A stretch of 64,000 bases of DNA from an uncultured Actinomycetes bacterium (lineage in GTDB: Bacteria > Actinomycetota > Thermoleophilia > RBG-16-64-13), in assembly GCA_963814365.1 (NCBI GenBank), contig CAWFCL010000004.1, positions 1,034,660 through 1,098,659 on the forward strand, in the 5' to 3' direction. Shown here in pieces: positions 1-64,000 of this stretch (the first letter of the stretch is position 1; the number at the start of each line of letters is the position of its first letter). The notes beneath the pieces were generated by a model. The model was not told the DNA's origin. It ran no database searches and saw only the letters and a list, made by a program, of their open reading frames with translations. Both the position numbers and the translations under genes were made by a program.

Positions 1-15
1 ACAATGCCCGCTGGA

Positions 16-61
16 AATGGCGCAACAGGGCGCCTCCCGAAGGAGGCACCCTGTTGCCATT
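16..61 (-). terminator. Stem-loop downstream of the ABC substrate-binding protein gene
   Basis: Imperfect ~20-bp inverted repeat (16-37 / 42-61) around a cgaa loop (UUCG on the minus strand), about 50 nt after the stop at 110. No clean U-tract. Confidence 0.5.
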
Positions 62-109
62 ACGTCGATCGAATCGCTGCTGAGTATCACCTAGACGCGT
101 CCGTCAGAC

Positions 110-1774
110 CTACTGAGCCGACCCCGTGATCCAGCAGTGCGTGAAGTCCAACAGACCCATGGCACTAAAGACCAGATTGTTGGTCCTGTCAGAGCACACA
201 CGACCGTGGCGGTAGGCCATGATCGGGATCGCCGGAACGTCCTCGGCGATGATCTTGTTGATCTCCTGCCACTTGGCGATACGGGCGTCCGTGTCAGCGG
301 TCGAACGAGCTTCCTTCATCATCGCGTCGACTTCCGGATTGTCGTAGTTCGAGTAGTTGTTCGCGCTCTCGCTGTAGAACACCGAGAACATGAAGTTGTC
401 GAAGATCGGATAGTCGCCTATCCAACCCATCCGGCCGATCTGGTACTCATCCGCCTGCAGCTTCTCCAGATAGGCAGCCCACTCCGTGTACTCCTGCTTG
501 ACGGTCAGGCCAAGGGCCTCGAGGTCAGCCTGGACCAGAGTCCAGATCTGCTCGTGGGAACCGCCGCTGTTGCACGACAGGGTGACTTCGGGGGCACCGA
601 CACCGTCAGGATAGCCGGCGTCAGCAAGGTACTGCTTGGCCGCCTCGAGGTCGTACTTGCTGTACGGCCATGCGCCTGGCTCATAACCGGGGATACCGTT
701 CGGGATGAAGTTGTCGGAAGGATTACGAGTCCCCTCCATCGCCACATCGCAGATGGTCTGCCGGTTGATGGCCAACGAGATGGCCTTGCGGACGTTGAGG
801 TCAGCCATGAACGGGTCGTTCAGGTTGATGTCCGCATAGTAGATGGCGAGCTCATCGCCTAGGTACGTCTGCTTGCCCGGGTTGCCGGTGTAGCCATCGT
901 CAGTCACACCGTACTTCCCTTTGGTGGTCTCGATCTGACCGCTCGGGATAGACGTGAAGTCCAGATTGCCAGCCTCGAACTCGAGGAAGGCAGCAGCCGG
1001 ATCGACATAGATCATGTAGTCGATACCGTCGATGTTCGGCTTCTCGCCGTAGTAATCGTCGAACTTCACCAGGCTGATCTTCTGGTTGTGATCCCACTTG
1101 GTGCCAGGAGCCATCATGAACGGGCCGTTGCCGACAGGGGCTTCGGCAAAGGCGTCCTGACCCATGCTCTCGATGACTGCCTGGGGCACGGGGCCAAGGG
1201 TCGGGTTGCCAACCACGAACTCAAAGTCAGCGTACGAGTACTCGAGCGTGGCCTCGAACGTGTAGTCATCGACAGCCCTGACGCCTTCAAGCTCGGTCGC
1301 ATCCCCGTCCTGCATCGCACCCCAGCCTTTGACGGCCTCTAGATGCCAGGAGACATTGGATTTGTTGGCCGGATCGCATAGGCGATTCCAGGCATACACA
1401 AAGTCCTGAGCCTTCACGGGAGTGCCATCGTGGAACTTCGCGTCCTTGTTAAGATGGAAAGTCCAAACGGTAGCGTCTTCGTTGGTTTCCCAGCTATCAG
1501 CCGCTGCGGGAATGAGCTCGCCAGTCACGGCGTCATATGCCGCCAGAGCATCAAACAACGCCTGACCGACCTGCACGCCCTCAGATTCCTCAAGGTCGAC
1601 AGGCTCGATGCAGACAGGCTCATTTATGTAGACCTTAAGAGTACCGCCGGCGACCGCACCCTCGTCGGTCACGCTGCCACCGCTGGTCTTCTCACCTCCA
1701 CAAGCCACCATAGCGAACATCGCCCCGGCCATGACGACCGCGAGAACCAGGGCCAACCACACACGTTTCTTCAT
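110..1774 (-). CDS. ABC transporter substrate-binding lipoprotein, family 5 (peptide/nickel, OppA/DppA-like)
   Basis: Long ORF with family-5 SBP character. Lipoprotein signal MKKRVWLALVLAVVMAGAMFAMVAC. Start moved from 1825 to ATG 1774, which follows GGAGGGAGGAG. Confidence 0.85.
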   Translation of the reverse strand: MKKRVWLALVLAVVMAGAMFAMVACGGEKTSGGSVTDEGAVAGGTLKVYINEPVCIEPVDLEESEGVQVGQALFDALAAYDAVTGELIPAAADSWETNEDATVWTFHLNKDAKFHDGTPVKAQDFVYAWNRLCDPANKSNVSWHLEAVKGWGAMQDGDATELEGVRAVDDYTFEATLEYSYADFEFVVGNPTLGPVPQAVIESMGQDAFAEAPVGNGPFMMAPGTKWDHNQKISLVKFDDYYGEKPNIDGIDYMIYVDPAAAFLEFEAGNLDFTSIPSGQIETTKGKYGVTDDGYTGNPGKQTYLGDELAIYYADINLNDPFMADLNVRKAISLAINRQTICDVAMEGTRNPSDNFIPNGIPGYEPGAWPYSKYDLEAAKQYLADAGYPDGVGAPEVTLSCNSGGSHEQIWTLVQADLEALGLTVKQEYTEWAAYLEKLQADEYQIGRMGWIGDYPIFDNFMFSVFYSESANNYSNYDNPEVDAMMKEARSTADTDARIAKWQEINKIIAEDVPAIPIMAYRHGRVCSDRTNNLVFSAMGLLDFTHCWITGSAQ

Positions 1775-1894
1775 CTTGCGCTCCTCCCTCCTTCGTTCTG
1801 TGAGACCTCTAACTACCTCGTCCAACAGACCTACTATTGCTCCAGATCACTTCTCTAGCCAACGATGCGCCAAGAGGGGCGTGATCTTATAGCC

Positions 1895-2122
1895 TTACAG
1901 GACATACACCAGACCGACGGACAGGCCGGCCCAGACGACAGAACATCCGATAGTGAGACGATCGAGGTTCTTCTGAACCACTCCACCGCCACCCGCTGAA
2001 CCTCCACCGCCGAACATGCTTGACAGTCCAGCATCCTTGCCTGAGTGCAAGAACACAAGAATGAGCAGAGCCACCGCAAAGAGGCTGTCAAGAATCACCA
2101 AGATATATTTCGCCGCTGTCAC
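1895..2122 (-). CDS. secG: Preprotein translocase subunit SecG
   Basis: 75 aa with two hydrophobic helices flanking a Gly-rich loop (SSMFGGGGSAGGGG). Position after tpiA is the classical gap-pgk-tpiA-secG order. GTG start with GGAGGGAA SD. Confidence 0.85.
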   Translation of the reverse strand: MTAAKYILVILDSLFAVALLILVFLHSGKDAGLSSMFGGGGSAGGGGVVQKNLDRLTIGCSVVWAGLSVGLVYVL

Positions 2123-2240
2123 CTAGCCGTTCCCTCCATACCCGCACGCGATCTCGCGCGATTTCCGACTATTGTACCCCCAAAATGTGCACAGATAGTC
2201 AACCCTTTTACAAATGAACCACATTTCTCATGCAAACGGT

Positions 2241-3779
2241 CTAGCACAGAGACCTTCCTGTCATCTCCTCCGGGGTCTTCAGCCCCAACAATCCCAGTAT
2301 GGTCGGGGCGACGTCGGCCAATCCCGCCCCTTCTCGAAGGCGCAGCCCCTCCTGCAGCACCACGAGTGGCACCTTACCGCCGCTATGCGCAGTGTTCATG
2401 GCGCCTTCGGCGTCGAGCATCCGCTCGGCATTCCCGTGATCCGCAGTCACCATGACGCTTGCCCCGGCATTGTGAAGTACCGCAACGACCTCTCCAAGAC
2501 ATCTGTCCACATGACCCACCGCTTCGATAGTGGCCGGAATGTTGCCGGTATGCCCGACCATGTCTGTGTTCGCAAAATTGAGAACCACGAAATCTACCGG
2601 ATCGACCGCCATGATGTCCCGGAACGCCTCAACCACCCCGTAGGCGCTCATGGCAGGTTTCTGGTCATACGTCGCCACATCTTTGGGAGATGGCACCAGC
2701 TTGCGACGTTCGCCCGGGAATGGCTCTTCGATGCCACCATTGAAGAAGAAGGTGACATGCGCGTACTTCTCTGTCTCTGCGATGTGCAATTGCGTAAGCC
2801 CCGCGTCACTTATGACTTGCGCAAGTACGTTGCACGGTTCCTCTTTGGGGAAGGCGACCACTAACCCTAGAGACACCTCGTACTCCGTCATACCCACAAA
2901 GTCTATCTTCGCTCTGGCACCACCGCGGTCAAATCCGCCGAACTCATCCTGAGTAAGCGCCTCTGCCAACTCACGCGCGCGATCTGGTCGGAAGTTGAAG
3001 AACACGACTCCATCGCCGTCGGCGACTCTGGACGCTTCATCTGCACAACAGATGGTAGGTTTGATGAACTCGTCGGTCTCCCCGCGCGCGTATGAGGACT
3101 CGACCGCACCCACGGCGTCCGGCGCGATCAGACCCTCCCCATGGACCAAAGCGTCGTATGCCAACTTGACCCTATCCCAACGCGTATCTCGGTCCATTGC
3201 GAAGTACCGCCCACTAACGGTGGCGATCTCGCCAAGACCCACGGCCCGCATGAACTGCTGCGCTTGCGCCACATACTCACTGCCTGAGGTGGGCGAGGTA
3301 TCACGGCCGTCGGTGAAGGCATGGACGTAGACTTTGTCCAGTCCATGATCTCGCGCCATCTTGATAAGAGCTTCTAAGTGGCGGATATCCGAATGAACCC
3401 CCGCGTCCGACAGCAGGCCCATAAGGTGCAACGAGCGTCCCCGTTCGCGCACGCCTTTCATGAGCTGCGACAGCGCAGCGTTGCGAAAGAAGCTGCCATC
3501 CTGCACAGCGCGGTTGATGCGCGAAAGGTCTTGCAGGATGACTCGCCCGGATCCAAGGGTCAGATGCCCGACTTCCGAGTTGCCCATAACACCTGCGGGC
3601 AACCCCACCGCCTCGCCGCTCGCCTCCAGAAGAACGTGCGGATACCTTTCCCACAAACTATCCCAGTTTGGTTTTTCTGCAAGCGCTATTGCATTTCCTG
3701 GACCCGGATCAGCGTAGCCCCACCCGTCCAGCACTATCAAAGCGGCACGACGTCCCGATGAAAGGGTGAGCCCTGCCAC
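2241..3779 (-). CDS. gpmI: 2,3-bisphosphoglycerate-independent phosphoglycerate mutase
   Basis: iPGM-type sequence (LIVLDGWG..., SEVGHL, ...TADHGNAE). The ORF runs to 3890 but overlaps tpiA. GTG at 3779 lies 4 nt after the tpiA stop and gives a typical ~512 aa. Confidence 0.9.
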   Translation of the reverse strand: MAGLTLSSGRRAALIVLDGWGYADPGPGNAIALAEKPNWDSLWERYPHVLLEASGEAVGLPAGVMGNSEVGHLTLGSGRVILQDLSRINRAVQDGSFFRNAALSQLMKGVRERGRSLHLMGLLSDAGVHSDIRHLEALIKMARDHGLDKVYVHAFTDGRDTSPTSGSEYVAQAQQFMRAVGLGEIATVSGRYFAMDRDTRWDRVKLAYDALVHGEGLIAPDAVGAVESSYARGETDEFIKPTICCADEASRVADGDGVVFFNFRPDRARELAEALTQDEFGGFDRGGARAKIDFVGMTEYEVSLGLVVAFPKEEPCNVLAQVISDAGLTQLHIAETEKYAHVTFFFNGGIEEPFPGERRKLVPSPKDVATYDQKPAMSAYGVVEAFRDIMAVDPVDFVVLNFANTDMVGHTGNIPATIEAVGHVDRCLGEVVAVLHNAGASVMVTADHGNAERMLDAEGAMNTAHSGGKVPLVVLQEGLRLREGAGLADVAPTILGLLGLKTPEEMTGRSLC

Positions 3780-3783
3780 TCTC

Positions 3784-4566
3784 TTACACCGTCTCGAAGC
3801 CGACGACGCGGGCGAATGACTCAATCTTGAGACTGGCGCCACCCACGAGTGCACCGTCGATGTCGGCCTGAGCCATAAGCTCATCCACATTCTCGGGCGT
3901 CACGCTACCCCCGTAGAGTATTCGCACAGACTGAGCGGCCGTGTCTCCAAGAGCCGTCGCCACCTGCTGACGAACGAAGGCTGCGGCCTCTTGCGCCATG
4001 TCAGGAGTCGCTGTGCGCCCCGTCCCGATAGCCCAGATAGGTTCATACGCTATGCACACTCGGCCCGCGTTTCCAGGGTCGAACGTTGCCAACCCTGCCG
4101 GAACCTGCCGTGATAGCACACTCTCGGTCAGTCCTGACTCTCGCTCATGTTCGTTCTCACCTACACACATGATGGGCGAGAGACCCTCGGCCAACACTGC
4201 CGCAAGCTTGTCGGCCACGCTCTTGTCCGTCTCTCCGAAGTACTGGCGCCTCTCCGAGTGCCCGATGATGCAGGCCCTCACCCCAAGGTCCGACAACATC
4301 TCTGCAGAGACTTCGCCCGTATAGGCACCCTCGCTCTGCCAGAACACATCTTGGGCGGCGATCGATATCGAAGATCCGTCCGCTGCCTTCACGGCCTCGT
4401 ACAACCCCGTGAAGGGAGGCGCGACAACGATCTCCCGGTCTACCACCGCCCCCAGAACTTCAGCCAATTGCCTGATAAACGCCGCACCAGACGCGCTCGT
4501 CTTGTGCATCTTCCAATTTCCAGCGATCAGAGGGATCCGACGGACTGCCTCTCTTGTATCAGTCAT
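3784..4566 (-). CDS. tpiA: Triosephosphate isomerase
   Basis: Motifs AGNWKMH, IGHSERR and AYEPIWAIGTG. ATG start. Confidence 0.97.
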   Translation of the reverse strand: MTDTREAVRRIPLIAGNWKMHKTSASGAAFIRQLAEVLGAVVDREIVVAPPFTGLYEAVKAADGSSISIAAQDVFWQSEGAYTGEVSAEMLSDLGVRACIIGHSERRQYFGETDKSVADKLAAVLAEGLSPIMCVGENEHERESGLTESVLSRQVPAGLATFDPGNAGRVCIAYEPIWAIGTGRTATPDMAQEAAAFVRQQVATALGDTAAQSVRILYGGSVTPENVDELMAQADIDGALVGGASLKIESFARVVGFETV

Positions 4567-4571
4567 GCCGT

Positions 4572-5756
4572 CTAACCCGCATCGGCCAGCACGTCGACGC
4601 CGGGAAGGGTCGAGCCCTCGATGTACTCAAGAGACGCGCCGCCGCCCATAGACACATGGTCCATCTTGTCCGCGACCCCAAAAACATTCACTGCCGCTAC
4701 CGAGTCTCCGCCCCCCACCACAGTCACACCCGGGCATTCCGCCATAGCCACGGCAATAGCCTTAGTGCCAGCCGCGAAAGGCTCGATCTCGAACACTCCC
4801 ATCGGACCGTTCCAAAACACTGTGCCGGCCTTGGTGATGGTTCCAGCAAACGCCGCCGCGGACTCGGGACCTATGTCGACACCCATCCAACCGTCCGGCA
4901 TGGCTGTCGCACATGCCACTCGCGTGATTGAGCCAGCGTCCAAGGCTTCGGCAACGATGTAATCCGAGGGCAGCACAAGCTCGCACTTCGAGCCGGTGGC
5001 CTTGCGCAGGGCCGCGGCAGCGACCGTTACCCCCTCTTCTTCCACCTTAGATGCGCCCACGCTAAGCCCTTGCGCCCTTAGAAAGGCGAAACTCATGGCC
5101 CCACCGATCAGTATCTGGTCTGCGAGATCCAAGAAACGGTCTACCACCTTTATCTTGTCAGACACCTTCGCCCCGCCCAGGACCACCACCAACGGTTTCT
5201 TGGGGTCCGAAAGCACGCCATCGAGTCCAAGCAATTCCTTCTCCAGGAGCAACCCGGCCACAGCAGGCAGCTTACTCGCTAGTCCCGCGGTCGTGGCGTG
5301 CGCCCGATGCGCCGCACTGAAAGCGTCGTTGACAAAGACGTCGCCCAGCCGCGCAAGCTCTTCTACCAGGCTCGGGTCGTTCTTCTCTTCTCGTGGGTCG
5401 AATCGAGAGTTCTCGAGTAGCAGCACATCGCCAGGTCCCATACCTGCGACGCCAGCCTCCGCCTCGGGACCGGTCAGAACGTCCACCTTGCGCACCGGCG
5501 AACCAATCAACTCACTCAACCGGCTGGCGGCTGGATTCAGCCTGAACCTATCCTCCGGACCAGACTTGGGCCTGCCTAGGTGGGACATGAGTATGACCCG
5601 ACATCCCTGGTGCCTGAGGTACTCGATGGTGGGAAGTGCGGCCCTAATGCGCGAGTCGTCTGTCACCCTACTACCATCCAAAGGCACGTTGAAATCCACA
5701 CGCACCAGCACACGCTTCCCGGCAAGCTCGATATCGCGGATGGTCTTCTTGGTCAT
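4572..5756 (-). CDS. pgk: Phosphoglycerate kinase
   Basis: 394 aa with RVDFNVP near the N-terminus and GGGDS near the C-terminus. Sits between gap and tpiA. Confidence 0.97.
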   Translation of the reverse strand: MTKKTIRDIELAGKRVLVRVDFNVPLDGSRVTDDSRIRAALPTIEYLRHQGCRVILMSHLGRPKSGPEDRFRLNPAASRLSELIGSPVRKVDVLTGPEAEAGVAGMGPGDVLLLENSRFDPREEKNDPSLVEELARLGDVFVNDAFSAAHRAHATTAGLASKLPAVAGLLLEKELLGLDGVLSDPKKPLVVVLGGAKVSDKIKVVDRFLDLADQILIGGAMSFAFLRAQGLSVGASKVEEEGVTVAAAALRKATGSKCELVLPSDYIVAEALDAGSITRVACATAMPDGWMGVDIGPESAAAFAGTITKAGTVFWNGPMGVFEIEPFAAGTKAIAVAMAECPGVTVVGGGDSVAAVNVFGVADKMDHVSMGGGASLEYIEGSTLPGVDVLADAG

Positions 5757-5783
5757 CTCGAACCCCTCCTGCCCTTCAGCCAG

Positions 5784-6824
<1,041 letters not shown>

Positions 6825-7796
6825 CTAGCCACGGATTCTATCACGAGGACCCTTCGAATCTGCCTTCTCAGCGGCCGCCACGAGCCGTCGCAAACGGTGG
6901 TTGACCGCCGAACGAGTCAGCCCTTCTTCGGCCGCTTCGGCCAGTTCGTTCAGGTTAGCGTACGGGTAGGACGTCCTAAGTTGCGCCATCTGCTGCAGAC
7001 CTGCAGGCATGTGCTCCAATCGACCGGAGCGTTCCAGAAACGCGATCGCCTCCAACTGCCTGCAGGCCGCCATCCCTGTGCGGCGGACATTCGCCGAGTC
7101 ACAGTTCGCGACCCTGTTCGCCCGTGCCCTTACCTCCTTCACGACTGCCTGCTTCTCCACTTCCAGAGCCGCGACATGGGCGCCCGCGGCAGCCAGTGCC
7201 CCGGCGACCTCATCCCTGCCCTTCAGATACACCACGAAATTGCCACGTCGCACCGAATACCCTGGACGAAAGCGCATGTCCACAAGCATCGAGACTAAAT
7301 CTACGCACAGCTCTTCGTGCGGAGTGACCACTTCTAGATGTGCCTCCTTTTCCGGCGTGTTGATAGAACCCGCTCCAATGAGGCACCCACGCAAGAACGC
7401 ACCTTTGCAGCACGCTTTCTTCACAAGCCAGGGCGCGATATCCGTCCGCAGACCGAACTTGTCGCTGAGCACGCCCATCTCATTCAGTGCCTGTAGTGCA
7501 GAAGCCGTCCCGGGGATACGCACCTCGTAGATCAGCCTATGACCGAGCCCAGCCTCCCTAGAAGTGATCAGAAGGCCTTCCGCTCCCAGCGCCTTGAAGT
7601 GCGAATACACCATCTTGACGGCAAGCTGGACGGTACTTGCCACGCGGATCTCGTACCGGTCCTCTTCCTTGGTGCCGCCCCGTATCAAGAAGGTGCCTGC
7701 GGTGTGCATCAAGCCGGCCATCGCGCCCTTGCGGCAACATTGATTGCCGTCCTCAACGCGCATCAGTTCTTCGCGAACAATCCTGGTGAAGCCCAT
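6825..7796 (-). CDS. whiA: DNA-binding protein WhiA
   Basis: 323 aa with a C-terminal HTH (LNELAEAAEEGLTRSAVNHRLRRL). Conserved position after rapZ and before gap. Confidence 0.9.
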   Translation of the reverse strand: MGFTRIVREELMRVEDGNQCCRKGAMAGLMHTAGTFLIRGGTKEEDRYEIRVASTVQLAVKMVYSHFKALGAEGLLITSREAGLGHRLIYEVRIPGTASALQALNEMGVLSDKFGLRTDIAPWLVKKACCKGAFLRGCLIGAGSINTPEKEAHLEVVTPHEELCVDLVSMLVDMRFRPGYSVRRGNFVVYLKGRDEVAGALAAAGAHVAALEVEKQAVVKEVRARANRVANCDSANVRRTGMAACRQLEAIAFLERSGRLEHMPAGLQQMAQLRTSYPYANLNELAEAAEEGLTRSAVNHRLRRLVAAAEKADSKGPRDRIRG

Positions 7797-7798
7797 GT

Positions 7799-8734
7799 CT
7801 AACGATGTTCCTCTTTGTCGATGTCGCGGTGACTGACACTCAACACCAGATCGGGCTCCGCACCAAGTCTCTTCCCCAATTCTTCGACCAAAGCCACAGA
7901 ACGATGGCGCCCGCCTGTGCAGCCCACGGCAACGACGAGCCGCTTCTTCTGCTCGCCAACAAATCGCGGAGCAACGAAGTGCAGCAGATCGATCAGTCGC
8001 TCCAGAAAGCCCACTGCCTCGGCGCGGTCGACAACATAGGCGCTGACGGCGTCATCAAGTCCCGAAAGATCTCTGAGCGCCGGTTCCCAATACGGGTTTG
8101 GCAAAAACCTGGCATCCAGGATCATGTCGGCCTCGTTGGGAATCCCGTATCTGTACCCAAAGGACACAAGACTGACAAACAACTGCCCCCTGAGGCCATC
8201 GGCAAGTATCGTCTCCTCAAGGTACCGGCGCAGCTGCCATGGGGACATGTTCGTGGTGTCGATCACCGTGTCTGCCTGACTCTTCAACGCACTAAGCAGG
8301 CTGCGCTCCCTGGCGATGCCTTCTCGTAGATGCGCCGACAATGGGTGGGGTCGCCTGCTCGCCTGATATCGCGCGACCAGCGACTCGTCCGAGGCCTCCA
8401 GATACAGCAGTCGAAACGCACTGCCGGATCTGCGCAGGCATTCGAGAGCGTGGTCCAACTCCTCAAAGAACTCGCCGCCACGAGCATCGAACACCAGCGC
8501 CACCTTGCTGACGCGGCTCCCCTCTAGAGAGAAGAGCTCCAGTGCGTTCGCTGTCATGCGGGGCGGCAGATTGTCTATGCAGAAGTAACCCATGTCCTCG
8601 AAGGTCGCTACCACCTCAGACTTACCCGCCCCTGACAAGCCCGTGATGATGGTCAAGATCCAGGCCTCGCTCTTCGCTCTCGCAGCTCCTGTCAGAGGCT
8701 CTGGAATCGTCCCCACCCATCGTCCCTTCCGCAC
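7799..8734 (-). CDS. rapZ: RNase adapter / nucleotide-binding protein RapZ (YvcJ family)
   Basis: Walker A GLSGAGKS and C-terminal GCTGGRHRSV motif. The start is uncertain: GTG 8734 gives an unusually long N-terminus and internal GTG/TTG starts are possible. Confidence 0.88.
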   Translation of the reverse strand: MRKGRWVGTIPEPLTGAARAKSEAWILTIITGLSGAGKSEVVATFEDMGYFCIDNLPPRMTANALELFSLEGSRVSKVALVFDARGGEFFEELDHALECLRRSGSAFRLLYLEASDESLVARYQASRRPHPLSAHLREGIARERSLLSALKSQADTVIDTTNMSPWQLRRYLEETILADGLRGQLFVSLVSFGYRYGIPNEADMILDARFLPNPYWEPALRDLSGLDDAVSAYVVDRAEAVGFLERLIDLLHFVAPRFVGEQKKRLVVAVGCTGGRHRSVALVEELGKRLGAEPDLVLSVSHRDIDKEEHR

Positions 8735-8736
8735 TC

Positions 8737-9306
8737 TCAGCCATGTTGCCCTCGGCCTCCACCTTCAACGAGACGTTCGTGATCCAACAACCGGACTTTC
8801 CAGCTGGGGTCAGTGCCATATCGGCCCAGACTACCGTCTGAGCGGATCACCCGGTGGCACGGCACCACTATCGGGATGGTGTTGCCCGCCATCACACTAC
8901 CTACCGCCCGCGCCGCTCTGGGGTATCCCGCCAGCTGCGCCAACTCTCCGTAGCTGACAGTGGAGCCGGCGGGCACACTCATGAGCGCCTCCACCGTCCG
9001 ACGCGCAAAGACACTCATCTCGTCCAGATTCCACCGGATATCCTCTGAGCACCAAGACGGCCGCTCCCCACGGAAGTATGTCTCTAGGCTAGAGACCCAA
9101 TGACGGAGCGCCGCCCGGTCCTCAGAGTTCCCTTCGCCCTCTCGTGGTCCCAGACTCGTCAGTTCTACCGGGGGCAGCTCCACCTGAGTCAGACGCCCCG
9201 CCACCAAGATCACCACGCCGTGGCCCCATGGCGTCCAGAATCCGGCCGCGCACGGACCAGCGTCCGTAGAACCCACCGCCACACTGTCAACCGGTCTTGT
9301 GTACAA
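8737..9306 (-). CDS. ogt: Methylated-DNA-protein-cysteine methyltransferase
   Basis: Active site PCHRVIRSDGSLGRYG in the C-terminal domain. Start uncertain: TTG 9306 overlaps the uvrC end, and GTG 9282 is an alternative. Confidence 0.85.
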   Translation of the reverse strand: MYTRPVDSVAVGSTDAGPCAAGFWTPWGHGVVILVAGRLTQVELPPVELTSLGPREGEGNSEDRAALRHWVSSLETYFRGERPSWCSEDIRWNLDEMSVFARRTVEALMSVPAGSTVSYGELAQLAGYPRAARAVGSVMAGNTIPIVVPCHRVIRSDGSLGRYGTDPSWKVRLLDHERLVEGGGRGQHG

Positions 9307-11152
9307 AGGCGTGCACCTCCCGTGCCACTTTGCCCGGTAGACCGGGAACGGCCTCTAATTCCTCGCGCGTCGCCTGCAGGAATCGCTCTGGCGAACCGAA
9401 GTGCTGCAGGATCGCCTGCTTCCGTCTTTCCCCTACCCCAGGAAGTTGATTCAAGAGCGAGCCCGTGGTGTGGGTCGCGCGCCTCTGTCTGTGGTAGCCG
9501 AGCGCGAACCGGTGGGACTCGTCTCGCACCCTTCGCAGAAGCAGTACTCCCACATGGTCAGCGGCCAGATCCAGAGGTTCGGCCGCCCAGGGGACAAAAA
9601 CCTGTTCTTCACGTTTTGCCAGAGAAACCGCCGTCACCACCGCGTCCAGGTCGAGTTCGCTCAGCGCTCCCACTACCGCGTTAAGTTGGCCCCTGCCCCC
9701 ATCGATCAAGAGCATGTCCGGCACTGCCTCGAACGATGGGTCGTATCCGTCGGACCCGCCCTTCGCACGTGTGAAGCGCCGGAGTATCACTTCGCGCATG
9801 GCTCCGAAATCATCCTGTCCGCTTGTGGAACCGATCTTGAACTTGCGGTAGTCGCCTTTCTTGGGAACGCCACCCTCGAATACCACCATGGAAGCTACGA
9901 CGTCCTCGTCACCCAAGTTCGAGATGTCGTATCCCTCGATACGCATGGGCGGACCGCACAATCCGAGCTCCTCCTCCAAGGCTGCCAACGCGCCAAGGCG
10001 CATCTCTCGACTACGCTCTTCTTTCATACGTTCGTGTGTCAGTGTCAAGACCGCGTTCCTGTCGGCCATCTCTTGCAGCCGGCGTTTGTCCCCGCGTTCG
10101 GCCTGCTTGACGACCACCTTCTTAGACCGTAGTCCGTGAAGCAGGCTGGATACCTCCGCCAGATCATCAACTCCGGCGGGGACTATGACTTCGGCTGGCA
10201 ACCCCGCCCCCGCCCCGTAGTACTCTGACGTGAAGCGTTCTATGATCTCCTGCCGGCTCGAGCCTGCGACATTCACGAAGGTCAGACTCCGTCTGTCGGC
10301 AAGCTTGCCTTCCCTTGTGATCAGTACCTGTACGTTCGCCCCCCACTCGTCACAGGCCATCCCGATCACATCCGCGGACCCCAATGAGGACGACTCCACC
10401 TGCTGCCGTTCCAGAACGTGCCTAAGCGCCGACAACCGGTCCCGCAACGACGCTGCGGCCTCGAAGTCCTGTCGTTCAGACGCTGACTGCATCTCACTCT
10501 CAAGCCGCCGCACCAACGCTGGTTCGCGGCCACTCAGAAAGTCCACCACCTGGTCGATCATAGCCCTGTACTCGGCCACGCTCACCGCGCCCACACACGG
10601 CCCAGGGCAACGCTCGATATGCAACTGCAGGCAAGGGGAACCCGAGCGCCTACCCGGCTGCTTGCCGGCGCATGTGCGCATCGGAAACACACGCTCCAAA
10701 GCGTCCAACGTTTCGCGGACGCGTGCCGCACTCGGGTATGGCCCGAAGTAAAGATTCCCGCGTCGATGTGGCTGCCGGGTGAAGACCACCCGTGGATACT
10801 CCTCCTCGGTGGTCACCATGATGTACGGGTAAGACTTGTCGTCACGGAGCCTGATGTTGAAAGGCGCCCGATGTTGCTTGATGAGATTCTGCTCCAGCAA
10901 CAGCGCTTCAGCTTCGTTGCCCGTGACTATCCAGTCGACAGCGCACGCTTTGCCCATCATCTCACTGACCTTGGCGGGGATGTTGGTCGACCGCTTACCC
11001 CCTGCCGCCGGAATATAGCTGGCGAGTCGTTTTCGCAGCGAGCGGGCCTTGCCCACATAAAGGACGTTTGCCTGCTCGTCCTGGAACAGATACACACCGG
11101 GTTGGTTCGGCGAGTGTCTCATCTGCTGAGTGAGTTCTTCGGTCACGCTCAC
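9287..11152 (-). CDS. uvrC: Excinuclease ABC subunit C
   Basis: GIY-YIG N-terminus (PGVYLF...LYVGKA), UvrB-interacting region and C-terminal (HhH)2. The ORF is open to 11305. GTG 11152 leaves ~17 aa before PGVY, as in the orthologues I remember, and leaves room for divergent promoters. Start confidence is low. Confidence 0.9.
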   Translation of the reverse strand: MSVTEELTQQMRHSPNQPGVYLFQDEQANVLYVGKARSLRKRLASYIPAAGGKRSTNIPAKVSEMMGKACAVDWIVTGNEAEALLLEQNLIKQHRAPFNIRLRDDKSYPYIMVTTEEEYPRVVFTRQPHRRGNLYFGPYPSAARVRETLDALERVFPMRTCAGKQPGRRSGSPCLQLHIERCPGPCVGAVSVAEYRAMIDQVVDFLSGREPALVRRLESEMQSASERQDFEAAASLRDRLSALRHVLERQQVESSSLGSADVIGMACDEWGANVQVLITREGKLADRRSLTFVNVAGSSRQEIIERFTSEYYGAGAGLPAEVIVPAGVDDLAEVSSLLHGLRSKKVVVKQAERGDKRRLQEMADRNAVLTLTHERMKEERSREMRLGALAALEEELGLCGPPMRIEGYDISNLGDEDVVASMVVFEGGVPKKGDYRKFKIGSTSGQDDFGAMREVILRRFTRAKGGSDGYDPSFEAVPDMLLIDGGRGQLNAVVGALSELDLDAVVTAVSLAKREEQVFVPWAAEPLDLAADHVGVLLLRRVRDESHRFALGYHRQRRATHTTGSLLNQLPGVGERRKQAILQHFGSPERFLQATREELEAVPGLPGKVAREVHAFVHKTG

Positions 11153-11305
11153 GGCAGGCTCAAATGGCCTTTCCAAGGTGCTTGTCTGACTTACGCTCAG
11201 GCCTTCTGTAGTGTACCGCAGCCCAGGTACACCGACTCGGGAGCGGTGGAGCCCATGATAAACTTTCACGCACATCCACCTAGACCCATTTGGACGGAGG
11301 ATCAC

Positions 11306-12952
11306 GTGGCGCTAGCAGGACTACCTCTCGAAGAACGCAATATGATCCTCGACCTGGTCTCGGATATCCGAGACAGGTTGCTGCCCGCGGAGAAACTGCG
11401 CCACTTCGATGCCGAAGAGATCTTCCCCGAAGACGTCATCCGAACACTGTTGGGGCCCGAGATTGGCCTGCAACTCCTGTTCATCCCCGAGGCCTATGGT
11501 GGCCTGGGCGGCGGCGCCCGGGACGTGGCAGCCGTCTCCGAGCAGCTCGCAAAGATCTGCTTGGGGGTCGGGACAGGCTTCTTCGCTATCCACCTGGGCG
11601 CGGACCCAATACTGGCCGCCGGCACTGAGGCCCAGAAGCAGAAGTGGTTGGGCAAGCTTGCCGAGGGCAGCTCCATCGTCGCTTACGCAGTCACCGAGGC
11701 CGAAGCAGGCAGCAATCTCTCGAACCTTAAGACGTCTGCCAGTCCCGTCACGGATGACAACGGGAATGTCACGGGATACCTCATCAACGGGTCCAAGCAG
11801 TTCATTTCTAATGGCGGCTACGCCGACTTCCTGACCGTGTTGGCTGCGACCCCACAGGGCCCCTCGTTCTTCGTTGTCGAAAAGGGCATGCCGGGCTTCA
11901 GCGCTGGCAAGCCGGAGGACAAGCACGGTATTCGAGCCTCCAATACCGCTCCTTTGACTTTCGAGGACGTTCTGGTGCCCGCCGAGAATCTCTTGGGCGA
12001 CATCCCTGGCCAAGGCTTGATCCAAGCGAACGAAGTCTTTGGCTACACCAGATTGATGGTCGCAGCCATGGGTCTGGGGGCAGGCTTCGCGGCGCTAGAG
12101 AAGGTCATTGAGTACGCAAAGGACCGCGTCCAGTTCGGTTCGCCTCTGATAGAGAAGCAGGGTTACGCACACAAGCTCGTAGTACCTTACGCGGCCAGGC
12201 TCGAAGCGGCCCGTGCGTATATTGAAGAGATAGCCGCCCGATTGGACGCTGGTGAGACAGACCTGCAGCTCGAGGGCTCGCTAGCCAAACTCTTCACCAC
12301 CGAGGCGGCCAATTCGTGTGCGGACGCCGCTATCCAAGCCCTGGGGGGCTACGGCTACGTGCGAGAGTACGACGTCGAGAGGATAAAGCGGGACGTCAAG
12401 ATCACCACTATCTACGAAGGTACCAGCGAGATCCAGCAGCTCATCGTCGGTACCATGAGATGGAAGTCGGCGGTCAGCTCCAGAGGAGCTGTCTACGACG
12501 AGATGGTCCAAACCATGAAACACGCCCACGTTGCCAACAGTGGTTTGAAGGCAGACATCCTGGCTGACGTGTTGGGTTTGGTGAAGCGTCTGTTCGCCGA
12601 AACACACAAGACGAAGGCCATCCGCCAGCAGCACGTGATGTTCCAGTTGGCAAACCTGACTTCCGTCGTTGAAACGGCCAGGGCGCTTGTGAGCAAGGTC
12701 GCGACAGGCCAAGGACTTGACCCCGGCCGTGCCGAGTTTCTCGCCCTATGCGCTCGCATCACCGTGGCCATGGCCGCGCGGGACGCTCACGCCATCGCCG
12801 CTGAGATCCTTCACGGCACCGATGTGTGGACACCCGAAGAAGCTGAGGCCGTCCTGGATTCCGCCGCATTTGACTACGCGCGCTCCCAGAACCGGACTAG
12901 TCACCGACATGGACGCGCTCCGCGCCCTCCTCTGATAGCGCGTCATGACTGA
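11306..12952 (+). CDS. Acyl-CoA dehydrogenase with extended C-terminal domain
   Basis: ACAD features (AVTEAEAGSN, IYEGTSEIQ) followed by ~170 extra C-terminal residues. GTG 11306 follows GGAGGA by 4 nt. The 777-aa track ORF upstream of this point is antisense to uvrC. Confidence 0.85.
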   Translation: MALAGLPLEERNMILDLVSDIRDRLLPAEKLRHFDAEEIFPEDVIRTLLGPEIGLQLLFIPEAYGGLGGGARDVAAVSEQLAKICLGVGTGFFAIHLGADPILAAGTEAQKQKWLGKLAEGSSIVAYAVTEAEAGSNLSNLKTSASPVTDDNGNVTGYLINGSKQFISNGGYADFLTVLAATPQGPSFFVVEKGMPGFSAGKPEDKHGIRASNTAPLTFEDVLVPAENLLGDIPGQGLIQANEVFGYTRLMVAAMGLGAGFAALEKVIEYAKDRVQFGSPLIEKQGYAHKLVVPYAARLEAARAYIEEIAARLDAGETDLQLEGSLAKLFTTEAANSCADAAIQALGGYGYVREYDVERIKRDVKITTIYEGTSEIQQLIVGTMRWKSAVSSRGAVYDEMVQTMKHAHVANSGLKADILADVLGLVKRLFAETHKTKAIRQQHVMFQLANLTSVVETARALVSKVATGQGLDPGRAEFLALCARITVAMAARDAHAIAAEILHGTDVWTPEEAEAVLDSAAFDYARSQNRTSHRHGRAPRPPLIARHD

Positions 12953-14003
12953 TATAGCTGCTCTTCTCACGAAGCTTGCCGATGCACACGGCCTCTCCGG
13001 CTATGAGGACGACGTGGCCACGATACTCAAGGAAGAGTTGGAGCCACTGGTCGACGAGGTGTCTGTCGACAGGATGGGTAACGTGGTGGGAATCCGGCGC
13101 GGCGAAGGACCCACGGTCATGGTAGCCGCTCACATGGACGAGATAGGCCTCATGGTCTCGCACGTGGACGACGAAGGCTTTCTTCGCTTCGTGCCCATGG
13201 GTGGGTGGTCCGATCAGACCATCTTGGGCCAGCGTGTGCTTGTCCACACTCGCGAGGGTAAGCGTATCCCCGCGGTGGTAGGCTCACGGCCGCCTCATCT
13301 CATGGACGCCGAAGAGCGCAAGAAGCTCGTCAAGATCAAGGACATGTTCCTCGATTGCGGGGCAGCCGATGCAGCCCAGGCTGCCGCGATGGGCATCGAG
13401 ATCGGCGCACCCGTGACTGTCGACCGGCAACTCATCCCCCTTGGGGCAGACTTGGTCACCGGCAAAGCCCTGGACAATCGCGCGGGTTGCGCAATCATGA
13501 TCGTTGCCCTCTCGCTGCTCAAAGGCCAGAAGATCAAGGCCAACGTACAGGCGGTAGGCACCGTGCAGGAAGAGGTGGGGCTGAAGGGTGCCCGCACCAG
13601 CGCCTACGGACTCTCACCGGACGTAGCCATCGCCACCGACGTGACGATCCCGGGCGACCATCCAGGTGTGACCAAGAATGACTCATCGGTGGCACTTGGC
13701 AAAGGGCCGGTGATCACCATAATAGACGCGGCTGGAAGAGGAGTCATCTCTCCGCGCCCAGTGCTACGCTGGTTGAGAGAGACCGCTGAGAAAGCCTCAC
13801 TACCGCATCAGTTGCAGGTGGGCAACGGCGGAACCACAGACGCGACCGCCATAGGTATCACCAAAACGGGCATCCCCTGCAGTGTGGTGAGCGTCGCTGC
13901 TCGCTACATACACTCGCCGGTAGAGGTTCTCTCGCTCAAGGATCTCGAACAGACCGCGGCCCTTATAGCGGCTGCCATCAGTTCGGCTCACCAGTACTTC
14001 TAG
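12945..14003 (+). CDS. M42 family metallopeptidase (glutamyl aminopeptidase / FrvX / CelM-like)
   Basis: 352 aa. N-terminus LSGYEDDV...VDRMGNVVG and overall M42 pattern. ATG overlaps the stop of the preceding gene by 8 nt. Confidence 0.85.
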   Translation: MTDIAALLTKLADAHGLSGYEDDVATILKEELEPLVDEVSVDRMGNVVGIRRGEGPTVMVAAHMDEIGLMVSHVDDEGFLRFVPMGGWSDQTILGQRVLVHTREGKRIPAVVGSRPPHLMDAEERKKLVKIKDMFLDCGAADAAQAAAMGIEIGAPVTVDRQLIPLGADLVTGKALDNRAGCAIMIVALSLLKGQKIKANVQAVGTVQEEVGLKGARTSAYGLSPDVAIATDVTIPGDHPGVTKNDSSVALGKGPVITIIDAAGRGVISPRPVLRWLRETAEKASLPHQLQVGNGGTTDATAIGITKTGIPCSVVSVAARYIHSPVEVLSLKDLEQTAALIAAAISSAHQYF

Positions 14004-15345
14004 TCCCCTGCACGCGTCGCCAGCCATTGGCGGTCCGCACGATATCCCCGGCCAGCGCAGGCGGCACGCGCCCGTGAACACCCACGTCCTCGTCACCATA
14101 TTCGAACTCGACTTGCCCCCGTTCCCTGGTCCGCGCAAGTAGATCGCCCGCTGAGTAAGGCAGCCGTTCGTCCACCTCGATCCACAACTCAGACAGGACA
14201 CTGGCTACCGCATCCTTCAAGGCGCCAAGGCCCTCACCAAGCATGGCTGAGACCCGGACTGAGATCCTGTCATCACGACCTAGAACGCCCAAAGCAGCCG
14301 TCTCGTCTCCAGGAACCAGATCCACCTTGTTGAGTACGACTATTCGAGGCTTATCTCCAGCGCCCAGCCCGTCAAGGACTTTCTGCACGGTACGGCGGTG
14401 CTCGGCCGCGTGCGGGTCCGCCACATCCACTACTTCGATCAGCGCGTCCGCCCTGGTCACCTCTTCGAGCGTCGCCTGAAATGCCTCGACCAGTTGATGG
14501 GGCAATTTGTGTATGAAGCCCACCGTGTCGCTGACTATGACCATCTGGCCCTCGCTCAAGCGTACGCGCCTTGTGGTGGGGTCGAGAGTCGCGAACAGCA
14601 TGTCTTCGACCATGGTAGCGTCCTCCCCCACCAGGGTATTGAGCAGCGTGGACTTACCCGCGTTCGTGTAGCCAACAATCGCAAGGGTCGGCAACAGTCT
14701 GCGCTCACGCGCGCGGGCTGCGGTCTCTCGCCTGGACCGCACCTCTTCCACCCGCTTACGTGTCTTCTTGATGCGCTCGCGTAACACCCTTCGGTCCGTC
14801 TCCAACTGCGTCTCGCCGGGACCACGGCGTGTACCGATGCCGCCGCCCATGCGAGACAGATGGGTCCACATCCGGGTCAGGCGAGGCAACTGATATTCGA
14901 GCCGCGCCAGTTCCACTTGGATACGCCCTTCGTGGGTGTGGGCCCGTTGAGCAAAGATGTCCAAAATGATCGCGCTCCGGTCGAGCACCTTGACCTTGAG
15001 CAGGTCCTCCAGCGCACGTTGCTGTTTGGGTGACAGCTCGTCGTCGGCCACCAGCATGGTGAAGCCCGTCTCTGACTTGGCCTGTCGCAACTCGTCGGCC
15101 TTGCCGCTGCCCAGGTAGGTCAAGGGATGGGCGGCGTCGCGGCGCTGAAGCGACCTCCCCACCACCTCGCCCCCCGCCGACTCAACCAGAGAGGCCAACT
15201 CGATCAACGACTCCTCAGCCGTCCAGCCGTCATCTCCACCGGTGTCCACCGCTATGAGATACGCGCGCTCCAGGGCCGCCTCCGCAGCGATCCCGGCTTC
15301 GCGCAGACCCGCTTCCCAGCTGCCCTTGTCTTCAACGCCACTCAC
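13978..15345 (-). CDS. hflX: GTPase HflX
   Basis: HflX N-domain plus G-domain (GYTNAGKST, DTVGF, NKVD). GTG 15345 lies 1 nt after the uvrA stop and is preceded by AAGGGGGA. The longer track ORF overlaps uvrA. Confidence 0.92.
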   Translation of the reverse strand: MSGVEDKGSWEAGLREAGIAAEAALERAYLIAVDTGGDDGWTAEESLIELASLVESAGGEVVGRSLQRRDAAHPLTYLGSGKADELRQAKSETGFTMLVADDELSPKQQRALEDLLKVKVLDRSAIILDIFAQRAHTHEGRIQVELARLEYQLPRLTRMWTHLSRMGGGIGTRRGPGETQLETDRRVLRERIKKTRKRVEEVRSRRETAARARERRLLPTLAIVGYTNAGKSTLLNTLVGEDATMVEDMLFATLDPTTRRVRLSEGQMVIVSDTVGFIHKLPHQLVEAFQATLEEVTRADALIEVVDVADPHAAEHRRTVQKVLDGLGAGDKPRIVVLNKVDLVPGDETAALGVLGRDDRISVRVSAMLGEGLGALKDAVASVLSELWIEVDERLPYSAGDLLARTRERGQVEFEYGDEDVGVHGRVPPALAGDIVRTANGWRRVQGTRSTGEPN

Positions 15346-15346
15346 G

Positions 15347-18223
15347 TTATGATCCCCCTTGCGGGCATTCGGACTCGCCGAAGCTGTTGAAACAGGCCAG
15401 GACCCGCCTGAGCACCTTGCCGGTCTCGCTCGTCGGATGCGCACTCACCATTTCAGGAGTCCCAGCGACCACGAGTTCGCCACCTCGCTCTCCCCCCTCC
15501 GGACCCAGGTCTATCAGCCAATCCGCGCTCTTGATCACATCCACGTTGTGCTCGATGACCAGCACAGTGTTGCCGGCGTCTACCAAGCGCTGAAGAACCT
15601 CCAGCAGTTTCTCTGTGTCGGCGAAGTGCAGACCGGTGGTGGGCTCGTCCAAAATGTAGAGGGTGTTGCCGGTGGCGACTTTGGCCAACTCCGTCGCCAG
15701 TTTCACCCTCTGAGCCTCGCCCCCAGAGAGCGTCGTAGATGGTTGTCCAAGCTTGATGTACTCCAGCCCCACGTCTGCAAGCGTCTGCAGTCGCCTTCGG
15801 ATCTTCGGCTGATTGACGAAGAACTCGACCGCCTCCTCAACACTCATGTCAAGAACCTCGGCTATGTTCTTCCCCTTGAAGCGGACCTCAAGCGTCTCTC
15901 GGTCGTAGCGTTTGCCCTGGCAAACCTCGCAGGGTACGTAGATGTCGGGCAAGAAATGCATCTCGATCTTTAGGGTGCCGTCCCCCTTGCAGGCCTCACA
16001 GCGCCCGCCCTTCACGTTGAAACTGAACCTACCAGGCGAATAGCCCCTCACCTTGGCTTCCGGAGTCTGAGAGAACAGCTCTCGTATGTGGTCAAAGACC
16101 CCAGTGTAGGTTGCTGGGTTGGAGCGAGGCGTCCTGCCTATCGGCGACTGGTCGATATCGATGACCTTGTCCAACTGCTCTATGCCGTCGATGCGATCGT
16201 GCTCCCCTGGGCGTACCGGCACTCGGTTCACAATATTCGACAGACTCCGGTAGATGATCTCGTTCACAAGCGTCGACTTGCCCGAGCCCGATACGCCTGT
16301 GACACAAACAAACGCTCCTATGGGCACTGTGACATCAAGGTTCTTGAGATTGTGCTCACGAGCCCCTCGGACCACGAACTCGCCCTTGCCGACACGTCGA
16401 GCGCCGGGCACCTCGATGCTTCTACGGCCCGACAGGAATTGCCCAGTAACGGAGCGCTCCTCGCCAAGAACGTCAGACAGCGTCCCGCTCACTACGATCT
16501 CGCCACCATGCTCGCCCGCGCCCGGCCCCATGTCCACCAGGTGATCAGCCGACCGCATCGTCTCTTCGTCATGCTCGACGACTATCACAGTATTGCCAAG
16601 GTCTCTTAGCCGCAGCAAAGTATCGATCAGCTTTCGATTGTCCCTCTGGTGAAGACCTATGGACGGCTCGTCCAAGATGTATAAGACCCCCACCAGGCTT
16701 GACCCTATCTGTGTGGCCAACCTGATCCGTTGCGCCTCTCCCCCTGATAGGGTCCCAGAGCTGCGATGAAGGCTGAGGTAGCCCACACCCACTGACTCGA
16801 GGAAGTCGAGCCGCTCACGAATCTCCTTCAGGACCCGCTCACCTATAAGTCGCTCCCGCTCGCTGAGCTCCAGTCCGTCCAAGAACTCCATGGCTCCGGT
16901 GATCGAAAGCCGGCTGAGCTCATTTATGTTCAGCCCGCCGATCTTGACGGCCAAGGTGGAGGGTTTCAGTCGAGCCCCCCCACAGGATGGGCAGGGACGG
17001 TCGGTCATGAACTCCTCTATGTGTTGACGCATGTACTCCGAATCGGTCTCTCGGTAGCGTCTTTCCAGGTTGGGCACTATGCCCTCGAAGATCGTCATGT
17101 AGCTGCGCTTGAGGCCGGCGCGATTGACGTACGAGACAAAGAGCCGCTCTCCACCGGTGCCATAGAACAGAATGTCTTTGACCTGCTGCGGAAGCTCAGC
17201 CCACGGTAGCTTCATGTCCACTTCGTATCGTTCGGCGATCGCCTTGATGATCTGGTCGTAGTACTGAGAACTACTGCCACGCCATGGCAGGAGCACGCCT
17301 TCCTCCACGGACAGCGAAGAGTCGCCCACCAGCAGCTGCGGGTCTATCTCGCGCCGCGCGCCGAGGCCACCGCATGTTTCACACGCCCCATGCGGAGAGT
17401 TGAACGAGAAGATGCGCGGCGCCATCTCGGGCAGCGACACACCGTGCTCTGCACAAGCCAGATTCTCTGAGAACAGAAGGCTAGTGAACCCCTCTTCGCC
17501 CTTTCGGACGTCCACTAGCATGAGGCCATGCGCCTCAGACAGAGCGGTCTCCACCGAGTCTGCCAAGCGGCGGCGGATACCCTCTTTCATGACCATGCGA
17601 TCCACGACGATGTTCAGGTCGTGGCGCACGTTCTTGTCCAGATCGGGCAACTGCTCATCCATGCTGTGCTCGTGTCCATCTATCTCGACGCGACTGAAGC
17701 CCTCTTGGCGGACGTGTTCGATGATCTCCTTGTGCCATCCTTTGAGCCCTCTCACCACAGGAGCCTTGATGACGAACCGCGTTCCATTTTCTAGTCCCAC
17801 AATCTGGTCGACTATCTGTTCTCTGCTCTGCCCCTCGATGGCCCGTCCGCATATCCAACAATGTGGATGCCCAATGCGCGCATAGAGCAGCCGCAAGTAG
17901 TCGTATATCTCGGTGACCGTCCCGACTGTAGAGCGAGGATTTCGCGAAGTGGTCTTCTGGTCTATGGAGATTGCCGGAGAAAGACCCTCTATGGAGTCGA
18001 CATCCGGCTTGTTCATCTGACCTAGAAACTGGCGCGCATACGCGGAAAGACTCTCGACATACCTTCGCTGACCTTCGGCATAGATTGTGTCAAACGCCAG
18101 GCTCGACTTGCCCGAGCCGGACAGTCCGGTCATCACGATGAAGCGGTCACGTGGGAGAGTTAGAGAGATATCCTTGAGATTGTGCTCCCGAGCCCCCACG
18201 ATGATGATCTCATTAGCGCCCAT
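15347..18223 (-). CDS. uvrA: Excinuclease ABC subunit A
   Basis: 958 aa with two ABC ATPase modules ([18 protein letters not shown]) and CxxC zinc modules. Confidence 0.98.
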
Positions 18224-18232
18224 TGCAGAGGG

Positions 18233-18238
18233 ATTCTA
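18233..18238 (-). promoter_or_regulatory. Candidate -10 box (TAGAAT) for uvrA, giving a near-leaderless mRNA
   Basis: Minus strand reads TAGAAT, then 9 nt, then the ATG of uvrA. There is no SD in between. Confidence 0.4.
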
Positions 18239-18284
18239 GCAGTTGCCGTCACACGACTTGCGCACCATTCTCGGCAACGTCATG

Positions 18285-19439
18285 CTACTGCGAGGACTGC
18301 GACATCAGTTGAGCCTTCAGCGCCGCTATCCTCTCCCTCTGCCCTCCAATACCAGAATCGTCGGCAAGGCTCGATCGGCTGTGCAACACCGCGAGCGTGA
18401 TCTGCTCCCGCATCAGCCGTTTGGCAATAGCTCTGGCCCGCACTCCTTGTGCACGTTTGATGCGACGCAGCTCCTTGCGCCTCCTGTGACCGCTCTGCAG
18501 CACGTAGTATTCGCCCTTCGACACTGCGGGTCCACCTACCTCAGGCCGCATCAGACAGCCGAATACGCGCTTCTCACGCTTTCGGGCGAAAATCACGAGC
18601 ATGGACAGCAGTATCAAGAAGGGCAGACCCTTGATGACCAGGGCCCCCACAAAGCCGTAGGCGCCCCTGGCCATCAGGGATTCCATCCAGGGTGAGTTCC
18701 ACACAAAATGCGCGGCCCATGCGAGGAAGGAGCAGCCGATCAGCACTCCTGTGCGCCTTACCAAGGGGCGTGACCTTTGCGTGACGAAATACGCGAAACC
18801 GAACCCGACGAAGCCACTGAAGAGCATGTGGCTGTATAGCCCCGAAACCACCACCCGAAGAAAGAAGCTGCTAATGACCGCGCTGCTTGCGCCACCTCGG
18901 CCTGCCGACGCTACCATGAAGTACTGCACGTTTTCCACCACCTGAAAACCGAGACCGATCATCGCGCCATAGATGAGCCCATCCATAACGTTGTCGATCT
19001 CTCGGCGTGCCATCAGGTAGATCAGCACCAGACCCAACCCCTTGTACAGCTCCTCGTTCACGGGTGCAGTAAGAGCAGCGGCCCACGCGTCAACGGTCCT
19101 AGCCGGGATCAAATGCTGCAAGAATCCATTCATATGGCTATTCGCTATGGCCCCGAAGGTGACGGCCACAACGCCGCCCCAAATGACCGCCACCGCGATC
19201 AAAGACGCTGGTTCGGGTTCGAACTCGTCCAGGCGGTAGAGGATGACCCCCGCGGGTATGGCCGTGGCCGCCAGTAGCACGATCGACAGCATCCAGGCAG
19301 AAGGATAGGCGGCAAAGTAGCGCGCCTGCGTTGCCAGGACCAGGGAGGCGCACCCCACTACCAGCGCCCAGAAGACCCAGAACGCGGCCTGGTGACTCAA
19401 GCGCTGCTGCGGAACCATCAGCGAGCGACCGCCACTCAT
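18285..19439 (-). CDS. PrsW-family intramembrane protease
   Basis: Polytopic membrane protein with NEELYKGLG (EExxK) and a later AAHFVWN motif. ATG 19439 overlaps the upstream stop (ATGA). The track ORF extends to 19580. Confidence 0.75.
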   Translation of the reverse strand: MSGGRSLMVPQQRLSHQAAFWVFWALVVGCASLVLATQARYFAAYPSAWMLSIVLLAATAIPAGVILYRLDEFEPEPASLIAVAVIWGGVVAVTFGAIANSHMNGFLQHLIPARTVDAWAAALTAPVNEELYKGLGLVLIYLMARREIDNVMDGLIYGAMIGLGFQVVENVQYFMVASAGRGGASSAVISSFFLRVVVSGLYSHMLFSGFVGFGFAYFVTQRSRPLVRRTGVLIGCSFLAWAAHFVWNSPWMESLMARGAYGFVGALVIKGLPFLILLSMLVIFARKREKRVFGCLMRPEVGGPAVSKGEYYVLQSGHRRRKELRRIKRAQGVRARAIAKRLMREQITLAVLHSRSSLADDSGIGGQRERIAALKAQLMSQSSQ

Positions 19440-20047
19440 TGAGGCACCTTGATGTTGGCGAGCATCGTGTCGATGTCGCCCTGTACCCAACTCAACTGCC
19501 CCTTCAGAGTCTCCGCCAACATCACCACACTTGTGCCGGCATGGCTTAGCACCACCAACTGGTTCTCCTCGTACCCCCAATCGGTCAGACCAGAGAACCG
19601 CACCGTCAATCCCGGCAGATCCTTAGCCACCGTCACCGGCCCCACGGGCAGATTGCGGAAGGACTCAAACGAAGGTCTCAGTTCCTCTAAGACCATGGTC
19701 AGCAGATCCTCGTTCGTCCCCCGAAACTCGTCTACCCAGAAAGCCACATAGACGCCGCTCTTCTGCAGCGCTACACCTGTCTCCCCGACATCCCACTCGT
19801 CGGCCGCCGAATACCACCCATCGGCAGGCGTCACAACCACACCCCGACTGACTGCGATGGGCAGCTCGATATTGGGATCGTTGCGTGCCACCACGGCTGC
19901 CGCCCCATAGATCAACATAAGCCAGCCGAACATGACCACCAGTATAAGCAGAGCCCCCTTGGCCGAGGACTTCGGGGACTCACCCCCTGGGGGCTGCAGG
20001 ATCAGTTCGCAGTCGAGATCGGTCGTTGGCTCCTTGCGGCGGCTCAC
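19436..20047 (-). CDS. Hypothetical single-pass membrane protein
   Basis: 203 aa with a charged N-terminus, one TM helix (ALLILVVMFGWLMLIYGAAAVV) and a ~140-aa extracytoplasmic domain. Translationally coupled to the PrsW gene. I recognise no family. Confidence 0.6.
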   Translation of the reverse strand: MSRRKEPTTDLDCELILQPPGGESPKSSAKGALLILVVMFGWLMLIYGAAAVVARNDPNIELPIAVSRGVVVTPADGWYSAADEWDVGETGVALQKSGVYVAFWVDEFRGTNEDLLTMVLEELRPSFESFRNLPVGPVTVAKDLPGLTVRFSGLTDWGYEENQLVVLSHAGTSVVMLAETLKGQLSWVQGDIDTMLANIKVPQ

Positions 20048-20172
20048 GCCTAGAGAACCTCCTGATAGGCTCGGAGAGTCGCTACAGACTTTACCAGGCC
20101 AAGCACGCCGTCTACCCAGTCATGCATGCGTTGAGAGGGAATCCGACCCGAGAGAGTCCGCCCCTGAACGGC

Positions 20173-20201
20173 GATCGGCCCGGCTGAATGCCGGGCCGAT
20201 C
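20173..20201 (-). terminator. Perfect 12-bp hairpin just downstream of tRNA-Ala
   Basis: GATCGGCCCGGC (20173-20184), 5-nt loop, GCCGGGCCGATC (20190-20201). Lies 10 nt 3' of the tRNA. No U-tract. Confidence 0.45.
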
Positions 20202-20210
20202 ATCCCGATT

Positions 20211-20286
20211 TGGTGGAGGTAAGGGGATTCGAACCCCTGACCTCAACGCTGCCAGCGTCGCGCTCTCCCAACTGAGCTATACCCCC
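20211..20286 (-). tRNA. tRNA-Ala (anticodon GGC), CCA encoded
   Basis: Hand-folded cloverleaf: acceptor GGGGGUA/UACCUCC with the G3:U70 Ala identity pair, anticodon loop CUGGCAG, T-loop UUCGAAU, 3' ACCA. Confidence 0.95.
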
Positions 20287-20347
20287 ACGGGCGGCCACGG
20301 ATTATAGCCCTTGACCCCCTCGGACGCAACCGGCCGCCAGGTAAGGG

Positions 20348-20779
20348 CTACTCACTCACCTCTTCGGTCGGTGCTTCTTTCCAAAGGACTTCGAGTCTGT
20401 AGAAATCCCTCGCCTCGGGCGTGAACACGTGCACCACGAAATCGAGAAAGTCGATAAGTATCCACTCGCCGTCCTTGCCGCCTTCGGTTCCCGCGGGTAG
20501 CAGTCCCGACGCTCTCTTCACCTGGTGCGCCACCTCTTCTGCGATGCGTCGAGTGAGCCGAGCGTTCCTTCCCGTACACAGCACCATGAAGTCGGTGTAG
20601 CTGACCATCTCGTGAACGTCTAGAATCTTGACGTCCTCGCCCTTGACGTCGACCGCAGCCTTGGCCGCGATCATCGCCGTCTGCCGAACACTCTCCAGGT
20701 CCACGGGTTCCCCCGCCGGCCTTTCTCGCAGGCGCTTCTCCAACTCCACCAATCTCGGATCCACCGGCCCTACTCCCAC
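20348..20779 (-). CDS. rsfS: Ribosome silencing factor RsfS (iojap)
   Basis: Motifs [15 protein letters not shown] and [16 protein letters not shown]. Start uncertain: GTG 20779 overlaps the guaA end, and GTG 20764 is an alternative. Confidence 0.88.
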
Positions 20780-22296
20780 TCGATGGTCGACGGCGGTTTG
20801 CTCGAGATATCAAGCGCCACGCGGTTGACTCCGCCCACTTCGTTGATGATCCTTTGGGAGATCACCTCTAAGAGATCGTAGGGCAAGCGTGCCCAGTCGG
20901 CCGTCATGGCGTCTTTGGATGTCACAGCTCTGATGATTATGGGGTACGAATACGTCCGCTCGTCACCCATGACACCCACGCTGCGAATGGCAGGCAACAC
21001 CGCAAAGGTCTGCCACAGTTCGCGATAGAGGCCGGCCTTCTTGACCTCGTCTAGCAATATGAAATCTGCCTTGCGCAGGACGTCGAGCCTCTCCTGCGTC
21101 ACATCCCCGATGATCCGGATAGCAAGACCCGGACCCGGGAACGGTTGCCGCCAAACCATGTCTTCGGGAAGGCCCAGTTCTTCGCCCACTATCCTGACCT
21201 CGTCCTTGAAGAGCATGCGCAGCGGCTCGACCAGCTCGAAGTCCACGTCTTCCGGCAGACCTCCGACATTGTGATGCGATTTGATGAGCGCAGCCGACTT
21301 GGTGCCAGATTCGATAACGTCAGGGTAGATGGTGCCCTGTACCAGGAACTTCGCTTTGCCCAGCTTGTGCGACTCTTCCTCGAACGTTCGGATGAACTCC
21401 TCGCCGATGATCTTGCGTTTCTGCTCAGGATCGGTAATCCCTTGCAGTCTGGACAAGAATCGCTCTTGCGCACGCACATGCACTAGGGGCACGTGGAAAT
21501 GTCGCCGGAAGGTGTCCTCGACCTGTTCGGCCTCCCGCTCCCTCATCAGTCCGTGGTCGACGAAGATGCACGTCAACTGCTCGCCCACCGCCTTGTAGAC
21601 GATCAACGCAGCGACAGCCGAGTCCACCCCTCCAGAAAGACCGCAGACCACGCTCTGCTTGCCCACCTGCTGCCGTACACGTTCCACTGCTTCTTCGATG
21701 ATGGAGGCTGGGGTCCAAGTCGGCGCCAAGTCGCAGATCTTGTACAGGAAGTTCTTTAGTATGTCCTGCCCGTGTAAGGTGTGCTGAACTTCGGGGTGAA
21801 ACTGCACGCCGTACAGCCCAGCCGCGCAGTCCTCCATGGCCGCCACAGGAAAGTTGGGACTGGCAGCGGTCACCGAGAACCCGGCCGGTACCTCGACTAC
21901 CGAATCCCCATGGCTCATCCAGCAAGCACTCTCTTTGGGCAAGCCGGCGAGAAGCTCACTCTTGCCGCTCAGCGATAGGGTGCGCCCCCCGTACTCCGCG
22001 GCACCCGTCCGCTCGACCTTGCCCCCTTTGATCTTGGCCATCAACTGAAGTCCATAGCAGATGCCAAGAACGGGGACCCCCAGCTCCAAGAGCGCGGGGT
22101 CGATGGCGGGTGAACCATCGTCGTTGACGCTGCGCGGTCCTCCCGAGAGGATTATGCCGCCCGGCTTCGCTTCCGCGATCTCTTGCGCCGGCGTGTCGTA
22201 GGGCACCAGCTCAGAATAGACTCGGCACTCCCTTACGCGACGCGCTATGAGCTGTGAATACTGGCCACCAAAGTCCATAACCAGGACTTTCTTCAA
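20770..22296 (-). CDS. guaA: Glutamine-hydrolysing GMP synthase
   Basis: GATase domain (VLGICYG), ATP-PPase P-loop SGGVDS, C-terminal ...[11 protein letters not shown] 22296 follows GGGGGTGA and sits just after the upstream stop. ATG 22278 is an alternative. Confidence 0.95.
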
Positions 22297-22300
22297 CTCT

Positions 22301-23257
22301 TCACCCCCGGGTCTCAGTCTGCACCTCCTCCAGTCGCACCGAACCAGCATACTTCTGTGCGTCTTCCGCCGTAAGGACTCCGGCACCGTAGCACGCTAGA
22401 TTGGCGGCGCCGCACCCCAAACCGAACCGCAGACATTCGGCGGGCGCGTCTCCCTCCAGAAGCCTAACACCGAACCCAGCGACCAATGCGTCGTTCCAGC
22501 CCAGCGGCGACACTACGTCCACCACGGGCATAGTCCCGACGAAGGACCTCGGGGTCCCGTCGTAGGACAGCTGTGAAACACAACCATAGCGGTGCGTGAT
22601 GATCACTGAGCCGGCCCCCATGTCCCTCATTGCGCGCGCCGCCCGAAGTTGATCCTCGACACCACCGAACTCGTATCCCATGGCGTTCTCTGCTTCCACC
22701 ATCTTGGGGAACACGTAGTCAGGTCTTGCCTTCAGTCCAAGCTTGAGAGGATCCGCATACGTGTAGAAGATGGTGACCAGGCCCATACTCTTGGCGTGCT
22801 CGATAAGACTCACGTAGCAGTCGTCGGCCAATCCCGGCGGAATGCTGCCTCCAAAGACCACAACATCAGCGGCCTTGCCCAAGTAGTCGAGTTTCTCGTG
22901 CAGGGGTTCCAGGTCTTTCTCGCTCAGTTCCGGTCCCTGTTCGTTGATCTCGGTGACCACTCCGGTCGTCGGGTCGACGACGGCCGTGGAGATGCGTGAC
23001 TCACCGGCCACACGCACGAAGTCGCAGAGTATGCCTTCGGCACCCAGGTCCGCCATTATCTGGTCGCCTTTGCGCCCGCCGGCGAAACCAGTGGCGATGA
23101 CCGGTCTGCCCAGCGCCTTGGCCGCACGAGCGACGTTGATACCTTTGCCCCCGGGCAGGATCACCGTGCCTGTCGCCCTGTGCCGCAGACCGCTCTGGAA
23201 GTTCGGCACCGTCATGGTACGGTCCAACGCAGGGTTCAATGTGACTGTCAGTATCAT
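22301..23257 (-). CDS. PfkB-family sugar-phosphate kinase (1-phosphofructokinase / tagatose-6-P kinase-like)
   Basis: N-terminus [11 protein letters not shown] and GGKGINVAR. The C-terminal signature reads [10 protein letters not shown] instead of the usual GAGD. Confidence 0.8.
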
Positions 23258-23291
23258 CCTACCGGCTACTCTTTCAGTGTTTGCAGACCAA

Positions 23292-24401
23292 TTAGAAGAG
23301 CCTAGAGAAGAAGCGGGCGATCTTACTGCCCAGCGTCGGCTTCTCTACTGCTCGAGCGGTGACCACGTCAACCGAGCCCACCGACTGACCATCAATACTC
23401 AATTCCAGCCGGCCCACGGTCTCTCCCGCATCCACAGGCAAGACGACCGCACGATCGATGACCACAGTCGCGGTGAGTGTCTGCCCCTGGGAAAGAGCTG
23501 CGCTCGCCTTCTCCTTGGCCACCAGTTGCAGAGGCTCGACCTCGTGAGGTAACGACGCCTCGGCAATTGCCTGACCCTCATCTAGGACTGTCACGTGCTG
23601 GTAGCGCGAAAAGCCGTATTCAAGCAGGTCTCTACTCTCGGAGAAGACCTCTTGGTGTGCCTCCACCCCCAGCACAACACTTATGACGCCCGCCCCGTTC
23701 CTGCTTCCGGCGGCTATCAGACATGATCGAGCCCTGGGTGTCTCACCGGTCTTCACTCCTGTGATCCAGTCGTAGGTCAGGAGAAGTTCATTCGTTGTGC
23801 GCAGCACCAACGTGCTCGTGCCACCAGAGGCCTGCAAAGGGTACTCGCGCGTTTGCGCAAGCTCACGGAACTTGGGGCCTATCTTCTCGTCGGTCATTGC
23901 GAATCTTGCCAACGCCGCTAGATCGGCAGCCGTCGAGTAGTGGCCGGTGGCATCCAACCCAGAAGGATTGGCAAAATGCGTATTGTTCATGCCCAGTTCC
24001 GCCGCCCTGGCATTCATGCGCGTAACAAACGCACCCTCGCCTCCGGGATAACCCTCCGCCAGTGCCACCGCCGCCTGATTGTGACTGGGCACCATCATCG
24101 AGTACAACAACTGCTCGACCGTGAACACTTCCCCTGGCTGCGTCCAGACCTCCAACTCACTCTTAGAAGCTGCGTTCTCGGAGATGGTGATCTGTGTATT
24201 CAGATCCATGCTCTCAAGCACCACCACCGCCGACATGACCTTGGTGATAGAAGCCATGGGCCTCTGCGTGCTCTCGGCTTTGGTGTACAGCACCTGTCCC
24301 GTCGAGAGGTCGATGACGATCGCAGAGGCAGCGGTGATAACCGGAGGCGAGTCTTCAAACCCTGGAAGCTCGTCGGCAGCGATGGTAAGGCTTGAAGTCA
24401 A
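23292..24401 (-). CDS. Serine-type D-Ala-D-Ala carboxypeptidase (S11, PBP5/DacB-like); mature domain only, with the signal peptide in another frame
   Basis: SxxK (SITK), SxN (PSHN) and KTG (VKTGET) motifs. The first in-frame start is TTG 24401, which leaves no signal peptide. A signal peptide ORF starts at ATG 24540 in the +1 frame (see finding). Confidence 0.85.
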   Translation of the reverse strand: MTSSLTIAADELPGFEDSPPVITAASAIVIDLSTGQVLYTKAESTQRPMASITKVMSAVVVLESMDLNTQITISENAASKSELEVWTQPGEVFTVEQLLYSMMVPSHNQAAVALAEGYPGGEGAFVTRMNARAAELGMNNTHFANPSGLDATGHYSTAADLAALARFAMTDEKIGPKFRELAQTREYPLQASGGTSTLVLRTTNELLLTYDWITGVKTGETPRARSCLIAAGSRNGAGVISVVLGVEAHQEVFSESRDLLEYGFSRYQHVTVLDEGQAIAEASLPHEVEPLQLVAKEKASAALSQGQTLTATVVIDRAVVLPVDAGETVGRLELSIDGQSVGSVDVVTARAVEKPTLGSKIARFFSRLF

Positions 24402-24584
24402 CGGTTGGGCGACAAGTGGTAGGGCCCGACTGTCCTCCGCCCATGCTGAACCCGCAAGGGTCGATCAGCATGGTTATGAGCACGATAGTGAAGGAGAGGA
24501 CCGCTGCCAGCCGCCCTCGTCGAACCCTGAGAGCCATCATAGCGCGGAGTATAGCATGGGGGTAAGACCGACCCCGCCGCGGTC

Positions 24585-24785
24585 CTAGAGTTCGATAACG
24601 ATGGTCGTGACCGTGCTCGACGGAGCTTCCGGCCCCGCTCTCGAGGCCTGCCCCTGCAACACGCCGCCGGCCACCAGTCCCACGATGACGGCGACGACTA
24701 TCAGCAAGATCACAATCGGCATGACCACACTTGAAGCCGCCCAAACGGTCTTGCCTCCAGACCTCGTGTTGCGTCCCTCACCCAA
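24585..24785 (-). CDS. Possible small membrane protein
   Basis: 66-codon ORF with one strongly hydrophobic helix (MPIVILLIVVAVIVGLVAGGVL) between pyrF and the carboxypeptidase gene. Start unclear (TTG 24785, GTG 24728 or ATG 24722). No SD seen. Confidence 0.3.
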   Translation of the reverse strand: MGEGRNTRSGGKTVWAASSVVMPIVILLIVVAVIVGLVAGGVLQGQASRAGPEAPSSTVTTIVIEL

Positions 24786-25683
24786 GCCCCGACGCCCTCC
24801 ATAGAGCCACCTTCATCTCACGTGCTTCCTCGCGTGCGGCATCCTGCCAGCTCAAGTCATGATGTTTGCGGTAGGCGTACAGTATCCCCCGTGAGGAGTT
24901 CACTACCGCGCCCTTGCCGTCTTCGCCAAAGAAGCCTCGTATATCCCCCGCACTCGCTCCCTGAGCTCCATACCCAGGCACCAGGAACGGCACCGTCGGC
25001 ATGAGCGAACGCAATTCCTCCCCCACCTTGGGATGGGTTCCACCGACGACGGCCCCCACCGAACTGTATCCGTTCTTGCCTTTGGTTGGTTCTCCCCACA
25101 GATTCACCATTCGAGCAACGCTGTGATAGACGCGTCCGCCGTCCGCAAGTTCTAGATCCTGAACGTCCACAGAGCTGCTGTTGGACGTCTTGACCAGGAC
25201 AAACAGGCCCTTGTCAGCCTGCTCGACCCTGCTCAAGAAAGGCTGCACGCTATCGGTACCCATGTATGGGTTGACTGTCAGGGCGTCGGCGCCGACCCTG
25301 TCGAAATGGGCCCTGGCATAAGCCTCGGCTGTGCTGCCTATGTCGCCCCTCTTCGCATCCGCGATGACCAACAACCCTCTGGCTTTGGCTGGATCCACCA
25401 GATCCTCGTACAGTTGGTATCCGGCCGACCCCAAGGCCTCAAAGTAGGCCAGTTGGATCTTCACCGCGACCGCCTCTTCGGAGACCGCGTCAAGAATGCC
25501 GCTCAGGAACTCCCAGTAGCACACAGCCTTCATCTGGGCGAGACTCTCATACTGATGCTCGGGGTGAGCATCTCTCACCTGTGGCGGAAGCGAATCGTAT
25601 TCGGGATCCAACCCTACGACTACGTGGGATCGTCTCGACTCTATAGCCTCAACGAACCGGTCGCCGAACGGCTGGGCGCTCAT
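24778..25683 (-). CDS. pyrF: Orotidine-5'-phosphate decarboxylase (type 2)
   Basis: Motifs VVGLDPEY and ADAKRGDIGST. ATG 25683 is preceded by GAGGAGGAG. The track ORF starts at TTG 25707. Confidence 0.92.
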   Translation of the reverse strand: MSAQPFGDRFVEAIESRRSHVVVGLDPEYDSLPPQVRDAHPEHQYESLAQMKAVCYWEFLSGILDAVSEEAVAVKIQLAYFEALGSAGYQLYEDLVDPAKARGLLVIADAKRGDIGSTAEAYARAHFDRVGADALTVNPYMGTDSVQPFLSRVEQADKGLFVLVKTSNSSSVDVQDLELADGGRVYHSVARMVNLWGEPTKGKNGYSSVGAVVGGTHPKVGEELRSLMPTVPFLVPGYGAQGASAGDIRGFFGEDGKGAVVNSSRGILYAYRKHHDLSWQDAAREEAREMKVALWRASGLG

Positions 25684-25714
25684 CGCTCCTCCTCGCGTGC
25701 TGGACAAAGGTTCA

Positions 25715-25745
25715 CGAACAAGAAAGGGCCGCTTGACGCGGCCCC
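25715..25745 (-). terminator. Intrinsic terminator after hup
   Basis: Minus strand reads GGGGCCGC-gtcaa-GCGGCCC followed by TTTCTTGTT, 25 nt after the hup stop. Confidence 0.65.
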
Positions 25746-25770
25746 ATCTCGACGTTCTATGATCTCGAAC

Positions 25771-26043
25771 TCACTTGCAGGCGTTCTTGAGAGCCATTCC
25801 CGCGCTGAACTTGGGAACTTCGCACGCCGCAATCGTGATCGTCTGCTTCGTCTGAGGATTGATCCCCTGACGGGCTTGGCGCTTCTGCACATAGAACTTG
25901 CCAAAACCGGTGAACTGGACGTCCTCCCCCTTGCTCAGGGCCTCAGTGACCACATCCACGAAAGCATCGACCACAGCGGCCGCGTCCTTCTTGGTGAGCC
26001 CACTCTTTGCTGCAAGTTTGTCAACAAAATCGGCCTTGGTCAC
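25771..26043 (-). CDS. hup: HU family DNA-binding protein
   Basis: 90 aa: MTKADFVDKLA...GFGKF...RQGINPQTK. GTG start after GGAGG. Confidence 0.95.
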   Translation of the reverse strand: MTKADFVDKLAAKSGLTKKDAAAVVDAFVDVVTEALSKGEDVQFTGFGKFYVQKRQARQGINPQTKQTITIAACEVPKFSAGMALKNACK

Positions 26044-26144
26044 AGCTACCTCCCTTTGTCCACGGGTACCGTTCTACCTTAGCAAATGCGCAGACTCATC
26101 GACAAGCAGAATCTTGCGCTATTTGCGCTCTATTCCCCATTATT

Positions 26145-26693
26145 CTAGGGTTTCGCACCTATTCCAAGAGAAGATGAAGTGAAGACCGAGTGCAGCACGA
26201 GCCCAGCGGCGGCCGCCCCGTCGGTTCCACCCTCCTCTCGATCCACCACGCAATAGATATCCTCCACTGTCAATCCCGCGTTTCGTAGCGCCTCAGCGGC
26301 CTCTATCGCAGCCCCTCCCGAGGTCACGATGTCCTCGACTATCGCTACGCGCTGCCCGGGCTCGACTCTGCCCTCGATACGCTTCACAGTGCCATACTCC
26401 TTAGCCGCCTTCCTGACCAAGAGCAGGGGAAGGTCGAGCTCCAGTGACAGACCGGCGCCAAGGACAACTCCACCCAACTCAGGAGCCGCAAGCCGCTGAT
26501 AGACCGAACCTGCGGTCATGCGCTCCCGCACCATGGCCGCCATTTCTGCGACAACACCGCGTAACACGCCCGGCTCAGTCTCAAACAGATACTTATCCAA
26601 GTAGTACTTGCTGCGCTTGCCTGAGCGAAGCACGAAGTCACCTTCGAGATATGCAGCTTCAAGCAACGCCTTGCCTAAGGATTCCCTATCCAC
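26145..26693 (-). CDS. pyrE: Orotate phosphoribosyltransferase
   Basis: 182 aa: FVLRSGKRSKYYLD and PRPP motif VAIVEDIVTSGGA. GTG start after GGAGGG. Confidence 0.93.
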   Translation of the reverse strand: MDRESLGKALLEAAYLEGDFVLRSGKRSKYYLDKYLFETEPGVLRGVVAEMAAMVRERMTAGSVYQRLAAPELGGVVLGAGLSLELDLPLLLVRKAAKEYGTVKRIEGRVEPGQRVAIVEDIVTSGGAAIEAAEALRNAGLTVEDIYCVVDREEGGTDGAAAAGLVLHSVFTSSSLGIGAKP

Positions 26694-26715
26694 CGGCCCT
26701 CCAGTATGTACGTTG

Positions 26716-28107
26716 TCACACGCCCGACACAGTAACGCCCTCTACGACAACGCATGGCGTACAGACACTGCCGTATAGAGGTATCCAGCGTTCGTCGCCA
26801 CCCACGTCACACACACCTCCCAGCAGACCGTTGAAGTCGGTGGCCATTGTGACCTCGCGCACCGGTGCTGCGAGAGCTTCCTTTGCGATGAGGTTCCCCG
26901 TCACTCCTAAGGAGATCTCACCGCTTACAGGGTTCACTCCGGAGTGAAGACCTGCGACGCTGTCCACGTATAGACCTTGCCCCACTCGCCCAATCACTGA
27001 CTCAAGTGTGCCCTCACCGGCCCTGACCACCAAGTTGCTCGGCCCCACTCTAGGCAGCAATCTGTACGACGTCCGTCTTGCGTTCCCGGTGGAACACGCT
27101 TCTCCACCCTCCCTGCGCGCCGTCCGGCTGTCGTACATGTACGACCGTAACACGCCGCCATCTATGAGCAAGGTCTTCTGTTGAGCGACCCCTTCGCCGT
27201 CGAACGGACACGTAGCCATGCCCTGCGGATCCAGCCCGTCGTCCAGCAAAGTCAGGTGACCAGAAGCTACCGAATCTCCCACCCTGCCCGCGAACACCGA
27301 CCTCCCTTTCAGCACTGCGTCCGCGCTGAGGGCCTGGGCGACAGTCGATAACAGGGCAGCGACTACTTCCCTGTCCAACACCAAAGTGTATCTGCCCGTC
27401 TTGCAGGGACGCGCACCCACGAGCCCATAGGCCCTGCGCGCAGCTTCTAGACCGGCTCGCTCGGGGTCGAGCAAGAGCGGATCTCGTCCAGCGTCGAAAC
27501 CCAGCCCTGACTGTCGTTCCTCTGACCGGCCCGCGTGGGCGACCACATACACGAAGGCGTATGACTGCTTCGATTCAGCGCGGACTCCGGCGGTGGAACA
27601 CACGGCGACGTGCTCTTCTTCGTCGGAATAAACACTTTCTTCTACTGCCCCCACCCTCTTATCCTGGAGCGCGACCTCTTCTGCCCGGAGTGCCAGGGCG
27701 GTCTTACTAGCCAAACTCATCTCCGACACTCCTGCACACCACAGAGGCGCAGACTCTCCATAGCTATCGGGTCCACCACACGGGAGGAGTGCGTAGGGGT
27801 CGGCGTCAGCGGCCTTCAGCGCGCCTCGAACCTCTGTGATCGCGCGCGCTACACCGGCCGAGCTGAGATCAGTGGTGAACGCATAGCCCGTCCTGCCATC
27901 ACGTATCGCTCTGATGCCGAGGCCACGTGACTCGGCTACGGTGACGGACTCCACCGACGCGCCGAACACCTTGATCATGGTAGTACTGCCCGACTGAACG
28001 AACGCTTCCACTTCAGCCTTGAGTGACTTCGCTTGTTCTATCGCCTGATCGGCTATCTGAAGCGGAGTATGCGATGCCCCGGTGCCTCCGACTCTCTCTG
28101 GGTTCAC
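26716..28107 (-). CDS. pmbA: TldD/PmbA family metalloprotease (PmbA-like)
   Basis: TldD/PmbA family pattern throughout. GTG 28107 overlaps the tldD stop (GTGA). The track ORF extends to 28197. Confidence 0.85.
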   Translation of the reverse strand: MNPERVGGTGASHTPLQIADQAIEQAKSLKAEVEAFVQSGSTTMIKVFGASVESVTVAESRGLGIRAIRDGRTGYAFTTDLSSAGVARAITEVRGALKAADADPYALLPCGGPDSYGESAPLWCAGVSEMSLASKTALALRAEEVALQDKRVGAVEESVYSDEEEHVAVCSTAGVRAESKQSYAFVYVVAHAGRSEERQSGLGFDAGRDPLLLDPERAGLEAARRAYGLVGARPCKTGRYTLVLDREVVAALLSTVAQALSADAVLKGRSVFAGRVGDSVASGHLTLLDDGLDPQGMATCPFDGEGVAQQKTLLIDGGVLRSYMYDSRTARREGGEACSTGNARRTSYRLLPRVGPSNLVVRAGEGTLESVIGRVGQGLYVDSVAGLHSGVNPVSGEISLGVTGNLIAKEALAAPVREVTMATDFNGLLGGVCDVGGDERWIPLYGSVCTPCVVVEGVTVSGV

Positions 28108-29516
28108 GACAACCCGCTCCCGCCGATAGTGAGTTCTCGTATGCGCACGGTCGGCTGTCCGCTGCCAACGGGTACCTGCTGACCCTCCTTGCCGCACATG
28201 CCGGCCTTGAGAGCCAGATCGTCGGCCACAGCGTCGATCAGTTCCAGTACCTGAGGACCGTTGCCTATGAGCGTGGCGCCACGCACTGGTGCGCCGATGC
28301 GCCCATGCTCGATCAGATACCCTTCTTCCACCCCAAAGACGAAGTCTCCGGTGAGCGTATTCACCTCTCCCCCCGAGAGAGACTTCGCGTAGAGACCCTT
28401 GTCGGTATCCGCGATCAACTCAGCACAGGTGCAATCGCCGGGTCCAAAGTACGTATTGGTCATACGAGGGTAGGGCAGACTGCGATAGTCCTGCCGCCTT
28501 CCGTTTCCTGTCAGGGGAAGACTCAGCGCCCCGGCTCTCAGACGGTCGGTAAGGTAACCCGTAAGGACGCCCGCCTCAATAAGCGTGGTCTTCTGGCAGG
28601 GCACGCCCTCATCATCGCAGCCCCCACTGCCCCAAGCGCCCGACAGCACACCATCGTCGTAGGCGTGTAGATGCTCACCGGCGACCTTCTGACCTTTCTT
28701 GCCCTCCCAGACACTGCTCTTCTTCAAGACATAATCGGCCTCAAGCCCGTGCCCACAAGCCTCGTGAAACAGCACTCCTCCAAAGCCATTTCCCAGAACG
28801 ACCGGAGCGCGCCCCGTGGGAGCCGGCCGTCCATCGAGCAGCACCAAAGCTCTGTTGGCAGCGGTCTCCGCGATCCGTACGACCGCGTCCTGGCTAAGTA
28901 GTTCGAACCCTCCATGGTGAGCCAACGTATCGTGACCCGTTTGGATCACGCCATCGCGCTGGACCATGACGGTCACCGACAGCATCACCCTCGACCGGTC
29001 ATCGGCTGCAAAGAATCCCTGTGACCCAGCGATCCAAACACGTTGCCTAGACTCCGCGTAGCCTGCCATGACCTGTCTGACCTCTGGTGATAGACCTCGG
29101 GCCGTCTCGTCCGCAAGGTGAAGAAAAGCAGACTTGGCAGCGGCATCCACTCGCTCAGGATCGTCGACCACATGCCCTCCCGGCCGGCTCTTCACAGCCG
29201 CCAGCATGGGAACCGCTTGCGACGCGCCCTGCCGAGAGCGGCTCAGATCTCTGGCCAGATTAGAGAGCGAGACTTCGTCGACGGCGTCGACGTGACCGAA
29301 GACGGTGGAGGTGCCTTGGACAAGACGAATGGCACCGCCGAGATCGTGCCCGGACACGACGCTCTCGACCTTGCCGTCCTCCAAGCGCATGGAAAACGAC
29401 CGGCGGTGCTCCACGAACAGGTCCGCGCTGTCACCGCCCCGTTCGAGCGAGCGCGCCAGAACAGACCGCGCCAGCTCTGGGAGAAGCCCAGGATATGCGC
29501 CCAGAATACTACTCAC
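28104..29516 (-). CDS. tldD: TldD family metalloprotease
   Basis: 470 aa including the HExxxGH-type region (FHEACGHGLEAD). Paired with the pmbA-like gene. Confidence 0.88.
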   Translation of the reverse strand: MSSILGAYPGLLPELARSVLARSLERGGDSADLFVEHRRSFSMRLEDGKVESVVSGHDLGGAIRLVQGTSTVFGHVDAVDEVSLSNLARDLSRSRQGASQAVPMLAAVKSRPGGHVVDDPERVDAAAKSAFLHLADETARGLSPEVRQVMAGYAESRQRVWIAGSQGFFAADDRSRVMLSVTVMVQRDGVIQTGHDTLAHHGGFELLSQDAVVRIAETAANRALVLLDGRPAPTGRAPVVLGNGFGGVLFHEACGHGLEADYVLKKSSVWEGKKGQKVAGEHLHAYDDGVLSGAWGSGGCDDEGVPCQKTTLIEAGVLTGYLTDRLRAGALSLPLTGNGRRQDYRSLPYPRMTNTYFGPGDCTCAELIADTDKGLYAKSLSGGEVNTLTGDFVFGVEEGYLIEHGRIGAPVRGATLIGNGPQVLELIDAVADDLALKAGMCGKEGQQVPVGSGQPTVRIRELTIGGSGLS

Positions 29517-29531
29517 CCGGGCTTGCTATCG

Positions 29532-29753
29532 TCAGTCGACTACTGGGTCTACGGCGAGTATCTCAGTAGCCAGCGCCAGGAAGGGCGCGGCATCATCTGT
29601 GTCGCCGGCCATGGCGACCATAGACCCGTCGTCAAAGTACATCTCCACCTGGGGCTTATGAGAGCGCACAAATAGGAAGTAGTAGACTCCAGCCGCGAGA
29701 CTCCCCAAGACGGTGACGGCACCGAAGATCTTGTAGACAGGCTTGATCTTCAC
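29532..29753 (-). CDS. Small membrane protein, hypothetical
   Basis: 73 aa with one N-terminal TM helix (IFGAVTVLGSLAAGVYYFLFV) and an acidic tail. GTG start overlaps the upstream stop (GTGA). Confidence 0.5.
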   Translation of the reverse strand: MKIKPVYKIFGAVTVLGSLAAGVYYFLFVRSHKPQVEMYFDDGSMVAMAGDTDDAAPFLALATEILAVDPVVD

Positions 29754-30184
29754 TGCCCCGCCTCCTTCTTCTTGCGACCTTTGGGAGGCTCAACGGTCGA
29801 AGCACCAGCAGCGTCTCGAAGACAAGTCTTCAAGTCGTACAAGGCCAGACCCACGCGACTGCCTTTCTTGCCCGTGGCCATGATCGCGAGTGGCTCAGCT
29901 CCTGTGTCCCTAGAGAGAAAGACGTAGCCCGCCCCAGTGTCGATCGCGAGTTGGGTGAATGGCTGAGAGCCCATCTGGAGTGCACGAGTCTCCGCCAGCC
30001 GCATCAGTCTGCGCGCTTGTTCCATAGCTTTCGCAAGGGCCGATTCTTCCAGATTCGACGCTAGAACATCCTTCTCACCGAACACCACGGCCTTATCGAT
30101 GTCCGTCGAGATGTCCATCATCTCCTCGAAAGCGGCCTGAACCTCCTCTTTCACCCGCACCTCCTTCTGTGGCGACCAGGACAC
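29750..30184 (-). CDS. Roadblock/LC7 (MglB-like) domain protein
   Basis: 144 aa. The pattern DKAVVFGEKDVLAS...GYVFLSRD...LAIMATGKKGSRVGLALYDLKTC resembles Robl/LC7, followed by a Lys-rich tail. Assigned by eye only. Confidence 0.5.
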   Translation of the reverse strand: MSWSPQKEVRVKEEVQAAFEEMMDISTDIDKAVVFGEKDVLASNLEESALAKAMEQARRLMRLAETRALQMGSQPFTQLAIDTGAGYVFLSRDTGAEPLAIMATGKKGSRVGLALYDLKTCLRDAAGASTVEPPKGRKKKEAGQ

Positions 30185-30234
30185 TCGTTCCTATGCAGTT
30201 TACCACCAGCCAATGCCTGCTAATTAAGTAGTCA

Positions 30235-30285
30235 GGGGGCCGTCACGTGTCGCACGGTACTGTGCGCATCCACGTGGCGGCCCCC
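30235..30285 (-). terminator. Long GC-rich stem-loop after groEL
   Basis: GGGGGCCGTCACGTG (30235-30249) pairs with CACGTGGCGGCCCCC (30271-30285): 15 bp with 1 wobble/mismatch and a 21-nt loop that can pair internally. Lies 44 nt after the groEL stop. Weak U-tract. Confidence 0.55.
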
Positions 30286-30328
30286 TCTCACCGCAGCTTC
30301 AGCGGTGTGACCATTGACCGATGGTCGG

Positions 30329-32316
<1,988 letters not shown>

Positions 32317-32394
32317 GCACAATCCTCCGATCTCTCGCTTCTTTTGCCTGTGCTTTGGCGACACGTATGTGCGCTCAACTGCCTCTGTCAATCT

Positions 32395-32421
32395 CTGGCA
32401 CTCTCATGGTGCGAGTGCCAA
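32395..32421 (-). promoter_or_regulatory. CIRCE operator (HrcA binding site)
   Basis: Minus strand reads TTGGCACTC-N9-GAGTGCCAG, against the consensus TTAGCACTC-N9-GAGTGCTAA. Lies 9 nt downstream of the -10 box of groES. Confidence 0.85.
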
Positions 32422-32430
32422 CTTGCGCAT

Positions 32431-32459
32431 ATGTTATGCGCAGACTAAGGAAATGTCAA
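32431..32459 (-). promoter_or_regulatory. groES-groEL promoter
   Basis: Minus strand reads TTGACA (32459-32454), 17 nt, TAACAT (32436-32431), directly upstream of CIRCE. Confidence 0.7.
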
Positions 32460-32482
32460 ACCTTGAGACTCAGACGTTGCGA

Positions 32483-34001
32483 CTACTGGGCAGGGGTAGG
32501 GATCCACGATCCCAGAGCCAGCGAGGCCGAAGCATCCACCTCCATGTACTGTGGATAATCGAGCCTCGGCCCGCATAGAGCGGCCGTGCCGATCATGGCA
32601 GCGTTATCAGTGCAATAAGCCAGCGAAGGGACCACCACGTGCAGCCCTGCTCTGCCTCCCTCGTCAATCAGGCGCTTTCGCAGAAGCGAGTTTGCCGCCA
32701 CGCCTCCCGTGACCGCCACCGTCTTGGCGTTCACCAGTTTCGCCGCCCTTAAAGTCTTGTCGACCAATGCCGTGACGATGGCCTTCCTGTAGGACGCGGC
32801 AACATCCGCCGCGTTATGATCCCGCTCGTCTGCATCCATCTCGCGAAGCAGGTAGTAGAGCGCTGTCTTCACCCCGGAGAACGAGAAATCATGGCTATCA
32901 GAGTTCTTCAGACCTATGGGGAACGGGTAACGGCTGTCGTCGCCCTGTTCCGCGAGCAGATCAAGCTCCCGCCCTCCCGGATAGCCCAGTCCCAGCAGCC
33001 TGGCCCCCTTATCGAAGGCCTCTCCTGCGGCATCATCCAGCGTTTGCCCAAGCAGGCTGAAGCTCGAGTAGCCATCGACCCGCACGAGCATAGTGTGCCC
33101 CCCCGAGGCAACAAGACTCACCATAGGGAAGGGCACATCCGGGTCGCTCAACCATGCAGCCGCTAAGTGCCCATGCAGATGGTTGACCGGATAGAGCGGC
33201 AGTCTATGGGCCCAGGCTATTGCTTTGGCAGTCTGTACGCCGACCAGCAGAGCGCCGATCAGCCCGGGTCCCACAGTGACTGCCACCCCTCGGAGGATCT
33301 GTCACGCTGCACTGGGCCTCCCGTAAGGCTTCCTCCACCACGGCGCTCATGCGTTCTACGTGAGCGCGACTCGCCACCTCGGGCACCACGCCGCCGTAAC
33401 GCTCATGTATCGCGTCCTGGGAATGGCTGACCGAGGAGAGTACTTGACCGTGCCGGCCCAGGACTGCCGCCGCTGTGTCATCGCAAGACGACTCCAGGGC
33501 CAGGAGTAAGCCGATATCACCGCCGCGCATCCTGCCGCCGACGCAGCCGTCCTCCTCTGGCTCGCTTCTTGCCTCGCGCACCATGACCAGAGCGTTCTCT
33601 CCCGTATCCGCGTAGTAACGCTTCCGCACGCTAAGGGCGACGAAGCCCTCTGATTCGTAGAGCGCGACCGCTGCAGAGTTGCTTTCTCTGACTTCCAGCA
33701 ACACTGGTGCCCGTGCGCTATCCGCCTCTTCGATGAACCTTCGGACCAGAGTCCTGCCTACACCATGTCCACGACTGTCGACGGCCACAGCCAGATCCAT
33801 AACATGCCACATGTCAGGGTACCGTCGTCCTATCAGAAATCCGATCACTCGGCCATCTTCGTCTTCCGCGACCGAGCCCCAGCCGAAGCGCACTCCCAAC
33901 TCGGCAGCCAACATCCCCGGAGTCCAAGGGCTGCTGAAGGAGTCGCGCTCGATGTCCACCAATTCAGGGACGTCAGCAGCAGCCAGATCTCTCGTTCGCA
34001 C
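32483..34001 (-). pseudogene. tsaD: rimI-tsaD in-frame fusion (GNAT acetyltransferase + t6A transferase TsaD), interrupted by an apparent 1-nt insertion near 33295
   Basis: ORF 33204-34001 encodes a RimI-like GNAT ([14 protein letters not shown]) that runs without a stop into the TsaD N-terminus ([15 protein letters not shown]...[12 protein letters not shown]). ORF 32483-33286, in another frame, continues with [16 protein letters not shown]...HLHGH. Confidence 0.85.
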
Positions 34002-34014
34002 GGCGTCTCCCTGC

Positions 34015-34842
34015 CTATCGCCCAGCGCCGGCGTCGGCCCAAGGGTCTCTCATCTTGGTGATATGAGAATCTGCATCCGGAGCCCTTACGTAGATGGGCT
34101 TCACGGTCTCCGGAGCACCCGTATTTGTCTGCCGGCTGGGCCCATCCTCCCCAGGCCGTCCTGCCTCGGCTTCTGGCTGTTCTGTCAGGCGCTGCTGACC
34201 TATTACCAGGTATTCAGCCCTTACGTCACACGAGATATAGCGCATGCCATGCGGAAGTCCGCCCACCATATTCTCGCCTTCGCCCACTGCGATAGAAGAC
34301 CCCGACCTCTCGCCAAAGACCTCGCTGAAACGTTCTCGGTCACACACCCCGATCGGGTGAGCCCGCGTCCAGCGCACCCCCTCTGGCGTCTCTGATGTCG
34401 CAAGCTCATACTCCGCATAGAATATCTGTCGTCTACGAGCGTCGACCATAGCCACAACACTCGAGTATTCACATACCTCTGCAGGCGATGCCGCATCCAA
34501 GGCCCAAGCAGCCAACGCGCTCAGGGTGCTGACCCCGAACACGGGCACTTCGAGCGCCAGAGAGAGACCTCGCGCCGTGGCCACTGCGATCCTTACTCCC
34601 GTGAAGGTACCTGGCCCAACGCCCACGACGATCCTTTCCAAGTCCGGGGGTTCGGCCCCCATCTCCCGCATCATCTCGTCGACCTGCCGCAGAAGTATCT
34701 TCGCCTGGCCTCGCCCGTTTGTCTCCGCCTTGCGCGCCAGGACCTGGTCACTCAAGATCTGGCCGTCATCGGTGGTAGAAAGTAGCGCTGCAGAGCAGAC
34801 GCTGGTCGACCCGTCCATTGTCAGAATCAGGGCATCACCCAC
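34015..34842 (-). CDS. tsaB: tRNA t6A37 biosynthesis protein TsaB
   Basis: Motifs [16 protein letters not shown] and [16 protein letters not shown] 34842 overlaps the tsaE stop by 8 nt. The track ORF starts at 34875. Confidence 0.85.
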
Positions 34843-35318
34843 TATCTCCGGCCTCCCGCCACCGAGCAACCTCACATGCAGTCCCGGCGACTATCCGCAA
34901 ACGCCGAGTGTCCAAAGATTCATGGTCCATGAACACGCTCCACGCTGGATCCCCCAGCCTGTCTCTACCCGCCTCTGGCCACTCCACAAGAGTCACAGCC
35001 TCAGAGTCCACATACTCCTCCAAGGCCAGGGCATCCTCGTACGTTAGTCCTTCCAGTCTGTATAGGTCGAGATGTTGAACGGTGATATCGCCCTTGTAGA
35101 TATTGGCGATCGTGAACGAAGGGCTCCTTGACTGGGTCGGTCACGCCCAGCGCATCCGCCAAGACACGAACAAAAGTCGTCTTGCCGGCCCCCAAGGGGC
35201 CCTCCAGGAACACGAGGTCCCCAGGCCTGATCGCATCAGCCAGCCTTCGGGCGACGGCAGTGACCTGGTCTAGAGTCATCCCTTCGCCACGGAACACCGC
35301 GTTGCCGCTTTCTACCAT
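34835..35318 (-). pseudogene. tsaE: tRNA t6A37 biosynthesis ATPase TsaE, interrupted by an apparent 1-nt insertion near 35127
   Basis: The N-terminal frame (35001-35318) has Walker [11 protein letters not shown] and then degenerates. The +1 frame continues with the canonical [10 protein letters not shown]...HLDLYRLE...LVEWPE and ends at 34835. Confidence 0.85.
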
Positions 35319-36076
35319 AGCGAGAGTTGCCCTGGGGTATTACGGCCCTCACCAGCGCCTCGCTTCTCACCAGTCTCCTCTGTCTGCGTGCACCGCGGCG
35401 CCCGCAGGTCTTCTTTGGCCGCCTCGCTCGCACGGGGTTCCGAGACACATATAGTATCCTTGTCCAGAAGCACTTTCAGCTTGGCGAAGTCCTCTTCGAG
35501 TACAGCGCGGTTAGACCGCGTATAGAGAGCCGCGGCCGGGTGGAACACAGGAAACAACAAGACCGAGACCCCACCGAGCTCCACCTCTTTGGTCTTGCCG
35601 TGAATCGCTGTGATGCTGAGTTCGGTATCCGCCAACAGCCTGGTGGCGAAACGTCCAAGAGTACAGATCACTCGCGGCCGTATGATCTCTATCTGCCGCA
35701 TCAGATGGGGGCTGCAGGCCTGGATCTCCTCTGTGGTGGGATCCCGGTTTTCCGGAGGCCTACATTTGACTACATTGGCTATGTACACGTCGTCCCGGGA
35801 CAGCCCGATGCCGGCCAGCAACTCGCCAAGCAACTTCCCGGCTTGACCGACGAAAGGCACTCCCTGCTGGTCTTCGTGAAATCCAGGGCCTTCCCCCACG
35901 AACAGCAGACGCGCTCCTGAGTCGCCTGCCCCAAAGACCACTTGAGTACGACCCTCGGCAAGACCACACTTACTGCAATCGCTCAACGACTGACTGAGCG
36001 CTTCAAGCGCCTCTGCAGCCGTAGTGCCATCGACTCTACCGTTCTCGACCACCATGCCCAACAGGGTAGCAGACAC
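35312..36076 (-). CDS. Uracil-DNA glycosylase, family 4
   Basis: Motifs [17 protein letters not shown] and [12 protein letters not shown], with an extended charged C-terminus. Start is GTG 36076 or ATG 36055. Confidence 0.85.
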
Positions 36077-36227
36077 CTGGCCGCGCGACGCGCGCGGCGT
36101 TGTCTTGACACCTGTCCGTTGATATCCTACCGGCGCATCATGTGGGGACCACCGCTGAGATCAGAGCACGGACCGCCTACCCACCAGAGGCGTAGCCGAG
36201 AATAGCGTCGACTCCACAGTACTTTGA

Positions 36228-37229
36228 ATGGCAACCGGGCCGTGTCTGGTATCTCGCGCTAGAACTGGAACAGGCAGGTGCTTCATCGAGTTTGAAGTCA
36301 CATCCTTACGCTTCGCCATAGTCGGCGCAGGCCGTCTTGGGGCCAGCCTTGCTCGAGCCCTTCGAACCAAGGGCCTCACCCTCGCAGGCTATACGGCGCG
36401 GACTCCCGCCGGTCGAGCCCGAGCCCAGAGCTGGCTTGGCGGCTCGGCCACCACGGGACTTCAGGATCTCGTCGCTCAAGACGCGGACATCTACTTTCTG
36501 ACCGTGCCCGACGGGGCGCTCTCCGAAGTCGCCCATGGCCTGGCTGCCCTACTCGACGATCGGGGACGCCGCGTGTACGTCGCCCATACGAGCGGAGCGA
36601 CTTCGGTCACCAGACTGCTGCCTTGCGCAGAGGTGGGCGCGACCACTCTCGCGCTCCATCCGTTGCAGACCTTTCCTGATCCTCTCACCAGCGACCAGCG
36701 CTTCCTAGGTGCAGCCATGGCAGTGACACCCGATACTAGTGGCTATGCCAACTCCGACGGAGTCTCGTTGGGCTTCGCCTTGGCTCGCGCACTCGGAGCC
36801 AAGCCCTTCCTGCTCGCCGACCAAGACCGCCCCCTCTACCACGCCGCTGCCACTGTTTCATGCAACTACTTCGTCACCCTCCAGCACCTTGCCAAGCGCC
36901 TCTTTGTCCAGTCAGGGTTGGCTGAGAAAGACTCCCTATCTATGTTCCTCCCACTCGTCCGAGCGACGCTTGAGAACATCCAGAACCACGGCACCACGGA
37001 TGCCCTGACAGGCCCTCTGAGTCGCGGAGACGTCGATACTGTGCGCCAACATCTTGCTGCTCTAGCTCAACACGCCGCCGATGTAGAGCCTACCTACCGA
37101 GCGCTGGGACTAGCCACCCTGGGTATCGTCCAAGAACGCGCAGAGGTGGCACCTGAGACTGTCCGCGAAATGGCCAGTTTATTGGAACTTGACCTGGGAA
37201 ACTCTACCCACGCAACGAGAGAGGAATGA
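36228..37229 (+). CDS. Rossmann-fold oxidoreductase with DUF2520 domain (putative ketopantoate reductase-like)
   Basis: IVGAGRLG dinucleotide fold and C-terminal TGPLSRGD motif. ATG start. Confidence 0.7.
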   Translation: MATGPCLVSRARTGTGRCFIEFEVTSLRFAIVGAGRLGASLARALRTKGLTLAGYTARTPAGRARAQSWLGGSATTGLQDLVAQDADIYFLTVPDGALSEVAHGLAALLDDRGRRVYVAHTSGATSVTRLLPCAEVGATTLALHPLQTFPDPLTSDQRFLGAAMAVTPDTSGYANSDGVSLGFALARALGAKPFLLADQDRPLYHAAATVSCNYFVTLQHLAKRLFVQSGLAEKDSLSMFLPLVRATLENIQNHGTTDALTGPLSRGDVDTVRQHLAALAQHAADVEPTYRALGLATLGIVQERAEVAPETVREMASLLELDLGNSTHATREE

Positions 37230-37232
37230 TCG

Positions 37233-37685
37233 ATGACAGAACCGTCTAGAGCCACAGGCACAGCCTCGGTGGTAACGGACCGCCTATCTTTTAAGACGCA
37301 GGGCAACGCCGACATGGTCAATCTGACAGCTGATGTTCGGCAGTTCGTGAAAAGCGCCGGGCTCAGCGACGGCGCGGTGACCGTCTTCTTTCCTGGAGCC
37401 ACGGGAGCAGTGACCACCCTTGAGTTTGAGCCGGGGGTCGTCCACGATTTCGCAGCACTATTCGACCGCATAATCTCGCCGCAGGAGCATTACGAACACA
37501 ACGTCACCCACCCGGATGTGAACGGCCATGCCCACGTACGTGCCGGACTCCTGGGTCCCTCCCTTGTTTTCCCTTTCGAGAAGGGCGAACTATGCTTGGG
37601 TCAATGGCAGGAGATCTGTTTCGTCTGTTTCGACAACCGGCCTAGGGAGCGCACCGTGATCGTCCAGGCCTTGGGAGTAAGCTAG
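37233..37685 (+). CDS. YjbQ/UPF0047 family protein (secondary thiamine-phosphate synthase family)
   Basis: 150 aa: ...HNVTHPDVNGHAHVRA...LCLGQWQEICFVCFDNRPRERTV. ATG lies 3 nt after the upstream stop. Confidence 0.8.
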   Translation: MTEPSRATGTASVVTDRLSFKTQGNADMVNLTADVRQFVKSAGLSDGAVTVFFPGATGAVTTLEFEPGVVHDFAALFDRIISPQEHYEHNVTHPDVNGHAHVRAGLLGPSLVFPFEKGELCLGQWQEICFVCFDNRPRERTVIVQALGVS

Positions 37686-37697
37686 GAGGATGGACAC

Positions 37698-38984
37698 ATG
37701 AGACCAGTGCTGCAACTTGCCCTAGACTTCGTCGACCTTCCACGCGCCCTGCAGGTGGCAGAGGAATCCGTCGCCGGAGGCACGGACTGGCTTGAGGTGG
37801 GGACCCCCCTCATAAAGAGTGAGGGACTAGAGGCCATCCGCCAAATCAAAGCCCGCTGGCCGGACAAAGTCATCGTGGCCGACATGAAGACCATGGATGC
37901 CGGCCGAGCGGAAGTGGAGTGTGCTGCCAAGGCCGGGGCGCGCGTTGTGGGCGTGTTGGGCGCTGCGTCTGACGCCACCATCAAGGAATGCATCGAGGCC
38001 GCCAAGAACTATGGCGCCCAGGTGGTCGTCGACATGATCCAAGTGGACGATGTGGTAGCTCGGGCCAAGACCGTGCAGGCTTTCGGCGCCGACTATGTCG
38101 GCATCCACTTGGCCATCGATGAGCAGATGCAGGGCAAGACCCCCTGGGATACCCTGCGGGCGGTAGCAGAGGCGATCACTGTGCCCATCGCAGTGGCCGG
38201 AGGCATCAACTCGCAGACAGCTGCCACCGCACTCGAAGCAGGAGCTTCGATCGTGATCGTGGGTGGCGCCATAACCAAAGCGGCGGACGCGACAGCGGCA
38301 ACCAAAGACATCAAGATGGCAATGGAGACCGGCAAGGCCGTCAAGTCCGAGTTCTTTGTGCGCGCCACCGGACCAGACATCCGCGAAATGCTTATGCGGG
38401 TCTCTGCCGCTAATGTGTCCGACGCCCTACATCGGAGCGGGGATATTCCGGGGCTACGACCGATAGCAACGGATGTGAAGATGGTGGGTCCTGCAGTCAC
38501 GGTGCGCACAGCACCCGGCGACTGGGCCAAGCCGGTGGAAGCCATAGACGTCGCGGAGCCCGGAGATGTACTTGTCATCGATGCTGGAGGCATCCTGCCG
38601 GCCTGCTGGGGCGAGCTTGCCACTAATTCGGCTATCCAGCGCAAGCTTGCAGGCGTGGTCATCTACGGCGCGGCGCGGGACACCGGCGATATCCGGCAAC
38701 TCGGATTCCCAGTGTTCTCCAGTCTGATCACACCGACGGCAGCGGAAGCCAAGGGTTTCGGCGAGATAGGGGTCCCCATCCGCATCGCAGGGGTCAACGT
38801 CTCCCCAGGAGACTGGATCATCGGCGACGACGACGGGGTCTGCGTCATACCCAAGGACAAGGCTGTCGAATACACCAATCGCGCCATGGACGTCTTGGAG
38901 AAAGAAAATCGCATGCGGGCGGAGATACTTGCAGGCAGCACGCTCAGCCAAGTGGGCTACCTTCACAGGTGGGAGAAGAAGTAG
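37698..38984 (+). CDS. Fusion of 3-hexulose-6-phosphate synthase-like (OMPDC-fold) and RraA-like domains
   Basis: N-terminal half: LQLALDF, ADMKTMDAG, VAGGI. C-terminal half: RraA/HMG-aldolase-like (VSDALHR..., GELATNSA..., GAARDTG). SD AGGAGGA lies 7 nt upstream of the ATG. Confidence 0.8.
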   Translation: MRPVLQLALDFVDLPRALQVAEESVAGGTDWLEVGTPLIKSEGLEAIRQIKARWPDKVIVADMKTMDAGRAEVECAAKAGARVVGVLGAASDATIKECIEAAKNYGAQVVVDMIQVDDVVARAKTVQAFGADYVGIHLAIDEQMQGKTPWDTLRAVAEAITVPIAVAGGINSQTAATALEAGASIVIVGGAITKAADATAATKDIKMAMETGKAVKSEFFVRATGPDIREMLMRVSAANVSDALHRSGDIPGLRPIATDVKMVGPAVTVRTAPGDWAKPVEAIDVAEPGDVLVIDAGGILPACWGELATNSAIQRKLAGVVIYGAARDTGDIRQLGFPVFSSLITPTAAEAKGFGEIGVPIRIAGVNVSPGDWIIGDDDGVCVIPKDKAVEYTNRAMDVLEKENRMRAEILAGSTLSQVGYLHRWEKK

Positions 38985-38987
38985 CGC

Positions 38988-39590
38988 GTGTCCATCTTTC
39001 GCTGGGCCGCACCGATCCTCAAGATAGCCGGACGGCGCTGGGAGCTAGCTGACTTTGAGGCCCTTGCTATCAGACTAAGGCCGTACGTACCCCCAGGGGG
39101 TCTGGTAGCGGACTTAGGAGGGGGCACAGGTGATCTGGGCATCGGCATAGCCCAAGCGCTCGACGCTCAGGTCATCATCATAGACCCTACTCCGCAAATG
39201 TTGAGTCGCGTGGATAGCCACCCTATGGTATCCACAAGCCTAGCCGCGGCCGAAGACCTACCTTTCCCGGACGCTCATTTCCACGCGCTTATCTGCTCAG
39301 ACGCCTTCCACCACGTCCGCGACCAAGAGGCGGCCGCACGCGAGATCACGCGCGTCGTCCGTCCGGGGGGCGGCGTCATGTTGCTGGAGCTGGAACCCAG
39401 CAGGATCCTAATAACGTTCGAGCGCATGTTGGGAGAGCCCGCTGCCTTCATGCCCATGCGAGATATGGAAGGCTTCTTCGCTGCGCGGGGCGTCATGGGC
39501 GAGTCTATCCCACAGAGGTATGGATATCTCTATGTGGGATCAATCGGCGATGATCGGCACCGTGGTGACGATGCTCCCTCTAGACGGTAA
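38988..39590 (+). CDS. Class I SAM-dependent methyltransferase
   Basis: Motif I VADLGGGTGDLG and post-I region. GTG lies 3 nt after the upstream stop. Confidence 0.75.
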   Translation: MSIFRWAAPILKIAGRRWELADFEALAIRLRPYVPPGGLVADLGGGTGDLGIGIAQALDAQVIIIDPTPQMLSRVDSHPMVSTSLAAAEDLPFPDAHFHALICSDAFHHVRDQEAAAREITRVVRPGGGVMLLELEPSRILITFERMLGEPAAFMPMRDMEGFFAARGVMGESIPQRYGYLYVGSIGDDRHRGDDAPSRR

Positions 39591-40437
39591 CACTGACGTT
39601 GTCTATGAGCCTCACGGGCCCGAACCGCACGGCCAGGGCTATCAGACAGGTGCCGTGCAACAGTTCCAGCGGGGTCAGGTCTGCCGCATCCACTATCTCC
39701 ACGTAGTCGACCTCACCCAGCAACGCCCCTGCTAGCACCTCTCGGATGGCCTCCTGCAGTCTCACAGCATTTCTCTCTCCCGCCTCAACTGCGGCGAGGG
39801 CCACCTGCAAGGCTCGATTCAATGCCGGAGCTTGAGCCCGTGCCTCGGTCGTGAGGCGCACATTGCGCGAACTGATGGCGAGTCCATCTGCTTCCCGCAC
39901 GATGGGACAGGGCACCACCTCAACACGCAGGTTCAGATCGCGCACCATGCGCTCGACAACCGCCAGTTGCTGAGCGTCCTTCTCCCCTAGGTACACGCGG
40001 TCAGGTTGGCAGATGGACAGAAGCTTGGTGACGACAGTGCACACTCCCCTGAAGTGGCCCGGCCGCGAGCGGCCGCATAGCCCCATTGTCAGGCCCTCCA
40101 CCTCCACCCAGGTACTATGCCCGCCCAGGTACATCTGCTCGGCGCCGGGGTTGAAGAAGATATCGGCCCCCGCGCTCTCCGCCAGCAGCAGATCGCCTTC
40201 CATGTCCCTTGGATACTGCTCGAAATCCTCGCCCGCACCGAACTGCGTAGGATTCACGAACACAGACACGACCACCACGTCGTTCTCAGCAGCGGCCTTT
40301 CTGATAAGGGAGAGATGCCCCTCGTGAAGGGCTCCCATTGTGGGTACCAGCCCCACGCTCTCACCCTCTGCGCGCGCCTTGTCCAGTCGCTCCCTGATAC
40401 CGACAACGGTCGCCACTGCCAGGATTTCGCCGCTCAT
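39580..40437 (-). CDS. panC: Pantoate-beta-alanine ligase
   Basis: Motifs VPTMGALHEGHLSL and VSVFVNPTQF. ATG 40437 overlaps the upstream stop (ATGA). The track ORF extends to 40662. Confidence 0.93.
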   Translation of the reverse strand: MSGEILAVATVVGIRERLDKARAEGESVGLVPTMGALHEGHLSLIRKAAAENDVVVVSVFVNPTQFGAGEDFEQYPRDMEGDLLLAESAGADIFFNPGAEQMYLGGHSTWVEVEGLTMGLCGRSRPGHFRGVCTVVTKLLSICQPDRVYLGEKDAQQLAVVERMVRDLNLRVEVVPCPIVREADGLAISSRNVRLTTEARAQAPALNRALQVALAAVEAGERNAVRLQEAIREVLAGALLGEVDYVEIVDAADLTPLELLHGTCLIALAVRFGPVRLIDNVSVTV

Positions 40438-41381
40438 GCAGTCCCCGATAGAGCCGCGACCCCGCCCAGGGACCGCGCCACTCTTACGGCTCTCCTGATG
40501 CTCATGGCAGTAGCTTCGGCTGCCGCCGCGCCCACCTGAAAAACGTTCGCCCCCACATCGCCGGTGGCCAGAACAAACACACAATCCCCGTCCACTGGGG
40601 TGTGGATCGGGTCTATGGCTCGCGCCTGTCCATCGTGTGCCATTCGGGCGACCATCGCGCACTGGAGCTTGTCCAGATCGCCATCGGTCATGATAACTGT
40701 AAGAGTAGTGTCATTCAGCGGAGACATTTCTGGCGGTCCAGGCAGAGACAAGAGAACGTTCTTGCTGTCGACGAAACTATTCCCGCGCCTTGCTCCCGCG
40801 AGCACCTCCCCATGCTCGTCCAGAACGTCCCCAAAAGCGTTCACTACAGTGAGTGCGCTGACGGTGACTCCTTTGCCGACGTCCACGCTGCAGAGAGCTA
40901 TTCCGCCCTTCATCATGCCAGCGGGACCCAGTATCTTGCCCACCGTCGCCCCAGTCCCGACTCCCACAGAACCTTCCTCGGAACGATCGGACGCCGCCTT
41001 CGTGGCGTTGTAGGCGTCCACAGGTGCAGGGCACGCTTCGGCGCTACCTACCCCCAGATCGTATATGACTGCGCCCGCCACGAGCGGAATACGGGCGTAT
41101 TGCGTCTGGTACCCATACCCCTGCTCTCTCAGAAACTCGGAGACTCCAGCGGCGGCACTTAGACCGCGCGCACTCCCTCCGGTCAGGAGCACCGCATGTA
41201 GCTCACGTACCGAGGAATAAGGAGAGAGAAGAGCGGTTTCCAGACTGCCCGGAGCACCGCCCCTGATGTCCACTGAGCCTGTCACGCCTTGAGGCGCTAG
41301 TACCACGGTGCAGCCCGTAACGCCCAAAGAGTCGGAATAGTGACCTACGCTCAGTCCCTTGACGGGGACCTCGATGGCCAT
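40434..41381 (-). CDS. Peptidase S58 / P1 family (DmpA/BapA-like aminopeptidase)
   Basis: 315 aa: GLSVGHYSD..GVTGCTVVL...DIRGGAPG and an internal ...MTDGD... region typical of the Ntn-type DmpA family. Confidence 0.75.
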   Translation of the reverse strand: MAIEVPVKGLSVGHYSDSLGVTGCTVVLAPQGVTGSVDIRGGAPGSLETALLSPYSSVRELHAVLLTGGSARGLSAAAGVSEFLREQGYGYQTQYARIPLVAGAVIYDLGVGSAEACPAPVDAYNATKAASDRSEEGSVGVGTGATVGKILGPAGMMKGGIALCSVDVGKGVTVSALTVVNAFGDVLDEHGEVLAGARRGNSFVDSKNVLLSLPGPPEMSPLNDTTLTVIMTDGDLDKLQCAMVARMAHDGQARAIDPIHTPVDGDCVFVLATGDVGANVFQVGAAAAEATAMSIRRAVRVARSLGGVAALSGTA

Positions 41382-41397
41382 CCGCGCTGCCCCCTAC

Positions 41398-42648
41398 CTA
41401 CCTGGAGTTCTTGCGCATCTGGTCAAGGAACTCGGCATTGGACTTCGTCTCCTTCAACTTGCCTATCAGGAGTTCGATTGCCGCGTTTGGATCCAATGCG
41501 TGCAGCACGCCGCGCAGCTTCCATACCATGGTGGCCTCAGCGGATTCCATCAGCAGCTCTTCTTTGCGCGTTCCGGAGTTCTCTATGTCTATGGCCGGGA
41601 AGACACGCTTGTTTGCCAGTTGCCGCGTTAGCCGGACTTCCCAGTTGCCCGTACCCTTGAACTCCTCAAAGATCACTTCGTCCATCCTAGAACCAGTCTC
41701 GACAAGGGCCGTGGCAAGGATGGTCAGCGATCCTCCCTCCTCGATGTTCCGCGCCGCGCCGAAGAACTTCTTGGGGGGATAGAGCGCTGTCGAGTCGACT
41801 CCACCCGAAAGGATGCGACCGCTGGCCGGTGCCTGGAGGTTGTAGGCCCGCGCCATCCTCGTTATGGAGTCCAGGAGCACCACTACATCCTTGCCCACCT
41901 CGACCAAACGCTTGACACGCTCCAGGACCAACTCTGTGACCTGTACGTGGTTCTCGCCCGGCATATCGAAAGTCGAGCTGACCACCTCACCGGCGACCGT
42001 ACGCTCCATGTCGGTGACCTCTTCGGGCCGCTCGTCTACGAGCAACACCATCAGATGCACTTCAGGATTGTTCTTGGCGATGGAATGCGCGATGTCCTTG
42101 AGTATGGTCGTCTTTCCGGCCTTTGGTGGCGAGACGATCAGGCCTCTCTGCCCCTTGCCCAGTGGAGCCATGATGTCCATCACCCGGGCCGCCAGATTCT
42201 CGGGCGTTGTTTCCAGGCGCAGACGCTCTTCGGGAAACAGCGGCGTCAGAGAGTCGAAGGTCGGACGATGCCGAGCCTGTTCTGGGTCCAGCCCATTCAC
42301 GGTCTGGATCTTCAGAAGCGCATGATACTTCTCGTTGTCCCGAGGGGTCCGCACTTGCCCCGTGATCTCGTCGCCTCGCCGCAGCTTGAACCTGCGTATC
42401 TGCGACAGAGACACATAAATGTCTGAGTCCGACTGCGTGTAGCCCTGTGTACGTAGGAACCCGTAGCCGTCCGGAAGAATATCGAGCAGTCCTGTACGCA
42501 TATGCAGGCCCCTGTCCTGCGACTGCTCGCTCAGGATCTTCATCAGCAGATCCTGCTTGCTGTACTTGCGGTAGTTCTTGATGCCCAGCTCACCTGCGAT
42601 CATGTGCAGGTCAGATAGCAGCTTGGGCTCCAGTTCAGCTATTGCCAT
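41398..42648 (-). CDS. rho: Transcription termination factor Rho
   Basis: 416 aa with N-terminal Rho_N (LSDLHMIAGELGI), an RNA-binding domain and Walker A PPKAGKT. Confidence 0.97.
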   Translation of the reverse strand: MAIAELEPKLLSDLHMIAGELGIKNYRKYSKQDLLMKILSEQSQDRGLHMRTGLLDILPDGYGFLRTQGYTQSDSDIYVSLSQIRRFKLRRGDEITGQVRTPRDNEKYHALLKIQTVNGLDPEQARHRPTFDSLTPLFPEERLRLETTPENLAARVMDIMAPLGKGQRGLIVSPPKAGKTTILKDIAHSIAKNNPEVHLMVLLVDERPEEVTDMERTVAGEVVSSTFDMPGENHVQVTELVLERVKRLVEVGKDVVVLLDSITRMARAYNLQAPASGRILSGGVDSTALYPPKKFFGAARNIEEGGSLTILATALVETGSRMDEVIFEEFKGTGNWEVRLTRQLANKRVFPAIDIENSGTRKEELLMESAEATMVWKLRGVLHALDPNAAIELLIGKLKETKSNAEFLDQMRKNSR

Positions 42649-42899
42649 ATCAGTCCTCTTGCTCGAATACTCATGTTAGTCGACCCCTTCCCTGCTTGCA
42701 CTACCCGAACTGTGCCCGCCGATAACGACCATGCTATCGGCCTGTAGATGGATTGCTCACTCCCTGTCTAGTGTGCATATGCATGACCTAGGGAGAACAA
42801 TTGAGGCACATCTGATTCGCGGGGGTGAAGTGTGTTCTGAACCTACGCAGGAGACGCCCCGCGCGAAACTGTCACTGATGCAACGGAAACTTCGCTAGT

Positions 42900-42929
42900 A
42901 TCCTATCACCGGTCTGTCGCCCAGGTCAA
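42900..42929 (-). promoter_or_regulatory. Candidate rho promoter, implying a ~245-nt leader
   Basis: Minus strand reads TTGACC (42929-42924), 18 nt, TAGGAT (42905-42900). Confidence 0.45.
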
Positions 42930-42972
42930 CGAGTAGAGCACTGGATATCGAGCACAGACTTCATCATCGACC

Positions 42973-44250
42973 CTAGAGCACTCGCAGTGTCATGGGTGCA
43001 CTCTGGCAGCACTCAAGGTTTTTAGCCTGTTCCACCGCTGCGAAGAACTGGCTTTCTCTGGTGGGATGTGTGATCAAGACCAACTCGGCCTCGTCCCCGC
43101 GCCCCCGCTGGATCATGCTGGCGATGGAGACTCCGTGTTCGCCGAACGCTGACGCTATGCCAGCCAAGACGCCTGCTTTGTCGGACACACTCACTCTGAT
43201 GAAGAAGGCCGACTCGACGTCTTCCGAAGGGTACATGGCCAGTTGCCTGTAGCACGAGCAGTTCTGCAAGAACCCGACTTCATTGGTGCTCACGATAGAG
43301 ACGATATCACTGACCACCGCGGTGGCAGTCGGCACCCCGCCTGCCCCAGGGCCCATCAACATGATCTCGCCGATTGAGTCTCCCTGCAGAAAGACGGCGT
43401 TGTTCGAACCACTTATCGCGGCCAAAGGATGGTCCACCGGCAGAAGAGCGGGGAACACCCGCACGCTGATCTGCCCATCTATCAAGCGCGCCGCGCCTAT
43501 GAGCTTAGGGACGAAGCCCAGACCCTTGGCGTAGCGGACATCCTCCAGAGATATGTCCTCTATACCCGAGTAGGTGACATCCGCCAGCGTCACCCTGGAA
43601 TGGAAGGCGATAGAAGCAATTATGGCCATCTTCGCTGCCGCATCCGCACCCCCCACGTCCGCTGTGGGGTCGGCCTCGGCGTATCCCAGCTCCTGAGCCT
43701 TGGCCAAGACGTCGGCGTAGTCACCTTCATCGCCGTACATCTGGCTGAGAATATAGTTGGTAGTCCCATTCACGATGCCGTACACGGTGTGAAGCCCCGC
43801 GGCGATCATGCTTTCGCGCATCACCTTGATGATCGGCACTGCGCCGGCCACGGAAGCCTCAAATCGCAAGTGCCGCTTCTCTTCTCTCGCCAGACTGAAC
43901 AGTCTCTGCCCCTGGCTGGCCAACAGTTGCTTGTTGGCAGTGACTACATCCTTGCCACTCCGCATCGCAGCGTCAACGAAGTCAAAGGCAGCGGTAGTGC
44001 CACCGATGAGCTCTACCACTATGTCGATGTCCGAGTCGTCAACGATCTCAGAGAAGTCTGAGCAGAAGACGCCGGCAGGCCCATCCGCGGGCCACTTGCT
44101 CTTGTCGATCTCCAGGACCTTGGTGATCTCCAGGTCGACTCCCGTTCCTTCTAGAATCTGGTCGTGTTCCTTGCGTATCAGCTCGTAAACACTCGATCCG
44201 ATCGTACCGAAGCCCAAGAGGCCAATATTCGCTGTCTTGTGTTGTCCCAT
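42973..44250 (-). CDS. hom: Homoserine dehydrogenase (with C-terminal ACT domain)
   Basis: 425 aa with GLLGFGTIG NAD fold, a catalytic domain and an ACT-like tail. ATG follows AAGGGGGA. Confidence 0.93.
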   Translation of the reverse strand: MGQHKTANIGLLGFGTIGSSVYELIRKEHDQILEGTGVDLEITKVLEIDKSKWPADGPAGVFCSDFSEIVDDSDIDIVVELIGGTTAAFDFVDAAMRSGKDVVTANKQLLASQGQRLFSLAREEKRHLRFEASVAGAVPIIKVMRESMIAAGLHTVYGIVNGTTNYILSQMYGDEGDYADVLAKAQELGYAEADPTADVGGADAAAKMAIIASIAFHSRVTLADVTYSGIEDISLEDVRYAKGLGFVPKLIGAARLIDGQISVRVFPALLPVDHPLAAISGSNNAVFLQGDSIGEIMLMGPGAGGVPTATAVVSDIVSIVSTNEVGFLQNCSCYRQLAMYPSEDVESAFFIRVSVSDKAGVLAGIASAFGEHGVSIASMIQRGRGDEAELVLITHPTRESQFFAAVEQAKNLECCQSAPMTLRVL

Positions 44251-44367
44251 TGGTCCCCCTTATCTAGGCGGGGTCGTAGGCCGGTATCGTCAAGCAAGAA
44301 ACGCCCAAGGGTAGGCGAGTAGCGGTACGTTATCACACCAGCCGTACTGGTAAAATGCATTACTAGG

Positions 44368-44724
44368 ATGACTGAGGATACACTGACCTTCTCCTACTAC
44401 CGAGGGTCAAAAGAACCCACCTTCGCCACACGCACTGAGTTCGAGGCGGCGAAGCTCTTCGACTATCACCGCATAGCGTGGGAATACGAGCCGCGGACTT
44501 TCGTTTTGGAACAAGACGAGAAGGGCAAAATCCTCGAGGCGTTCACCCCCGACTTCTTCCTGCCCGACCTCGACTTGTTCGTGGAAGTCACCGAGATGAA
44601 ACAATCGCTGGTGACTGCCAAGAACCGCAAGGTGCGCAAGTTGCGAGAGAAGTACCCAGAGATACGGGTCAAACTCCTCTACCGCAAGGACTTCGTTAGG
44701 ATGGCCCAGAAATACGGACTGTAG
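44368..44724 (+). CDS. Small PD-(D/E)xK nuclease-like protein, hypothetical
   Basis: 118 aa. The segment E...FTPDFFLP...LFVEVTEMK resembles the TnsA-N / YraN-type restriction-endonuclease fold. A TAAAAT box lies 11 nt upstream of the ATG. Confidence 0.55.
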   Translation: MTEDTLTFSYYRGSKEPTFATRTEFEAAKLFDYHRIAWEYEPRTFVLEQDEKGKILEAFTPDFFLPDLDLFVEVTEMKQSLVTAKNRKVRKLREKYPEIRVKLLYRKDFVRMAQKYGL

Positions 44725-44731
44725 GGTTCCA

Positions 44732-45334
44732 GTGACCCATCAAGAGAGAACACCTAGCCCATACTTCAGACCGCAGCCCGCGGACGAACGCGTGGGTGCA
44801 GTGTTTCTAGAGCCCGAAGCGATCGCCGACCGCGTGAACGAACTAGGCGCGCAGATCACCCGCGACTACCAAGACAAAGACCTTCTGCTGATAGCGATAC
44901 TGCGAGGGTCACTGTTCTTCGTAGCCGACTTGGTTAGGACCATCGACCTGCCGCTGGAGCTGGACTTCCTGGCCATAAGCTCCTATACGCAAGAGCATTC
45001 GCAGACAGGCACCAAGGCGATACGCTTTCTAAAGGACTTGGACGAACCTCTCAAAGACAAGAACGTCCTCTTGGTCGAAGACATGATCGACTCCGGCCTG
45101 ACGCTGCACTACATCACTCGGTCACTGAGCCTGCGGAGGCCCAACTCCCTAGAAGTGTGCACTCTTTTTGACAGACCCCATCTGCGCCTTGTGGACATGC
45201 AGGTCCGCTACACAGGTTTCGAGGTCCCAGATGACTTCTTCGTAGGATATGGGTTCGACTATCGACAGTCGTTCCGCAACCTGCCGTACGTGGCCTATCT
45301 ACAATTGGGCCCAGACCAACCTACGTTGTTCTGA
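44732..45334 (+). CDS. hpt: Hypoxanthine phosphoribosyltransferase
   Basis: PRPP motif VLLVEDMIDSGLT and ...FVGYGFDY. Start is GTG 44732 or GTG 44792. Confidence 0.92.
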   Translation: MTHQERTPSPYFRPQPADERVGAVFLEPEAIADRVNELGAQITRDYQDKDLLLIAILRGSLFFVADLVRTIDLPLELDFLAISSYTQEHSQTGTKAIRFLKDLDEPLKDKNVLLVEDMIDSGLTLHYITRSLSLRRPNSLEVCTLFDRPHLRLVDMQVRYTGFEVPDDFFVGYGFDYRQSFRNLPYVAYLQLGPDQPTLF

Positions 45335-45347
45335 AGGAAAGTGAAGG

Positions 45348-45420
45348 AGCGGAGTACGGGGTTCGAACCCGCGACATCCAGCTTGGGAAGCTGGCACTCT
45401 ACCAACTGAGTTAACTCCGC
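45348..45420 (-). tRNA. tRNA-Gly (anticodon CCC), CCA not encoded
   Basis: Hand-folded: acceptor GCGGAGU/ACUCCGC, D-arm ACUC/GAGU, anticodon loop UUCCCAA, T-loop UUCGAAC, discriminator U. Confidence 0.93.
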
Positions 45421-45558
45421 TCGCAGATTGCTTCTTCAAGCGTTTCGGATGATAACACACAGGCCAGCATGCTAGGGTCCGCTGCAAGCGTACGTCTCTC
45501 CGCTCTGAACAGATGCACCCACCGACTTTTTTGTTCAGTGCCTTGCCCCCCAAGGGGG

Positions 45559-45586
45559 TTGACATGGCAACCATTCCAGATAGAAT
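45559..45586 (+). promoter_or_regulatory. Strong sigma-70/SigA-type promoter of the candidate sRNA
   Basis: TTGACA (45559-45564), 16 nt, TAGAAT (45581-45586). Confidence 0.65.
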
Positions 45587-45591
45587 CATTA

Positions 45592-45750
45592 GCAGAGTCC
45601 CGAGAGTTCAGACGCAGTGTCTGAGGAGTTCACAAAGGGGCCCGCTGAGGAACCGCGGAGACAAATGGCCGCGCAGTACAGAGAAGCGGGAACAAAGTGA
45701 AGGCCGTTATCAAGACGCAAAGCGAGTTCACTCGGGGCTCGCTTTTTTTT
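45592..45750 (+). ncRNA. Candidate structured small RNA (unassigned family)
   Basis: Starts ~6-8 nt after TAGAAT and ends in GCGAG...CUCGC plus U8 (45743-45750). A 10-bp closing helix pairs 45595-45604 with 45731-45740, and internal hairpins are present. There is no plausible CDS. Confidence 0.55.
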
Positions 45751-45795
45751 GCGCACCATATCGCTCTGAGGCCTTCTGCACCCTCGGTGCTCTCT

Positions 45796-46617
45796 CTAGC
45801 CTTGACACCCCGGACAGTATGAAGTGCCCCGCCCCGCCACAACTGTCCGCACGAAGGTATCTCCGCACCTGCCACAGGCTTGGCCCTGCTTTCCGTATGC
45901 CCGCAGCCAGTTCTGGAAGTCGCCCTGTCGACCCATGGTGTCCACGAAGTCTGACAACGAGCAACCTAGGAACTTGACCCCTTCGCCCAGCCGAGTGCGG
46001 ACCTCCTCGGCCAACTTCGCCGTCTCATCCTGAGCCAATGACCCACAGGATCTGAGTGGAGATAGCCCCGTCCACCAGAGGATCTCGTCTGCGTAGATAT
46101 TGCCGATACCAGCAATATGCCTTTGATCGAGCAGAAACGCTTTCAGCGGTGCGACACGCCCGTGAAGGAGCCCTCTGAGATAGCCGGCGTCCCAGTCCCC
46201 CTTCCACGCGTCGGGCCCCAGACCGCCAAGCCTAGGCGCGGGAGACCCCAGGGTGAAGTGAAGCCGGCCGAATTTGCGGATGTCCCGGAACTCGAGCTTG
46301 ACCTCGTCCCCGTGCCCGCCCGATAGTCTGAAGTCGAACCGCGCATGCCGGCTAGTATCGTCGGGGTCGATGAGTAGCTGACCCGTCATGCCCAGGTGAA
46401 GTGTGACGAACGCCTCCCCAGCCAATTCCATGATGATGAACTTGCCCAACCGCTCTACCGATTTGATCGTCCTGCCCGGCAGCCCCGTCACTACCTCAGG
46501 CGAGGTGCAATCCCGCAACATGGCAGGCTCTGTCTGTCCGACGGCCGTAAACTCCATGCCAAGCAACCGGTTATGTAACTGGCATCTGACCGTTTCCACC
46601 TCAGGCAACTCCGGCAT
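45796..46617 (-). CDS. mutM: Formamidopyrimidine-DNA glycosylase
   Basis: N-terminus MPELPEVE and C-terminal zinc finger CGRCG...YCPGCQ. ATG 46617. The track ORF extends to 46671. Confidence 0.93.
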   Translation of the reverse strand: MPELPEVETVRCQLHNRLLGMEFTAVGQTEPAMLRDCTSPEVVTGLPGRTIKSVERLGKFIIMELAGEAFVTLHLGMTGQLLIDPDDTSRHARFDFRLSGGHGDEVKLEFRDIRKFGRLHFTLGSPAPRLGGLGPDAWKGDWDAGYLRGLLHGRVAPLKAFLLDQRHIAGIGNIYADEILWWTGLSPLRSCGSLAQDETAKLAEEVRTRLGEGVKFLGCSLSDFVDTMGRQGDFQNWLRAYGKQGQACGRCGDTFVRTVVAGRGTSYCPGCQG

Positions 46618-46628
46618 CGAGAACGACC

Positions 46629-48404
46629 CTACATGTTCTCGGGAGCGCTGACGCCCAGAAGGTCTAGGCAACGAGAGATCACGCGCTTGGTCACTATGCA
46701 GAGGGCCAGACGGGAGGCCCCCACCGCCGGATCGACACCCAGAACCCGACAGTGCTTATAGAACACATGAAAGTCAGCAGCGACCTCCTGAGAATAAGCA
46801 ACTATGCGATGGGGAGCACGACGCTCGGCCGCGTCCCCCAGTACGTCATCGAAGCTCTCCAGCCTCTTGATCAGCGCCCGCTCATACAAAGATTCATAGA
46901 TGCCCGGCTCGTCACCCACCACGGATGCGACACCCTGCTCTGAGTTCCTCAAAATGCTGGCGATGCGCGCGTGTGCGTACTGGACGTAATACACAGGATT
47001 CTCCTGCGACTGACTCCTTGCGAGATCCAGATCCAGGTCAAGGGTCTGGTCTTGCGACCGCGAGACCAAGAAGAAGCGAGCGGCATCCCTGCCCACTGCC
47101 TCCACGAGCTCGCTCAGCGTGACCATCTCGCCGCGCCTAGTGGACATCTGGCGAAGCTCGCCCTTTTCCAGAAGGTTGACCAGCTGGCCGATGATGACCT
47201 CAAGCACACCCTCTCTGCCTGACATGATATCCACTGCGGCCTTCATGCGAGGAACGTAACCATGGTGGTCGGCTCCCCAGATGTCGATCAAATGGTCGAA
47301 GCCGCGCTCAAGCTTGTTCTGGTGATAGGCGATGTCTGCGGCGAAATACGTAGGCCTGCCGTTGTTGCGTATCACCACGCGATCCTTGTCGTCCCCGCGC
47401 GAGGTGGTCCGCAGCCAGATGGCGTCGCCTTCTCTGAATGCCTCGCCACTGCCGAGCAGTCCGTCAACCGCCTGCTGGACCCTACCGTCTTGGTGGAGTG
47501 TGGTCTCACTGAACCACGTGTCGAATACGACGCCGAACTCCTCCAGCTCACTTCGCATCTGCTGCAGCATCGACTCACACCCCGCTCGGCGGAAGTGGGC
47601 TATGGCCTGCTCTAAGGCCGGAACACTCGGCCAATCCGTGCGATCCTCGGCGTCGTCCTGATCACCCTCGTCATCCTCGACATCCGGCGTGTCCACATCA
47701 CCCGCCCGGAGCACGCCTTTGTCATGGCCGACAACTGTCTCTAGAATCTCCACGTAGTGGTCCCCGATGCTGGCCCGTACCTGCGCAGCTATCTCGGCAA
47801 CATACTCGCCCTGGTAGCCATCTCGCGGGACGGGGACGTCAAGCCCGAACGACTGCGCGTAGCGCGCCGCGATACTGCGACCGAAACGGTCCATCTGCCG
47901 ACCGTAGTCGTTGACATAGAACTCAGTGGAGACATTGGCCCCGCTGAAAACCAGCAAGCGCTTGAGCGAATCGCCATAGGCCGCGTAGCGACCGTGTCCG
48001 ACATGCAGCGGCCCGTTGGGGTTCACGCTCACGAACTCCAGATTGATGCGAGGCCTATCCTGCTGCTCACCGCTGCCGATCTTCTCGCCCCGCTCCAACA
48101 TCGCCCGCATCACGTCGCCATAGGCTGCTGAGCTCAATCGGAAGTTGATGAATCCTGGCCCTGCTATCTGGACTTCATCGACCAGTCTCGCCAGCTGAGC
48201 ATCTGCCAGCAAGCGGTCGCGCAGCTCCTCTGCCAGCGCCCTTGGCGCCTGCTTGGCCGTCTTGGCAGTCTGCATGCAGACGGGTGTTGCGTAATCACCG
48301 TGCGACTCGTCGGCCGGCCTTTCCAATATGCACACGGGGACCTCGGCCCATCCATGCTCACCGGCCCACTTGTTGACGACTTTCTGCAATATTTCGCCCA
48401 GCAA
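46629..48404 (-). CDS. argS: Arginine-tRNA ligase
   Basis: 591 aa with PNGPLHVGHGR (HIGH-type) and QMSTRRG (KMSKS-type). TTG start lies immediately after the upstream stop. Confidence 0.95.
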   Translation of the reverse strand: MLGEILQKVVNKWAGEHGWAEVPVCILERPADESHGDYATPVCMQTAKTAKQAPRALAEELRDRLLADAQLARLVDEVQIAGPGFINFRLSSAAYGDVMRAMLERGEKIGSGEQQDRPRINLEFVSVNPNGPLHVGHGRYAAYGDSLKRLLVFSGANVSTEFYVNDYGRQMDRFGRSIAARYAQSFGLDVPVPRDGYQGEYVAEIAAQVRASIGDHYVEILETVVGHDKGVLRAGDVDTPDVEDDEGDQDDAEDRTDWPSVPALEQAIAHFRRAGCESMLQQMRSELEEFGVVFDTWFSETTLHQDGRVQQAVDGLLGSGEAFREGDAIWLRTTSRGDDKDRVVIRNNGRPTYFAADIAYHQNKLERGFDHLIDIWGADHHGYVPRMKAAVDIMSGREGVLEVIIGQLVNLLEKGELRQMSTRRGEMVTLSELVEAVGRDAARFFLVSRSQDQTLDLDLDLARSQSQENPVYYVQYAHARIASILRNSEQGVASVVGDEPGIYESLYERALIKRLESFDDVLGDAAERRAPHRIVAYSQEVAADFHVFYKHCRVLGVDPAVGASRLALCIVTKRVISRCLDLLGVSAPENM

Positions 48405-49478
48405 CTACTCTGTACCCCCACGCTCTTCGTCGATTCTCTCGGCCCCCATCAGTTCCTCAAGACCGCCTATCTCAGATGGAGTGCCTATAGCGATTATGGT
48501 GTCGCCGGATTCAAGCAACGCATCCGGAGACGGGTTTGTATCGAACGCCCCTGAGTCACCTCTCCGCACCGCCAGGATCGTCGCTCCGGTGGTCTTGCGC
48601 ACAGACAGGTCTCTGATGGACCGTCCCACCGCGCAGCACTCATCACCGAGCTGCAACTCCTCTACCCGGAACTCCAGAGCACCGTCCCCTGTGACAACGT
48701 CCAAATAGTCACTCACCAAAGGCTTCAGCATCAACACGGCCATCTGCCTGCCGCCGATGCCGTAGGGCGAGACCACCCTATCCGCGCCCGCTCTCTTCAG
48801 CTTGCTGACCGTATCCTCAGAGCTGGCTCGCGCCACTATCAGCAGCCCTGGATTCAGAACTCTCGCGGACAGTGTTACGTAGATGTTGCCCGCATCAGAA
48901 CCCACCGCCGCTACAACCCCCCTAGCCCTCTTGATACCAGCGGCCTCCAAGGTCTCGTCGCTTGTGGCGTCGCCTTCCACCGCCAGATGGCCATCGCCCT
49001 CGGCCCGCTCTAGACCCTCCGCGTCGTTGTCCACGACTACGAAGTCCACCTTCTGAGCGGAGAACTGCCTGGCGACGGATTCACCGACCCTTCCGTAGCC
49101 ACAGATGATGTAATGATTCTGCAACCTCTCCACCTGTCTCCTCACCGCCCTTCTCTTGAACACCCCCGAGAGCTGCGCCTTGATCGCGTATTCGACTATC
49201 GTCCCCAGGCCATATAGGATCACCCCTACACCGCCCAAGATCAGCAACATGCTAAAGACCCTACCCGCGGTAGAGAGTGGTTGGACCTCCTTGTACCCCA
49301 CGGTAGTGATGGTGGTGACGGTCATGTACAACGCGTCCAAGAACCCCCACCGCTCTATCAGCATGTAGCCGACCGTACCGATGATGACCATCAACACGAT
49401 GGCGCCCACCACCCAAAGCAGAGTCTTTGTCTCACGCTTCAAGTCGGGCCCTTTTCGTGTCGCCGGATTGCCAACCAT
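48405..49478 (-). CDS. MthK-like two-TM ion channel with RCK (TrkA-N/TrkA-C) domains and a non-canonical filter
   Basis: Pore region TITTVGYKEV (canonical TVGYGD), then IICGYGRVG Rossmann/RCK and a TrkA-C-like tail. The ATG is preceded by TAGAAT plus 7 nt, so the mRNA is probably leaderless. Confidence 0.85.
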   Translation of the reverse strand: MVGNPATRKGPDLKRETKTLLWVVGAIVLMVIIGTVGYMLIERWGFLDALYMTVTTITTVGYKEVQPLSTAGRVFSMLLILGGVGVILYGLGTIVEYAIKAQLSGVFKRRAVRRQVERLQNHYIICGYGRVGESVARQFSAQKVDFVVVDNDAEGLERAEGDGHLAVEGDATSDETLEAAGIKRARGVVAAVGSDAGNIYVTLSARVLNPGLLIVARASSEDTVSKLKRAGADRVVSPYGIGGRQMAVLMLKPLVSDYLDVVTGDGALEFRVEELQLGDECCAVGRSIRDLSVRKTTGATILAVRRGDSGAFDTNPSPDALLESGDTIIAIGTPSEIGGLEELMGAERIDEERGGTE

Positions 49479-49691
49479 GGCGTTGATTCTAGCCGAATCG
49501 ATGCCAGCGAGTCGGACGTCAGTCGAGTGTCACCCCGAAAGTTCACCGGCCAGCGAGAGCACGAGATGACCAGTGTGTGAACACAACCCTTGACAGTTGG
49601 TAGCCCCAGCACCCACAATACCCAGGAGCCCTCCTCGGGGCGACGAGGATGGCTTGGTTCGGTTGGACGAGAATCATCAAAACCCGGAGGG

Positions 49692-49982
49692 ATGTTTATG
49701 CTCCACGAGCCCGCACAAGTAGAACACCGGGCAGACGAGGCCGCCGCCTACAAGCAGCGTCTTGGCCTCATCAATCTGGCTGTCTACAGCGTTATCTACA
49801 TTGCCTTCATCATCATCAACGTCGCTTGGCCCAAGACCATGGGGACTATCGTCGTGGCGGGTCTGAACCTCGCGATCATCTACGGCTTCGCCCTGATCGT
49901 GATCGCGTTGATCCTGGCGCTCGCCTACAACTGGGCTTGCACCAGGCATGAGAAGTCGTTCGAGAAAGAGGAGAAGGCCTGA
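49692..49982 (+). CDS. DUF485 (YjcH-like) inner-membrane protein
   Basis: 96 aa with two TM helices, immediately upstream of actP as in yjcH-actP. ATG follows GGAGGG. The track ORF starts at 49590. Confidence 0.85.
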   Translation: MFMLHEPAQVEHRADEAAAYKQRLGLINLAVYSVIYIAFIIINVAWPKTMGTIVVAGLNLAIIYGFALIVIALILALAYNWACTRHEKSFEKEEKA

Positions 49983-49983
49983 A

Positions 49984-51921
49984 ATGTCAACGGATGTCAA
50001 GCCTCTTGCAATAGTCCTCTTTCTCCTGATCGTAGGCCTAGTTCTGTTCATATCCTTCTGGACCGCGCGCAAAGCCAAGTCTGCTAGCGGCTATTACGCG
50101 GCCGGAGGACGTATTCACTGGGGCATAAACGGAATAGCGTTCGCAGGCGACTATCTTTCGGCGGCCTCATTTCTTGGTATCTGCGGTCTGATCGCCGTTT
50201 CCGGCTACGACGGCTTCTTATACTCTATCGGCTACCTGGCCGGCTGGGTGGTGGCTCTGTTCGTGGTCGCCGAGCCCATGCGTCGCCTGGGCAAATACAC
50301 GTTCACAGACGCCATGGACTCGAAGTTCGACAAGCGCGGTCTGAAGCTTTGGGCAGCCATAGCTACGCTCATCGTCTCCATCTTCTACCTGATACCGCAG
50401 ATGGTAGGGGCCGGGGTGCTGATAGAACCGTTGCTGGGCCTGCCACATTGGGCCGGTGTGGTCATAGTGGGCGCGATCGTCATAACCATCGTCGCCACCG
50501 CCGGTATGACGTCTACCACGTATGTCCAGTTCATCAAGGGTGCCCTGCTAATCACTTTCGCCCTAGTGATCTGCATAGCCCTGCTCGTCCGCGGACTTTC
50601 CACCGAGCCCGACCAGGGTGGAACCGTACCCTTCTATGAGTACCAGACCGTCACCGCGACGACTGGGGCGGATGGGACTATAGTCCCGGATGATTCTTCA
50701 TACGAGGTCCTTGCCGTTCACACCGATGAAGCCAAGGGTCTCACCTTCGTCAAGCTGGACGACGGTCAGAGGGCCACATGGTGGAAGGCGCAGACGGACG
50801 ACGCCGGAGCCGTGGTGGCACTTCACGAGGGTCAAGAAATCGTGACCATGGCGGACGGCACCAAGTTCATCAATGGTGCTGAGGAGTCAAAAGACAACGA
50901 CCTTCGCCAGGTCGGCAACCTTCCGGTCATCCAAGGTAAGAGCGACACCGAGACCGGAGGCCTCAGCCCCTGGAAATTCCTCGCCGTTATCGGCGACAAG
51001 ACGACCACGGTCAACCTATGGAAGTCCTACTCGTTCACCGACGGCGAAGATAGCGTTTCCGTCTACTACGAGAAACCGGTGCCCGGCGACACCATCATGA
51101 GGCCAGGCGCTAAATTCAAGCTCGACGCGGGTTCCTGGGTCGACAGGATCGACTTCATCTCTCTGATGATCGCCCTATTCCTAGGCACCGCTTCGCTGCC
51201 GCATATCTTGATCCGCTACTACACCGTCCCCAGCCAGCGCGCAGCCAGGAAGTCGACCGTAGTCGCCATTGCGGCTATCGGGTTTTTCTACATCTTGACG
51301 CTGTTCTTGGGCTTGGGAGCGATGTCCAGTGCGACGATCAACCCGCTCGACAACAACATGTCGGCGCCGCTTCTGGCACAAGCGTTCGGGACGTTCTTGT
51401 TCGCGATGATCTCGGCGATCGCGTTCGCCACTGTCCTTGGAACCGTGAGCGGTCTTATCGTCGCGTCCTCTGGCGCGGTAGCCCACGACCTACTCGACCG
51501 CTACGCCGGACGCATCCACAGCGAGAGGCAGAAGGTCGTTGCAGGCAGGCTCGCCGCAGTTCTGATAGGCGCCATCGCCATTCTGCTCGGCATCGTCTTT
51601 CAGGGGATCAACGTGTCGTTCCTGGTCGGCCTTGCGTTTGCAGTCGCCGCTTCGGCCAACCTACCGGGCATCATCATGATGCTCTTCTGGAAGCGGACCA
51701 CCTCAAAAGGCATGATCGCCTCCATCATCGTCGGAATCGTGATCTCGGTAGGCATCATCCTGCTATCGCCTACGGCCTGGGAGCTGTACGGTCTCACGCC
51801 AGCGGACGCACCGATTCCTCTGAACAACCCCGGGATCTTCTCAATACCGGCAAGCTTCCTCGCCATCTATCTGGTGTCGAAGCTGACCAAGAGGGACATG
51901 CTCGAAGAGCACTCCAAGTAG
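49984..51921 (+). CDS. actP: Cation/acetate symporter ActP (SSF family) with a long hydrophilic insertion
   Basis: SSF motifs (GYYAAGGRI, GTASLPHILIRYYT). ATG lies 1 nt after the DUF485 stop. A ~185-aa hydrophilic segment is encoded at 50593-51147. Confidence 0.9.
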   Translation: MSTDVKPLAIVLFLLIVGLVLFISFWTARKAKSASGYYAAGGRIHWGINGIAFAGDYLSAASFLGICGLIAVSGYDGFLYSIGYLAGWVVALFVVAEPMRRLGKYTFTDAMDSKFDKRGLKLWAAIATLIVSIFYLIPQMVGAGVLIEPLLGLPHWAGVVIVGAIVITIVATAGMTSTTYVQFIKGALLITFALVICIALLVRGLSTEPDQGGTVPFYEYQTVTATTGADGTIVPDDSSYEVLAVHTDEAKGLTFVKLDDGQRATWWKAQTDDAGAVVALHEGQEIVTMADGTKFINGAEESKDNDLRQVGNLPVIQGKSDTETGGLSPWKFLAVIGDKTTTVNLWKSYSFTDGEDSVSVYYEKPVPGDTIMRPGAKFKLDAGSWVDRIDFISLMIALFLGTASLPHILIRYYTVPSQRAARKSTVVAIAAIGFFYILTLFLGLGAMSSATINPLDNNMSAPLLAQAFGTFLFAMISAIAFATVLGTVSGLIVASSGAVAHDLLDRYAGRIHSERQKVVAGRLAAVLIGAIAILLGIVFQGINVSFLVGLAFAVAASANLPGIIMMLFWKRTTSKGMIASIIVGIVISVGIILLSPTAWELYGLTPADAPIPLNNPGIFSIPASFLAIYLVSKLTKRDMLEEHSK

Positions 51922-51949
51922 GTCGGACTTTCAGTCGGCCCAAGACAAA

Positions 51950-51990
51950 GGCCGCCGGATGTGATCCACATCCGGCGGCCTTTTCTTTGT
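51950..51990. terminator. Bidirectional intrinsic terminator between actP and the convergent satP-like gene
   Basis: GGCCGCCGGATGTG-atc-CACATCCGGCGGCC (14-bp perfect stem) followed by TTTTCTTTGT. The complement is preceded by CTTTGTCTT-type sequence. Confidence 0.85.
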
Positions 51991-52012
51991 ACTCCAGAAA
52001 GGCTTACCTCTT

Positions 52013-53089
52013 CTAGAAGAAGTCCTTCTCTGGGAGGGGTTGACCCGTGTATCCAGCCGTCGCGTAGTACACGGCCTTGTCAAAGAACCGACCCAACTCC
52101 CTGTTGAGATCTACTGCCCGCTGCAGATCTGCAGCCGACTCCCACAGGCCATGAGTACGCGCGGTCATCCAGATTTCGCGCTTCAGCAGCAGAGTCGCGC
52201 TGATCAACTCGGACAACGGTAGCTTCTGTGCCGAGCGAGTAGCTCCCAGGTTGTAGAAGAACTCTCCGATCTCCGCGTCGGCGGGTTGGCCGCCGAAGTA
52301 AGAGTCGACCTGGCTAAGGGCGAATTCGCTGGAGCTCACCAACTCCTTGTCAGACACCGCACCGTAGGAGGGTGTCTGGGGGCTCTGGCGCAACGCCTGC
52401 AGCCAGAGTTCGGCGATCTCGTCACCGTGCTGGACGACGAAGCCCTTGGGCAGATGGCTTACCGGCCCCAGTGGCAGGACTACCTTCCTATAGACTTCGT
52501 TGAGCGTCTGAGCGGCCGCTGTGTAGATGGCAGCTAGGCCGGTCGCTATACCTTCCCATCCAGCTATCTTCTGCATGACAGAAGCGGCGTCGGTATATCC
52601 GCCGGTCTTCAAGAAGTTCTCGGTCGCAAGCAAGAAGAACAGTACGGTCAACAGACCGAACACGACCTGCAACGCGCGGTTAAGCTTCAACGTGCCGATG
52701 TACATATAGCCCGTGAAGACACCCCACAACACGAAATACCAGGCGAGTGCCGTGCTGGTGCTACCGGCCGCAGCGTCGGCCTGGGGAAACAGCGTCGGCA
52801 TGAGCCATATGCCGGCCAGGCTCAGCCAAAACAGGCCATAGGAAGTAAAGGCCAACGTGCCGAAGCTGTTGTTCTTCTTCCACTCCATGATGCCGGCGAT
52901 GATCTGAGCGATGCCACCGTAGAACACACCCATCGCCAAGATCATGGCGCTGAGACCATAGAAACCGGCGTTGTGGATGTTGAGCAGTACGGTGGTGAGG
53001 CCGAATCCCATGAGCCCTAACGGCGCCGGATTAGCGTTCGTATCGAGCAGTTTGGTCACGGTCTCGTTCGCGGCGACAGTGTTTGCCAT
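52013..53089 (-). CDS. satP: SatP/YaaH (GPR1/FUN34) acetate-succinate channel fused to a C-terminal RsbR-N-like helical domain
   Basis: The N-terminal ~210 aa are near-collinear with the YaaH family ([14 protein letters not shown]..., FYGGIAQ, ...VLPLG). An extra ~146 aa (52016-52453) reads [14 protein letters not shown]...LKREIW... Start at ATG 53089 (other ATGs up to 53143). Confidence 0.85.
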
Positions 53090-53234
53090 ATGCAGCATTC
53101 CTTCCATGTGTTTGCAGGATTGTTCCACGTAGCTATCGATCACTGGAGTGAAGTTCCGGTGCTAAGCAGGCGCGGGTCGGCGCAGAATATACCCGCCCGC
53201 CACCACTTCTGTCTACTGACAGACGCAATCTTGT

Positions 53235-53240
53235 AGAATG
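53235..53240 (+). promoter_or_regulatory. Candidate -10 box (TAGAAT) for the PHP/DUF294 operon
   Basis: TAGAAT lies 32 nt upstream of GTG 53273, with SD GAGAGGG in between. The palindrome TCTGTC-N4-GACAGA sits just upstream (53209-53224). Confidence 0.45.
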
Positions 53241-53272
53241 GCAACACGCCAGTAGCGCGCTGAGAGGGTCTT

Positions 53273-54079
53273 GTGATCGAAACGATCAGGGTCGACCTAC
53301 ACTGCCATTCATCGTTGAGCGATGGGGACCACTCTCCAGCCTACGTAGCCCACTCCATAGCGGCCACTGGTGCTGAGGGGGCGGCCCTCACCGACCATAA
53401 CACCGTGTCAGGGCAGCACCAGTTCCGTGCCGTTCTCGAGCGGCGAGGGGTCCGCTCTGTGGTCGGCCTGGAGATGGACGCCCGCTCACCCATCGGGGTG
53501 CTACACCTTTTGGGCTACGGGTTCAACCCCGAACACCAGCCCCTTCTGGACGCCTTATGCACCCTACGGCAACCGCTGAGAGCCTCTGCCAGGTACTGGA
53601 TGGAACGTCTTGTGGCCTTGGCCCCAAAGAGATCTGGCGGAATCGACAAGCCTTCACTTGGCCCGTCGGTCCCTGAACCTCCAAAACCGCCTTCCACCGC
53701 CGAGGTAATAGGCCTGCTGCACGATGCTGGAGGTCTGGCGTTCTTGGCACATCCGCTTGCTGGTGTTGGGAACGTGCAGAATCTAGAGAGAGTGCTTGAG
53801 TGGTTACAACCCGAGGGGTTGGACGGCATGGAAGTCTTCCACAAACCATATTCAAGCGAGACCCAGCAATCGCTGCTCGACATGGCGCTTCGCCGACACC
53901 TTCTGTGCATCGCCGGCAGCGATTTTCATGGTATACATCATTCTGATGGCTCCAGCCCCGGGGTCGATATGCCCTTGGTACACTGGAAGGAGTTCTTGGC
54001 CGCGTTGGACTGCGGCGTAACCGAGGGCTCGCCCTCAAGAAAGGTCGACAGGCTCGCAAGAGAGAAGGGGGCACGTTGA
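53273..54079 (+). CDS. PHP-domain metal-dependent phosphoesterase (TrpH/YciV-like)
   Basis: PHP motifs in order: DLHCHSSLSDG, LTDHNT, GLEMD, LAHP, GMEVFH, AGSDFHG. 268 aa. Confidence 0.85.
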   Translation: MIETIRVDLHCHSSLSDGDHSPAYVAHSIAATGAEGAALTDHNTVSGQHQFRAVLERRGVRSVVGLEMDARSPIGVLHLLGYGFNPEHQPLLDALCTLRQPLRASARYWMERLVALAPKRSGGIDKPSLGPSVPEPPKPPSTAEVIGLLHDAGGLAFLAHPLAGVGNVQNLERVLEWLQPEGLDGMEVFHKPYSSETQQSLLDMALRRHLLCIAGSDFHGIHHSDGSSPGVDMPLVHWKEFLAALDCGVTEGSPSRKVDRLAREKGAR

Positions 54080-57048
54080 ATACTGATAGCGGTCTCATGG
54101 GCAGATTGTTCCCTCAAAGATGGGGCGGCTTCTTGCTCAGGATCGTCCTCCCTGCCGTCTTAGCCGTAGCCCTCTTCATACTTGCCGTCTTTCTGATCCT
54201 TATCCCGTCCGTCGAGACACAACTCCTCGACGGCAAGAAGCAGACCACCCAAGAGCTCACTAGAGCCGCCATAAGCATCCTCGACGAGTACTACGCTGAA
54301 CAGTCCTCCGGCCGCATGACTCAAGAGCAGGCGCAGACAGAGGCGGCCGCCCGTATAGAACTGCTGCGCTACGGAGACGAGGGGCTCGACTACTTCTGGA
54401 TAACGGACACTCACCCCACGATGGTGATGCACCCCTATCTCCCGGAGCTCAACGGTCAGGATCTTACCGACTACCCCGACAAGCGAGGCAAGAAGCTCTT
54501 CGTTGCGTTCGTAAATGAGGTAGAGGATGACGGGTCGGGCTTCGTGGATTACTACTGGCAATGGAAAGACGATCCAGATCGTGTGGTCCCGAAACTCTCG
54601 TACGTTGAGCTGTTTGAACCGTGGGATTGGATCATCGGCACGGGCATATACATCGAGGATGTGAATGCCGCGATCGCCCGCTTTCAAAGGTATCTGAGTT
54701 ACATCTCCTTGGCCATTATCGCCGCCACGGCGCTCCTCCTGTTCTACAGTGCCAGACAGAGCCTCAAAATCGAACGTCGCCGCGCAAGCGCGGAGCAGGG
54801 CCTCAAGGAATCGAACGAGAAGTACATGGCCCTCGTGGCAGCAGCCACCGAAGGCATCCTGATGACCCTGGACGGCAAGTGCGCGTACACTAACAGACCA
54901 CTCCAGGACATGCTCGGTTATGAGCCCCGGGAACTGTCGGACATGCTGACGTCGCTACTTCTGCTGAACGAGACTCCAGCCGATGAGCGGGCGATCGGAT
55001 ACATCCAGAACCTAGGGTCTACGGGCCTCGACACACCTGTCGACCTCTTGCCCCCTCCGACCTTTGAGGCCCGCTTACGCGCCAAAGATGGTCGAGTAGT
55101 CGACTCCCTGGTCACGGCCACCCCGATCTCGCTCGCGGGCAAGCACGGGGTGATACTCATCGTACGCAGCACTGCGGCTCAGAAGGCCATGCAGTCGGCT
55201 TTCGAGGAGTCCAGACGACAGTTCCTAACCATGTCGGACGCACTGGAACTAGGGGTATTCAGGAGCAGTTGGGGCAAACGCGCCACCTTGCTGGAGGCCA
55301 ATCCTGCAATGCGCAAGATCCTCCAATTGCCCGATAGTGCCAACCTGGGCGATTGCGATTGGCTGGACAAGATAGTCGATGTCGAGGAAAGAAGAGCCCT
55401 AGTCGATCGACTGAACAAGGACAAGGTCGTCCAGGACTACCGTCTCGGACTGTGGAGTGACGATGGCGGACGCACAGAAGTGTCGCTGTTTGCAGTCTTA
55501 GTCGATGACGACAAGGGCGAACCCAGGTACTGCGACGGCATCGTCGAGGACGTCACCAGACGGACGAGGGGCGAACACGAGCGAGAGGCGTTGATAGCTC
55601 AACTGCAGACCTCCCTCTTCTACCTGCGCGAACCCATCAACCGTGCGGTGAAACCGGCTCTGTCGCTTGAGATGGGCGAGAGCATACGCCGAGCCGCCTC
55701 TTTGATGAACAAGAGCGGGGCGAGCGCCGTGTTCGTCAACGCACCCGACGGCGAGTTGATGGGGATAGTCACCGACCATGACTTCCGCGAACGCGTCATT
55801 GCGACGAACCTCGACCAAGACGCGACACTGCGAGCGATCATGACGGCACCCGTCGATTCAATCTCTCTAGACTCTCCCGTATACGAGGCCATGCTCATGA
55901 TGCAGGAGCGTGGTGTCGAGAATCTGGCAGTGAAGGACGACTCTGGCAAGTTGGTCGGAATCCTCCGGCTCGGCGATCTGATGCGCTATCAGCAATCCTC
56001 CTCGGTGATAGTCACCGAGTCTATTCGGCGAGCTGCTTCTCTTGACCAGATCGTCGAGGCTCACGACAGATTGCCAAGCCTCGTTGCTGCTGTTGTTGAA
56101 TCCGGAGCGGATACCCGCTACGTCAATCGCATTATCTCTGGAGTGTCCGACACCACAGTCCAACGGTTGCTCGCTATGGCCCTGGATGAACTCGGACCCG
56201 CCCCTACACCTTTTGCCTTTCTGGCACTCGGTAGCGAGGGACGCGAAGAACAGACTCTGCTCACCGACCAGGACAACGCGCTCGTCTACGACGATCCGCC
56301 AAAGGACAAGGCGGATGAGACCTCCGAGTACTTCCTGCGCCTGGGCACCCTCGTCTGCGACTGGCTAGACCAAGTCGGATACTACTATTGTGACGGTGGC
56401 GTCATGGCCAAGAACCCACGCTGGAACTTGTCTCGCTCGGTGTGGAAACAACAATTCTCGCGCTGGATACACAACGCCGACCCACAGGAGCTGCTGGAAC
56501 TCAACATGCTCTTTGATTTCCGGTGCGTGGCAGGTCAGCAGCAGTATGCGCGCGAACTACGAACTTGGGTATTCGACGAGATGCAGGCATACCCGCTCTT
56601 CTTCATCCATTTCGCCCAGAACGCTCTCTCTTTCAAACCGCCTTTGACGGTCCTAGGCAACATTCAGACGACCTCCTCCGAGCAAGGCGACAAGGTCCTA
56701 AGCCTGAAAGAAGCTTTGATGCCTGTGGTCAACTTCGCTCGTCTTTACGCGCTGAAGCATCGCATCGACTCTACCAACACCCTTGATCGCCTGTTCGAGT
56801 TGAAAGACCGTGGCGTCATCAGTCGCGAGTCCTATGAGGAGATCGTGCCTGACTACGAGACCTTGATGCGCATCCGGCTACAGAAGCAGGCCATGGCGAT
56901 GGAAGACAACCGCAAACCGAGCAACACGATCTCACCAAGCGAGATCTCTTCGGGAGAAGAGGCCAGACTCAAGCGTCTCTTCTCGGTAGCCGCCGATCTG
57001 CGCAAGAAAATGAGCTTCGATTTCCTTGGGGGAATCACGGGATTCTAG
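54076..57048 (+). CDS. Membrane sensor protein: TM-sCache-TM-PAS-PAS-CBS pair-DUF294 nucleotidyltransferase-DUF294_C
   Basis: Cache-like periplasmic region (DYFWITDTHPTMVMHPY...YYWQWKDD...PKLSYVELFEPWDWIIGTGIY) between two TM helices; PAS (SNEKYMALVAAATEGIL...); CBS pair; NTase motif GSEGREEQTLLTDQDNALV; C-terminal substrate-binding-like domain. TTG start overlaps the PHP stop (TTGA) after GAGAAGGGGG. ATG 54097 is an alternative. Confidence 0.8.
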   Translation: MNTDSGLMGRLFPQRWGGFLLRIVLPAVLAVALFILAVFLILIPSVETQLLDGKKQTTQELTRAAISILDEYYAEQSSGRMTQEQAQTEAAARIELLRYGDEGLDYFWITDTHPTMVMHPYLPELNGQDLTDYPDKRGKKLFVAFVNEVEDDGSGFVDYYWQWKDDPDRVVPKLSYVELFEPWDWIIGTGIYIEDVNAAIARFQRYLSYISLAIIAATALLLFYSARQSLKIERRRASAEQGLKESNEKYMALVAAATEGILMTLDGKCAYTNRPLQDMLGYEPRELSDMLTSLLLLNETPADERAIGYIQNLGSTGLDTPVDLLPPPTFEARLRAKDGRVVDSLVTATPISLAGKHGVILIVRSTAAQKAMQSAFEESRRQFLTMSDALELGVFRSSWGKRATLLEANPAMRKILQLPDSANLGDCDWLDKIVDVEERRALVDRLNKDKVVQDYRLGLWSDDGGRTEVSLFAVLVDDDKGEPRYCDGIVEDVTRRTRGEHEREALIAQLQTSLFYLREPINRAVKPALSLEMGESIRRAASLMNKSGASAVFVNAPDGELMGIVTDHDFRERVIATNLDQDATLRAIMTAPVDSISLDSPVYEAMLMMQERGVENLAVKDDSGKLVGILRLGDLMRYQQSSSVIVTESIRRAASLDQIVEAHDRLPSLVAAVVESGADTRYVNRIISGVSDTTVQRLLAMALDELGPAPTPFAFLALGSEGREEQTLLTDQDNALVYDDPPKDKADETSEYFLRLGTLVCDWLDQVGYYYCDGGVMAKNPRWNLSRSVWKQQFSRWIHNADPQELLELNMLFDFRCVAGQQQYARELRTWVFDEMQAYPLFFIHFAQNALSFKPPLTVLGNIQTTSSEQGDKVLSLKEALMPVVNFARLYALKHRIDSTNTLDRLFELKDRGVISRESYEEIVPDYETLMRIRLQKQAMAMEDNRKPSNTISPSEISSGEEARLKRLFSVAADLRKKMSFDFLGGITGF

Positions 57049-57075
57049 TCGCCCCCAGGCGACCCTCGCTCCACC

Positions 57076-57109
57076 CACGAGCGGCCTGGACTAACCCAGG
57101 CCGCTCGTG
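57076..57109. terminator. Perfect 14-bp hairpin between convergent genes
   Basis: CACGAGCGGCCTGG (57076-57089), 6-nt loop, CCAGGCCGCTCGTG (57096-57109). No U-tract. Abuts the permease stop. Confidence 0.5.
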
Positions 57110-57965
57110 TCACCTCTGCCTACGCCTGCGCCTGCGCCTCCACATCCTCACAAGACCCTTCTGCGGCGACAATACGAAAGTGATCATGAAGAATGCCGTC
57201 GCCAGCAGCACCATGGCCCCGCTCGGAGAGACATCGAGGTAGTAGCTCAGAAACAGTCCACCGACGGAAGCCAGAGCACCCAGACACGCTGACAGCGCCA
57301 TCATCGTCGCCAGTCTTCGTGTCACGAGATAGGCGGTAGCAGGTGGAGTCACGAGCATGGCAGCAACGAGCGCGACCCCTACAGTACGCAGCGAGAACCA
57401 CTATGGTCAGAGCAAGCATCATGAAGAGCGTGGTACGAAGAAGTCCAGTGCGTAGACCCAGCGTCTGTCCAAAGACGGGGTCGAACGAGACTACCAGCAG
57501 GCGTCGGTATAGCAGCCCTACAGCGGCCAACACCAGCAATGCCAAGCCCCCGCTCAGCCATAGATCTCCCTCGCTGACCCCAAGTACGTTGCCGAACAAC
57601 ACGTGAGTGAGATCCACCGCATACCCCTCCATGGTGCTGATAAGCACTACCCCAAGGGCCAACGCCGCGGCAAAGAAGATCCCGATCGCGGTGTCCTCTC
57701 GCACCACCCCGCTGCGTGATACGTAGCTGATGCCAGCAGCTACGACAACAGCTGCGATCAGGGCACCCACAAGCAGGTTCCCCCCCACCAGAAAAGCTAC
57801 GGCCACCCCCGGCAAGATGGCATGAGCCAGAGCGTCACCCAGGAAAGCCATGGACCGCAGCACGACATAGCAGCCCACGACCGCGCATAACACGCCCACG
57901 ATGAGCGAAGCCGCAAGTGCGCGCTGCATGAATCCGAGGCTGAAGGGTTCTGTCAGCCAACTCAT
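57110..57965 (-). pseudogene. ABC-3 family metal (Zn/Mn/Fe) transporter permease, interrupted by an apparent 1-nt insertion near 57395
   Basis: The frame from ATG 57965 is canonical up to ...MMLALTIVV and then becomes R/C-rich nonsense. The +1 frame continues SLRTVGVALVAAMLVTPPATAYLVTRRL... and ends at 57110. Confidence 0.85.
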
Positions 57966-57967
57966 AC

Positions 57968-58804
57968 CTATCGTTCCGCCCCTCGAGTGTGCTCTTCACC
58001 GCACGCGTCACATTGACAGCTGTCGATGGCTCCTACCGGTCCGTGGCCACCACAACACTGGTCCACCACAACCGACTTTCCATCCACCACCACCATCTGC
58101 CCACCAAAAGCATCGGCTAGGTTCTTCTGGGTGAACACCTGCTCGGGAGTGCCAAAGCTCACTAGACAACCATTCAACAGAGCGAGTCTGTCAAATCTGC
58201 CTGCCGCCATGTCCAGATCGTGCGTAGACACCAACACCGTCACGTCCCGGTCCCTCAGCTCCCCCAGCAGATCGAAGATCGCTTCCCGAGTAGCCAAGTC
58301 CACTCCGGTCAATGGCTCATCGAGCAGCAGCACATGCGGATCTTGGGCCAGCGCGCGAGCCAAGAACACCCGCTGTTGCTGCCCTCCCGACAATTCTCCG
58401 ATAGGTCTGCCAGCAAGATCGGATAGGCCGAGCCGCCCCATGCTCGCCTCAATGACTTCCCGGTCCGCGGCGGACAACCTCGCAAGCCAGCCACGCCGTC
58501 CGTACCTACCCATGGACACCACGTCGCGCACCGTGACCGGGAAGCGCCAATCCACTTCCTCTCTTTGGGGGACGTAGGCCACCACGTCGCCGTGCTCAGC
58601 CGGGGGCCGGCCGTGTATGAGTATCTGCCCCTGCCGCAGAGGCAGAAGCCCGACCAGGGCCTTGAACAGCGTAGACTTCCCGGCACCGTTGGGGCCTATC
58701 ACAGCGACTTGGGCGCCGTGCGGGATGCTCACCGTCATGGACTCCAACGCAGGACGATCGCCGTAGTAGACGCTCACATCCTTGAGCTCCAACGAACCCG
58801 TCAA
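57968..58804 (-). CDS. Metal ABC transporter ATP-binding protein with Cys-rich C-terminal tail
   Basis: Walker A GPNGAGKST, signature LSGGQQQR, Walker B LLLDEP. Tail reads DQCCGGHG...DSCQCDACGEEH. TTG start after GAGAGG. Confidence 0.9.
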   Translation of the reverse strand: MTGSLELKDVSVYYGDRPALESMTVSIPHGAQVAVIGPNGAGKSTLFKALVGLLPLRQGQILIHGRPPAEHGDVVAYVPQREEVDWRFPVTVRDVVSMGRYGRRGWLARLSAADREVIEASMGRLGLSDLAGRPIGELSGGQQQRVFLARALAQDPHVLLLDEPLTGVDLATREAIFDLLGELRDRDVTVLVSTHDLDMAAGRFDRLALLNGCLVSFGTPEQVFTQKNLADAFGGQMVVVDGKSVVVDQCCGGHGPVGAIDSCQCDACGEEHTRGAER

Positions 58805-58814
58805 ATCACGCCTC

Positions 58815-59714
58815 TCACTTGAGCGCTTCTACTATCTTGGAGACGTTCCACCGCATCATCTCAATGTAAGTGGAAGCGCCCGGCCCCAAAGAGTGTGTGT
58901 ACAAATCGGTGACTACCGTCGCTCCGGTGGCTTCTCCCACCTGTTCAGCCAGCTCACTGTCGCCGCCGCTCTCCAAGAATATGGCTGGGGCACCGGATTG
59001 CAGTATCGCGTCGATCAGTTCGGCGATCCGTCGCGCAGACGGGCTGCCTTCTCCTGTGGTAGTAGGAAAGACCGCCCCGACGAGCTCGAACCCGTACCTT
59101 TCCGCGAATCGGCCAAGACTCTCGTGATCGGTCACCAATAGCCGTTGACCTGGAGGGATCGAATCCACCTGTGTTCTTATCCATGAGTCTAAGCCACGCA
59201 ACGTCTCAGCATAGACGGCTGCGTTCTCTGCATATGTCTCGGCCCCGGCCGGGTCCAATGCGCCAAGGCCAGCAGCGATGTTCTCTACGTACGTGACCAC
59301 CGATATGGGATCAAGCCAGCAGTGTGGGTCGTCCTGCAAACCGGGCAGCCCGAAGGCGGCCTCTATAACCGGCCTCTCCTTGCCTCTCACTCCCTCTAGC
59401 AGATCGTCAACGGCAGGCGCCAATCCGGCTACATTGATGACCATCGCGCGACATTCCGCGATGCAGCCGGCGTCCCTGGGTGTAGGTTCGAAGGTGTGTG
59501 GGTCGGCGCCCTGAGGAATGAGTGACGACACAGTCAGCCGACTGCCTGCTACGTTGCCGACAATATCGGCCAGAAAACTGGTATCGGCGACTATGTCCGC
59601 GCAACCCGAAGACAAGAGGCCGGCTTCAGCGTCCTCGCCTGTCGTGCATCCCACCAGGCAGACCAACAAAGCCAGCAAGAGAGCCACCCCTGCCGGTACT
59701 CTGACAAGTCCCAC
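58815..59714 (-). CDS. Metal ABC transporter substrate-binding lipoprotein (ZnuA/TroA/MntC family)
   Basis: Family-9 SBP character. GTG 59714 follows GGAGGGGGA and yields the lipoprotein signal VGLVRVPAGVALLLALLVCLVGC. The track ORF extends to 59858, across the hisG end. Confidence 0.85.
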   Translation of the reverse strand: MGLVRVPAGVALLLALLVCLVGCTTGEDAEAGLLSSGCADIVADTSFLADIVGNVAGSRLTVSSLIPQGADPHTFEPTPRDAGCIAECRAMVINVAGLAPAVDDLLEGVRGKERPVIEAAFGLPGLQDDPHCWLDPISVVTYVENIAAGLGALDPAGAETYAENAAVYAETLRGLDSWIRTQVDSIPPGQRLLVTDHESLGRFAERYGFELVGAVFPTTTGEGSPSARRIAELIDAILQSGAPAIFLESGGDSELAEQVGEATGATVVTDLYTHSLGPGASTYIEMMRWNVSKIVEALK

Positions 59715-59740
59715 CTTATCCCCCTCCGCAGACCCCTTTG

Positions 59741-60610
59741 TCACATGACGATCTTGTTGAGCGGATATTCGACTATCCCCTGCGCACCAGCCTTCTTGAG
59801 TCTGGGGATGATGACGCGGACAGTGGACTCGTCGACGATGGTATTGACCGCCAACCACCCTTCGTCACTGAGAGTGGATATGGTGGGGTTGCGCAACGCC
59901 GGCAGTTCACTCAAGACAGATTTCAACTCCTCGCGCCGTACGTTGAGCATCAGCCCGACCTTGCCGAGCGCCGACATCGCCGCCTCCAGCAGCATGGCCA
60001 TGTCCTCCAGCTTGTGCCGCTTCTCCGGATCTTTCCAAGAATCGCCGTTGGCGATCAATTGGGTGTTCGATTCCAAGACCGTTTCGACGATACGGAGCTT
60101 GTTTGCCCTAAGAGAACTGCCTGTCTCGGTGACCTCGACTATGGCGTCCGCCAGTTCCGGCGGCTTGACCTCCGTCGCGCCCCAGCTGAATTCCACTTGG
60201 GCGTTCACGCCGTTGTCGCTGAGGTACCGCTTGGTGGTGGCCACCAGCTCGGTGGCGATGATCTTGCCCTCCAAGTCCGCCACACTGGTCACCTGCGAAG
60301 CCTCAGGGACCGCCAGCACCCACCGCACTTTGCCGTAGCTCTGCTTGGCATAGACCAGGTCGCACACAGTATGTACGCTCGCCTCGTTCTCCCGGACCCA
60401 GTCCAGACCGGTGATACCGGCATCGAGTATGCCGTTCTCAACGTATCGCGCCATCTCCTGAGCGCGCACCAACAAGCACTCCAACTCCGGATCATCGATG
60501 ACCGGAAAGTAGGACCTATGACTTGTGGTCAGATTGAAGCCGGCACGACGGAACAGGTCGATGGTGGCCGACTCGAGACTGCCTTTGGGTATTCCTATCT
60601 TGAGTATCAT
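59741..60610 (-). CDS. hisG: ATP phosphoribosyltransferase (long form)
   Basis: [12 protein letters not shown]... with the C-terminal regulatory domain, 289 aa from ATG 60610. That ATG lies 7 nt after a TATAAT box, so the mRNA is probably leaderless. The track ORF extends to 60820. Confidence 0.9.
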
Positions 60611-60674
60611 GTTGCGCATTATAGCCGGGTGCAGTTGATGACGCGCCCCCTTTGGCCCATTATTGCGGTTCACA

Positions 60675-62033
60675 ATGTCCGAAACCGACAAGATCCCGCC
60701 CCTAGACTCCCGTCGAGTCTTTCGCACCTGGTGGCCCCTGGCCGCCAGTTGGACACTTATGGGCCTGGAGAACCCCGCCATCAGCGCCGTCATCTCCCGG
60801 CTCGCCGAGCCCAAGATCAACCTGGCCGCTTATGGCGGCCTGGTGTTCCCCCTCACCTTGATGGTAGAAGCCCCCATCATCATGATGTTGGCCGCCTCGA
60901 CTGCGCTGAGCAGAGATTGGACCTCTTACCTCAAGCTGCGCCGATTCATGAACTGGACGAGTCTCGGTCTGACTCTCCTACATGTGATCCTGGTCGCCAC
61001 CCCGGTATACGACTTTCTTGCCAACTCGGTGCTGCACGCCCCCGAAGAGATCGTGGCCCCCGCTCGCTTGGGCCTACTCATCACCATACCTTGGACCTGG
61101 TCAATCGCCTACCGCCGCTTCAATCAAGGCATCCTGATACGCTTCGGGCACTCCCTCAGGGTCGGCATCGGCACAGGTATCCGCCTCGTGGCCGATGCCA
61201 CAGTCCTCTTACTCGGCTACTCCATCGGCCGCATGTCGGGCGTGGCCGTCGCCGCCTGCACCCTGGTGGCAGGAGTGGTGACCGAGGCTATTTACATACA
61301 CCTCGCAGTCCGCAGGACTCTGCGCGACAGGCTCCGACCGGCCCCTCAGGCCTCCCCCTCCCTGACCACCAGAGTGCTGCTTCGTTTCTACATCCCTCTC
61401 TCGCTGACCGAGATCCTGCTGCTCTTGGTCAACCCCATTGGCAGCGCAGCGATGGGCCGCATGCCACTGGCGCTCGAATCCCTGGCCGCCTGGCCGGTCA
61501 TCGCAAGCGTGGGTTACATCACCCGAGGGTTCGGCGGGGCCTTCAACGAGGTCGTTGTCGCGCTCATCGAGAAGTGTTCATCCAGCCGCGTCTTGCGGCG
61601 CTTCGGGCTGGCGCTTTCCATAGCGTCGACCGCCCTGCTTCTCGTGCCCATGATCCCCGGAGTGAGCAAAGCGTTGTTCGTCGACCTGCTGGGCTTGGCC
61701 GACCCCCTGCCTCACCTAATCAGCGTAAGCATCCTCTTCCTGCTACCTCTGCCCGCGCTTACCGTCATACAGAGCTATCTGCAAGGCGTGATACTCAACA
61801 GCCGGCATACCCGGGCGATCACAGAGTCTGTAGGCCTGTTCCTCTTACTGTCTGCAGTCCTTCTGGTAGTCGGAGCCGTGTGGGGGACCTTGGCCGGTGT
61901 CTACTTCGCTCTCATGGCGTTCACCTCGGGCGAGATACTGCGGACTCTGTGGCTAGGGCTCCGCAGCCGGCGAGCTCTGCGCCAGCTCTCCGCTAGAGAC
62001 GCCGGTGCAGCAGGGCCTTGCTCAGGCGACTAG
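60675..62033 (+). CDS. MATE/MOP-superfamily polytopic membrane transporter (putative)
   Basis: ~452 aa with ~12 predicted hydrophobic helices and a MATE-like N-terminal pattern ([16 protein letters not shown]...). Family assignment by eye only. Confidence 0.6.
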
Positions 62034-62551
62034 CAGATCGTGCCCGGCTGGTGCAGCAAGCTCTCCCAGATATGGATATGCCCCGACTCGTCAGCCTGAT
62101 CTTTCTCGACGACCAGACGCGTGTCCTCGTCCCAATCCACTGCCGCCAGCAGTTCCGCATAGTGATGCACCGCCTTCTTCTCCACCCAAATGCCAGTCTT
62201 CAGGATGCCTCTCTCGCCTAACAAGCGGGAGCCGAGCCCGAACACATAGCCAACCAGCCAATACGTCCAGCGCCACTTGCTGGGTGTGAAGCCGTACTCG
62301 AACAGTTTGGTTTGAAAATCCTGGGTGTGGGTCATCTCGTTACACATGGCCGCGGTAAGCGCGGTATTTAGTGAGCATGACTTGGCCGTGATCTGACACG
62401 CGTATATCTTGGCGGCCATGATCTCCAGAGTATGAAGTGTACGAAGCGCGGCGCGCAGAGCCGCCCTATCTTGTCGAGTCAAAGATCGGCCTCTGGACCT
62501 CACCCACTCGACTCGCATCTCCGGCCGGATGACCTCGGTGTCGTGGATCAT
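62030..62551 (-). CDS. Ferritin-like di-iron protein, COQ7/demethoxyubiquinone hydroxylase family-like
   Basis: Four-helix di-iron ligand pattern E...ExxH...E...ExxH (LEIMAAK, NEMTHTQ, VEKKAVHHY, DESGHIH). ATG follows GAGGAGAGGAAG. Confidence 0.6.
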   Translation of the reverse strand: MIHDTEVIRPEMRVEWVRSRGRSLTRQDRAALRAALRTLHTLEIMAAKIYACQITAKSCSLNTALTAAMCNEMTHTQDFQTKLFEYGFTPSKWRWTYWLVGYVFGLGSRLLGERGILKTGIWVEKKAVHHYAELLAAVDWDEDTRLVVEKDQADESGHIHIWESLLHQPGTIC

Positions 62552-62579
62552 CGCTTCCTCTCCTCGTCCAAAGAAAGCA

Positions 62580-64000
62580 CTATGTGGTGATGCGTTGCAC
62601 TTCCTCGATACTCGTCATTCCGGCGAGCACCTTCTTTCTCCCGTCGTCGCGCAGTGAGCCCACGCCGGTTTCCCTGGCTTGATCGCGTATGGCCTCAGCC
62701 GTTGCGTGCTCCAGCACCAGACGCCGGATCTCTCGGGTGATCGTCAAAACCTCGAATAGCCCTACCCTACCGCTGTAACCAGTATTGAAACAATGCTTGC
62801 ATCCTATTGGTCTTGCAATAGTCGCTGCATTCACGCCCAGGAATTCCCGCTCCTCTAAGGTCATCGTGGCATCCGTGAGTTCGACCATCTCTTTGCAGCG
62901 AGCACACAGACGTCGGGCAAGCCTCTGGGCTACCACCAGCTCCAACGTAGAAGCAATCAGATAGCCCGGCAGACCCATCTCCAAGAGACGCGTGACCGCG
63001 GAGGAAGCATCGCTGGTGTGCAGAGTAGAGAGCACGAGATGACCAGTCAGGGAGGCCTCCGCGGATATCACCGCTGTCTCGCGGTCCCGGATCTCGCCGA
63101 TCATGATGATGTTGGGATCGCTGCGGAGGAGCGAGCGGAGCATAGAGGCGAACGTCACCCCTATGGCCGAGTGCACCTGAGACTGGACGATGCCAGGTAT
63201 GCGCCGTTCTACAGGGTCTTCGACCGTGTAGATCTTGATGCTCGGACTGTTGACCTCCTGTAGCCCCGCGTAGAGCGTGGTCGACTTGCCCGAGCCCGTC
63301 GGTCCTGTGATCAGCACCTCTCCCCAAGGCTTGCGCACCGCTTGTCTAAAGAGTTCCAACTCAGTCTCGTCCATCCCCAGGGCAGGCAAGGTTAGAGTCG
63401 TCCCCTGATCGTCCAGGATGCGGATAGTCACCGCCTCACCGAACACCGACGGGATACTTGCGATACGCAGATCGATGTTCCTGTCGTCCAAGCGGAGTGT
63501 CGCCCGACCGTCCTGCGGAACACGCTTCTCCGCAATATCCATGTCTGCCATGACCTTGATGCGCGAGATGACACCCTGCCGCAAGGAGCTCTTGACCTCG
63601 GTCAGTCGCTGCATGACTCCGTCGGTGCGCACTCTCACGACCATGCGATCGGCGGCGGGCTCGAAGTGAATATCGGTGGCCTTGCGTCTGATGGCCGTGG
63701 CCATGATCTTCTCCACCAAAGACACAACTGTCTCGTATTCGGCGACCTCACGGTCGCTGGGGCCCTTGTGGACACCTTGGGCGTCATCGGCCATCTCCAG
63801 CCGCGTCCTACCTCCAAATACGACTTCTAGGGCCTCCGCTATGGCCCCCCGGGTCGCCGCGATCGCCCTGACCTGCAATCCAGTCACAAGGCGAACGTCA
63901 TCGATAGTGCCTACGTCACCAGGATCGACCATGGCCAGGAGCAACAACCGGTCCGTGTCCATATCCAGCGGCAACACCAGACGCGCCCGGCAGAAATTCT
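62580..64000 (-). CDS. GspE/PilB-family type II/IV secretion ATPase (5' end beyond the window)
   Basis: T2SSE_N region (VLPLDMDTDRLLLLAMVDP), Walker A GPTGSGKST, Asp/His boxes and a tetracysteine motif (CARC...CKHC). The reading frame stays open to position 64000. Confidence 0.9.
   Translation of the reverse strand, partial: NFCRARLVLPLDMDTDRLLLLAMVDPGDVGTIDDVRLVTGLQVRAIAATRGAIAEALEVVFGGRTRLEMADDAQGVHKGPSDREVAEYETVVSLVEKIMATAIRRKATDIHFEPAADRMVVRVRTDGVMQRLTEVKSSLRQGVISRIKVMADMDIAEKRVPQDGRATLRLDDRNIDLRIASIPSVFGEAVTIRILDDQGTTLTLPALGMDETELELFRQAVRKPWGEVLITGPTGSGKSTTLYAGLQEVNSPSIKIYTVEDPVERRIPGIVQSQVHSAIGVTFASMLRSLLRSDPNIIMIGEIRDRETAVISAEASLTGHLVLSTLHTSDASSAVTRLLEMGLPGYLIASTLELVVAQRLARRLCARCKEMVELTDATMTLEEREFLGVNAATIARPIGCKHCFNTGYSGRVGLFEVLTITREIRRLVLEHATAEAIRDQARETGVGSLRDDGRKKVLAGMTSIEEVQRITT

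What the first reader, a model, noticed from the sequence alone, without database searches (positions are those of the whole stretch)
45559..45750. Stand-alone promoter-to-terminator unit encoding a ~160-nt structured RNA of unassigned family
In the 375-bp gene-free gap between tRNA-Gly and the 3' end of mutM, the + strand has TTGACA-16 nt-TAGAAT (45559-45586). About 160 nt later comes GCGAG...CUCGC followed by T8 (45743-45750). The T-run is on the + strand only, which fixes the orientation. The interval folds convincingly by hand. GAGUCCCGAG (45595-45604) pairs with CUCGGGGCUC (45731-45740) as a 10-bp closing helix. There is a hairpin CAGAC/GUCUG (45609-45613 / 45619-45623). A long bulged arm is built from UUCAC/GUGAA (45629-45633 / 45697-45701), CCCGCU/AGCGGG (45641-45646 / 45685-45690) and CGCGG/CCGCG (45654-45658 / 45669-45673). 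GAGUUCA occurs three times (45604, 45626, 45724), AGACGCA twice (45610, 45713), and there are three exposed GGA motifs. No + strand CDS follows (the next is at 49692), so it is not a cis-leader or riboswitch. I could not match it from memory to SRP, 6S, tmRNA, RNase P or common riboswitch cores.
Basis: seen in the sequence. Interest (0 to 1): 0.6.

Follow-up and report, generated by a model that had tools for sequence, protein, structure and literature searches.

The report
New multi-copy rod-shaped small RNA
This gap holds a real gene for a ~157-nt, rod-shaped, non-coding RNA with its own strong promoter and terminator. It belongs to an undescribed RNA family kept in one to seven copies per genome in uncultured Thermoleophilia, with more distant relatives across other Actinomycetota, and its function is still unknown.

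Summary
TTGACA-16-TAGAAT (45559-45586) drives a ~157-nt + strand RNA ending in T8 (45743-45750). It matches no Rfam family, even at E<=10.

It is conserved. A covariance model finds it in 55 of 56 sampled genomes of the window's own family and in 23 genomes of a second Thermoleophilia family, at 1-7 copies per genome. 57 of 58 copies keep the promoter at a fixed distance.

Covariation supports a six-helix rod: 14 of 34 pairs compensatory within the family and 29 of 34 across both families. Its local CAGAC/GUCUG hairpin is not: GUCUG pairs long-range instead.

The invariant core is GGAAA opposite AGUAC, which reads as a sarcin-ricin (bulged-G) module.

The closing helix (GYCCCRAG.../...CUYGGGRC plus U-run) recurs on about 60 otherwise different rod RNAs in 49 of 401 Actinomycetota genomes, against 1 control match.

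It is not 6S or SRP RNA, both found elsewhere in the genome. Ro60, CsrA and Hfq genes are absent. It is not in the viral contigs and not coding.

Best guess (about 0.35-0.4): an abundant protein-binding RNA with a shared terminal "handle" and a variable body.

The parts
45559..45564 (+). -35 hexamer TTGACA
   Evidence: TTGACN is present in 56 of 58 homologous copies, with a 16-17 nt spacer of unconserved sequence.
45581..45586 (+). -10 hexamer TAGAAT
   Evidence: TANNNT is present in 57 of 58 copies, always 8-11 nt (mostly 10) before the GYCCC of the closing helix.
45592..45750 (+). Predicted transcript, ~157 nt. The start is inferred at 45591-45594, 5-8 nt after the -10 hexamer; the end lies in the T-run.
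   Evidence: BLAST conservation starts at the -10 hexamer and stops at the T-run. Covariance-model hits are full length. MFE is -60.4 kcal/mol, z = -3.2. The forward strand folds better than the reverse strand in 58 of 59 copies. The transcript ends are inferred, not measured.
45595..45609 (+). P1, 5' strand of the closing helix. 45595-45604 is continuous; 45606 and 45609 are isolated pairs.
   Evidence: Pairs with 45726-45740. There are 125 U.G/G.U cells against 2 C.A cells over all pairs, so the pairing is RNA-level and strand-specific. G-C changes to A-U between the two families. The sequence motif GYCCCRAG is shared phylum-wide.
45726..45740 (+). P1, 3' strand of the closing helix, directly followed by CGC and the U-run.
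45613..45615 (+). P2, 5' strand (CGC); pairs with 45722-45724.
   Evidence: Invariant within the family, so uninformative there. Only 69% of cells are paired across families, making this the weakest helix.
45618..45622 (+). P3, 5' strand (UGUCU); pairs with 45713-45717.
Evidence: All 5 pairs have compensatory changes. Pair 33/143 is G-C in 32 copies and A-U in 26.
45630..45633 (+). P4, 5' strand; pairs with 45697-45700.
   Evidence: All 4 pairs have compensatory changes across the two families.
45641..45645 (+). P5, 5' strand (CCCGC); pairs with 45686-45690.
   Evidence: 4 of 5 pairs are compensatory within the family and 5 of 5 across families.
45649..45653 (+). GGAAC (family consensus GGAAA). 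This is the 5' strand of the invariant internal loop at the base of P6.
   Evidence: GGAA is invariant or nearly so in 59 copies and is kept in the second family and its diverged tandem copies. The reading as one strand of a bulged-G (sarcin-ricin) module is an inference from sequence.
45654..45673 (+). P6 apical hairpin: CGCGG, a 10-nt loop (AGACAAAUGG), then CCGCG.
   Evidence: 3 of 5 pairs are compensatory within the family (GGCGG/CCGCC, CGCGA/UCGCG, UGCGG/CCGCA). The loop keeps RUAAA across both families.
45675..45679 (+). AGUAC, the 3' strand of the invariant internal loop, opposite GGAA.
   Evidence: U, A and C are invariant and G nearly so. The geometry (C pairs with the first G of GGAA; AGUA lies opposite GAA) equals the sarcin-ricin signature AGUAC...GGAAC. 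Inferred, not probed.
45722..45742 (+). Local stem GCGAG/CUCGC (45722-26 / 45738-42), which overlaps the 3' strand of P1. It could be a transient terminator hairpin competing with P1.
   Evidence: Found by the terminator scan. It is 96.6% paired in the family but has no compensatory change, and it is absent from the second family. Its status is open.
45743..45750 (+). U-run (T8) of the intrinsic terminator.
   Evidence: A T-rich run follows P1 in nearly all copies, including the distant superfamily members.
45546..45558 (.). GC hairpin CCCCCC-AA-GGGGG abutting the -35 hexamer.
   Evidence: Across 57 promoters, positions -12 to -9 are C-rich and -5 to -2 are G-rich. The weak CRISPR-repeat hits are caused by this hairpin. 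Function unknown.

Best explanation
Shown: window 45559-45750 is an independent gene for a ~157-nt non-coding RNA. A near-consensus sigma-70-type promoter fires 1-4 nt before a 10-13 bp helix. That helix joins the 5' end of the RNA to its 3' end and abuts a U-run. The body is a rod of six short Watson-Crick helices (P1-P6) separated by purine-rich internal loops.

Shown: it belongs to an undescribed RNA family kept in 1-7 chromosomal copies per genome in two families of uncultured Thermoleophilia.

Well supported: this family is one branch of a wider set of Actinomycetota RNAs that share the same terminal helix and terminator but have different bodies.

Inferred mechanism: the RNA is abundant and acts in trans as a protein-binding RNA rather than as an antisense regulator. 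The sequence-conserved terminal helix would be a common 'handle'. It would give termination, protect both ends, and probably offer a docking site for a shared, still unknown protein. The invariant GGAAA/AGUAC internal loop would fold as a sarcin-ricin-type bulged-G module and form the specific recognition surface of this branch.

Odds: real structured sRNA gene of a new family, about 0.9. Wider superfamily, about 0.75. Protein-binding 'handle plus body' mechanism, about 0.35-0.4.
For: Gene and conservation.
- BLAST finds the unit in 37 of 37 genomes of the window's family. Similarity starts at the -10 hexamer and stops at the T-run.
- The covariance model finds it in 55 of 56 family genomes plus 23 genomes of a second family, always full length, at 1-7 copies.
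- A second copy lies in this genome at C5:159699-159861.
- A TTGACN-16/17-TANNNT promoter is present in 57 of 58 copies at a fixed distance, with unconserved spacers.

Structure.
- On the MAFFT alignment, 99.4% of cells are paired and 14 of 34 pairs are compensatory; 0 of 500 shuffles reach this, and slid controls give 33-49% paired.
- Across both families, 29 of 34 pairs are compensatory and 92% of cells are paired, against 35-47% for slid controls.
- There are 125 G.U cells against 2 C.A cells, and the forward strand is the more stable in 58 of 59 copies.

Not a known RNA. There is no Rfam hit at E<=10. 6S and SRP RNAs are found elsewhere in the same genomes.

Acts in trans. There is no conserved protein-coding neighbour between the two families, and the downstream gene is mostly convergent.

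Protein-binding reading.
- The most conserved residues are not a free single-stranded seed. They are two strands facing each other across an internal loop, GGAA(A) and AGUAC.
- Conservation spans the whole molecule, with 81% mean column identity across genera whose flanks cannot be aligned.

Shared handle.
- The terminal helix keeps its sequence on RNAs whose bodies differ, and several body types coexist in one genome: G041, G403, G556, G322 and G672.
- The pattern RYCCCRAGNRG-N40-170-RRTTWCTYGGGRY hits 49 of 401 phylum genomes, against 1 hit for the reversed control.
- All 24 weak covariance-model hits I read fold as rods with the shared closing helix, and most carry a TTGACA-type promoter and a U-run.
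- In a distant family (f51) the RNA sits beside the same hpt plus 118-aa gene pair as in the window.
Against: - Transcript ends and abundance are therefore inferred.
- No partner protein is identified. The three global RNA binders tested are absent from the carrier genomes: Ro60, CsrA and Hfq.
- There is no conserved protein-coding neighbour to point to a partner.
- The bulged-G module is read from sequence only.
- The GC-rich base of the terminal helix resembles any intrinsic terminator stem, so part of its 'conservation' could reflect termination rather than protein docking.
- Alignment A2 was fitted to the model, which inflates its pair counts.
- The superfamily rests on weak model scores (25-38 bits) plus a pattern scan. 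At least two pattern hits look like coding sequence.
Confidence: 0.45

Rival explanations
1. A family of 'sibling' base-pairing sRNAs. One or more purine-rich loops (the GGAG after P3, the P6 loop, the 3' GA-rich loop) pair with pyrimidine-rich stretches of target mRNAs and change their translation or stability. The several copies would give dosage or differential regulation.
For: The RNA is stand-alone with its own promoter and terminator, occurs in 1-7 copies and has no fixed neighbour. That is the usual anatomy of trans-acting sRNAs such as LhrC1-5 or Qrr1-5. Some loops are exposed and purine-rich.
Against: No contiguous single-stranded stretch of 7 nt or more is conserved between the two families, apart from the strands of the structured GGAAA/AGUAC loop. 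The P6 loop varies (GGAGAC, GGAGGU, GGAAGU, GAAGGU ...). Conservation covers the whole rod rather than one seed. Hfq is absent. Purine-rich seeds would not pair with the purine-rich ribosome-binding sites that are the usual sRNA targets.
Confidence: 0.22
2. A decoy for the translation machinery. The sarcin-ricin-like module mimics helix 95 of 23S rRNA and titrates something that recognises it, such as a translational GTPase or an SRL-cutting nuclease of the PIN/VapC type. Alternatively, the Shine-Dalgarno-like GGAG(G) motifs hold 30S subunits.
For: AGUAC and GGAA(A/C) face each other exactly as in the loop AGUAC-GAGA-GGA of the genome's own 23S rRNA. The family consensus of the P6 loop reads GGAGGUAAAUG. 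A GUAC/GGRAA pairing also appears in the ~190-nt subtype.
Against: There is no similarity to the organism's helix 95 beyond the motif core. The GGAGG of the P6 loop is not conserved: this copy has GGAGAC and the second family has GGAAGU. The conserved GGAGGAAA runs parallel, not antiparallel, to the 16S 3' end CCUCCUUUCU, so it cannot pair with it. Bulged-G modules are common building blocks of many RNAs.
Confidence: 0.1
3. A second, 6S- or Ms1-like RNA that binds RNA polymerase.
For: It is a rod-shaped RNA of 150-190 nt with paired ends, probably abundant, and B. subtilis has two 6S RNAs. The strong housekeeping-type promoter is consistent.
Against: There is no RF00013 match at E<=10. There is no large central bubble, only small purine-rich loops. 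A canonical 6S RNA is present elsewhere in this genome (63.7 bits) and in 19 of 20 other carriers, and it has no sequence likeness to this RNA. The sequence is conserved, whereas in 6S RNA it is mainly the shape that is conserved.
Confidence: 0.06
4. Not an RNA gene as such: a miniature inverted-repeat mobile element, or just a bidirectional terminator between convergent genes, or a gene for the 11-codon ORF MAAQYREAGTK (45664-45699).
For: The ends are inverted repeats. The element is multi-copy. The downstream gene is usually convergent. An ATG preceded by GGAG lies in the P6 loop.
Against: Copies within one genome are only ~80% identical. They sit in syntenic loci across genera, and even across classes. 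The pairing relies on G.U pairs, which are mismatches in DNA and on the other strand. Promoter and interior are conserved, not only the ends. There are no hits in the viral contigs. The ATG is lost in several copies (L025, L027, L028, L029 and most of the second family) and the stop codon is lost in L003. Substitutions are compensatory in helices rather than following codon positions.
Confidence: 0.03

Closest known systems
6S RNA (SsrS, Rfam RF00013) and mycobacterial Ms1
   Same: Both are stand-alone, probably abundant, 150-190-nt rod-like RNAs whose 5' and 3' ends pair. Both are conserved across a bacterial lineage, and a genome can carry more than one copy.
   Different: There is no model match. 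The large central bubble is missing. The sequence itself is strongly conserved. This RNA has its own intrinsic terminator. Up to 7 copies occur per genome. A canonical 6S RNA coexists in the same genomes.
Y RNAs / bacterial YrlA (Ro60-bound RNAs)
   Same: The logic of a sequence-conserved terminal stem formed by the two ends plus a U-tail, carried by several paralogues with different bodies in one genome.
   Different: No Ro60/TROVE gene is present in any of the 25 genomes tested. There is no tRNA-like domain and no Rfam YrlA/Y RNA match. The stem here is fully Watson-Crick, without the bulged helix of Ro sites.
Multi-copy 'sibling' sRNAs (LhrC1-5, Qrr1-5, RsmX/Y/Z)
   Same: Several paralogous promoter-to-terminator units per genome, some in tandem. 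Tandem pairs occur in the second family and in L048.
   Different: Those RNAs act through short exposed seeds or GGA loops with Hfq or CsrA. Here both proteins are absent, and the conserved residues lie in a structured internal loop.
Orphan lineage-specific structured sRNAs found by comparative genomics (e.g. raiA, Bacteroidales-1, Chloroflexi-1, Dictyoglomi-1 motifs)
   Same: A covarying structure, its own promoter and terminator, restriction to one lineage, and an unknown function.
   Different: It matches none of the 4227 Rfam models. It also has a conserved terminal helix shared by otherwise different RNAs across a phylum.
Sarcin-ricin loop / loop E (bulged-G) module of rRNA
   Same: AGUAC opposite GGAA(A/C), closed by a C-G pair. 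These are the same letters and the same strand polarity as AGUAC-GAGA-GGAC in the genome's own 23S helix 95.
   Different: Here it is an internal loop between two helices, not a hairpin loop. There is no further likeness to helix 95. The fold is inferred from sequence only.

Membership tests
6S RNA (RF00013) | Scores above the family's covariance-model threshold (46.4 bits) | tested here: not met
   No match at the gathering score or at E<=10 on 45421-45850. None on 10 superfamily loci at E<=0.1.
6S RNA (RF00013) | Large central bubble flanked by a closing stem and a terminal stem | tested here: not met
   The consensus fold is six short helices with small purine-rich internal loops.
6S RNA (RF00013) | It is the genome's 6S (no other 6S gene present) | tested here: not met
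   A canonical 6S lies at G000:C4:930125-930279, 63.7 bits. 19 of 20 other carrier genomes also have one elsewhere.
6S RNA (RF00013) | Binds the RNA polymerase holoenzyme and templates product RNAs | not testable with these tools
   Needs biochemistry.
Y RNA / YrlA | Ro60 (TROVE, PF05731) encoded in the genome, usually nearby | tested here: not met
   0 of 25 genomes have it; the controls were detected.
Y RNA / YrlA | Sequence-conserved stem formed by the 5' and 3' ends | tested here: met
   GYCCCRAG.../...CUYGGGRC is kept across families with different bodies.
Y RNA / YrlA | tRNA-like domain | tested here: not met
   ARAGORN finds only tRNA-Gly at 45346-45420. There is no Rfam match.
CsrB/RsmZ-type CsrA sponge | CsrA (PF02599) encoded in the genome | tested here: not met
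   CsrA is absent from all 9 genomes with strong matches to this RNA family (f1, f6 and G672), and present in six genomes of neighbouring families that lack the RNA.
CsrB/RsmZ-type CsrA sponge | Many GGA motifs displayed in hairpin loops | tested here: inconclusive
   There are 5-6 GGA per RNA, but most lie in internal loops or helices.
Hfq-dependent sRNA | Hfq (PF17209) encoded in the genome | tested here: not met
   0 of 36 genomes score above the cut-off.
SRP RNA (RF00169) | Model match, with one gene per genome | tested here: not met
   The SRP RNA lies at G000:C5:299977-300076 (80 bits), and elsewhere in 8 of 8 carriers. There is no match at this locus.
Riboswitch / cis-acting leader | A regulated gene follows on the same strand | tested here: not met
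   The RNA ends in a terminator. mutM, argS and the K+ channel gene are all on the - strand. The downstream gene is convergent in most loci.
raiA motif and all other Rfam 15 families | Covariance-model match | tested here: not met
   A full library scan of 4227 models found nothing at E<=10 apart from two chance CRISPR-repeat hits on the hairpin upstream of the promoter.
Miniature inverted-repeat transposable element | Near-identical copies at non-syntenic sites, with pairing that works equally at DNA level | tested here: not met
   Copies are ~80% identical and sit in syntenic loci. 125 G.U against 2 C.A cells. The covariation is strand-specific.
Small-protein gene | Conserved start, frame and stop | tested here: not met
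   The ATG of the 11-codon ORF is lost in several copies and the stop is lost in L003.
Bulged-G (sarcin-ricin / loop E) module | 5'-AGUA-3' opposite 5'-GAA-3', closed by a Watson-Crick pair, with correct strand polarity | tested here: met
   AGUAC (45675-79) faces GGAAC (45649-53). The letters are invariant or nearly so in 59 + 48 aligned copies. The same letters occur in the genome's own 23S helix 95.
Bulged-G (sarcin-ricin / loop E) module | S-turn backbone geometry with a G-bulged base triple | not testable with these tools
   Needs chemical probing or a solved structure.
Intrinsic (Rho-independent) terminator | GC-rich stem directly followed by a U-run | tested here: met
   Across the family the conserved stem is the long-range P1. 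Whether such a long-range helix terminates transcription is untested.

The most novel reading that the evidence does not exclude
Many non-Actinomycetes lineages of Actinomycetota carry a Y-RNA-like system without Ro. A sequence-conserved terminal helix plus U-tail would act as a universal handle for one unknown protein. Onto it, evolution would have grafted different bodies. The Thermoleophilia body carries a mimic of the ribosome's sarcin-ricin loop and could act as a decoy for a factor or nuclease that targets that loop. This would be a new bacterial ribonucleoprotein class and a new way of buffering the translation apparatus.
Probability: 0.12. Interest if true: 0.85.

Novelty: new member of a known kind. 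Interest (0 to 1): 0.6.

Why it matters
Actinomycetota lack the classical RNA chaperones, and few of their sRNAs have a known partner or function. This is a strongly conserved, probably highly expressed, multi-copy structured RNA that is missing from Rfam. It comes from uncultured lineages common in soils, sediments and anaerobic digesters.

The finding that its terminal helix is shared by differently built RNAs in at least 14 families of the phylum turns one orphan locus into a candidate RNA superfamily. That points to an unrecognised RNA-binding protein or RNA-protein complex. It also gives a ready covariance model and sequence pattern for annotating these genes.

If the sarcin-ricin-like module proves functional, it would tie a small RNA to the translation machinery in a way not described before.

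Tried and rejected
Known RNA families. Rfam at the gathering thresholds and at E<=10 gave only the two tRNAs and two chance CRISPR-repeat hits on the hairpin upstream of the promoter.

6S RNA. Rejected: a canonical 6S lies elsewhere, with an unrelated sequence.

SRP RNA. Rejected.

Protein partners. A Y RNA is rejected because no TROVE gene is present. A CsrA sponge is rejected because CsrA is absent from the genomes with strong matches to this family and present in neighbouring families without the RNA. Hfq dependence is rejected.

Phage or mobile origin. No hits in the viral contigs with the core pattern or the terminal-helix pattern. The syntenic, diverged copies argue against a MITE.

Coding. 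The 11-codon ORF is not conserved.

Pairing with the 16S 3' end. The conserved GGAGGAAA has the wrong polarity, and the P6-loop GGAGG is not conserved.

Extended mimicry of 23S helix 95. None beyond the motif core.

Conserved neighbour as a clue to function. None is shared between the two families. The only deep synteny is with hpt and a small 118-aa gene.

More members in the window's own genome. A relaxed regex on the whole genome found only the two known copies with promoters.

Tree of copies. Copies group by lineage more than by locus, but the context labels were noisy, so I draw no conclusion.

Literature. Three full-text searches, including one for the terminal-helix sequence strings, found nothing on this RNA.

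Full report
**What is in the sequence.** The 375-bp gap lies between tRNA-Gly(CCC) (45346-45420, - strand) and the stop of mutM/Fpg (45796, - strand).
- It contains TTGACA-16 nt-TAGAAT at 45559-45586, 11 of 12 consensus positions.
- A T8 run lies 157-160 nt later (45743-45750), preceded by a stem.
- The predicted RNA 45592-45750 folds to -60.4 kcal/mol, z = -3.2 against shuffles.
- It is 60% purine.
- The genes that follow (mutM, argS and an RCK K+ channel) are all on the other strand. The next sizeable + ORF starts near 49590-49948.

**It is conserved as a gene.**
- BLAST against 61 related genomes found the unit in 37 of 37 genomes of the same family and in none of the other families of the class. 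Similarity runs from the -10 hexamer to the T-run and no further.
- Record titles show the carriers are uncultured Thermoleophilia ('RBG_16_64_13', 'Gaiellales', 'Actinomycetota' MAGs). They come from soils, aquifer and lake sediments, permafrost and anaerobic digesters.
- The window's own genome has a second copy, 80% identical, at C5:159699-159861.
- In an alignment of 59 distinct copies with flanks, the -35 and -10 hexamers stay in register while the spacer and everything upstream and downstream is unalignable.
- 57 of 58 copies have TTGACN-16/17-TANNNT, 8-11 nt (mostly 10) before the first helix.
- The one exception (L075) has also lost its U-run and looks like a decaying copy.

**Structure.** RNAalifold on the MAFFT alignment gives a rod of six helices. 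Mapped to the window:

| Helix | 5' strand | 3' strand |
|---|---|---|
| P1 | 45595-45604 (plus isolated pairs at 45606 and 45609) | 45731-45740 (plus 45729 and 45726) |
| P2 | 45613-45615 | 45722-45724 |
| P3 | 45618-45622 | 45713-45717 |
| P4 | 45630-45633 | 45697-45700 |
| P5 | 45641-45645 | 45686-45690 |
| P6 | 45654-45658 | 45669-45673 |

- Within the family, 99.4% of cells pair and 14 of 34 pairs show compensatory changes. Slid controls give 33-49% paired. No shuffle out of 500 reaches any of the five measures.
- Adding the second family raises this to 29 of 34 pairs compensatory and 92% paired, against 35-47% for slid controls. That alignment was fitted to the model, which inflates the count.
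- G.U cells outnumber C.A cells 125 to 2, and the forward strand folds better in 58 of 59 copies. The constraint therefore acts on the + strand RNA.
It has no compensatory change and loses its closing pair in 27 of 59 copies. The same GUCUG covaries with 45713-45717, G-C in 32 copies and A-U in 26.
- The local stem GCGAG/CUCGC before the T-run is present in this family but never covaries. It is missing in the second family, where P1 itself abuts the U-run. It may be a transient terminator hairpin that competes with P1. That is open.

**Not coding, not mobile.**
- The only ORF inside the RNA (MAAQYREAGTK, 45664-45699) loses its ATG in several copies and its stop in another.
- Copies within one genome are diverged. 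About 30 of 81 distinct copies lie in the same hpt / tRNA-Gly / RNA / mutM / argS locus across genera.
- No viral contig carries the core or the terminal-helix pattern.

**Not a known RNA.**
- Rfam 15 (4227 models) gives nothing for the region at E<=10, apart from two chance CRISPR-repeat hits on a GC hairpin upstream of the -35 hexamer.
- A canonical 6S RNA (63.7 bits) lies 150 kb away and is unrelated in sequence.
- The SRP RNA is on another contig.

**Distribution.**
- Model R1, run on 301 genomes of the class, hits 55 of 56 genomes of the window's family and 23 genomes of a second family (45-98 bits, full length). It hits none of the other families. Copy number is 1-7.
- In the second family the gene usually comes as a tandem pair. 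A type A copy is followed about 80-230 nt later, on the same strand, by a strongly diverged type B copy.
- The neighbours differ between the two families. The second family has gap/pgk, a multihaem cytochrome and a lipoprotein. No protein gene travels with the RNA.

**The invariant core.**
- Across both families and both copy types, the best-conserved letters are GGAA(A) just 5' of P6 and AGUAC just 3' of it. In the window these are 45649-53 and 45675-79.
- They face each other across an internal loop. The C of AGUAC pairs with the first G of GGAA.
- This is the sequence signature and polarity of the bulged-G (sarcin-ricin / loop E) module. The genome's own 23S helix 95 reads AGUAC-GAGA-GGAC.
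- This reading is an inference from sequence. No likeness to helix 95 extends beyond the module.

**A wider superfamily.**
- Model R2 (both families), run on 401 genomes of the phylum, gave strong hits only in the two families and one further genome. It also gave 25-38-bit hits in 18 genomes of many other families.
- I read 24 such hits. Nearly all have a 5' GYCCCRAGRRG paired to a 3' (G)GRUUWCUYGGGRC and fold as a rod. Most also have a TTGACA-type promoter just upstream and a U-run right after. The interiors differ and lengths run from 75 to 194 nt.
- None matches Rfam.
- A pattern for the two helix strands found about 60 matches in 49 of 401 genomes, against 1 match for the reversed control. 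The hits cluster in at least 14 families. The large-genome families are free of them. At least two hits look like coding sequence.
- Several genomes hold two to four different body types.
- All carriers tested have separate 6S and SRP RNAs.
- In one distant, AT-rich family the RNA lies beside the same hpt plus 118-aa gene pair as in the window. This argues for common descent.
- The ~190-nt subtype has its own covarying rod, 25 of 41 pairs compensatory in nine sequences. It also places a GUAC opposite GGRAA.

**How it probably works.**
- Shown: it is an independent, conserved, structured RNA gene.
- Inferred: it is a trans-acting, abundant, protein-binding RNA. There are three reasons.
  1. Conservation covers the whole molecule, not one seed.
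  2. The invariant letters form a structured internal loop of a type that commonly serves as a protein-recognition site.
  3. The terminal helix keeps its sequence on RNAs with different bodies in the same genome. This is what a shared docking site predicts, as in Y RNAs with Ro.
- The helix also seals both ends, with a 1-4 nt 5' overhang, and with the U-run should terminate transcription.
- I put this mechanism at 0.35-0.4.
- The partner is unknown. Ro60, CsrA and Hfq are absent from the carriers.
- Rivals:
  - Base-pairing sibling sRNAs, 0.22. Weakened by the lack of a conserved free seed.
  - A decoy for the translation machinery, 0.1. The polarity is wrong for the anti-Shine-Dalgarno sequence, and there is no extended helix-95 mimicry.
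  - A second 6S-like RNA, 0.06.
  - A MITE, a bare terminator or a mini-ORF, 0.03.

**Limits.**
- The organisms are uncultured.

**Earlier notes of this scan.** Three first-reader notes in other genomes flagged the same RNA. One follow-up called a tandem pair a new multi-copy rod-shaped sRNA of Gaiellales. These agree with my reading but are not independent evidence.

**Verdict.** It is more widely rooted than the locus suggests. Its function remains open.

Noticed in passing
L106-L120 (second Thermoleophilia family), e.g. L114:3001-3160 and 2698-2868 (- strand); also L048:425-587 and 936-1098: In the second family the RNA gene nearly always comes as a tandem pair on one strand. A type A copy is followed by a strongly diverged type B copy about 80-230 nt downstream. 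Type B keeps the terminal helix, CGGAAAC...AGUACGG and P6, but differs elsewhere. One genome of the first family has two near-identical copies about 510 bp apart (start to start).
   Followed up: partly
L134-L157 and the matches (other Actinomycetota families): About 60 RNAs of 75-194 nt share the window RNA's terminal helix, and most also its promoter type and U-run, but they have different bodies. Recognisable subtypes: ~118 nt with GGAA/GGAA tandem-GA loops; ~165-190 nt with GUACCAGNAGCGGC and GUACGAAANGGGAA; and ~80-nt minimal forms. None is in Rfam.
   Followed up: partly
That pair is also found next to the distantly related terminal-helix RNA of an AT-rich family in another part of the phylum. 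The synteny of RNA, hpt and small gene is therefore deep.
   Followed up: partly
window 45546-45558: A perfect GC hairpin CCCCCC-AA-GGGGG abuts the -35 hexamer. Across 57 homologous promoters, positions -12 to -9 are C-rich and -5 to -2 are G-rich. A hairpin or G-tract just upstream of the promoter may therefore be a conserved feature (an insulator or a regulatory site). It caused the only two weak, chance Rfam hits (CRISPR repeats).
   Followed up: partly
genomes G037, G040, G042, G045, G050, G055 against G000, G019, G027, G030, G032, G041, G046, G051: Within the class, CsrA is present in six tested genomes of three families (f2, f5, f7) that lack the RNA; a seventh RNA-lacking genome (G060, f8) has no CsrA. 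It is absent from all tested genomes of the two families that have the RNA. This may only reflect presence or absence of flagella.
   Followed up: no
L075:5591-5754: One copy has no recognisable promoter and a degraded U-run (GACUUGCUCUGUCUC) but keeps the body. It is probably a decaying paralogue.
   Followed up: no
G000:C4:930125-930279 (outside the window): The genome's canonical 6S RNA is short (155 nt against a 187-position model) and scores 63.7 bits.
   Followed up: no

Follow-up and report, generated by a model that had tools for sequence, protein, structure and literature searches.

A SatP-type acetate channel with a C-terminal haem-free globin-fold domain in uncultured Thermoleophilia

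Channels and transporters under the control of a cytoplasmic regulator include the RCK-gated K+ channels, the SLC26/SulP transporters with their C-terminal STAS domain, and AmtB with GlnK. The gene described here, satP-globin, would follow the same general logic with different folds and families. Its channel half resembles SatP (YaaH), the succinate-acetate channel of E. coli and Citrobacter koseri (5zug, 5ys3 and 5ys8; TCDB 2.A.96) in its six transmembrane (TM) helices, its family motif and 53% sequence identity; unlike the known SatPs, which end at the equivalent of residue 214, it adds a 144-aa, presumably cytoplasmic domain. In a recent survey of the AceTr family, prokaryotic and fungal members were 200–300 aa long and the sole fusion reported was vertebrate Sua5/YrdC (10.1101/2025.05.26.656167).

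The added domain is most like pXO2-61 and pXO1-118 (3pmc and 3pmd), which gave its best sequence and structural matches, share the motif FFDxxxYY with it and have an Arg aligned with its R285. The literature describes the ligand of these two proteins, and of the sensor domain of the sporulation kinase BA2291, as a fatty acid; an internal tunnel that takes up the fatty acid and a halide is characteristic of these sensors. These Bacillus sensors stand alone or lie N-terminal to a histidine kinase, whereas the domain here is C-terminal to a channel, and identity to them is ~15–20%. The domain also resembles the N-terminal domain of RsbR (2bnl, PF14361) in its haem-less globin fold and its helix-A pattern E-I--LW---L. 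In RsbR, however, the N-terminal globin is followed by STAS and built into the stressosome with the partners RsbS and RsbT, while here the globin follows a channel and there is no STAS. To our knowledge, the physiological ligand of the RsbR-N globins has never been identified, a question that dates from 2005.

On the minus strand of the window (the whole 64,000-nucleotide stretch of DNA that was analysed), a reading frame is open from a GTG at 53143 (376 aa) or an ATG at 53089 (358 aa) to a TAG at 52015–52013. ATG 53089 is the true start, because homologues all begin MAN(T/S)xxSNETV and a GGAAGGA Shine-Dalgarno sequence lies upstream. The features of the gene and its immediate borders are as follows.

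52013..53089, minus strand: satP-globin fusion coding sequence, 358 aa plus TAG stop, start set by homologue N-termini
52472..53038, minus strand: predicted SatP/AceTr six-helix channel domain, residues 18–206 (PF01184, NF038013, AF2, Foldseek)
53012..53032, minus strand: NPAPLGL signature motif of the AceTr family, residues 20–26 (direct reading; alignment)
52442..52471, minus strand: linker and fusion junction, residues 207–216, conserved, with low pLDDT at 204–212
52046..52441, minus strand: predicted non-haem globin-fold sensor domain, residues 217–348, five long helices and one short
52235..52237, minus strand: Arg285 codon, for an Arg nearly invariant across the domain family and a candidate for binding carboxylate
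52016..52045, minus strand: C-terminal tail, residues 349–358, unstructured in models and weakly conserved
51947..51983, no strand assigned: GC-rich 17-bp hairpin between the convergent genes actP and satP-globin (terminator scan and sequence)
53186..53215, minus strand: promoter-like site TAGACA-18-TATATT upstream of satP-globin (consensus scan)

The hairpin is likely a bidirectional terminator. The promoter-like site has 10 of 12 consensus matches, a figure from the consensus scan alone that says nothing on function.

The channel half was assigned by several routes. Residues 18–204 matched PF01184 (Gpr1_Fun34_YaaH; E = 1.1e-35, 123.6 bits against a cut-off of 25) and residues 20–206 matched the NCBIfam equivalog AceTr_1 (NF038013; 246.8 bits, cut-off 50). 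N20–M27 reads NPAPLGLM; NPAPLGL, named as the family motif in 10.1101/2025.05.26.656167, was invariant across 47 aligned homologues. The full-length AF2 model (pLDDT 77) had six TM helices (residues 21–40, 48–71, 75–100, 112–133, 138–162 and 166–204), then a linker modelled with low confidence and a C-terminal domain made of helices, and in a Foldseek search of the PDB its channel half matched the SatP crystal structures 5ys3/5zug with a TM-score of 0.91 and 53% identity. PF01184, AceTr_1 and this structural match all agree with the original prediction that the first ~210 residues form a six-TM SatP/YaaH channel. By sequence, this half is an ordinary SatP, and we classify it as a hexamer-type SatP/AceTr channel for acetate (short-chain carboxylate), its oligomeric state and conductance being predicted. 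Since satP-globin is the sole PF01184 gene of the genome, it is presumably the channel in use and no spare copy. Both Acs and acetate kinase are encoded in the genome, and acetate can therefore flow both ways.

The C. koseri SatP chain (192 aa) aligned to residues 19–214 in a search of PDB sequences, ending there at LPIGEAHLVP. Because that chain stops at the equivalent of residue 214, the last ~144 residues of satP-globin are extra, which bears out the earlier observation that the open reading frame runs well beyond the end of SatP; the peptides cited in that observation occur in the translation.

To characterize the extension, we compared it with Pfam. RsbRD_N (PF14361) was its sole match, with 22.7–22.8 bits for the domain alone (E = 1.7e-4) and 19.5 bits for the whole protein, below the gathering cut-off of 24.3 in each case. 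The same model was matched by 17 of 22 orthologues at E < 0.01 (best E 1.1e-6), one orthologue matched HisK_N, and relatives of the domain fused to NUDIX exceeded the RsbRD_N cut-off (25.5–36.8 bits). The extension thus reads as a borderline member of the RsbR superfamily, not a clean member of Pfam RsbRD_N. Against the HisK_N model (PF09385), satP-globin scored 13.3 bits compared with a cut-off of 24.4, and its relation to sensors of the pXO2-61 type is one of clear homology, not of Pfam HisK_N membership.

Matches to PDB sequences were obtained with a diverse profile (A3; 50 sequences from the loci). It retrieved pXO2-61 (3pmc, E = 3.9e-8), pXO1-118 (3pmd, E = 3.5e-3) and RsbR (2bnl, E = 0.68); the remaining rows, at E ~1, were an unrelated autophagy protein, and significant matches were restricted to non-haem members. 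The AF2 model of the domain alone (pLDDT 87, pTM 0.84) had five long helices and one short helix, and its best 50 Foldseek matches in the PDB were all globin folds. TM-scores were 0.76–0.78 to pXO2-61 (3pmc), 0.66 to pXO1-118, 0.68 to RsbR-N (2bnl), 0.69 to the Moorella stressosome RsbR (3zta) and 0.61–0.68 to haem globin-coupled sensors.

Sequence and modelled fold together place the extension among the haem-free sensor globins of the RsbR/pXO superfamily. An RsbR-N-like non-haem globin at the C terminus had been predicted, and the Pfam match, the PDB profile, the AF2 and Foldseek comparisons and the absence of a conserved His (below) all agree with it. The comparison with RsbR-N holds at the level of the non-haem globin superfamily, but not as to the nearest relative: by sequence, the domain is nearer to the pXO2-61/pXO1-118 branch than to RsbR itself. 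The domain is not an RsbR. A role as a stressosome component was rejected: satP-globin lacks STAS, a search of the genome for RsbR-like globin-STAS genes found none, the two RsbRD_N-like domains of the genome belong to the SatP and NUDIX proteins, and the three STAS genes, all small, are unlinked.

Conservation of the fusion was assessed by a search of 5.8 billion proteins, which returned ~100 clusters of ~351 aa at 56–90% identity, each with precomputed PF01184 and PF14361 annotations; shorter matches were fragments or frameshifted calls. The two-domain architecture is therefore on record in domain databases (PF01184 + PF14361), but it is undescribed in the literature searched. In a 47-sequence alignment, the extension was conserved as strongly as the channel, with many invariant positions, and the junction residues L205, P206 and G208 were invariant. 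Identity was 62–84% in the C-terminal part and 61–78% in the TM part, and these similar values imply equal purifying selection on the two parts. The original prediction had named lack of detectable similarity, or lack of conservation, as grounds against it; the extension proved both similar and conserved, far more so than chance would give.

The fusion has a narrow range. A profile of the extension, run against 185,579 species genomes, found the fusion in 28; these are without exception MAGs of uncultured Actinomycetota, Thermoleophilia or Gaiellales, recovered from soil, sediment and reactor samples, and the fusion is confined to one family of uncultured Thermoleophilia/Gaiellales-like actinobacteria. 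A tree of the channel domain put the genuinely unfused sequences, among them the satP of congeners and CkSatP, in a single clade (support 87/98) that excludes the fused sequences. P0105, P0107 and P0109 fall within the fused clade yet look unfused; they are most likely truncated gene calls, judging by P0107, in which ~60 residues from the start of the domain remain. With the root placed on the unfused side, the tree suggests that the fusion arose once.

The domain itself also occurs outside the fusion. Searching representatives with the extension alone yielded 293 matches, and 116 representatives had a near-full domain: 98 were stand-alone proteins (~150 aa), 15 carried the domain at the C terminus of a longer protein and 3 at the N terminus. 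The longer non-SatP proteins that we checked were zinc-ribbon NUDIX hydrolases, one of them also with a methyltransferase domain; NudC-like NCBIfam matches of the NUDIX partner were sub-threshold. MAGs with the SatP fusion also carry a NUDIX-globin paralogue with 36–38% identity to the SatP tail, and the paralogue in the window's genome (L081) is 316 aa long. NUDIX-fused and stand-alone forms occur in Deltaproteobacteria, Planctomycetota, Aminicenantes and Acidobacteriota. Being attached to the C terminus of different effectors, the module is portable. Genomic contexts of stand-alone homologues were mixed (acpS, a hotdog thioesterase, a radical SAM enzyme, amidohydrolases and a carboxypeptidase) and give at most a faint hint of acyl or CoA chemistry.

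Residue conservation in the domain was measured on 117 unbiased phmmer cluster representatives. The motifs FFDxAVY and LLKxxxW had served as search patterns, so their conservation among pattern-found loci is partly ascertainment; we re-measured conservation on the phmmer representatives because these locus search patterns had biased the motif counts. The most conserved positions were D337 (113 of 117), F336, R285 (100 of 117), G282, E294, G346, F335, Y347, T239 and Y341. R285 is Arg in 51 of 52 loci and, in the profile alignment, falls on the Arg of A(R/Q)ER in both pXO2-61 and pXO1-118; FFDxxxYY is common to all three. RsbR-type globins bind fatty acid through a conserved Arg (PMC8717448), and R285 may be this same residue, judging by the alignment. 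The conserved Tyr residues are Y242, Y341 and Y347, and the loop at 313–319 (HGVWES) is conserved as well. No conserved His was found in the domain family, the best His column reaching 45% of the 117 representatives. At another partly-His column (41%) satP-globin has Glu, and its H313 is limited to the SatP-fused group, in which P0099 has Lys instead.

The neighbourhood of satP-globin forms a larger block, with the following parts.

49590..51921, plus strand: yjcH (DUF485) and actP (SSF acetate permease-like), convergent neighbours (Pfam)
53273..57048, plus strand: PHP phosphoesterase and Cache-PAS-PAS-CBS-DUF294 nucleotidyltransferase, divergent neighbours (Pfam)
49490..57137, no strand assigned: five-gene block of ~7.6 kb, swapped in congeners for ~0.87 kb (tblastx collinearity with L084 and L085)

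The PHP phosphoesterase gene overlaps the Cache-PAS-PAS-CBS-DUF294 gene, and the divergent position of the pair at 53273–57048 (+) matches the arrangement, back-to-back with a DUF294 operon, that had been noted earlier. Beyond yjcH lie an RCK-type K+ channel gene and argS. Both yjcH and actP were present at 28 of 28 fusion loci and PHP-DUF294 at 27; the exception, L025, ends at a contig edge 306 bases upstream of the domain match.

Co-occurrence was read from tables for 61 genomes of the family. About 29 had a fused-type satP (25 with an intact long frame or a detected tail, 4 fragmentary), and all of these had the ~1000-aa Cache-DUF294 protein, nearly always ~3.5 kb away on the same contig. 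Plain satP alone was found in ~25 of the 61 (frames mostly 200–255 aa), and none of these had the ~1000-aa Cache-DUF294. Both states are found within a single genus, that of the window. Two congeners have flanks collinear with the window, and in them 49490–57137 is replaced by ~0.87 kb with one plain satP on the opposite strand, whose channel part is 58–60% identical and which ends ...VLPLGPVTKK and a stop, exactly where the fusion runs on. We rejected the view that this plain satP is a truncated fusion, as it groups with classical SatP in the tree and lies on the opposite strand. If the tree is rooted on the unfused side, these data fit the block and the plain satP being alternative occupants of one site.

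How might the extension act on the channel? The reading that we put forward, as a tentative one that is possible and falls just short of probable, is a cytoplasmic regulatory globin with a carboxylate or acyl ligand at R285, gating the channel through the linker to TM6. Crystal structures of SatP imply a cytoplasmic C terminus, which would place the globin under the pore. There it would bind some small molecule of the cytoplasm, with a carboxylate or fatty-acyl compound as the most likely ligand and R285, T239, E294, D337 and Y341 as candidate residues for holding it. The ligand signal would pass along the short conserved linker to TM6, opening or closing the pore and placing acetate flux under feedback control. 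In a hexamer, the six globins would probably pair as three dimers, like RsbR-N and the pXO sensors. In the full-length AF2 model, linker pLDDT is below 50 and the relative placement of channel and globin is low-confidence. The tail is taken as a regulatory module because its conserved core is polar, two unrelated effectors carry it and most copies stand alone; a carboxylate or acyl ligand is probable from the analogy to the pXO sensors and the attachment to a carboxylate channel.

An extension produced by a lost stop, a frameshift or a chimeric assembly has next to no likelihood: several relatives in long-read MAGs are frameshifted (P0092, P0102, P0103 and L028), but ~100 clusters and 28 species genomes, obtained in independent studies and with different assemblers, have the ~351-aa frame intact with linker and domain conserved, and we reject read-through or misassembly. 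It is very improbable that the tail is a haem globin-coupled sensor tying acetate flux to O2, NO or redox state. Foldseek TM-scores of 0.61–0.68 to AfGcHK, BpeGReg and DosC would suit such a sensor; the best His column of 45%, an H313 found only in the SatP-fused group and significant sequence matches solely to non-haem members speak against it, and the lack of a conserved His in the domain family led us to reject haem sensing. A tail that senses nothing, serving instead as an assembly or stability module whose dimerising globins hold the hexamer together, or as a platform recruiting an enzyme such as Acs for substrate channelling, is unlikely, although RsbR-N and pXO sensor globins are dimeric (a 'dimeric globin fold' in the literature), RsbR-N is not known to have a ligand, and the relative orientation of the two domains is low-confidence in the model. 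The most conserved residues are polar or charged (R285, D337, E294, T239 and Y341), which fits a pocket over a plain interface; plain SatPs, those of the congeners included, assemble without a tail; and a module that is found on an unrelated soluble NUDIX enzyme, and mostly alone, behaves as a typical regulator.

The co-inherited neighbours offer a further reading, in which the globin tail is a docking or substrate site for the Cache-PAS-CBS-DUF294 nucleotidyltransferase and the PHP esterase. Cache would sense external acetate, the tail would be reversibly nucleotidylylated or bound, and the channel would be switched, a logic like that of GlnD-GlnK-AmtB. The ~1000-aa Cache-DUF294 does track fused-type satP and is missing from plain-satP genomes in the 61-genome family sample; synteny is identical at 28 fusion loci, with PHP-DUF294 in the 27 that are long enough; the block comes and goes as a whole; and conserved Tyr residues are available (Y242, Y341 and Y347). 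With a single fusion origin, however, co-occurrence may be shared inheritance of one block, and the Tyr residues are conserved family-wide, including in stand-alone and NUDIX copies from genomes and phyla that lack the cassette. On balance we consider this reading rather improbable. A literature search on DUF294 and acetate gave nothing relevant, its matches concerning DUF2946. Taken to its full extent, the five-gene block would be one signalling machine in which DUF294 and PHP nucleotidylylate or clamp the globin tail and so gate SatP, which we regard as distinctly improbable. Were it true, it would parallel the GlnD-GlnK-AmtB switch, with acetate as the signal, and would supply the first substrate for DUF294 enzymes and the first output mechanism for a non-haem globin.

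Returning to the regulatory globin, the likely role of the domain is that of a ligand-sensing cytoplasmic module that controls the channel, probably by binding a carboxylate or fatty acid. In the literature searched, we found no description of a globin-fold regulator on a channel and no gating or regulatory mechanism for AceTr/SatP channels. A full-text search for SatP and RsbR together gave nothing relevant, and neither SatP nor NUDIX is named in the globin survey PMC8717448. A natural SatP with its own cytoplasmic sensor would offer a handle on the control of acetate flux, and satP-globin would be a ready-made construct for comparing a full-length with a tail-less channel. A globin on a carboxylate channel, with a sister on NUDIX, narrows the search for a ligand to carboxylates, acyl compounds and nucleotides. 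The interest for transporter and stressosome specialists is tempered by the narrow taxonomic range and by a function predicted from sequence. The architecture suggests that acetate flux is regulated from the cell interior, and actinobacteria of sediments and soils either have the block whole or lack it, in habitats where acetate is likely an important substrate.

The acetate block, made up of the five genes of yjcH-actP, satP-globin and PHP-DUF294 (window 49490-57137), is a presence/absence unit. At the same site in two congeners (L084, 8262-9128; L085, about 6146-9199), the flanks are collinear and enclose only a plain satP, which lies on the opposite strand and belongs to a different lineage. 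Within the block, the convergent actP and satP-globin genes are separated by a hairpin, which is probably a bidirectional terminator:

Window 51947-51983: 17-bp GC-rich hairpin, perfectly paired and flanked by T-runs on each side, between convergent actP and satP-globin.

In the family genome sample, other genera (genomes G010, G034, G100, G168, G173, G183, G198, G208 and G213) carry another type of DUF294, which is shorter, its open frames spanning about 500-550 aa, and does not adjoin satP.

Two stretches of the fusion protein were compared with its homologues:

Window 52571-52612 (minus strand): TM5-TM6 loop with a 7-residue insertion, residues about 160-173.
Window 52133-52153 (minus strand): HGVWES surface loop of low pLDDT, residues 313-319.

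Most fused homologues read DFGGGAIWGK in the TM5-TM6 loop and do not carry the insertion, which, among the aligned sequences listed, is common to the relative P0005 only. Several copies of the fusion from metagenome-assembled genomes (the fusion locus L028, 5434-6510, and the homologues P0092, P0102 and P0103) contain frameshifts or internal stops; several of the assemblies concerned bear the label MFD, and the interruptions look like assembly errors rather than marks of pseudogenes.

The same globin-type domain is found at the C terminus of a second protein encoded in this genome:

G000:C7:110634-111038 (L081 1351-2301), minus strand: zinc-ribbon NUDIX hydrolase with a C-terminal globin-type domain, 316 aa.

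Its NUDIX half gave NudC-like matches only, all of them sub-threshold. The NUDIX-globin fusion is present in most sampled genomes of the family and recurs in other phyla. The domain also occurs on its own:

L053 5977-6856 (Acidobacteriota): stand-alone copy directly upstream of acpS (holo-ACP synthase).
L062 5977-6856 (Acidobacteriota): stand-alone copy, ORF layout as in L053.
L069 5980-7415: stand-alone copy adjoining a hotdog thioesterase-like DUF4442 gene.

The acpS and DUF4442 neighbours give a faint hint of acyl or CoA chemistry; the remaining contexts of stand-alone copies are unrelated.

The HGVWES loop is almost invariant among SatP fusions, and the NUDIX fusions carry a similar loop reading GVWE[RK], while the stand-alone copies differ there. 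The loop may be where the domain contacts its attached effector; alternatively, the likeness may stem simply from common ancestry of the SatP-fused and NUDIX-fused groups.

What the first reader, a model, noticed from the sequence alone, without database searches (positions are those of the whole stretch)
53273..57048. PHP phosphoesterase translationally coupled to a Cache-PAS-CBS-DUF294 nucleotidyltransferase beside acetate transporters: candidate uncharacterised signalling module
Seen in sequence: a 268-aa protein with the complete ordered PHP motif set (HCH..D, DH, E, H, H, SDFHG) ends in TTGA, overlapping the start of a 990-aa protein. The large protein has TM, a Cache-like extracytoplasmic domain, TM, two PAS-like regions, a CBS pair, and a GlnD-like NTase core (GSEGREEQTLLTDQDNALV, ~56230-56280) followed by the helical DUF294_C-type domain. 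The pair is transcribed divergently from a SatP-fusion gene and lies one terminator away from DUF485-ActP. Established knowledge: DUF294/DUF294_C proteins are normally soluble cNMP-binding + CBS + NTase proteins with no demonstrated substrate. From memory, to be verified, in Proteobacteria they sit next to yjcH-actP/acs together with a DnaQ-like 3'-5' exonuclease (for example the P. aeruginosa PA3232-PA3235 region). Inference: here the cNMP module is replaced by a membrane Cache/PAS input and the DEDD exonuclease partner by a PHP esterase. The same DEDD-to-PHP swap is known for proofreading in replicative polymerases. That points to a conserved writer/eraser pair (nucleotidyl transfer plus hydrolysis, or synthesis and degradation of a nucleotide signal) tied to acetate uptake, with an extracellular ligand input.
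Basis: partly seen in the sequence, partly recalled or inferred. Interest (0 to 1): 0.8.

Follow-up and report, generated by a model that had tools for sequence, protein, structure and literature searches.

The report
Acetate-sensing membrane nucleotidyltransferase with esterase partner
Two overlapping genes encode a membrane receptor whose outer domain looks built to bind acetate and whose inner end is an uncharacterised GlnE/DrrA-like nucleotidyltransferase, plus a dedicated PHP phosphoesterase that is fused to it in many other bacteria; together they give testable handles on a widespread enzyme family, found beside acetate transporters, whose function is still unknown.

Summary
PHP (53273-54079) overlaps by 4 nt (TTGA) a 990-aa TM-sCache_2-TM-PAS-PAS-CBS2-DUF294-DUF294_C protein (54076-57048). 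The pair is divergent from a SatP fusion gene and one strong terminator away from DUF485-ActP.

New evidence:
- **Fusion:** the PHP is fused N-terminally to the same NTase in 15 of 81 related loci from at least seven phyla. It is a separate upstream gene only in the window's actinobacterial clade.
- **Partner swapping:** other NTase sub-clades carry, in the same adjacent position, a calcineurin-type metallophosphoesterase (28 loci), a DnaQ-like RNase_T exonuclease (13, mostly the classical cNMP type), an Endo-IV-like TIM barrel (3) or an HD protein (1). In total 63 of 81 loci have such a partner.
- **Transporter link:** an SSF monocarboxylate permease or Acs lies within 6 kb in 55 of 81 loci.
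- **Sensor:** all seven acetate/propionate pocket residues of PscD/Adeh_3718 are invariant in the Cache domain.
- **Fold:** the modelled NTase module matches only the protein AMPylases GlnE and DrrA with significance.

Best reading: a carboxylate-gated reversible nucleotidylylation (writer/eraser) module controlling monocarboxylate uptake. The target and the chemistry are unproven. It is a new variant of a known, uncharacterised family (PA3233/PP_0354). Interest 0.65.

The parts
53273..54079 (+). PHP-family (TrpH/YciV-like) metal-dependent phosphoesterase, 268 aa; the proposed hydrolase ('eraser') partner
   Evidence: Pfam PHP E 2.9e-8. Best NCBIfam hits are 3',5'-nucleoside bisphosphate phosphatase and RNase RNM, both well below their equivalog cut-offs. 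PDB matches: 3e0f E 1.7e-21, 2yb1, 7ug9. Nine metal ligands conserved in 15/15 partner domains. Fused to the NTase in 15 loci.
54076..57048 (+). 990-aa membrane sensor-nucleotidyltransferase (TM, sCache_2, TM, PAS, PAS, CBS pair, DUF294, DUF294_C); TTG start overlaps the PHP stop (TTGA)
54229..54690 (+). Extracytoplasmic sCache_2 domain (residues 52-205), predicted C2/C3 carboxylate (acetate-type) sensor, flanked by TM segments (residues 15-53 and 205-227)
   Evidence: Pfam E 9.8e-42. PDB 4k08 E 1.7e-35 and 5g4y E 3e-33. The 7/7 PscD pocket residues correspond to Y106, W108, H119, F142, Y159, W161 and K173, all invariant in alignment A1. TM segments.
54820..55569 (+). Two cytoplasmic PAS domains (residues 249-364 and 404-498), the presumed signal relay
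   Evidence: Pfam PAS E 1.7e-8 and PAS_4 E 4.3e-5; TIGR00229 E 5e-10
55648..55995 (+). CBS pair (about residues 525-640), the likely adenine-nucleotide/energy input shared with the classical cNMP-type family members
   Evidence: Pfam CBS E 1.7e-17, two stretches; PDB CBS-pair hits
56068..56487 (+). DUF294 Pol-beta-type nucleotidyltransferase core; catalytic motif G719-S720...D731-x-D733 at 56230-56286, third Asp D814
   Evidence: Pfam E 4e-47. Motif residues invariant. AF2 model pLDDT 86.8. Foldseek matches GlnE 1v4a E 4e-8, DrrA 6yx5 E 1.9e-7, GlnE 3k7d E 9e-7.
56596..57024 (+). DUF294_C helical substrate-binding domain (KNTase_C clan, as in GlnD/GlnE)
   Evidence: Pfam E 1.5e-36; clan assignment from PMC3710099; covered by the Foldseek alignments to GlnE and DrrA
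53144..53272 (.). Divergent promoter region between SatP and the PHP-NTase operon, with three blocks conserved in seven related genomes (-10/-35-like elements for both strands, including an invariant TCTTGTAGAAT)
   Evidence: Alignment A4; minus-strand promoter-like hit TAGACA-18-TATATT at 53215-53186
52013..53143 (-). SatP/AceTr acetate channel fused to a C-terminal RsbRD_N-like cytoplasmic domain; a conserved divergent neighbour only in the actinobacterial clade
   Evidence: NCBIfam AceTr_1 E 1.4e-73; Pfam RsbRD_N E 0.0018 in the window and unmarked hits in L001 and L083-L085; census
51947..51983 (.). Bidirectional intrinsic terminator (17-bp stem, 11 G-C pairs) between the convergent ActP and SatP genes
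   Evidence: only a sub-threshold Rfam hit here
49590..51921 (+). DUF485 (YjcH-like) small membrane protein plus ActP/MctC-like SSF monocarboxylate permease; the most widely conserved non-esterase neighbours of the NTase
   Evidence: Pfam DUF485 E 3.7e-9 and SSF E 1.8e-68; NCBIfam MctC E 1.4e-132 and ActP E 5e-127, both below cut-offs; SSF/DUF485/DUF4212/Acs within 6 kb in 55/81 loci

Best explanation
The two genes are the split form of one signalling enzyme. The same unit exists as a single polypeptide in many other bacteria.

**Input.** An extracytoplasmic sCache_2 domain binds a C2/C3 monocarboxylate, most likely acetate, possibly propionate or pyruvate. The signal passes through TM2 and two PAS domains. 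It is integrated with a CBS pair, which probably reads adenine-nucleotide (energy) status.

**Output.** The signal sets the activity of a C-terminal GlnE/DrrA-like nucleotidyltransferase. The most likely action is transfer of an NMP (AMP or UMP) onto a hydroxyl side chain of a protein that governs monocarboxylate uptake or activation. Candidates are the ActP-DUF485 permease, SatP and acetyl-CoA synthetase.

**Reset.** The co-translated PHP phosphodiesterase hydrolyses that phosphodiester and resets the switch (writer/eraser).

**Shown here.**
- the domain architecture and topology;
- conservation of the catalytic residues in both enzymes;
- an acetate-type ligand pocket;
- the PHP-NTase fusion;
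- interchange of unrelated phosphoesterases at the partner position;
- conserved adjacency to SSF permeases and Acs;
- fold kinship with protein AMPylases.

**Inferred.** The nucleotidyl-transfer activity itself, the protein nature and identity of the acceptor, the eraser role of PHP, and the direction of regulation.
For: **Functional coupling of PHP and NTase.**
- PHP is fused N-terminally in about a quarter of the top 120 homologues and in 15 of 81 census loci spanning Chloroflexota, Armatimonadota, Sumerlaeota, Lentisphaerota, Planctomycetota, Spirochaetota and Thermoleophilia.
- It is a separate gene 0-45 nt upstream, or overlapping, in the window, L003, L004, L006 and L083-L085.
- The reciprocal test holds. 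PHP homologues at 50-58 % identity are always followed by the NTase, whereas a 33 % generic TrpH is not.

**A phosphoesterase is required, whatever its fold.**
- 63 of 81 loci carry PHP, Metallophos, RNase_T, AP_endonuc_2 or HD fused or adjacent.
- 54 of 60 esterase-HMM hits among about 1,230 ORFs are fused or within 110 bp, and 36 of 39 adjacent ones are on the same strand.

**Acetate link.**
- The Cache domain matches 4k08 (acetate bound) at E 1.7e-35 and PscD at E 3e-33.
- All seven pocket residues are conserved and invariant in the family.
- SSF/DUF485/DUF4212/Acs lie within 6 kb in 55 of 81 loci.
- The Pseudomonas homologues are the strongest MxtR/ErdR (acetate regulon) targets.

**A protein is the likely acceptor.**
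- The AF2 model (pLDDT 86.8) gives only four significant PDB matches. All are protein AMPylases: GlnE 1v4a E 4e-8, DrrA-Rab8a 6yx5 E 1.9e-7, and GlnE 3k7d E 9e-7 (two chains), with TM 0.62-0.64.
- DUF294_C is in the same Pfam clan as the GlnD/GlnE C-terminal domains.
- Precedent from established knowledge: GlnD combines an NTase with an HD uridylyl-removing domain. One census locus (L016) has a GAF-HD partner.
Against: - No nucleotidyl-transfer activity, acceptor or hydrolase substrate has been shown for any DUF294 protein.
- Pseudomonas deletion mutants have no acetate phenotype, only moderate effects on pyruvate and propionate.
- The partner families (DnaQ-like DEDDh, TrpH/RNase AM-type PHP, Endo-IV-like) are best known for nucleic-acid or nucleotide substrates, not for protein-NMP bonds.
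- Profile alignment to E. coli GlnD and GlnE is in the correct register over the catalytic motif but not significant (probability 4 % and 2 %). No DUF294 structure is solved.
- 18 of 81 loci show no esterase. Nine of these are at contig ends.
- 26 of 81 loci show no transporter or Acs within 6 kb. These include fused PHP-NTase genes in L002, L007 and L035.
- The census is the best 80 of more than 600 pattern matches, so it is biased toward relatives of the query.
Confidence: 0.45

Rival explanations
1. Nucleotide-messenger module. The NTase synthesises a diffusible (cyclic or linear) nucleotide or short oligonucleotide signal in response to external acetate. The PHP, Metallophos, DEDDh or HD partner is the phosphodiesterase that degrades it, as in GGDEF/EAL or CD-NTase systems. 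An unknown receptor then controls acetate uptake.
For: Each partner superfamily contains known (oligo)nucleotide phosphodiesterases. TrpH/Cv1693-type PHP enzymes act on pAp and 5'-phosphorylated oligonucleotides, and these are the closest PDB and NCBIfam matches. The L016 partner is an HD_5/HD-GYP-type protein. The DEDDh partner is DnaQ-like. Synthase-hydrolase fusions are typical of second-messenger enzymes (established knowledge). The fusion and adjacency data fit this reading equally well.
Against: Foldseek finds no CD-NTase, cGAS/OAS, poly(A) or CCA enzyme with a significant score. The only significant matches are the protein AMPylases GlnE and DrrA. The C-terminal domain is of the GlnD/GlnE/KNTase_C type, not the type used by messenger synthases. 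No candidate receptor gene is conserved in the loci. There are no PADLOC hits.
Confidence: 0.17
2. RNA/DNA end-modification module. The NTase adds nucleotides to the 3' end of a specific RNA or oligonucleotide, and the partner nuclease trims it, tuning expression or translation of acetate-utilisation genes.
For: The partners resemble nucleic-acid end-processing enzymes: the DnaQ/PolC proofreading exonuclease (2p1j E 1e-34), RNase AM (7ug9) and the Endo-IV-like TIM barrel. The authors of the 2026 preprint raise an RNase-T-like role for PP_0353.
Against: There is no nucleic-acid-binding domain in the 990-aa protein. The enzyme is membrane-anchored. There is no structural similarity to templated or untemplated polymerases, only a minor-editosome TUTase at E about 1. 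No conserved RNA element lies in the locus. The Metallophos partners have no nuclease-like solved relative.
Confidence: 0.1
3. Small-molecule nucleotidylylation. The NTase adenylylates a metabolite hydroxyl, as the ANT/KNT/Lnu enzymes do. The esterase recycles the adduct.
For: The second tier of Foldseek matches is aminoglycoside nucleotidyltransferases (7uy4, 6sxj, 1kan, AadA; E 0.07-0.4), which share the KNTase_C-type domain.
Against: Those matches are weak (TM 0.24-0.34), against 0.62-0.64 for GlnE and DrrA. An elaborate sensory front end and a transporter context are not typical of detoxifying NTases. No biosynthetic genes are conserved nearby.
Confidence: 0.08
4. Coincidental neighbours. 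The PHP gene is an ordinary housekeeping TrpH/pAp-phosphatase that merely lies upstream of an unrelated sensor gene.
For: The NCBIfam best hits for the PHP protein are housekeeping enzymes.
Against: The PHP is fused in-frame to the NTase in 15 loci from at least seven phyla. Its close homologues form a distinct ~263-aa subfamily that is always next to the NTase. A generic TrpH at 33 % identity lies in an unrelated context. Scores are far below the equivalog cut-offs (100.8 vs 400 and 77.7 vs 375).
Confidence: 0.02
5. Anti-phage defence module (NTase plus nuclease).
For: NTase-plus-nuclease pairs occur in defence systems. The generic DEDDh domain of the Desulfobacterales partner hits a CRISPR-associated DEDDh model.
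Against: There are no PADLOC hits for either window protein. The locus has a stable housekeeping synteny (Fpg, ArgRS, TrkA channel, Znu ABC, HisG) conserved across relatives. The conserved partners are acetate transporters and Acs.
Confidence: 0.01

Closest known systems
Classical cNMP-CBS-DUF294 proteins with a DnaQ-like exonuclease partner (P. aeruginosa PA3233/PA3232, P. putida PP_0354/PP_0353, P. fluorescens Pflu5625)
   Same: It has the same CBS pair, DUF294 and DUF294_C catalytic module, at 36-44 % identity to census cNMP-type members. It has an adjacent hydrolase gene in the same operon and an association with actP-yjcH/acs. The function is likewise unknown.
   Different: The cytosolic cNMP-binding input is replaced by a TM-sCache_2-TM-PAS-PAS membrane sensor. 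The RNase_T exonuclease is replaced by a TrpH-like PHP esterase. Acetate sensing appears to be built into the protein itself, where the Pseudomonas genes are instead switched on transcriptionally by CrbS/R (MxtR/ErdR).
GlnE (glutamine synthetase adenylyltransferase), GlnD (PII uridylyltransferase/UR enzyme) and Legionella DrrA/SidM AMPylation domain
   Same: They share the NTase plus helical KNTase_C-type fold: Foldseek E 4e-8 to 3e-6, TM 0.62-0.64. The G[GS]...DxD motif aligns in register. They follow the same logic of a reversible modification with a separate removing activity (GlnD HD domain, GlnE AR domain, SidD for DrrA; established knowledge).
   Different: Sequence identity in the Foldseek alignments is only 12-13 %, and the hhalign comparisons are not significant. 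There are no ACT or HD domains and no second NTase domain. The sensory inputs differ, the genomic context is acetate rather than nitrogen, and the acceptor is unknown.
TrpH/YciV-type PHP enzymes (Cv1693 pAp phosphatase 2yb1; E. coli RNase AM 7ug9; B. adolescentis 3e0f)
   Same: It has the PHP fold with the complete metal-ligand set, and both halves align to 3e0f (E 1.7e-21).
   Different: It forms a distinct ~263-aa subfamily whose scores are far below the equivalog cut-offs. The segment between the two aligned halves is about 35 residues shorter than in 3e0f and is Pro-rich. The gene is dedicated to, or fused with, the DUF294 NTase.
sCache_2 C2/C3-carboxylate chemoreceptor sensors (PscD, McpP, Adeh_3718)
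   Same: The match is strong: E 1.7e-35 to 4k08 and E 3e-33 to 5g4y. All seven ligand-contacting residues are identical.
   Different: The output is a nucleotidyltransferase, where those receptors signal through an MCP domain or a histidine kinase. There are no HisKA, HATPase or MCPsignal hits.

Membership tests
DUF294 nucleotidyltransferase family (PF03445 + PF10335) | Significant match to both the DUF294 and DUF294_C models | tested here: met
   E 4e-47 (160 bits, cut-off 21) and E 1.5e-36 (125.8 bits, cut-off 22.5)
DUF294 nucleotidyltransferase family (PF03445 + PF10335) | Pol-beta NTase catalytic signature G-S...D-x-D plus a third acidic residue | tested here: met
   G719, S720, D731, D733 and D814 are invariant in A1, A2 and A3, including the cNMP-type members
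Classical cNMP-CBS-DUF294 / DnaQ-exonuclease operon (PA3233-PA3232 type) | N-terminal cyclic-nucleotide-binding domain | tested here: not met
   No PF00027 hit in the window protein. It is present in census members L043 and L076.
Classical cNMP-CBS-DUF294 / DnaQ-exonuclease operon (PA3233-PA3232 type) | CBS pair preceding the NTase | tested here: met
   CBS, two stretches, E 1.7e-17
Classical cNMP-CBS-DUF294 / DnaQ-exonuclease operon (PA3233-PA3232 type) | Adjacent RNase_T/DnaQ-like exonuclease gene | tested here: not met
   The window has a PHP gene in this position. My exonuclease HMM found hits at other loci but none in the close actinobacterial relatives, except for a convergent one in L047.
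Classical cNMP-CBS-DUF294 / DnaQ-exonuclease operon (PA3233-PA3232 type) | Neighbourhood with yjcH(DUF485)-actP and/or acs | tested here: met
   DUF485 and the SSF permease lie at 49590-51921. Such neighbours occur in 55/81 related loci.
GlnD/GlnE/DrrA protein nucleotidylyltransferases | Shared NTase plus helical substrate-binding-domain fold | tested here: met
   Foldseek 1v4a E 4e-8, 6yx5_B E 1.9e-7, 3k7d E 9e-7; TM 0.62-0.64
GlnD/GlnE/DrrA protein nucleotidylyltransferases | Sequence-level family membership (GlnE PF03710 / GlnD_UR_UTase PF08335 models; profile alignment) | tested here: not met
   No such Pfam hit for the window protein. hhalign gives probability 4.3 % (GlnD) and 2.3 % (GlnE). 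Only weak hits appear in relatives: L043 PF08335 E 6e-4 and P0107 PF03710.
GlnD/GlnE/DrrA protein nucleotidylyltransferases | Transfers AMP or UMP to a Tyr of a defined protein substrate | not testable with these tools
   Needs biochemistry. No acceptor is known for any DUF294 protein.
TrpH/YciV PHP phosphoesterases (pAp phosphatase / RNase AM) | PHP domain with the complete metal-ligand set | tested here: met
   PF02811 34.6 bits vs cut-off 26.4; two-segment alignment to 3e0f; H10, H12, D17, H42, E67, H78, H160, D217 and H219 conserved
TrpH/YciV PHP phosphoesterases (pAp phosphatase / RNase AM) | Reaches the NCBIfam equivalog cut-off for a characterised enzyme | tested here: not met
   nside_bi_sphtase 100.8 vs 400; RNaseRnm 77.7 vs 375. 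Similarity drops sharply, from E 1e-39 to E 1e-27-31, between the partner subfamily and generic TrpH.
sCache_2 C2/C3-carboxylate sensors (PscD/McpP/Adeh_3718 type) | sCache_2 fold between two TM helices | tested here: met
   PF17200 E 9.8e-42; TM segments 15-53 and 205-227
sCache_2 C2/C3-carboxylate sensors (PscD/McpP/Adeh_3718 type) | Seven ligand-pocket residues (PscD Y90, W92, H103, F126, Y143, W145, K156) | tested here: met
   They correspond to Y106, W108, H119, F142, Y159, W161 and K173 in the alignment, using residue numbering from PMC5062169 and PMC3831638. All are invariant in A1.
sCache_2 C2/C3-carboxylate sensors (PscD/McpP/Adeh_3718 type) | Measured binding of acetate, propionate or pyruvate | not testable with these tools
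   Needs ITC or thermal shift on residues ~52-205
CD-NTase / CBASS-type or other defence NTases | Match to defence-system models or a cGAS/DncV-like fold | tested here: not met
   No PADLOC hit. No CD-NTase among the Foldseek hits with E<1.

The most novel reading that the evidence does not exclude
DUF294 enzymes and their interchangeable phosphoesterases (PHP, calcineurin-like, DnaQ-like, Endo-IV-like, HD) may form a previously unrecognised, phylum-spanning reversible protein-nucleotidylylation signalling system. It would stand alongside GlnD and GlnE as another regulatory writer/eraser of this kind. It would gate monocarboxylate uptake or activation (ActP-YjcH, SatP, Acs) post-translationally, in direct response to extracellular acetate (Cache type) or cNMP (classical type). 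On this reading the window's gene pair is the split form of a single-polypeptide receptor-writer-eraser.
Probability: 0.35. Interest if true: 0.85.

Novelty: new variant of a known kind. Interest (0 to 1): 0.65.

Why it matters
DUF294 proteins are widespread. They are the most strongly MxtR/ErdR(CrbS/R)-dependent genes of the Pseudomonas acetate regulon. Yet they have had no assigned activity, substrate or clear phenotype since they were first predicted to be regulatory nucleotidyltransferases in 1999.

The Cache/PHP variant supplies three things the classical proteins lack:
- a predicted ligand (acetate or another C2/C3 acid) that can be added from outside the cell;
- a Rosetta-stone fusion showing that the hydrolase is part of the same machine;
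- a pattern in which unrelated phosphoesterases replace one another at the same position. What these hydrolases have in common, as far as can be inferred, is cleavage of a nucleotidyl phosphodiester.

Together these turn an open question into concrete experiments. If the protein-modification reading is right, it would reveal a new post-translational control layer on short-chain fatty-acid uptake in many environmental and gut phyla.

Tried and rejected
- **Exact-sequence look-up of the window's own PHP and NTase genes.** Nothing on record. The source is inferred only from synteny with Thermoleophilia/Actinomycetota MAGs.
- **Literature search for 'DUF294'.** It was dominated by DUF2946 copper papers. 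'PF03445' gave no paper.
- **Sequence and profile searches of the NTase module against PDB.** Only CBS hits or noise.
- **hhalign against E. coli GlnD and GlnE.** Not significant. Kinship rests on the predicted fold alone.
- **Palindrome TCTGTC-N4-GACAGA in the divergent promoter region.** Considered as an operator, but it is not conserved in relatives. The conserved blocks are promoter-like.
- **Rfam scan of 49400-57400.** Only a sub-threshold terminator-like hit.
- **Defence-system reading.** Rejected.
- **'Housekeeping TrpH by chance' reading.** Rejected.
- **Metallophos partners.** No informative solved relatives, so they do not narrow the substrate.
- **ActP insertion as a possible cytoplasmic NTase target.** Simple positive-inside reasoning places it outside the membrane, so I dropped it.
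- **Not attempted.** A model of the PHP-NTase complex or of the natural fusion. The tool returns no inter-domain confidence, so it could not test an interface.

Full report
**1.

The window has a 268-aa ORF at 53273-54079 (+) and a 990-aa ORF at 54076-57048 (+). The large ORF's TTG start and the small ORF's TGA stop share the tetranucleotide TTGA at 54076-54079. A purine-rich GAAGGGGG ends 4 nt upstream of the TTG.

Pfam finds the following:
- PHP in the small protein;
- sCache_2 (residues 52-205, E 9.8e-42);
- PAS (249-364) and PAS_4 (404-498);
- two CBS repeats;
- DUF294 (665-804, E 4e-47);
- DUF294_C (841-983, E 1.5e-36).

Hydrophobic segments at residues 15-53 and 205-227 bracket the Cache domain. 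The Cache domain is therefore outside the cell and everything else is cytoplasmic.

G719, S720, D731, D733 and D814 are invariant in 20 relatives at 41-77 % identity.

The neighbours are as described:
- a SatP/AceTr channel with a C-terminal extension (52013-53143, minus strand);
- DUF485 and an ActP/MctC-like SSF permease (49590-51921, plus strand);
- a 17-bp-stem bidirectional terminator at 51947-51983 between the convergent ActP and SatP genes.

**2. PHP and the NTase are one functional unit**

Among the 120 best homologues of the large protein, about a quarter are 1190-1275 aa long and carry PF02811 fused to the same Cache-PAS-CBS-DUF294 body.

A Thermoleophilia MAG (L001) has the window's exact synteny: Fpg, ArgRS, TrkA channel, DUF485, SSF, SatP, then Znu ABC and HisG. 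There the PHP and the NTase are a single 1222-aa gene.

I scanned GTDB species genomes with a family alignment, which gave 80 loci. I analysed them with ORF calling and HMMs.
- PHP is fused N-terminally in 15 loci. These come from Chloroflexota, Armatimonadota, Sumerlaeota, Lentisphaerota, Planctomycetota, Spirochaetota and Thermoleophilia.
- PHP is a separate gene 32-45 nt upstream in three actinobacterial loci.

The nine PHP metal ligands are conserved in all 15 full-length partner domains.

The reverse test also holds.
- The window PHP's homologues form a distinct ~263-aa subfamily at 40-75 % identity. Scores then drop sharply to generic TrpH proteins at ~33 %.
- Three subfamily members, chosen because their contigs were not in the NTase hit list, all sit in DUF485-SSF-SatP-PHP-NTase-Znu synteny.
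- A 33 % generic TrpH lies among housekeeping genes with no NTase.

On a rough NJ tree of the NTase module, all PHP-linked NTases form one clade. The split form occupies its actinobacterial branch. The window's two-gene arrangement is therefore a fission or fusion variant of the same unit, not a sequencing frameshift. Several independent genomes share the split, each with a different junction.

**3. The partner position is filled by unrelated phosphoesterases**

I clustered the neighbour ORFs and annotated them with Pfam. This shows what other NTase sub-clades carry at the same place:

| Partner | Loci | Position |
|---|---|---|
| PHP (TrpH-like) | 18 | fused (15) or separate upstream (3) |
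| Calcineurin-like metallophosphoesterase | 28 | three subfamilies: immediately upstream, immediately downstream/overlapping, or convergent |
| PAS + RNase_T exonuclease | 13 | adjacent or within 3.5 kb |
| AP_endonuc_2 (Endo-IV-like) TIM barrel | 3 | convergent, adjacent |
| GAF + HD_5 protein | 1 | upstream, same strand |
| None detected | 18 | nine of these at contig ends |

The RNase_T exonuclease pairs mostly with cNMP-CBS-DUF294 proteins of Desulfobacterales. It is DnaQ/PolC-proofreading-like: 2p1j at E 1e-34 and the ε subunit at E 4e-18.

In total 63 of 81 loci have such a partner.

As an internal control, there were 60 esterase-HMM hits among about 1,230 ORFs. Of these, 54 are fused or within 110 bp of the NTase, and 36 of the 39 adjacent ones are on the same strand. 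One caveat is that the HMMs were built from the adjacent clusters.

I infer that the one capability these hydrolases have in common is metal-dependent cleavage of a phosphoester bond to a nucleotide.

**4. The link to monocarboxylates**

- **Neighbourhood.** An SSF permease with a DUF485 or DUF4212 small subunit, and/or acetyl-CoA synthetase, lies within 6 kb in 55 of 81 loci. Often it is the immediately adjacent gene on the same strand. SatP is a neighbour only in the actinobacterial clade, plus one distant case.
- **Sensor.** The Cache domain matches the acetate-bound Adeh_3718 sensor (4k08, E 1.7e-35) and the PscD sensor (5g4y/5g4z, E 3e-33). PscD binds acetate (KD 31 µM), glycolate, propionate and pyruvate (PMC5062169). 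Using the residue numbering in PMC5062169 and PMC3831638, all seven pocket residues are present in the window protein as Y106, W108, H119, F142, Y159, W161 and K173. All seven are invariant in the family alignment.
- **Literature.** The recalled proteobacterial context is confirmed. PA3232-PA3235 includes ActP and responds to propionate. PP_0354 (cNMP, 2×CBS, NTase) and PP_0353 (RNase_T) form an operon that is a direct MxtR/ErdR target and among the genes most strongly dependent on that system. Deletions give no defect on acetate and only moderate ones on pyruvate and propionate. The function was explicitly unknown in Sept 2026. [quoted passage not shown]

**5. What the NTase resembles**

No solved structure matches the DUF294 core by sequence or by profile.

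An AlphaFold2 model of residues 648-990 is confident: pLDDT 86.8, pTM 0.86. Foldseek against the PDB gives four significant hits, all protein AMPylases, at TM 0.62-0.64:
- GlnE N-terminal domain (1v4a, E 4e-8);
- DrrA bound to Rab8a (6yx5, E 1.9e-7);
- GlnE adenylylation domain (3k7d, E 9e-7, two chains).

Aminoglycoside NTases and an MNT antitoxin follow only at E > 0.07. No CD-NTase, cGAS/OAS, poly(A) or CCA enzyme scores significantly.

hhalign against E. coli GlnD and GlnE aligns the G[GS]…DxD motif in the correct register but is not significant. The enzyme therefore works from a GlnE/DrrA-like scaffold, but it is not a sequence-level member of those families.

**6. Mechanism**

The best-supported model runs as follows.
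- External C2/C3 carboxylate binds the Cache domain.
- The signal passes through TM2 and two PAS domains and is combined with the CBS pair.
- It then controls a GlnE/DrrA-like nucleotidyltransferase, which modifies a protein controlling monocarboxylate uptake or activation.
- The PHP enzyme removes the nucleotide.

I am confident, at about 0.8, of three things: the pair is a single functional module, it has an acetate-type input, and it is linked to monocarboxylate transport. The specific writer/eraser-on-protein chemistry I put at about 0.45.

The main rivals are:
- a nucleotide-messenger synthase with its phosphodiesterase (0.17);
- RNA or oligonucleotide 3'-end tailing with trimming (0.10);
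- small-molecule nucleotidylylation (0.08).

Chance co-location (0.02) is effectively excluded. A defence role (0.01) is disfavoured.

**7. Novelty and limits**

The family and its exonuclease/actP association are known but uncharacterised.

The Cache/PAS/PHP variant is widespread in metagenomes. NCBI names some members only as 'DUF294 nucleotidyltransferase-like domain-containing protein' or 'cache domain-containing protein'. So it is neither unique to this window nor a new kind.

I did not find three points in the searchable literature:
- the PHP fusion;
- the multi-superfamily esterase interchange;
- the acetate-pocket conservation.

These are what make the family experimentally approachable.

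The limits are:
- the census is the best 80 of more than 600 pattern hits, and mostly MAGs;
- gene calling was a simple ORF heuristic;
- the tree is NJ on 343 columns;
- no biochemical evidence exists for any member.

Noticed in passing
window 52013-53143 (-): The SatP/AceTr acetate channel carries a ~150-aa C-terminal cytoplasmic extension with RsbRD_N-like (stressosome sensor N-domain) similarity. The match is weak in the window (E 0.0018), but it is listed as an unmarked Pfam hit in the 351-aa orthologues of L001, L083, L084 and L085. A channel-sensor fusion of this kind appears to be confined to this actinobacterial clade.
   Followed up: partly
window 49948-51921 (+), residues ~215-378: The ActP/MctC-like SSF permease has a ~160-aa insertion absent from the ActP and MctC models (NCBIfam matches split into 15-214 and 379-651). 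Simple positive-inside reasoning places it outside the membrane. The same long form (630-660 aa) is the NTase neighbour in Chloroflexota, Lentisphaerota, Bacteroidota and others. It therefore looks like a distinct transporter subfamily that travels with DUF294.
   Followed up: partly
window 49590-49990: The mechanical ORF starts are probably too early. DUF485 homologues begin at MLHEP (about nt 49698, not the TTG at 49590). ActP homologues align from about M13 (ATG at 49984, 1 nt after the DUF485 stop). That would give the tight DUF485-ActP junction seen in L003.
   Followed up: partly
window 53144-53272: The divergent SatP / PHP-NTase intergenic region has three blocks conserved in seven genomes: GACACTATAC, TTGTCCA and the invariant TCTTGTAGAAT. 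They read as -10/-35-like elements for both strands. A palindrome in the window (TCTGTC-N4-GACAGA, about 53209-53224) is not conserved.
   Followed up: yes
window 51947-51983: A very strong bidirectional terminator hairpin (17-bp stem, 11 G-C pairs) lies here. It produces a sub-threshold Rfam hit to Pseudomonas sRNA P17 (31.9 bits against a gathering score of 45), which most likely just reflects the hairpin.
   Followed up: yes
L057 9977-12469 (+) and 12487-15081 (-): Desulfobacter latus has two convergent Cache-PAS-CBS-DUF294 paralogues back to back, with an RNase_T exonuclease 1.9 kb upstream.
   Followed up: no
L016 8699-9871 (+): One Cache-type NTase has a GAF + HD_5 (HD-GYP-type) phosphohydrolase directly upstream on the same strand. 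Three others (L008, L010, L068) have a convergent AP_endonuc_2 (Endo-IV-like) TIM-barrel gene. These are possible fourth and fifth esterase partner classes, but there are too few cases to be sure.
   Followed up: partly
L084 2643-4624 and 6820-9754: In this ENA contig both the ActP gene and the NTase gene are split into two ORFs. These are probably assembly frameshifts rather than real gene fissions.
   Followed up: no
window 57120-59858 (-): A Znu-type metal ABC transporter (ABC-3 permease, ATPase, ZnuA-like binding protein) lies convergent to the NTase. It keeps this position in all close actinobacterial relatives (L001, L083-L085). This is probably plain synteny, though PHP enzymes are Zn/Mn-dependent.
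   Followed up: no
L025 12858-13592 (-), L030 9381-10070 (-), L003 15492-16223 (-), ends of L083/L084: A Crp/Fnr-family regulator (cNMP_binding + HTH_Crp_2) recurs near Cache-type NTase loci in Bacteroidota and Actinomycetota. No such gene was seen in the part of the window I examined (46000-64000).
   Followed up: no
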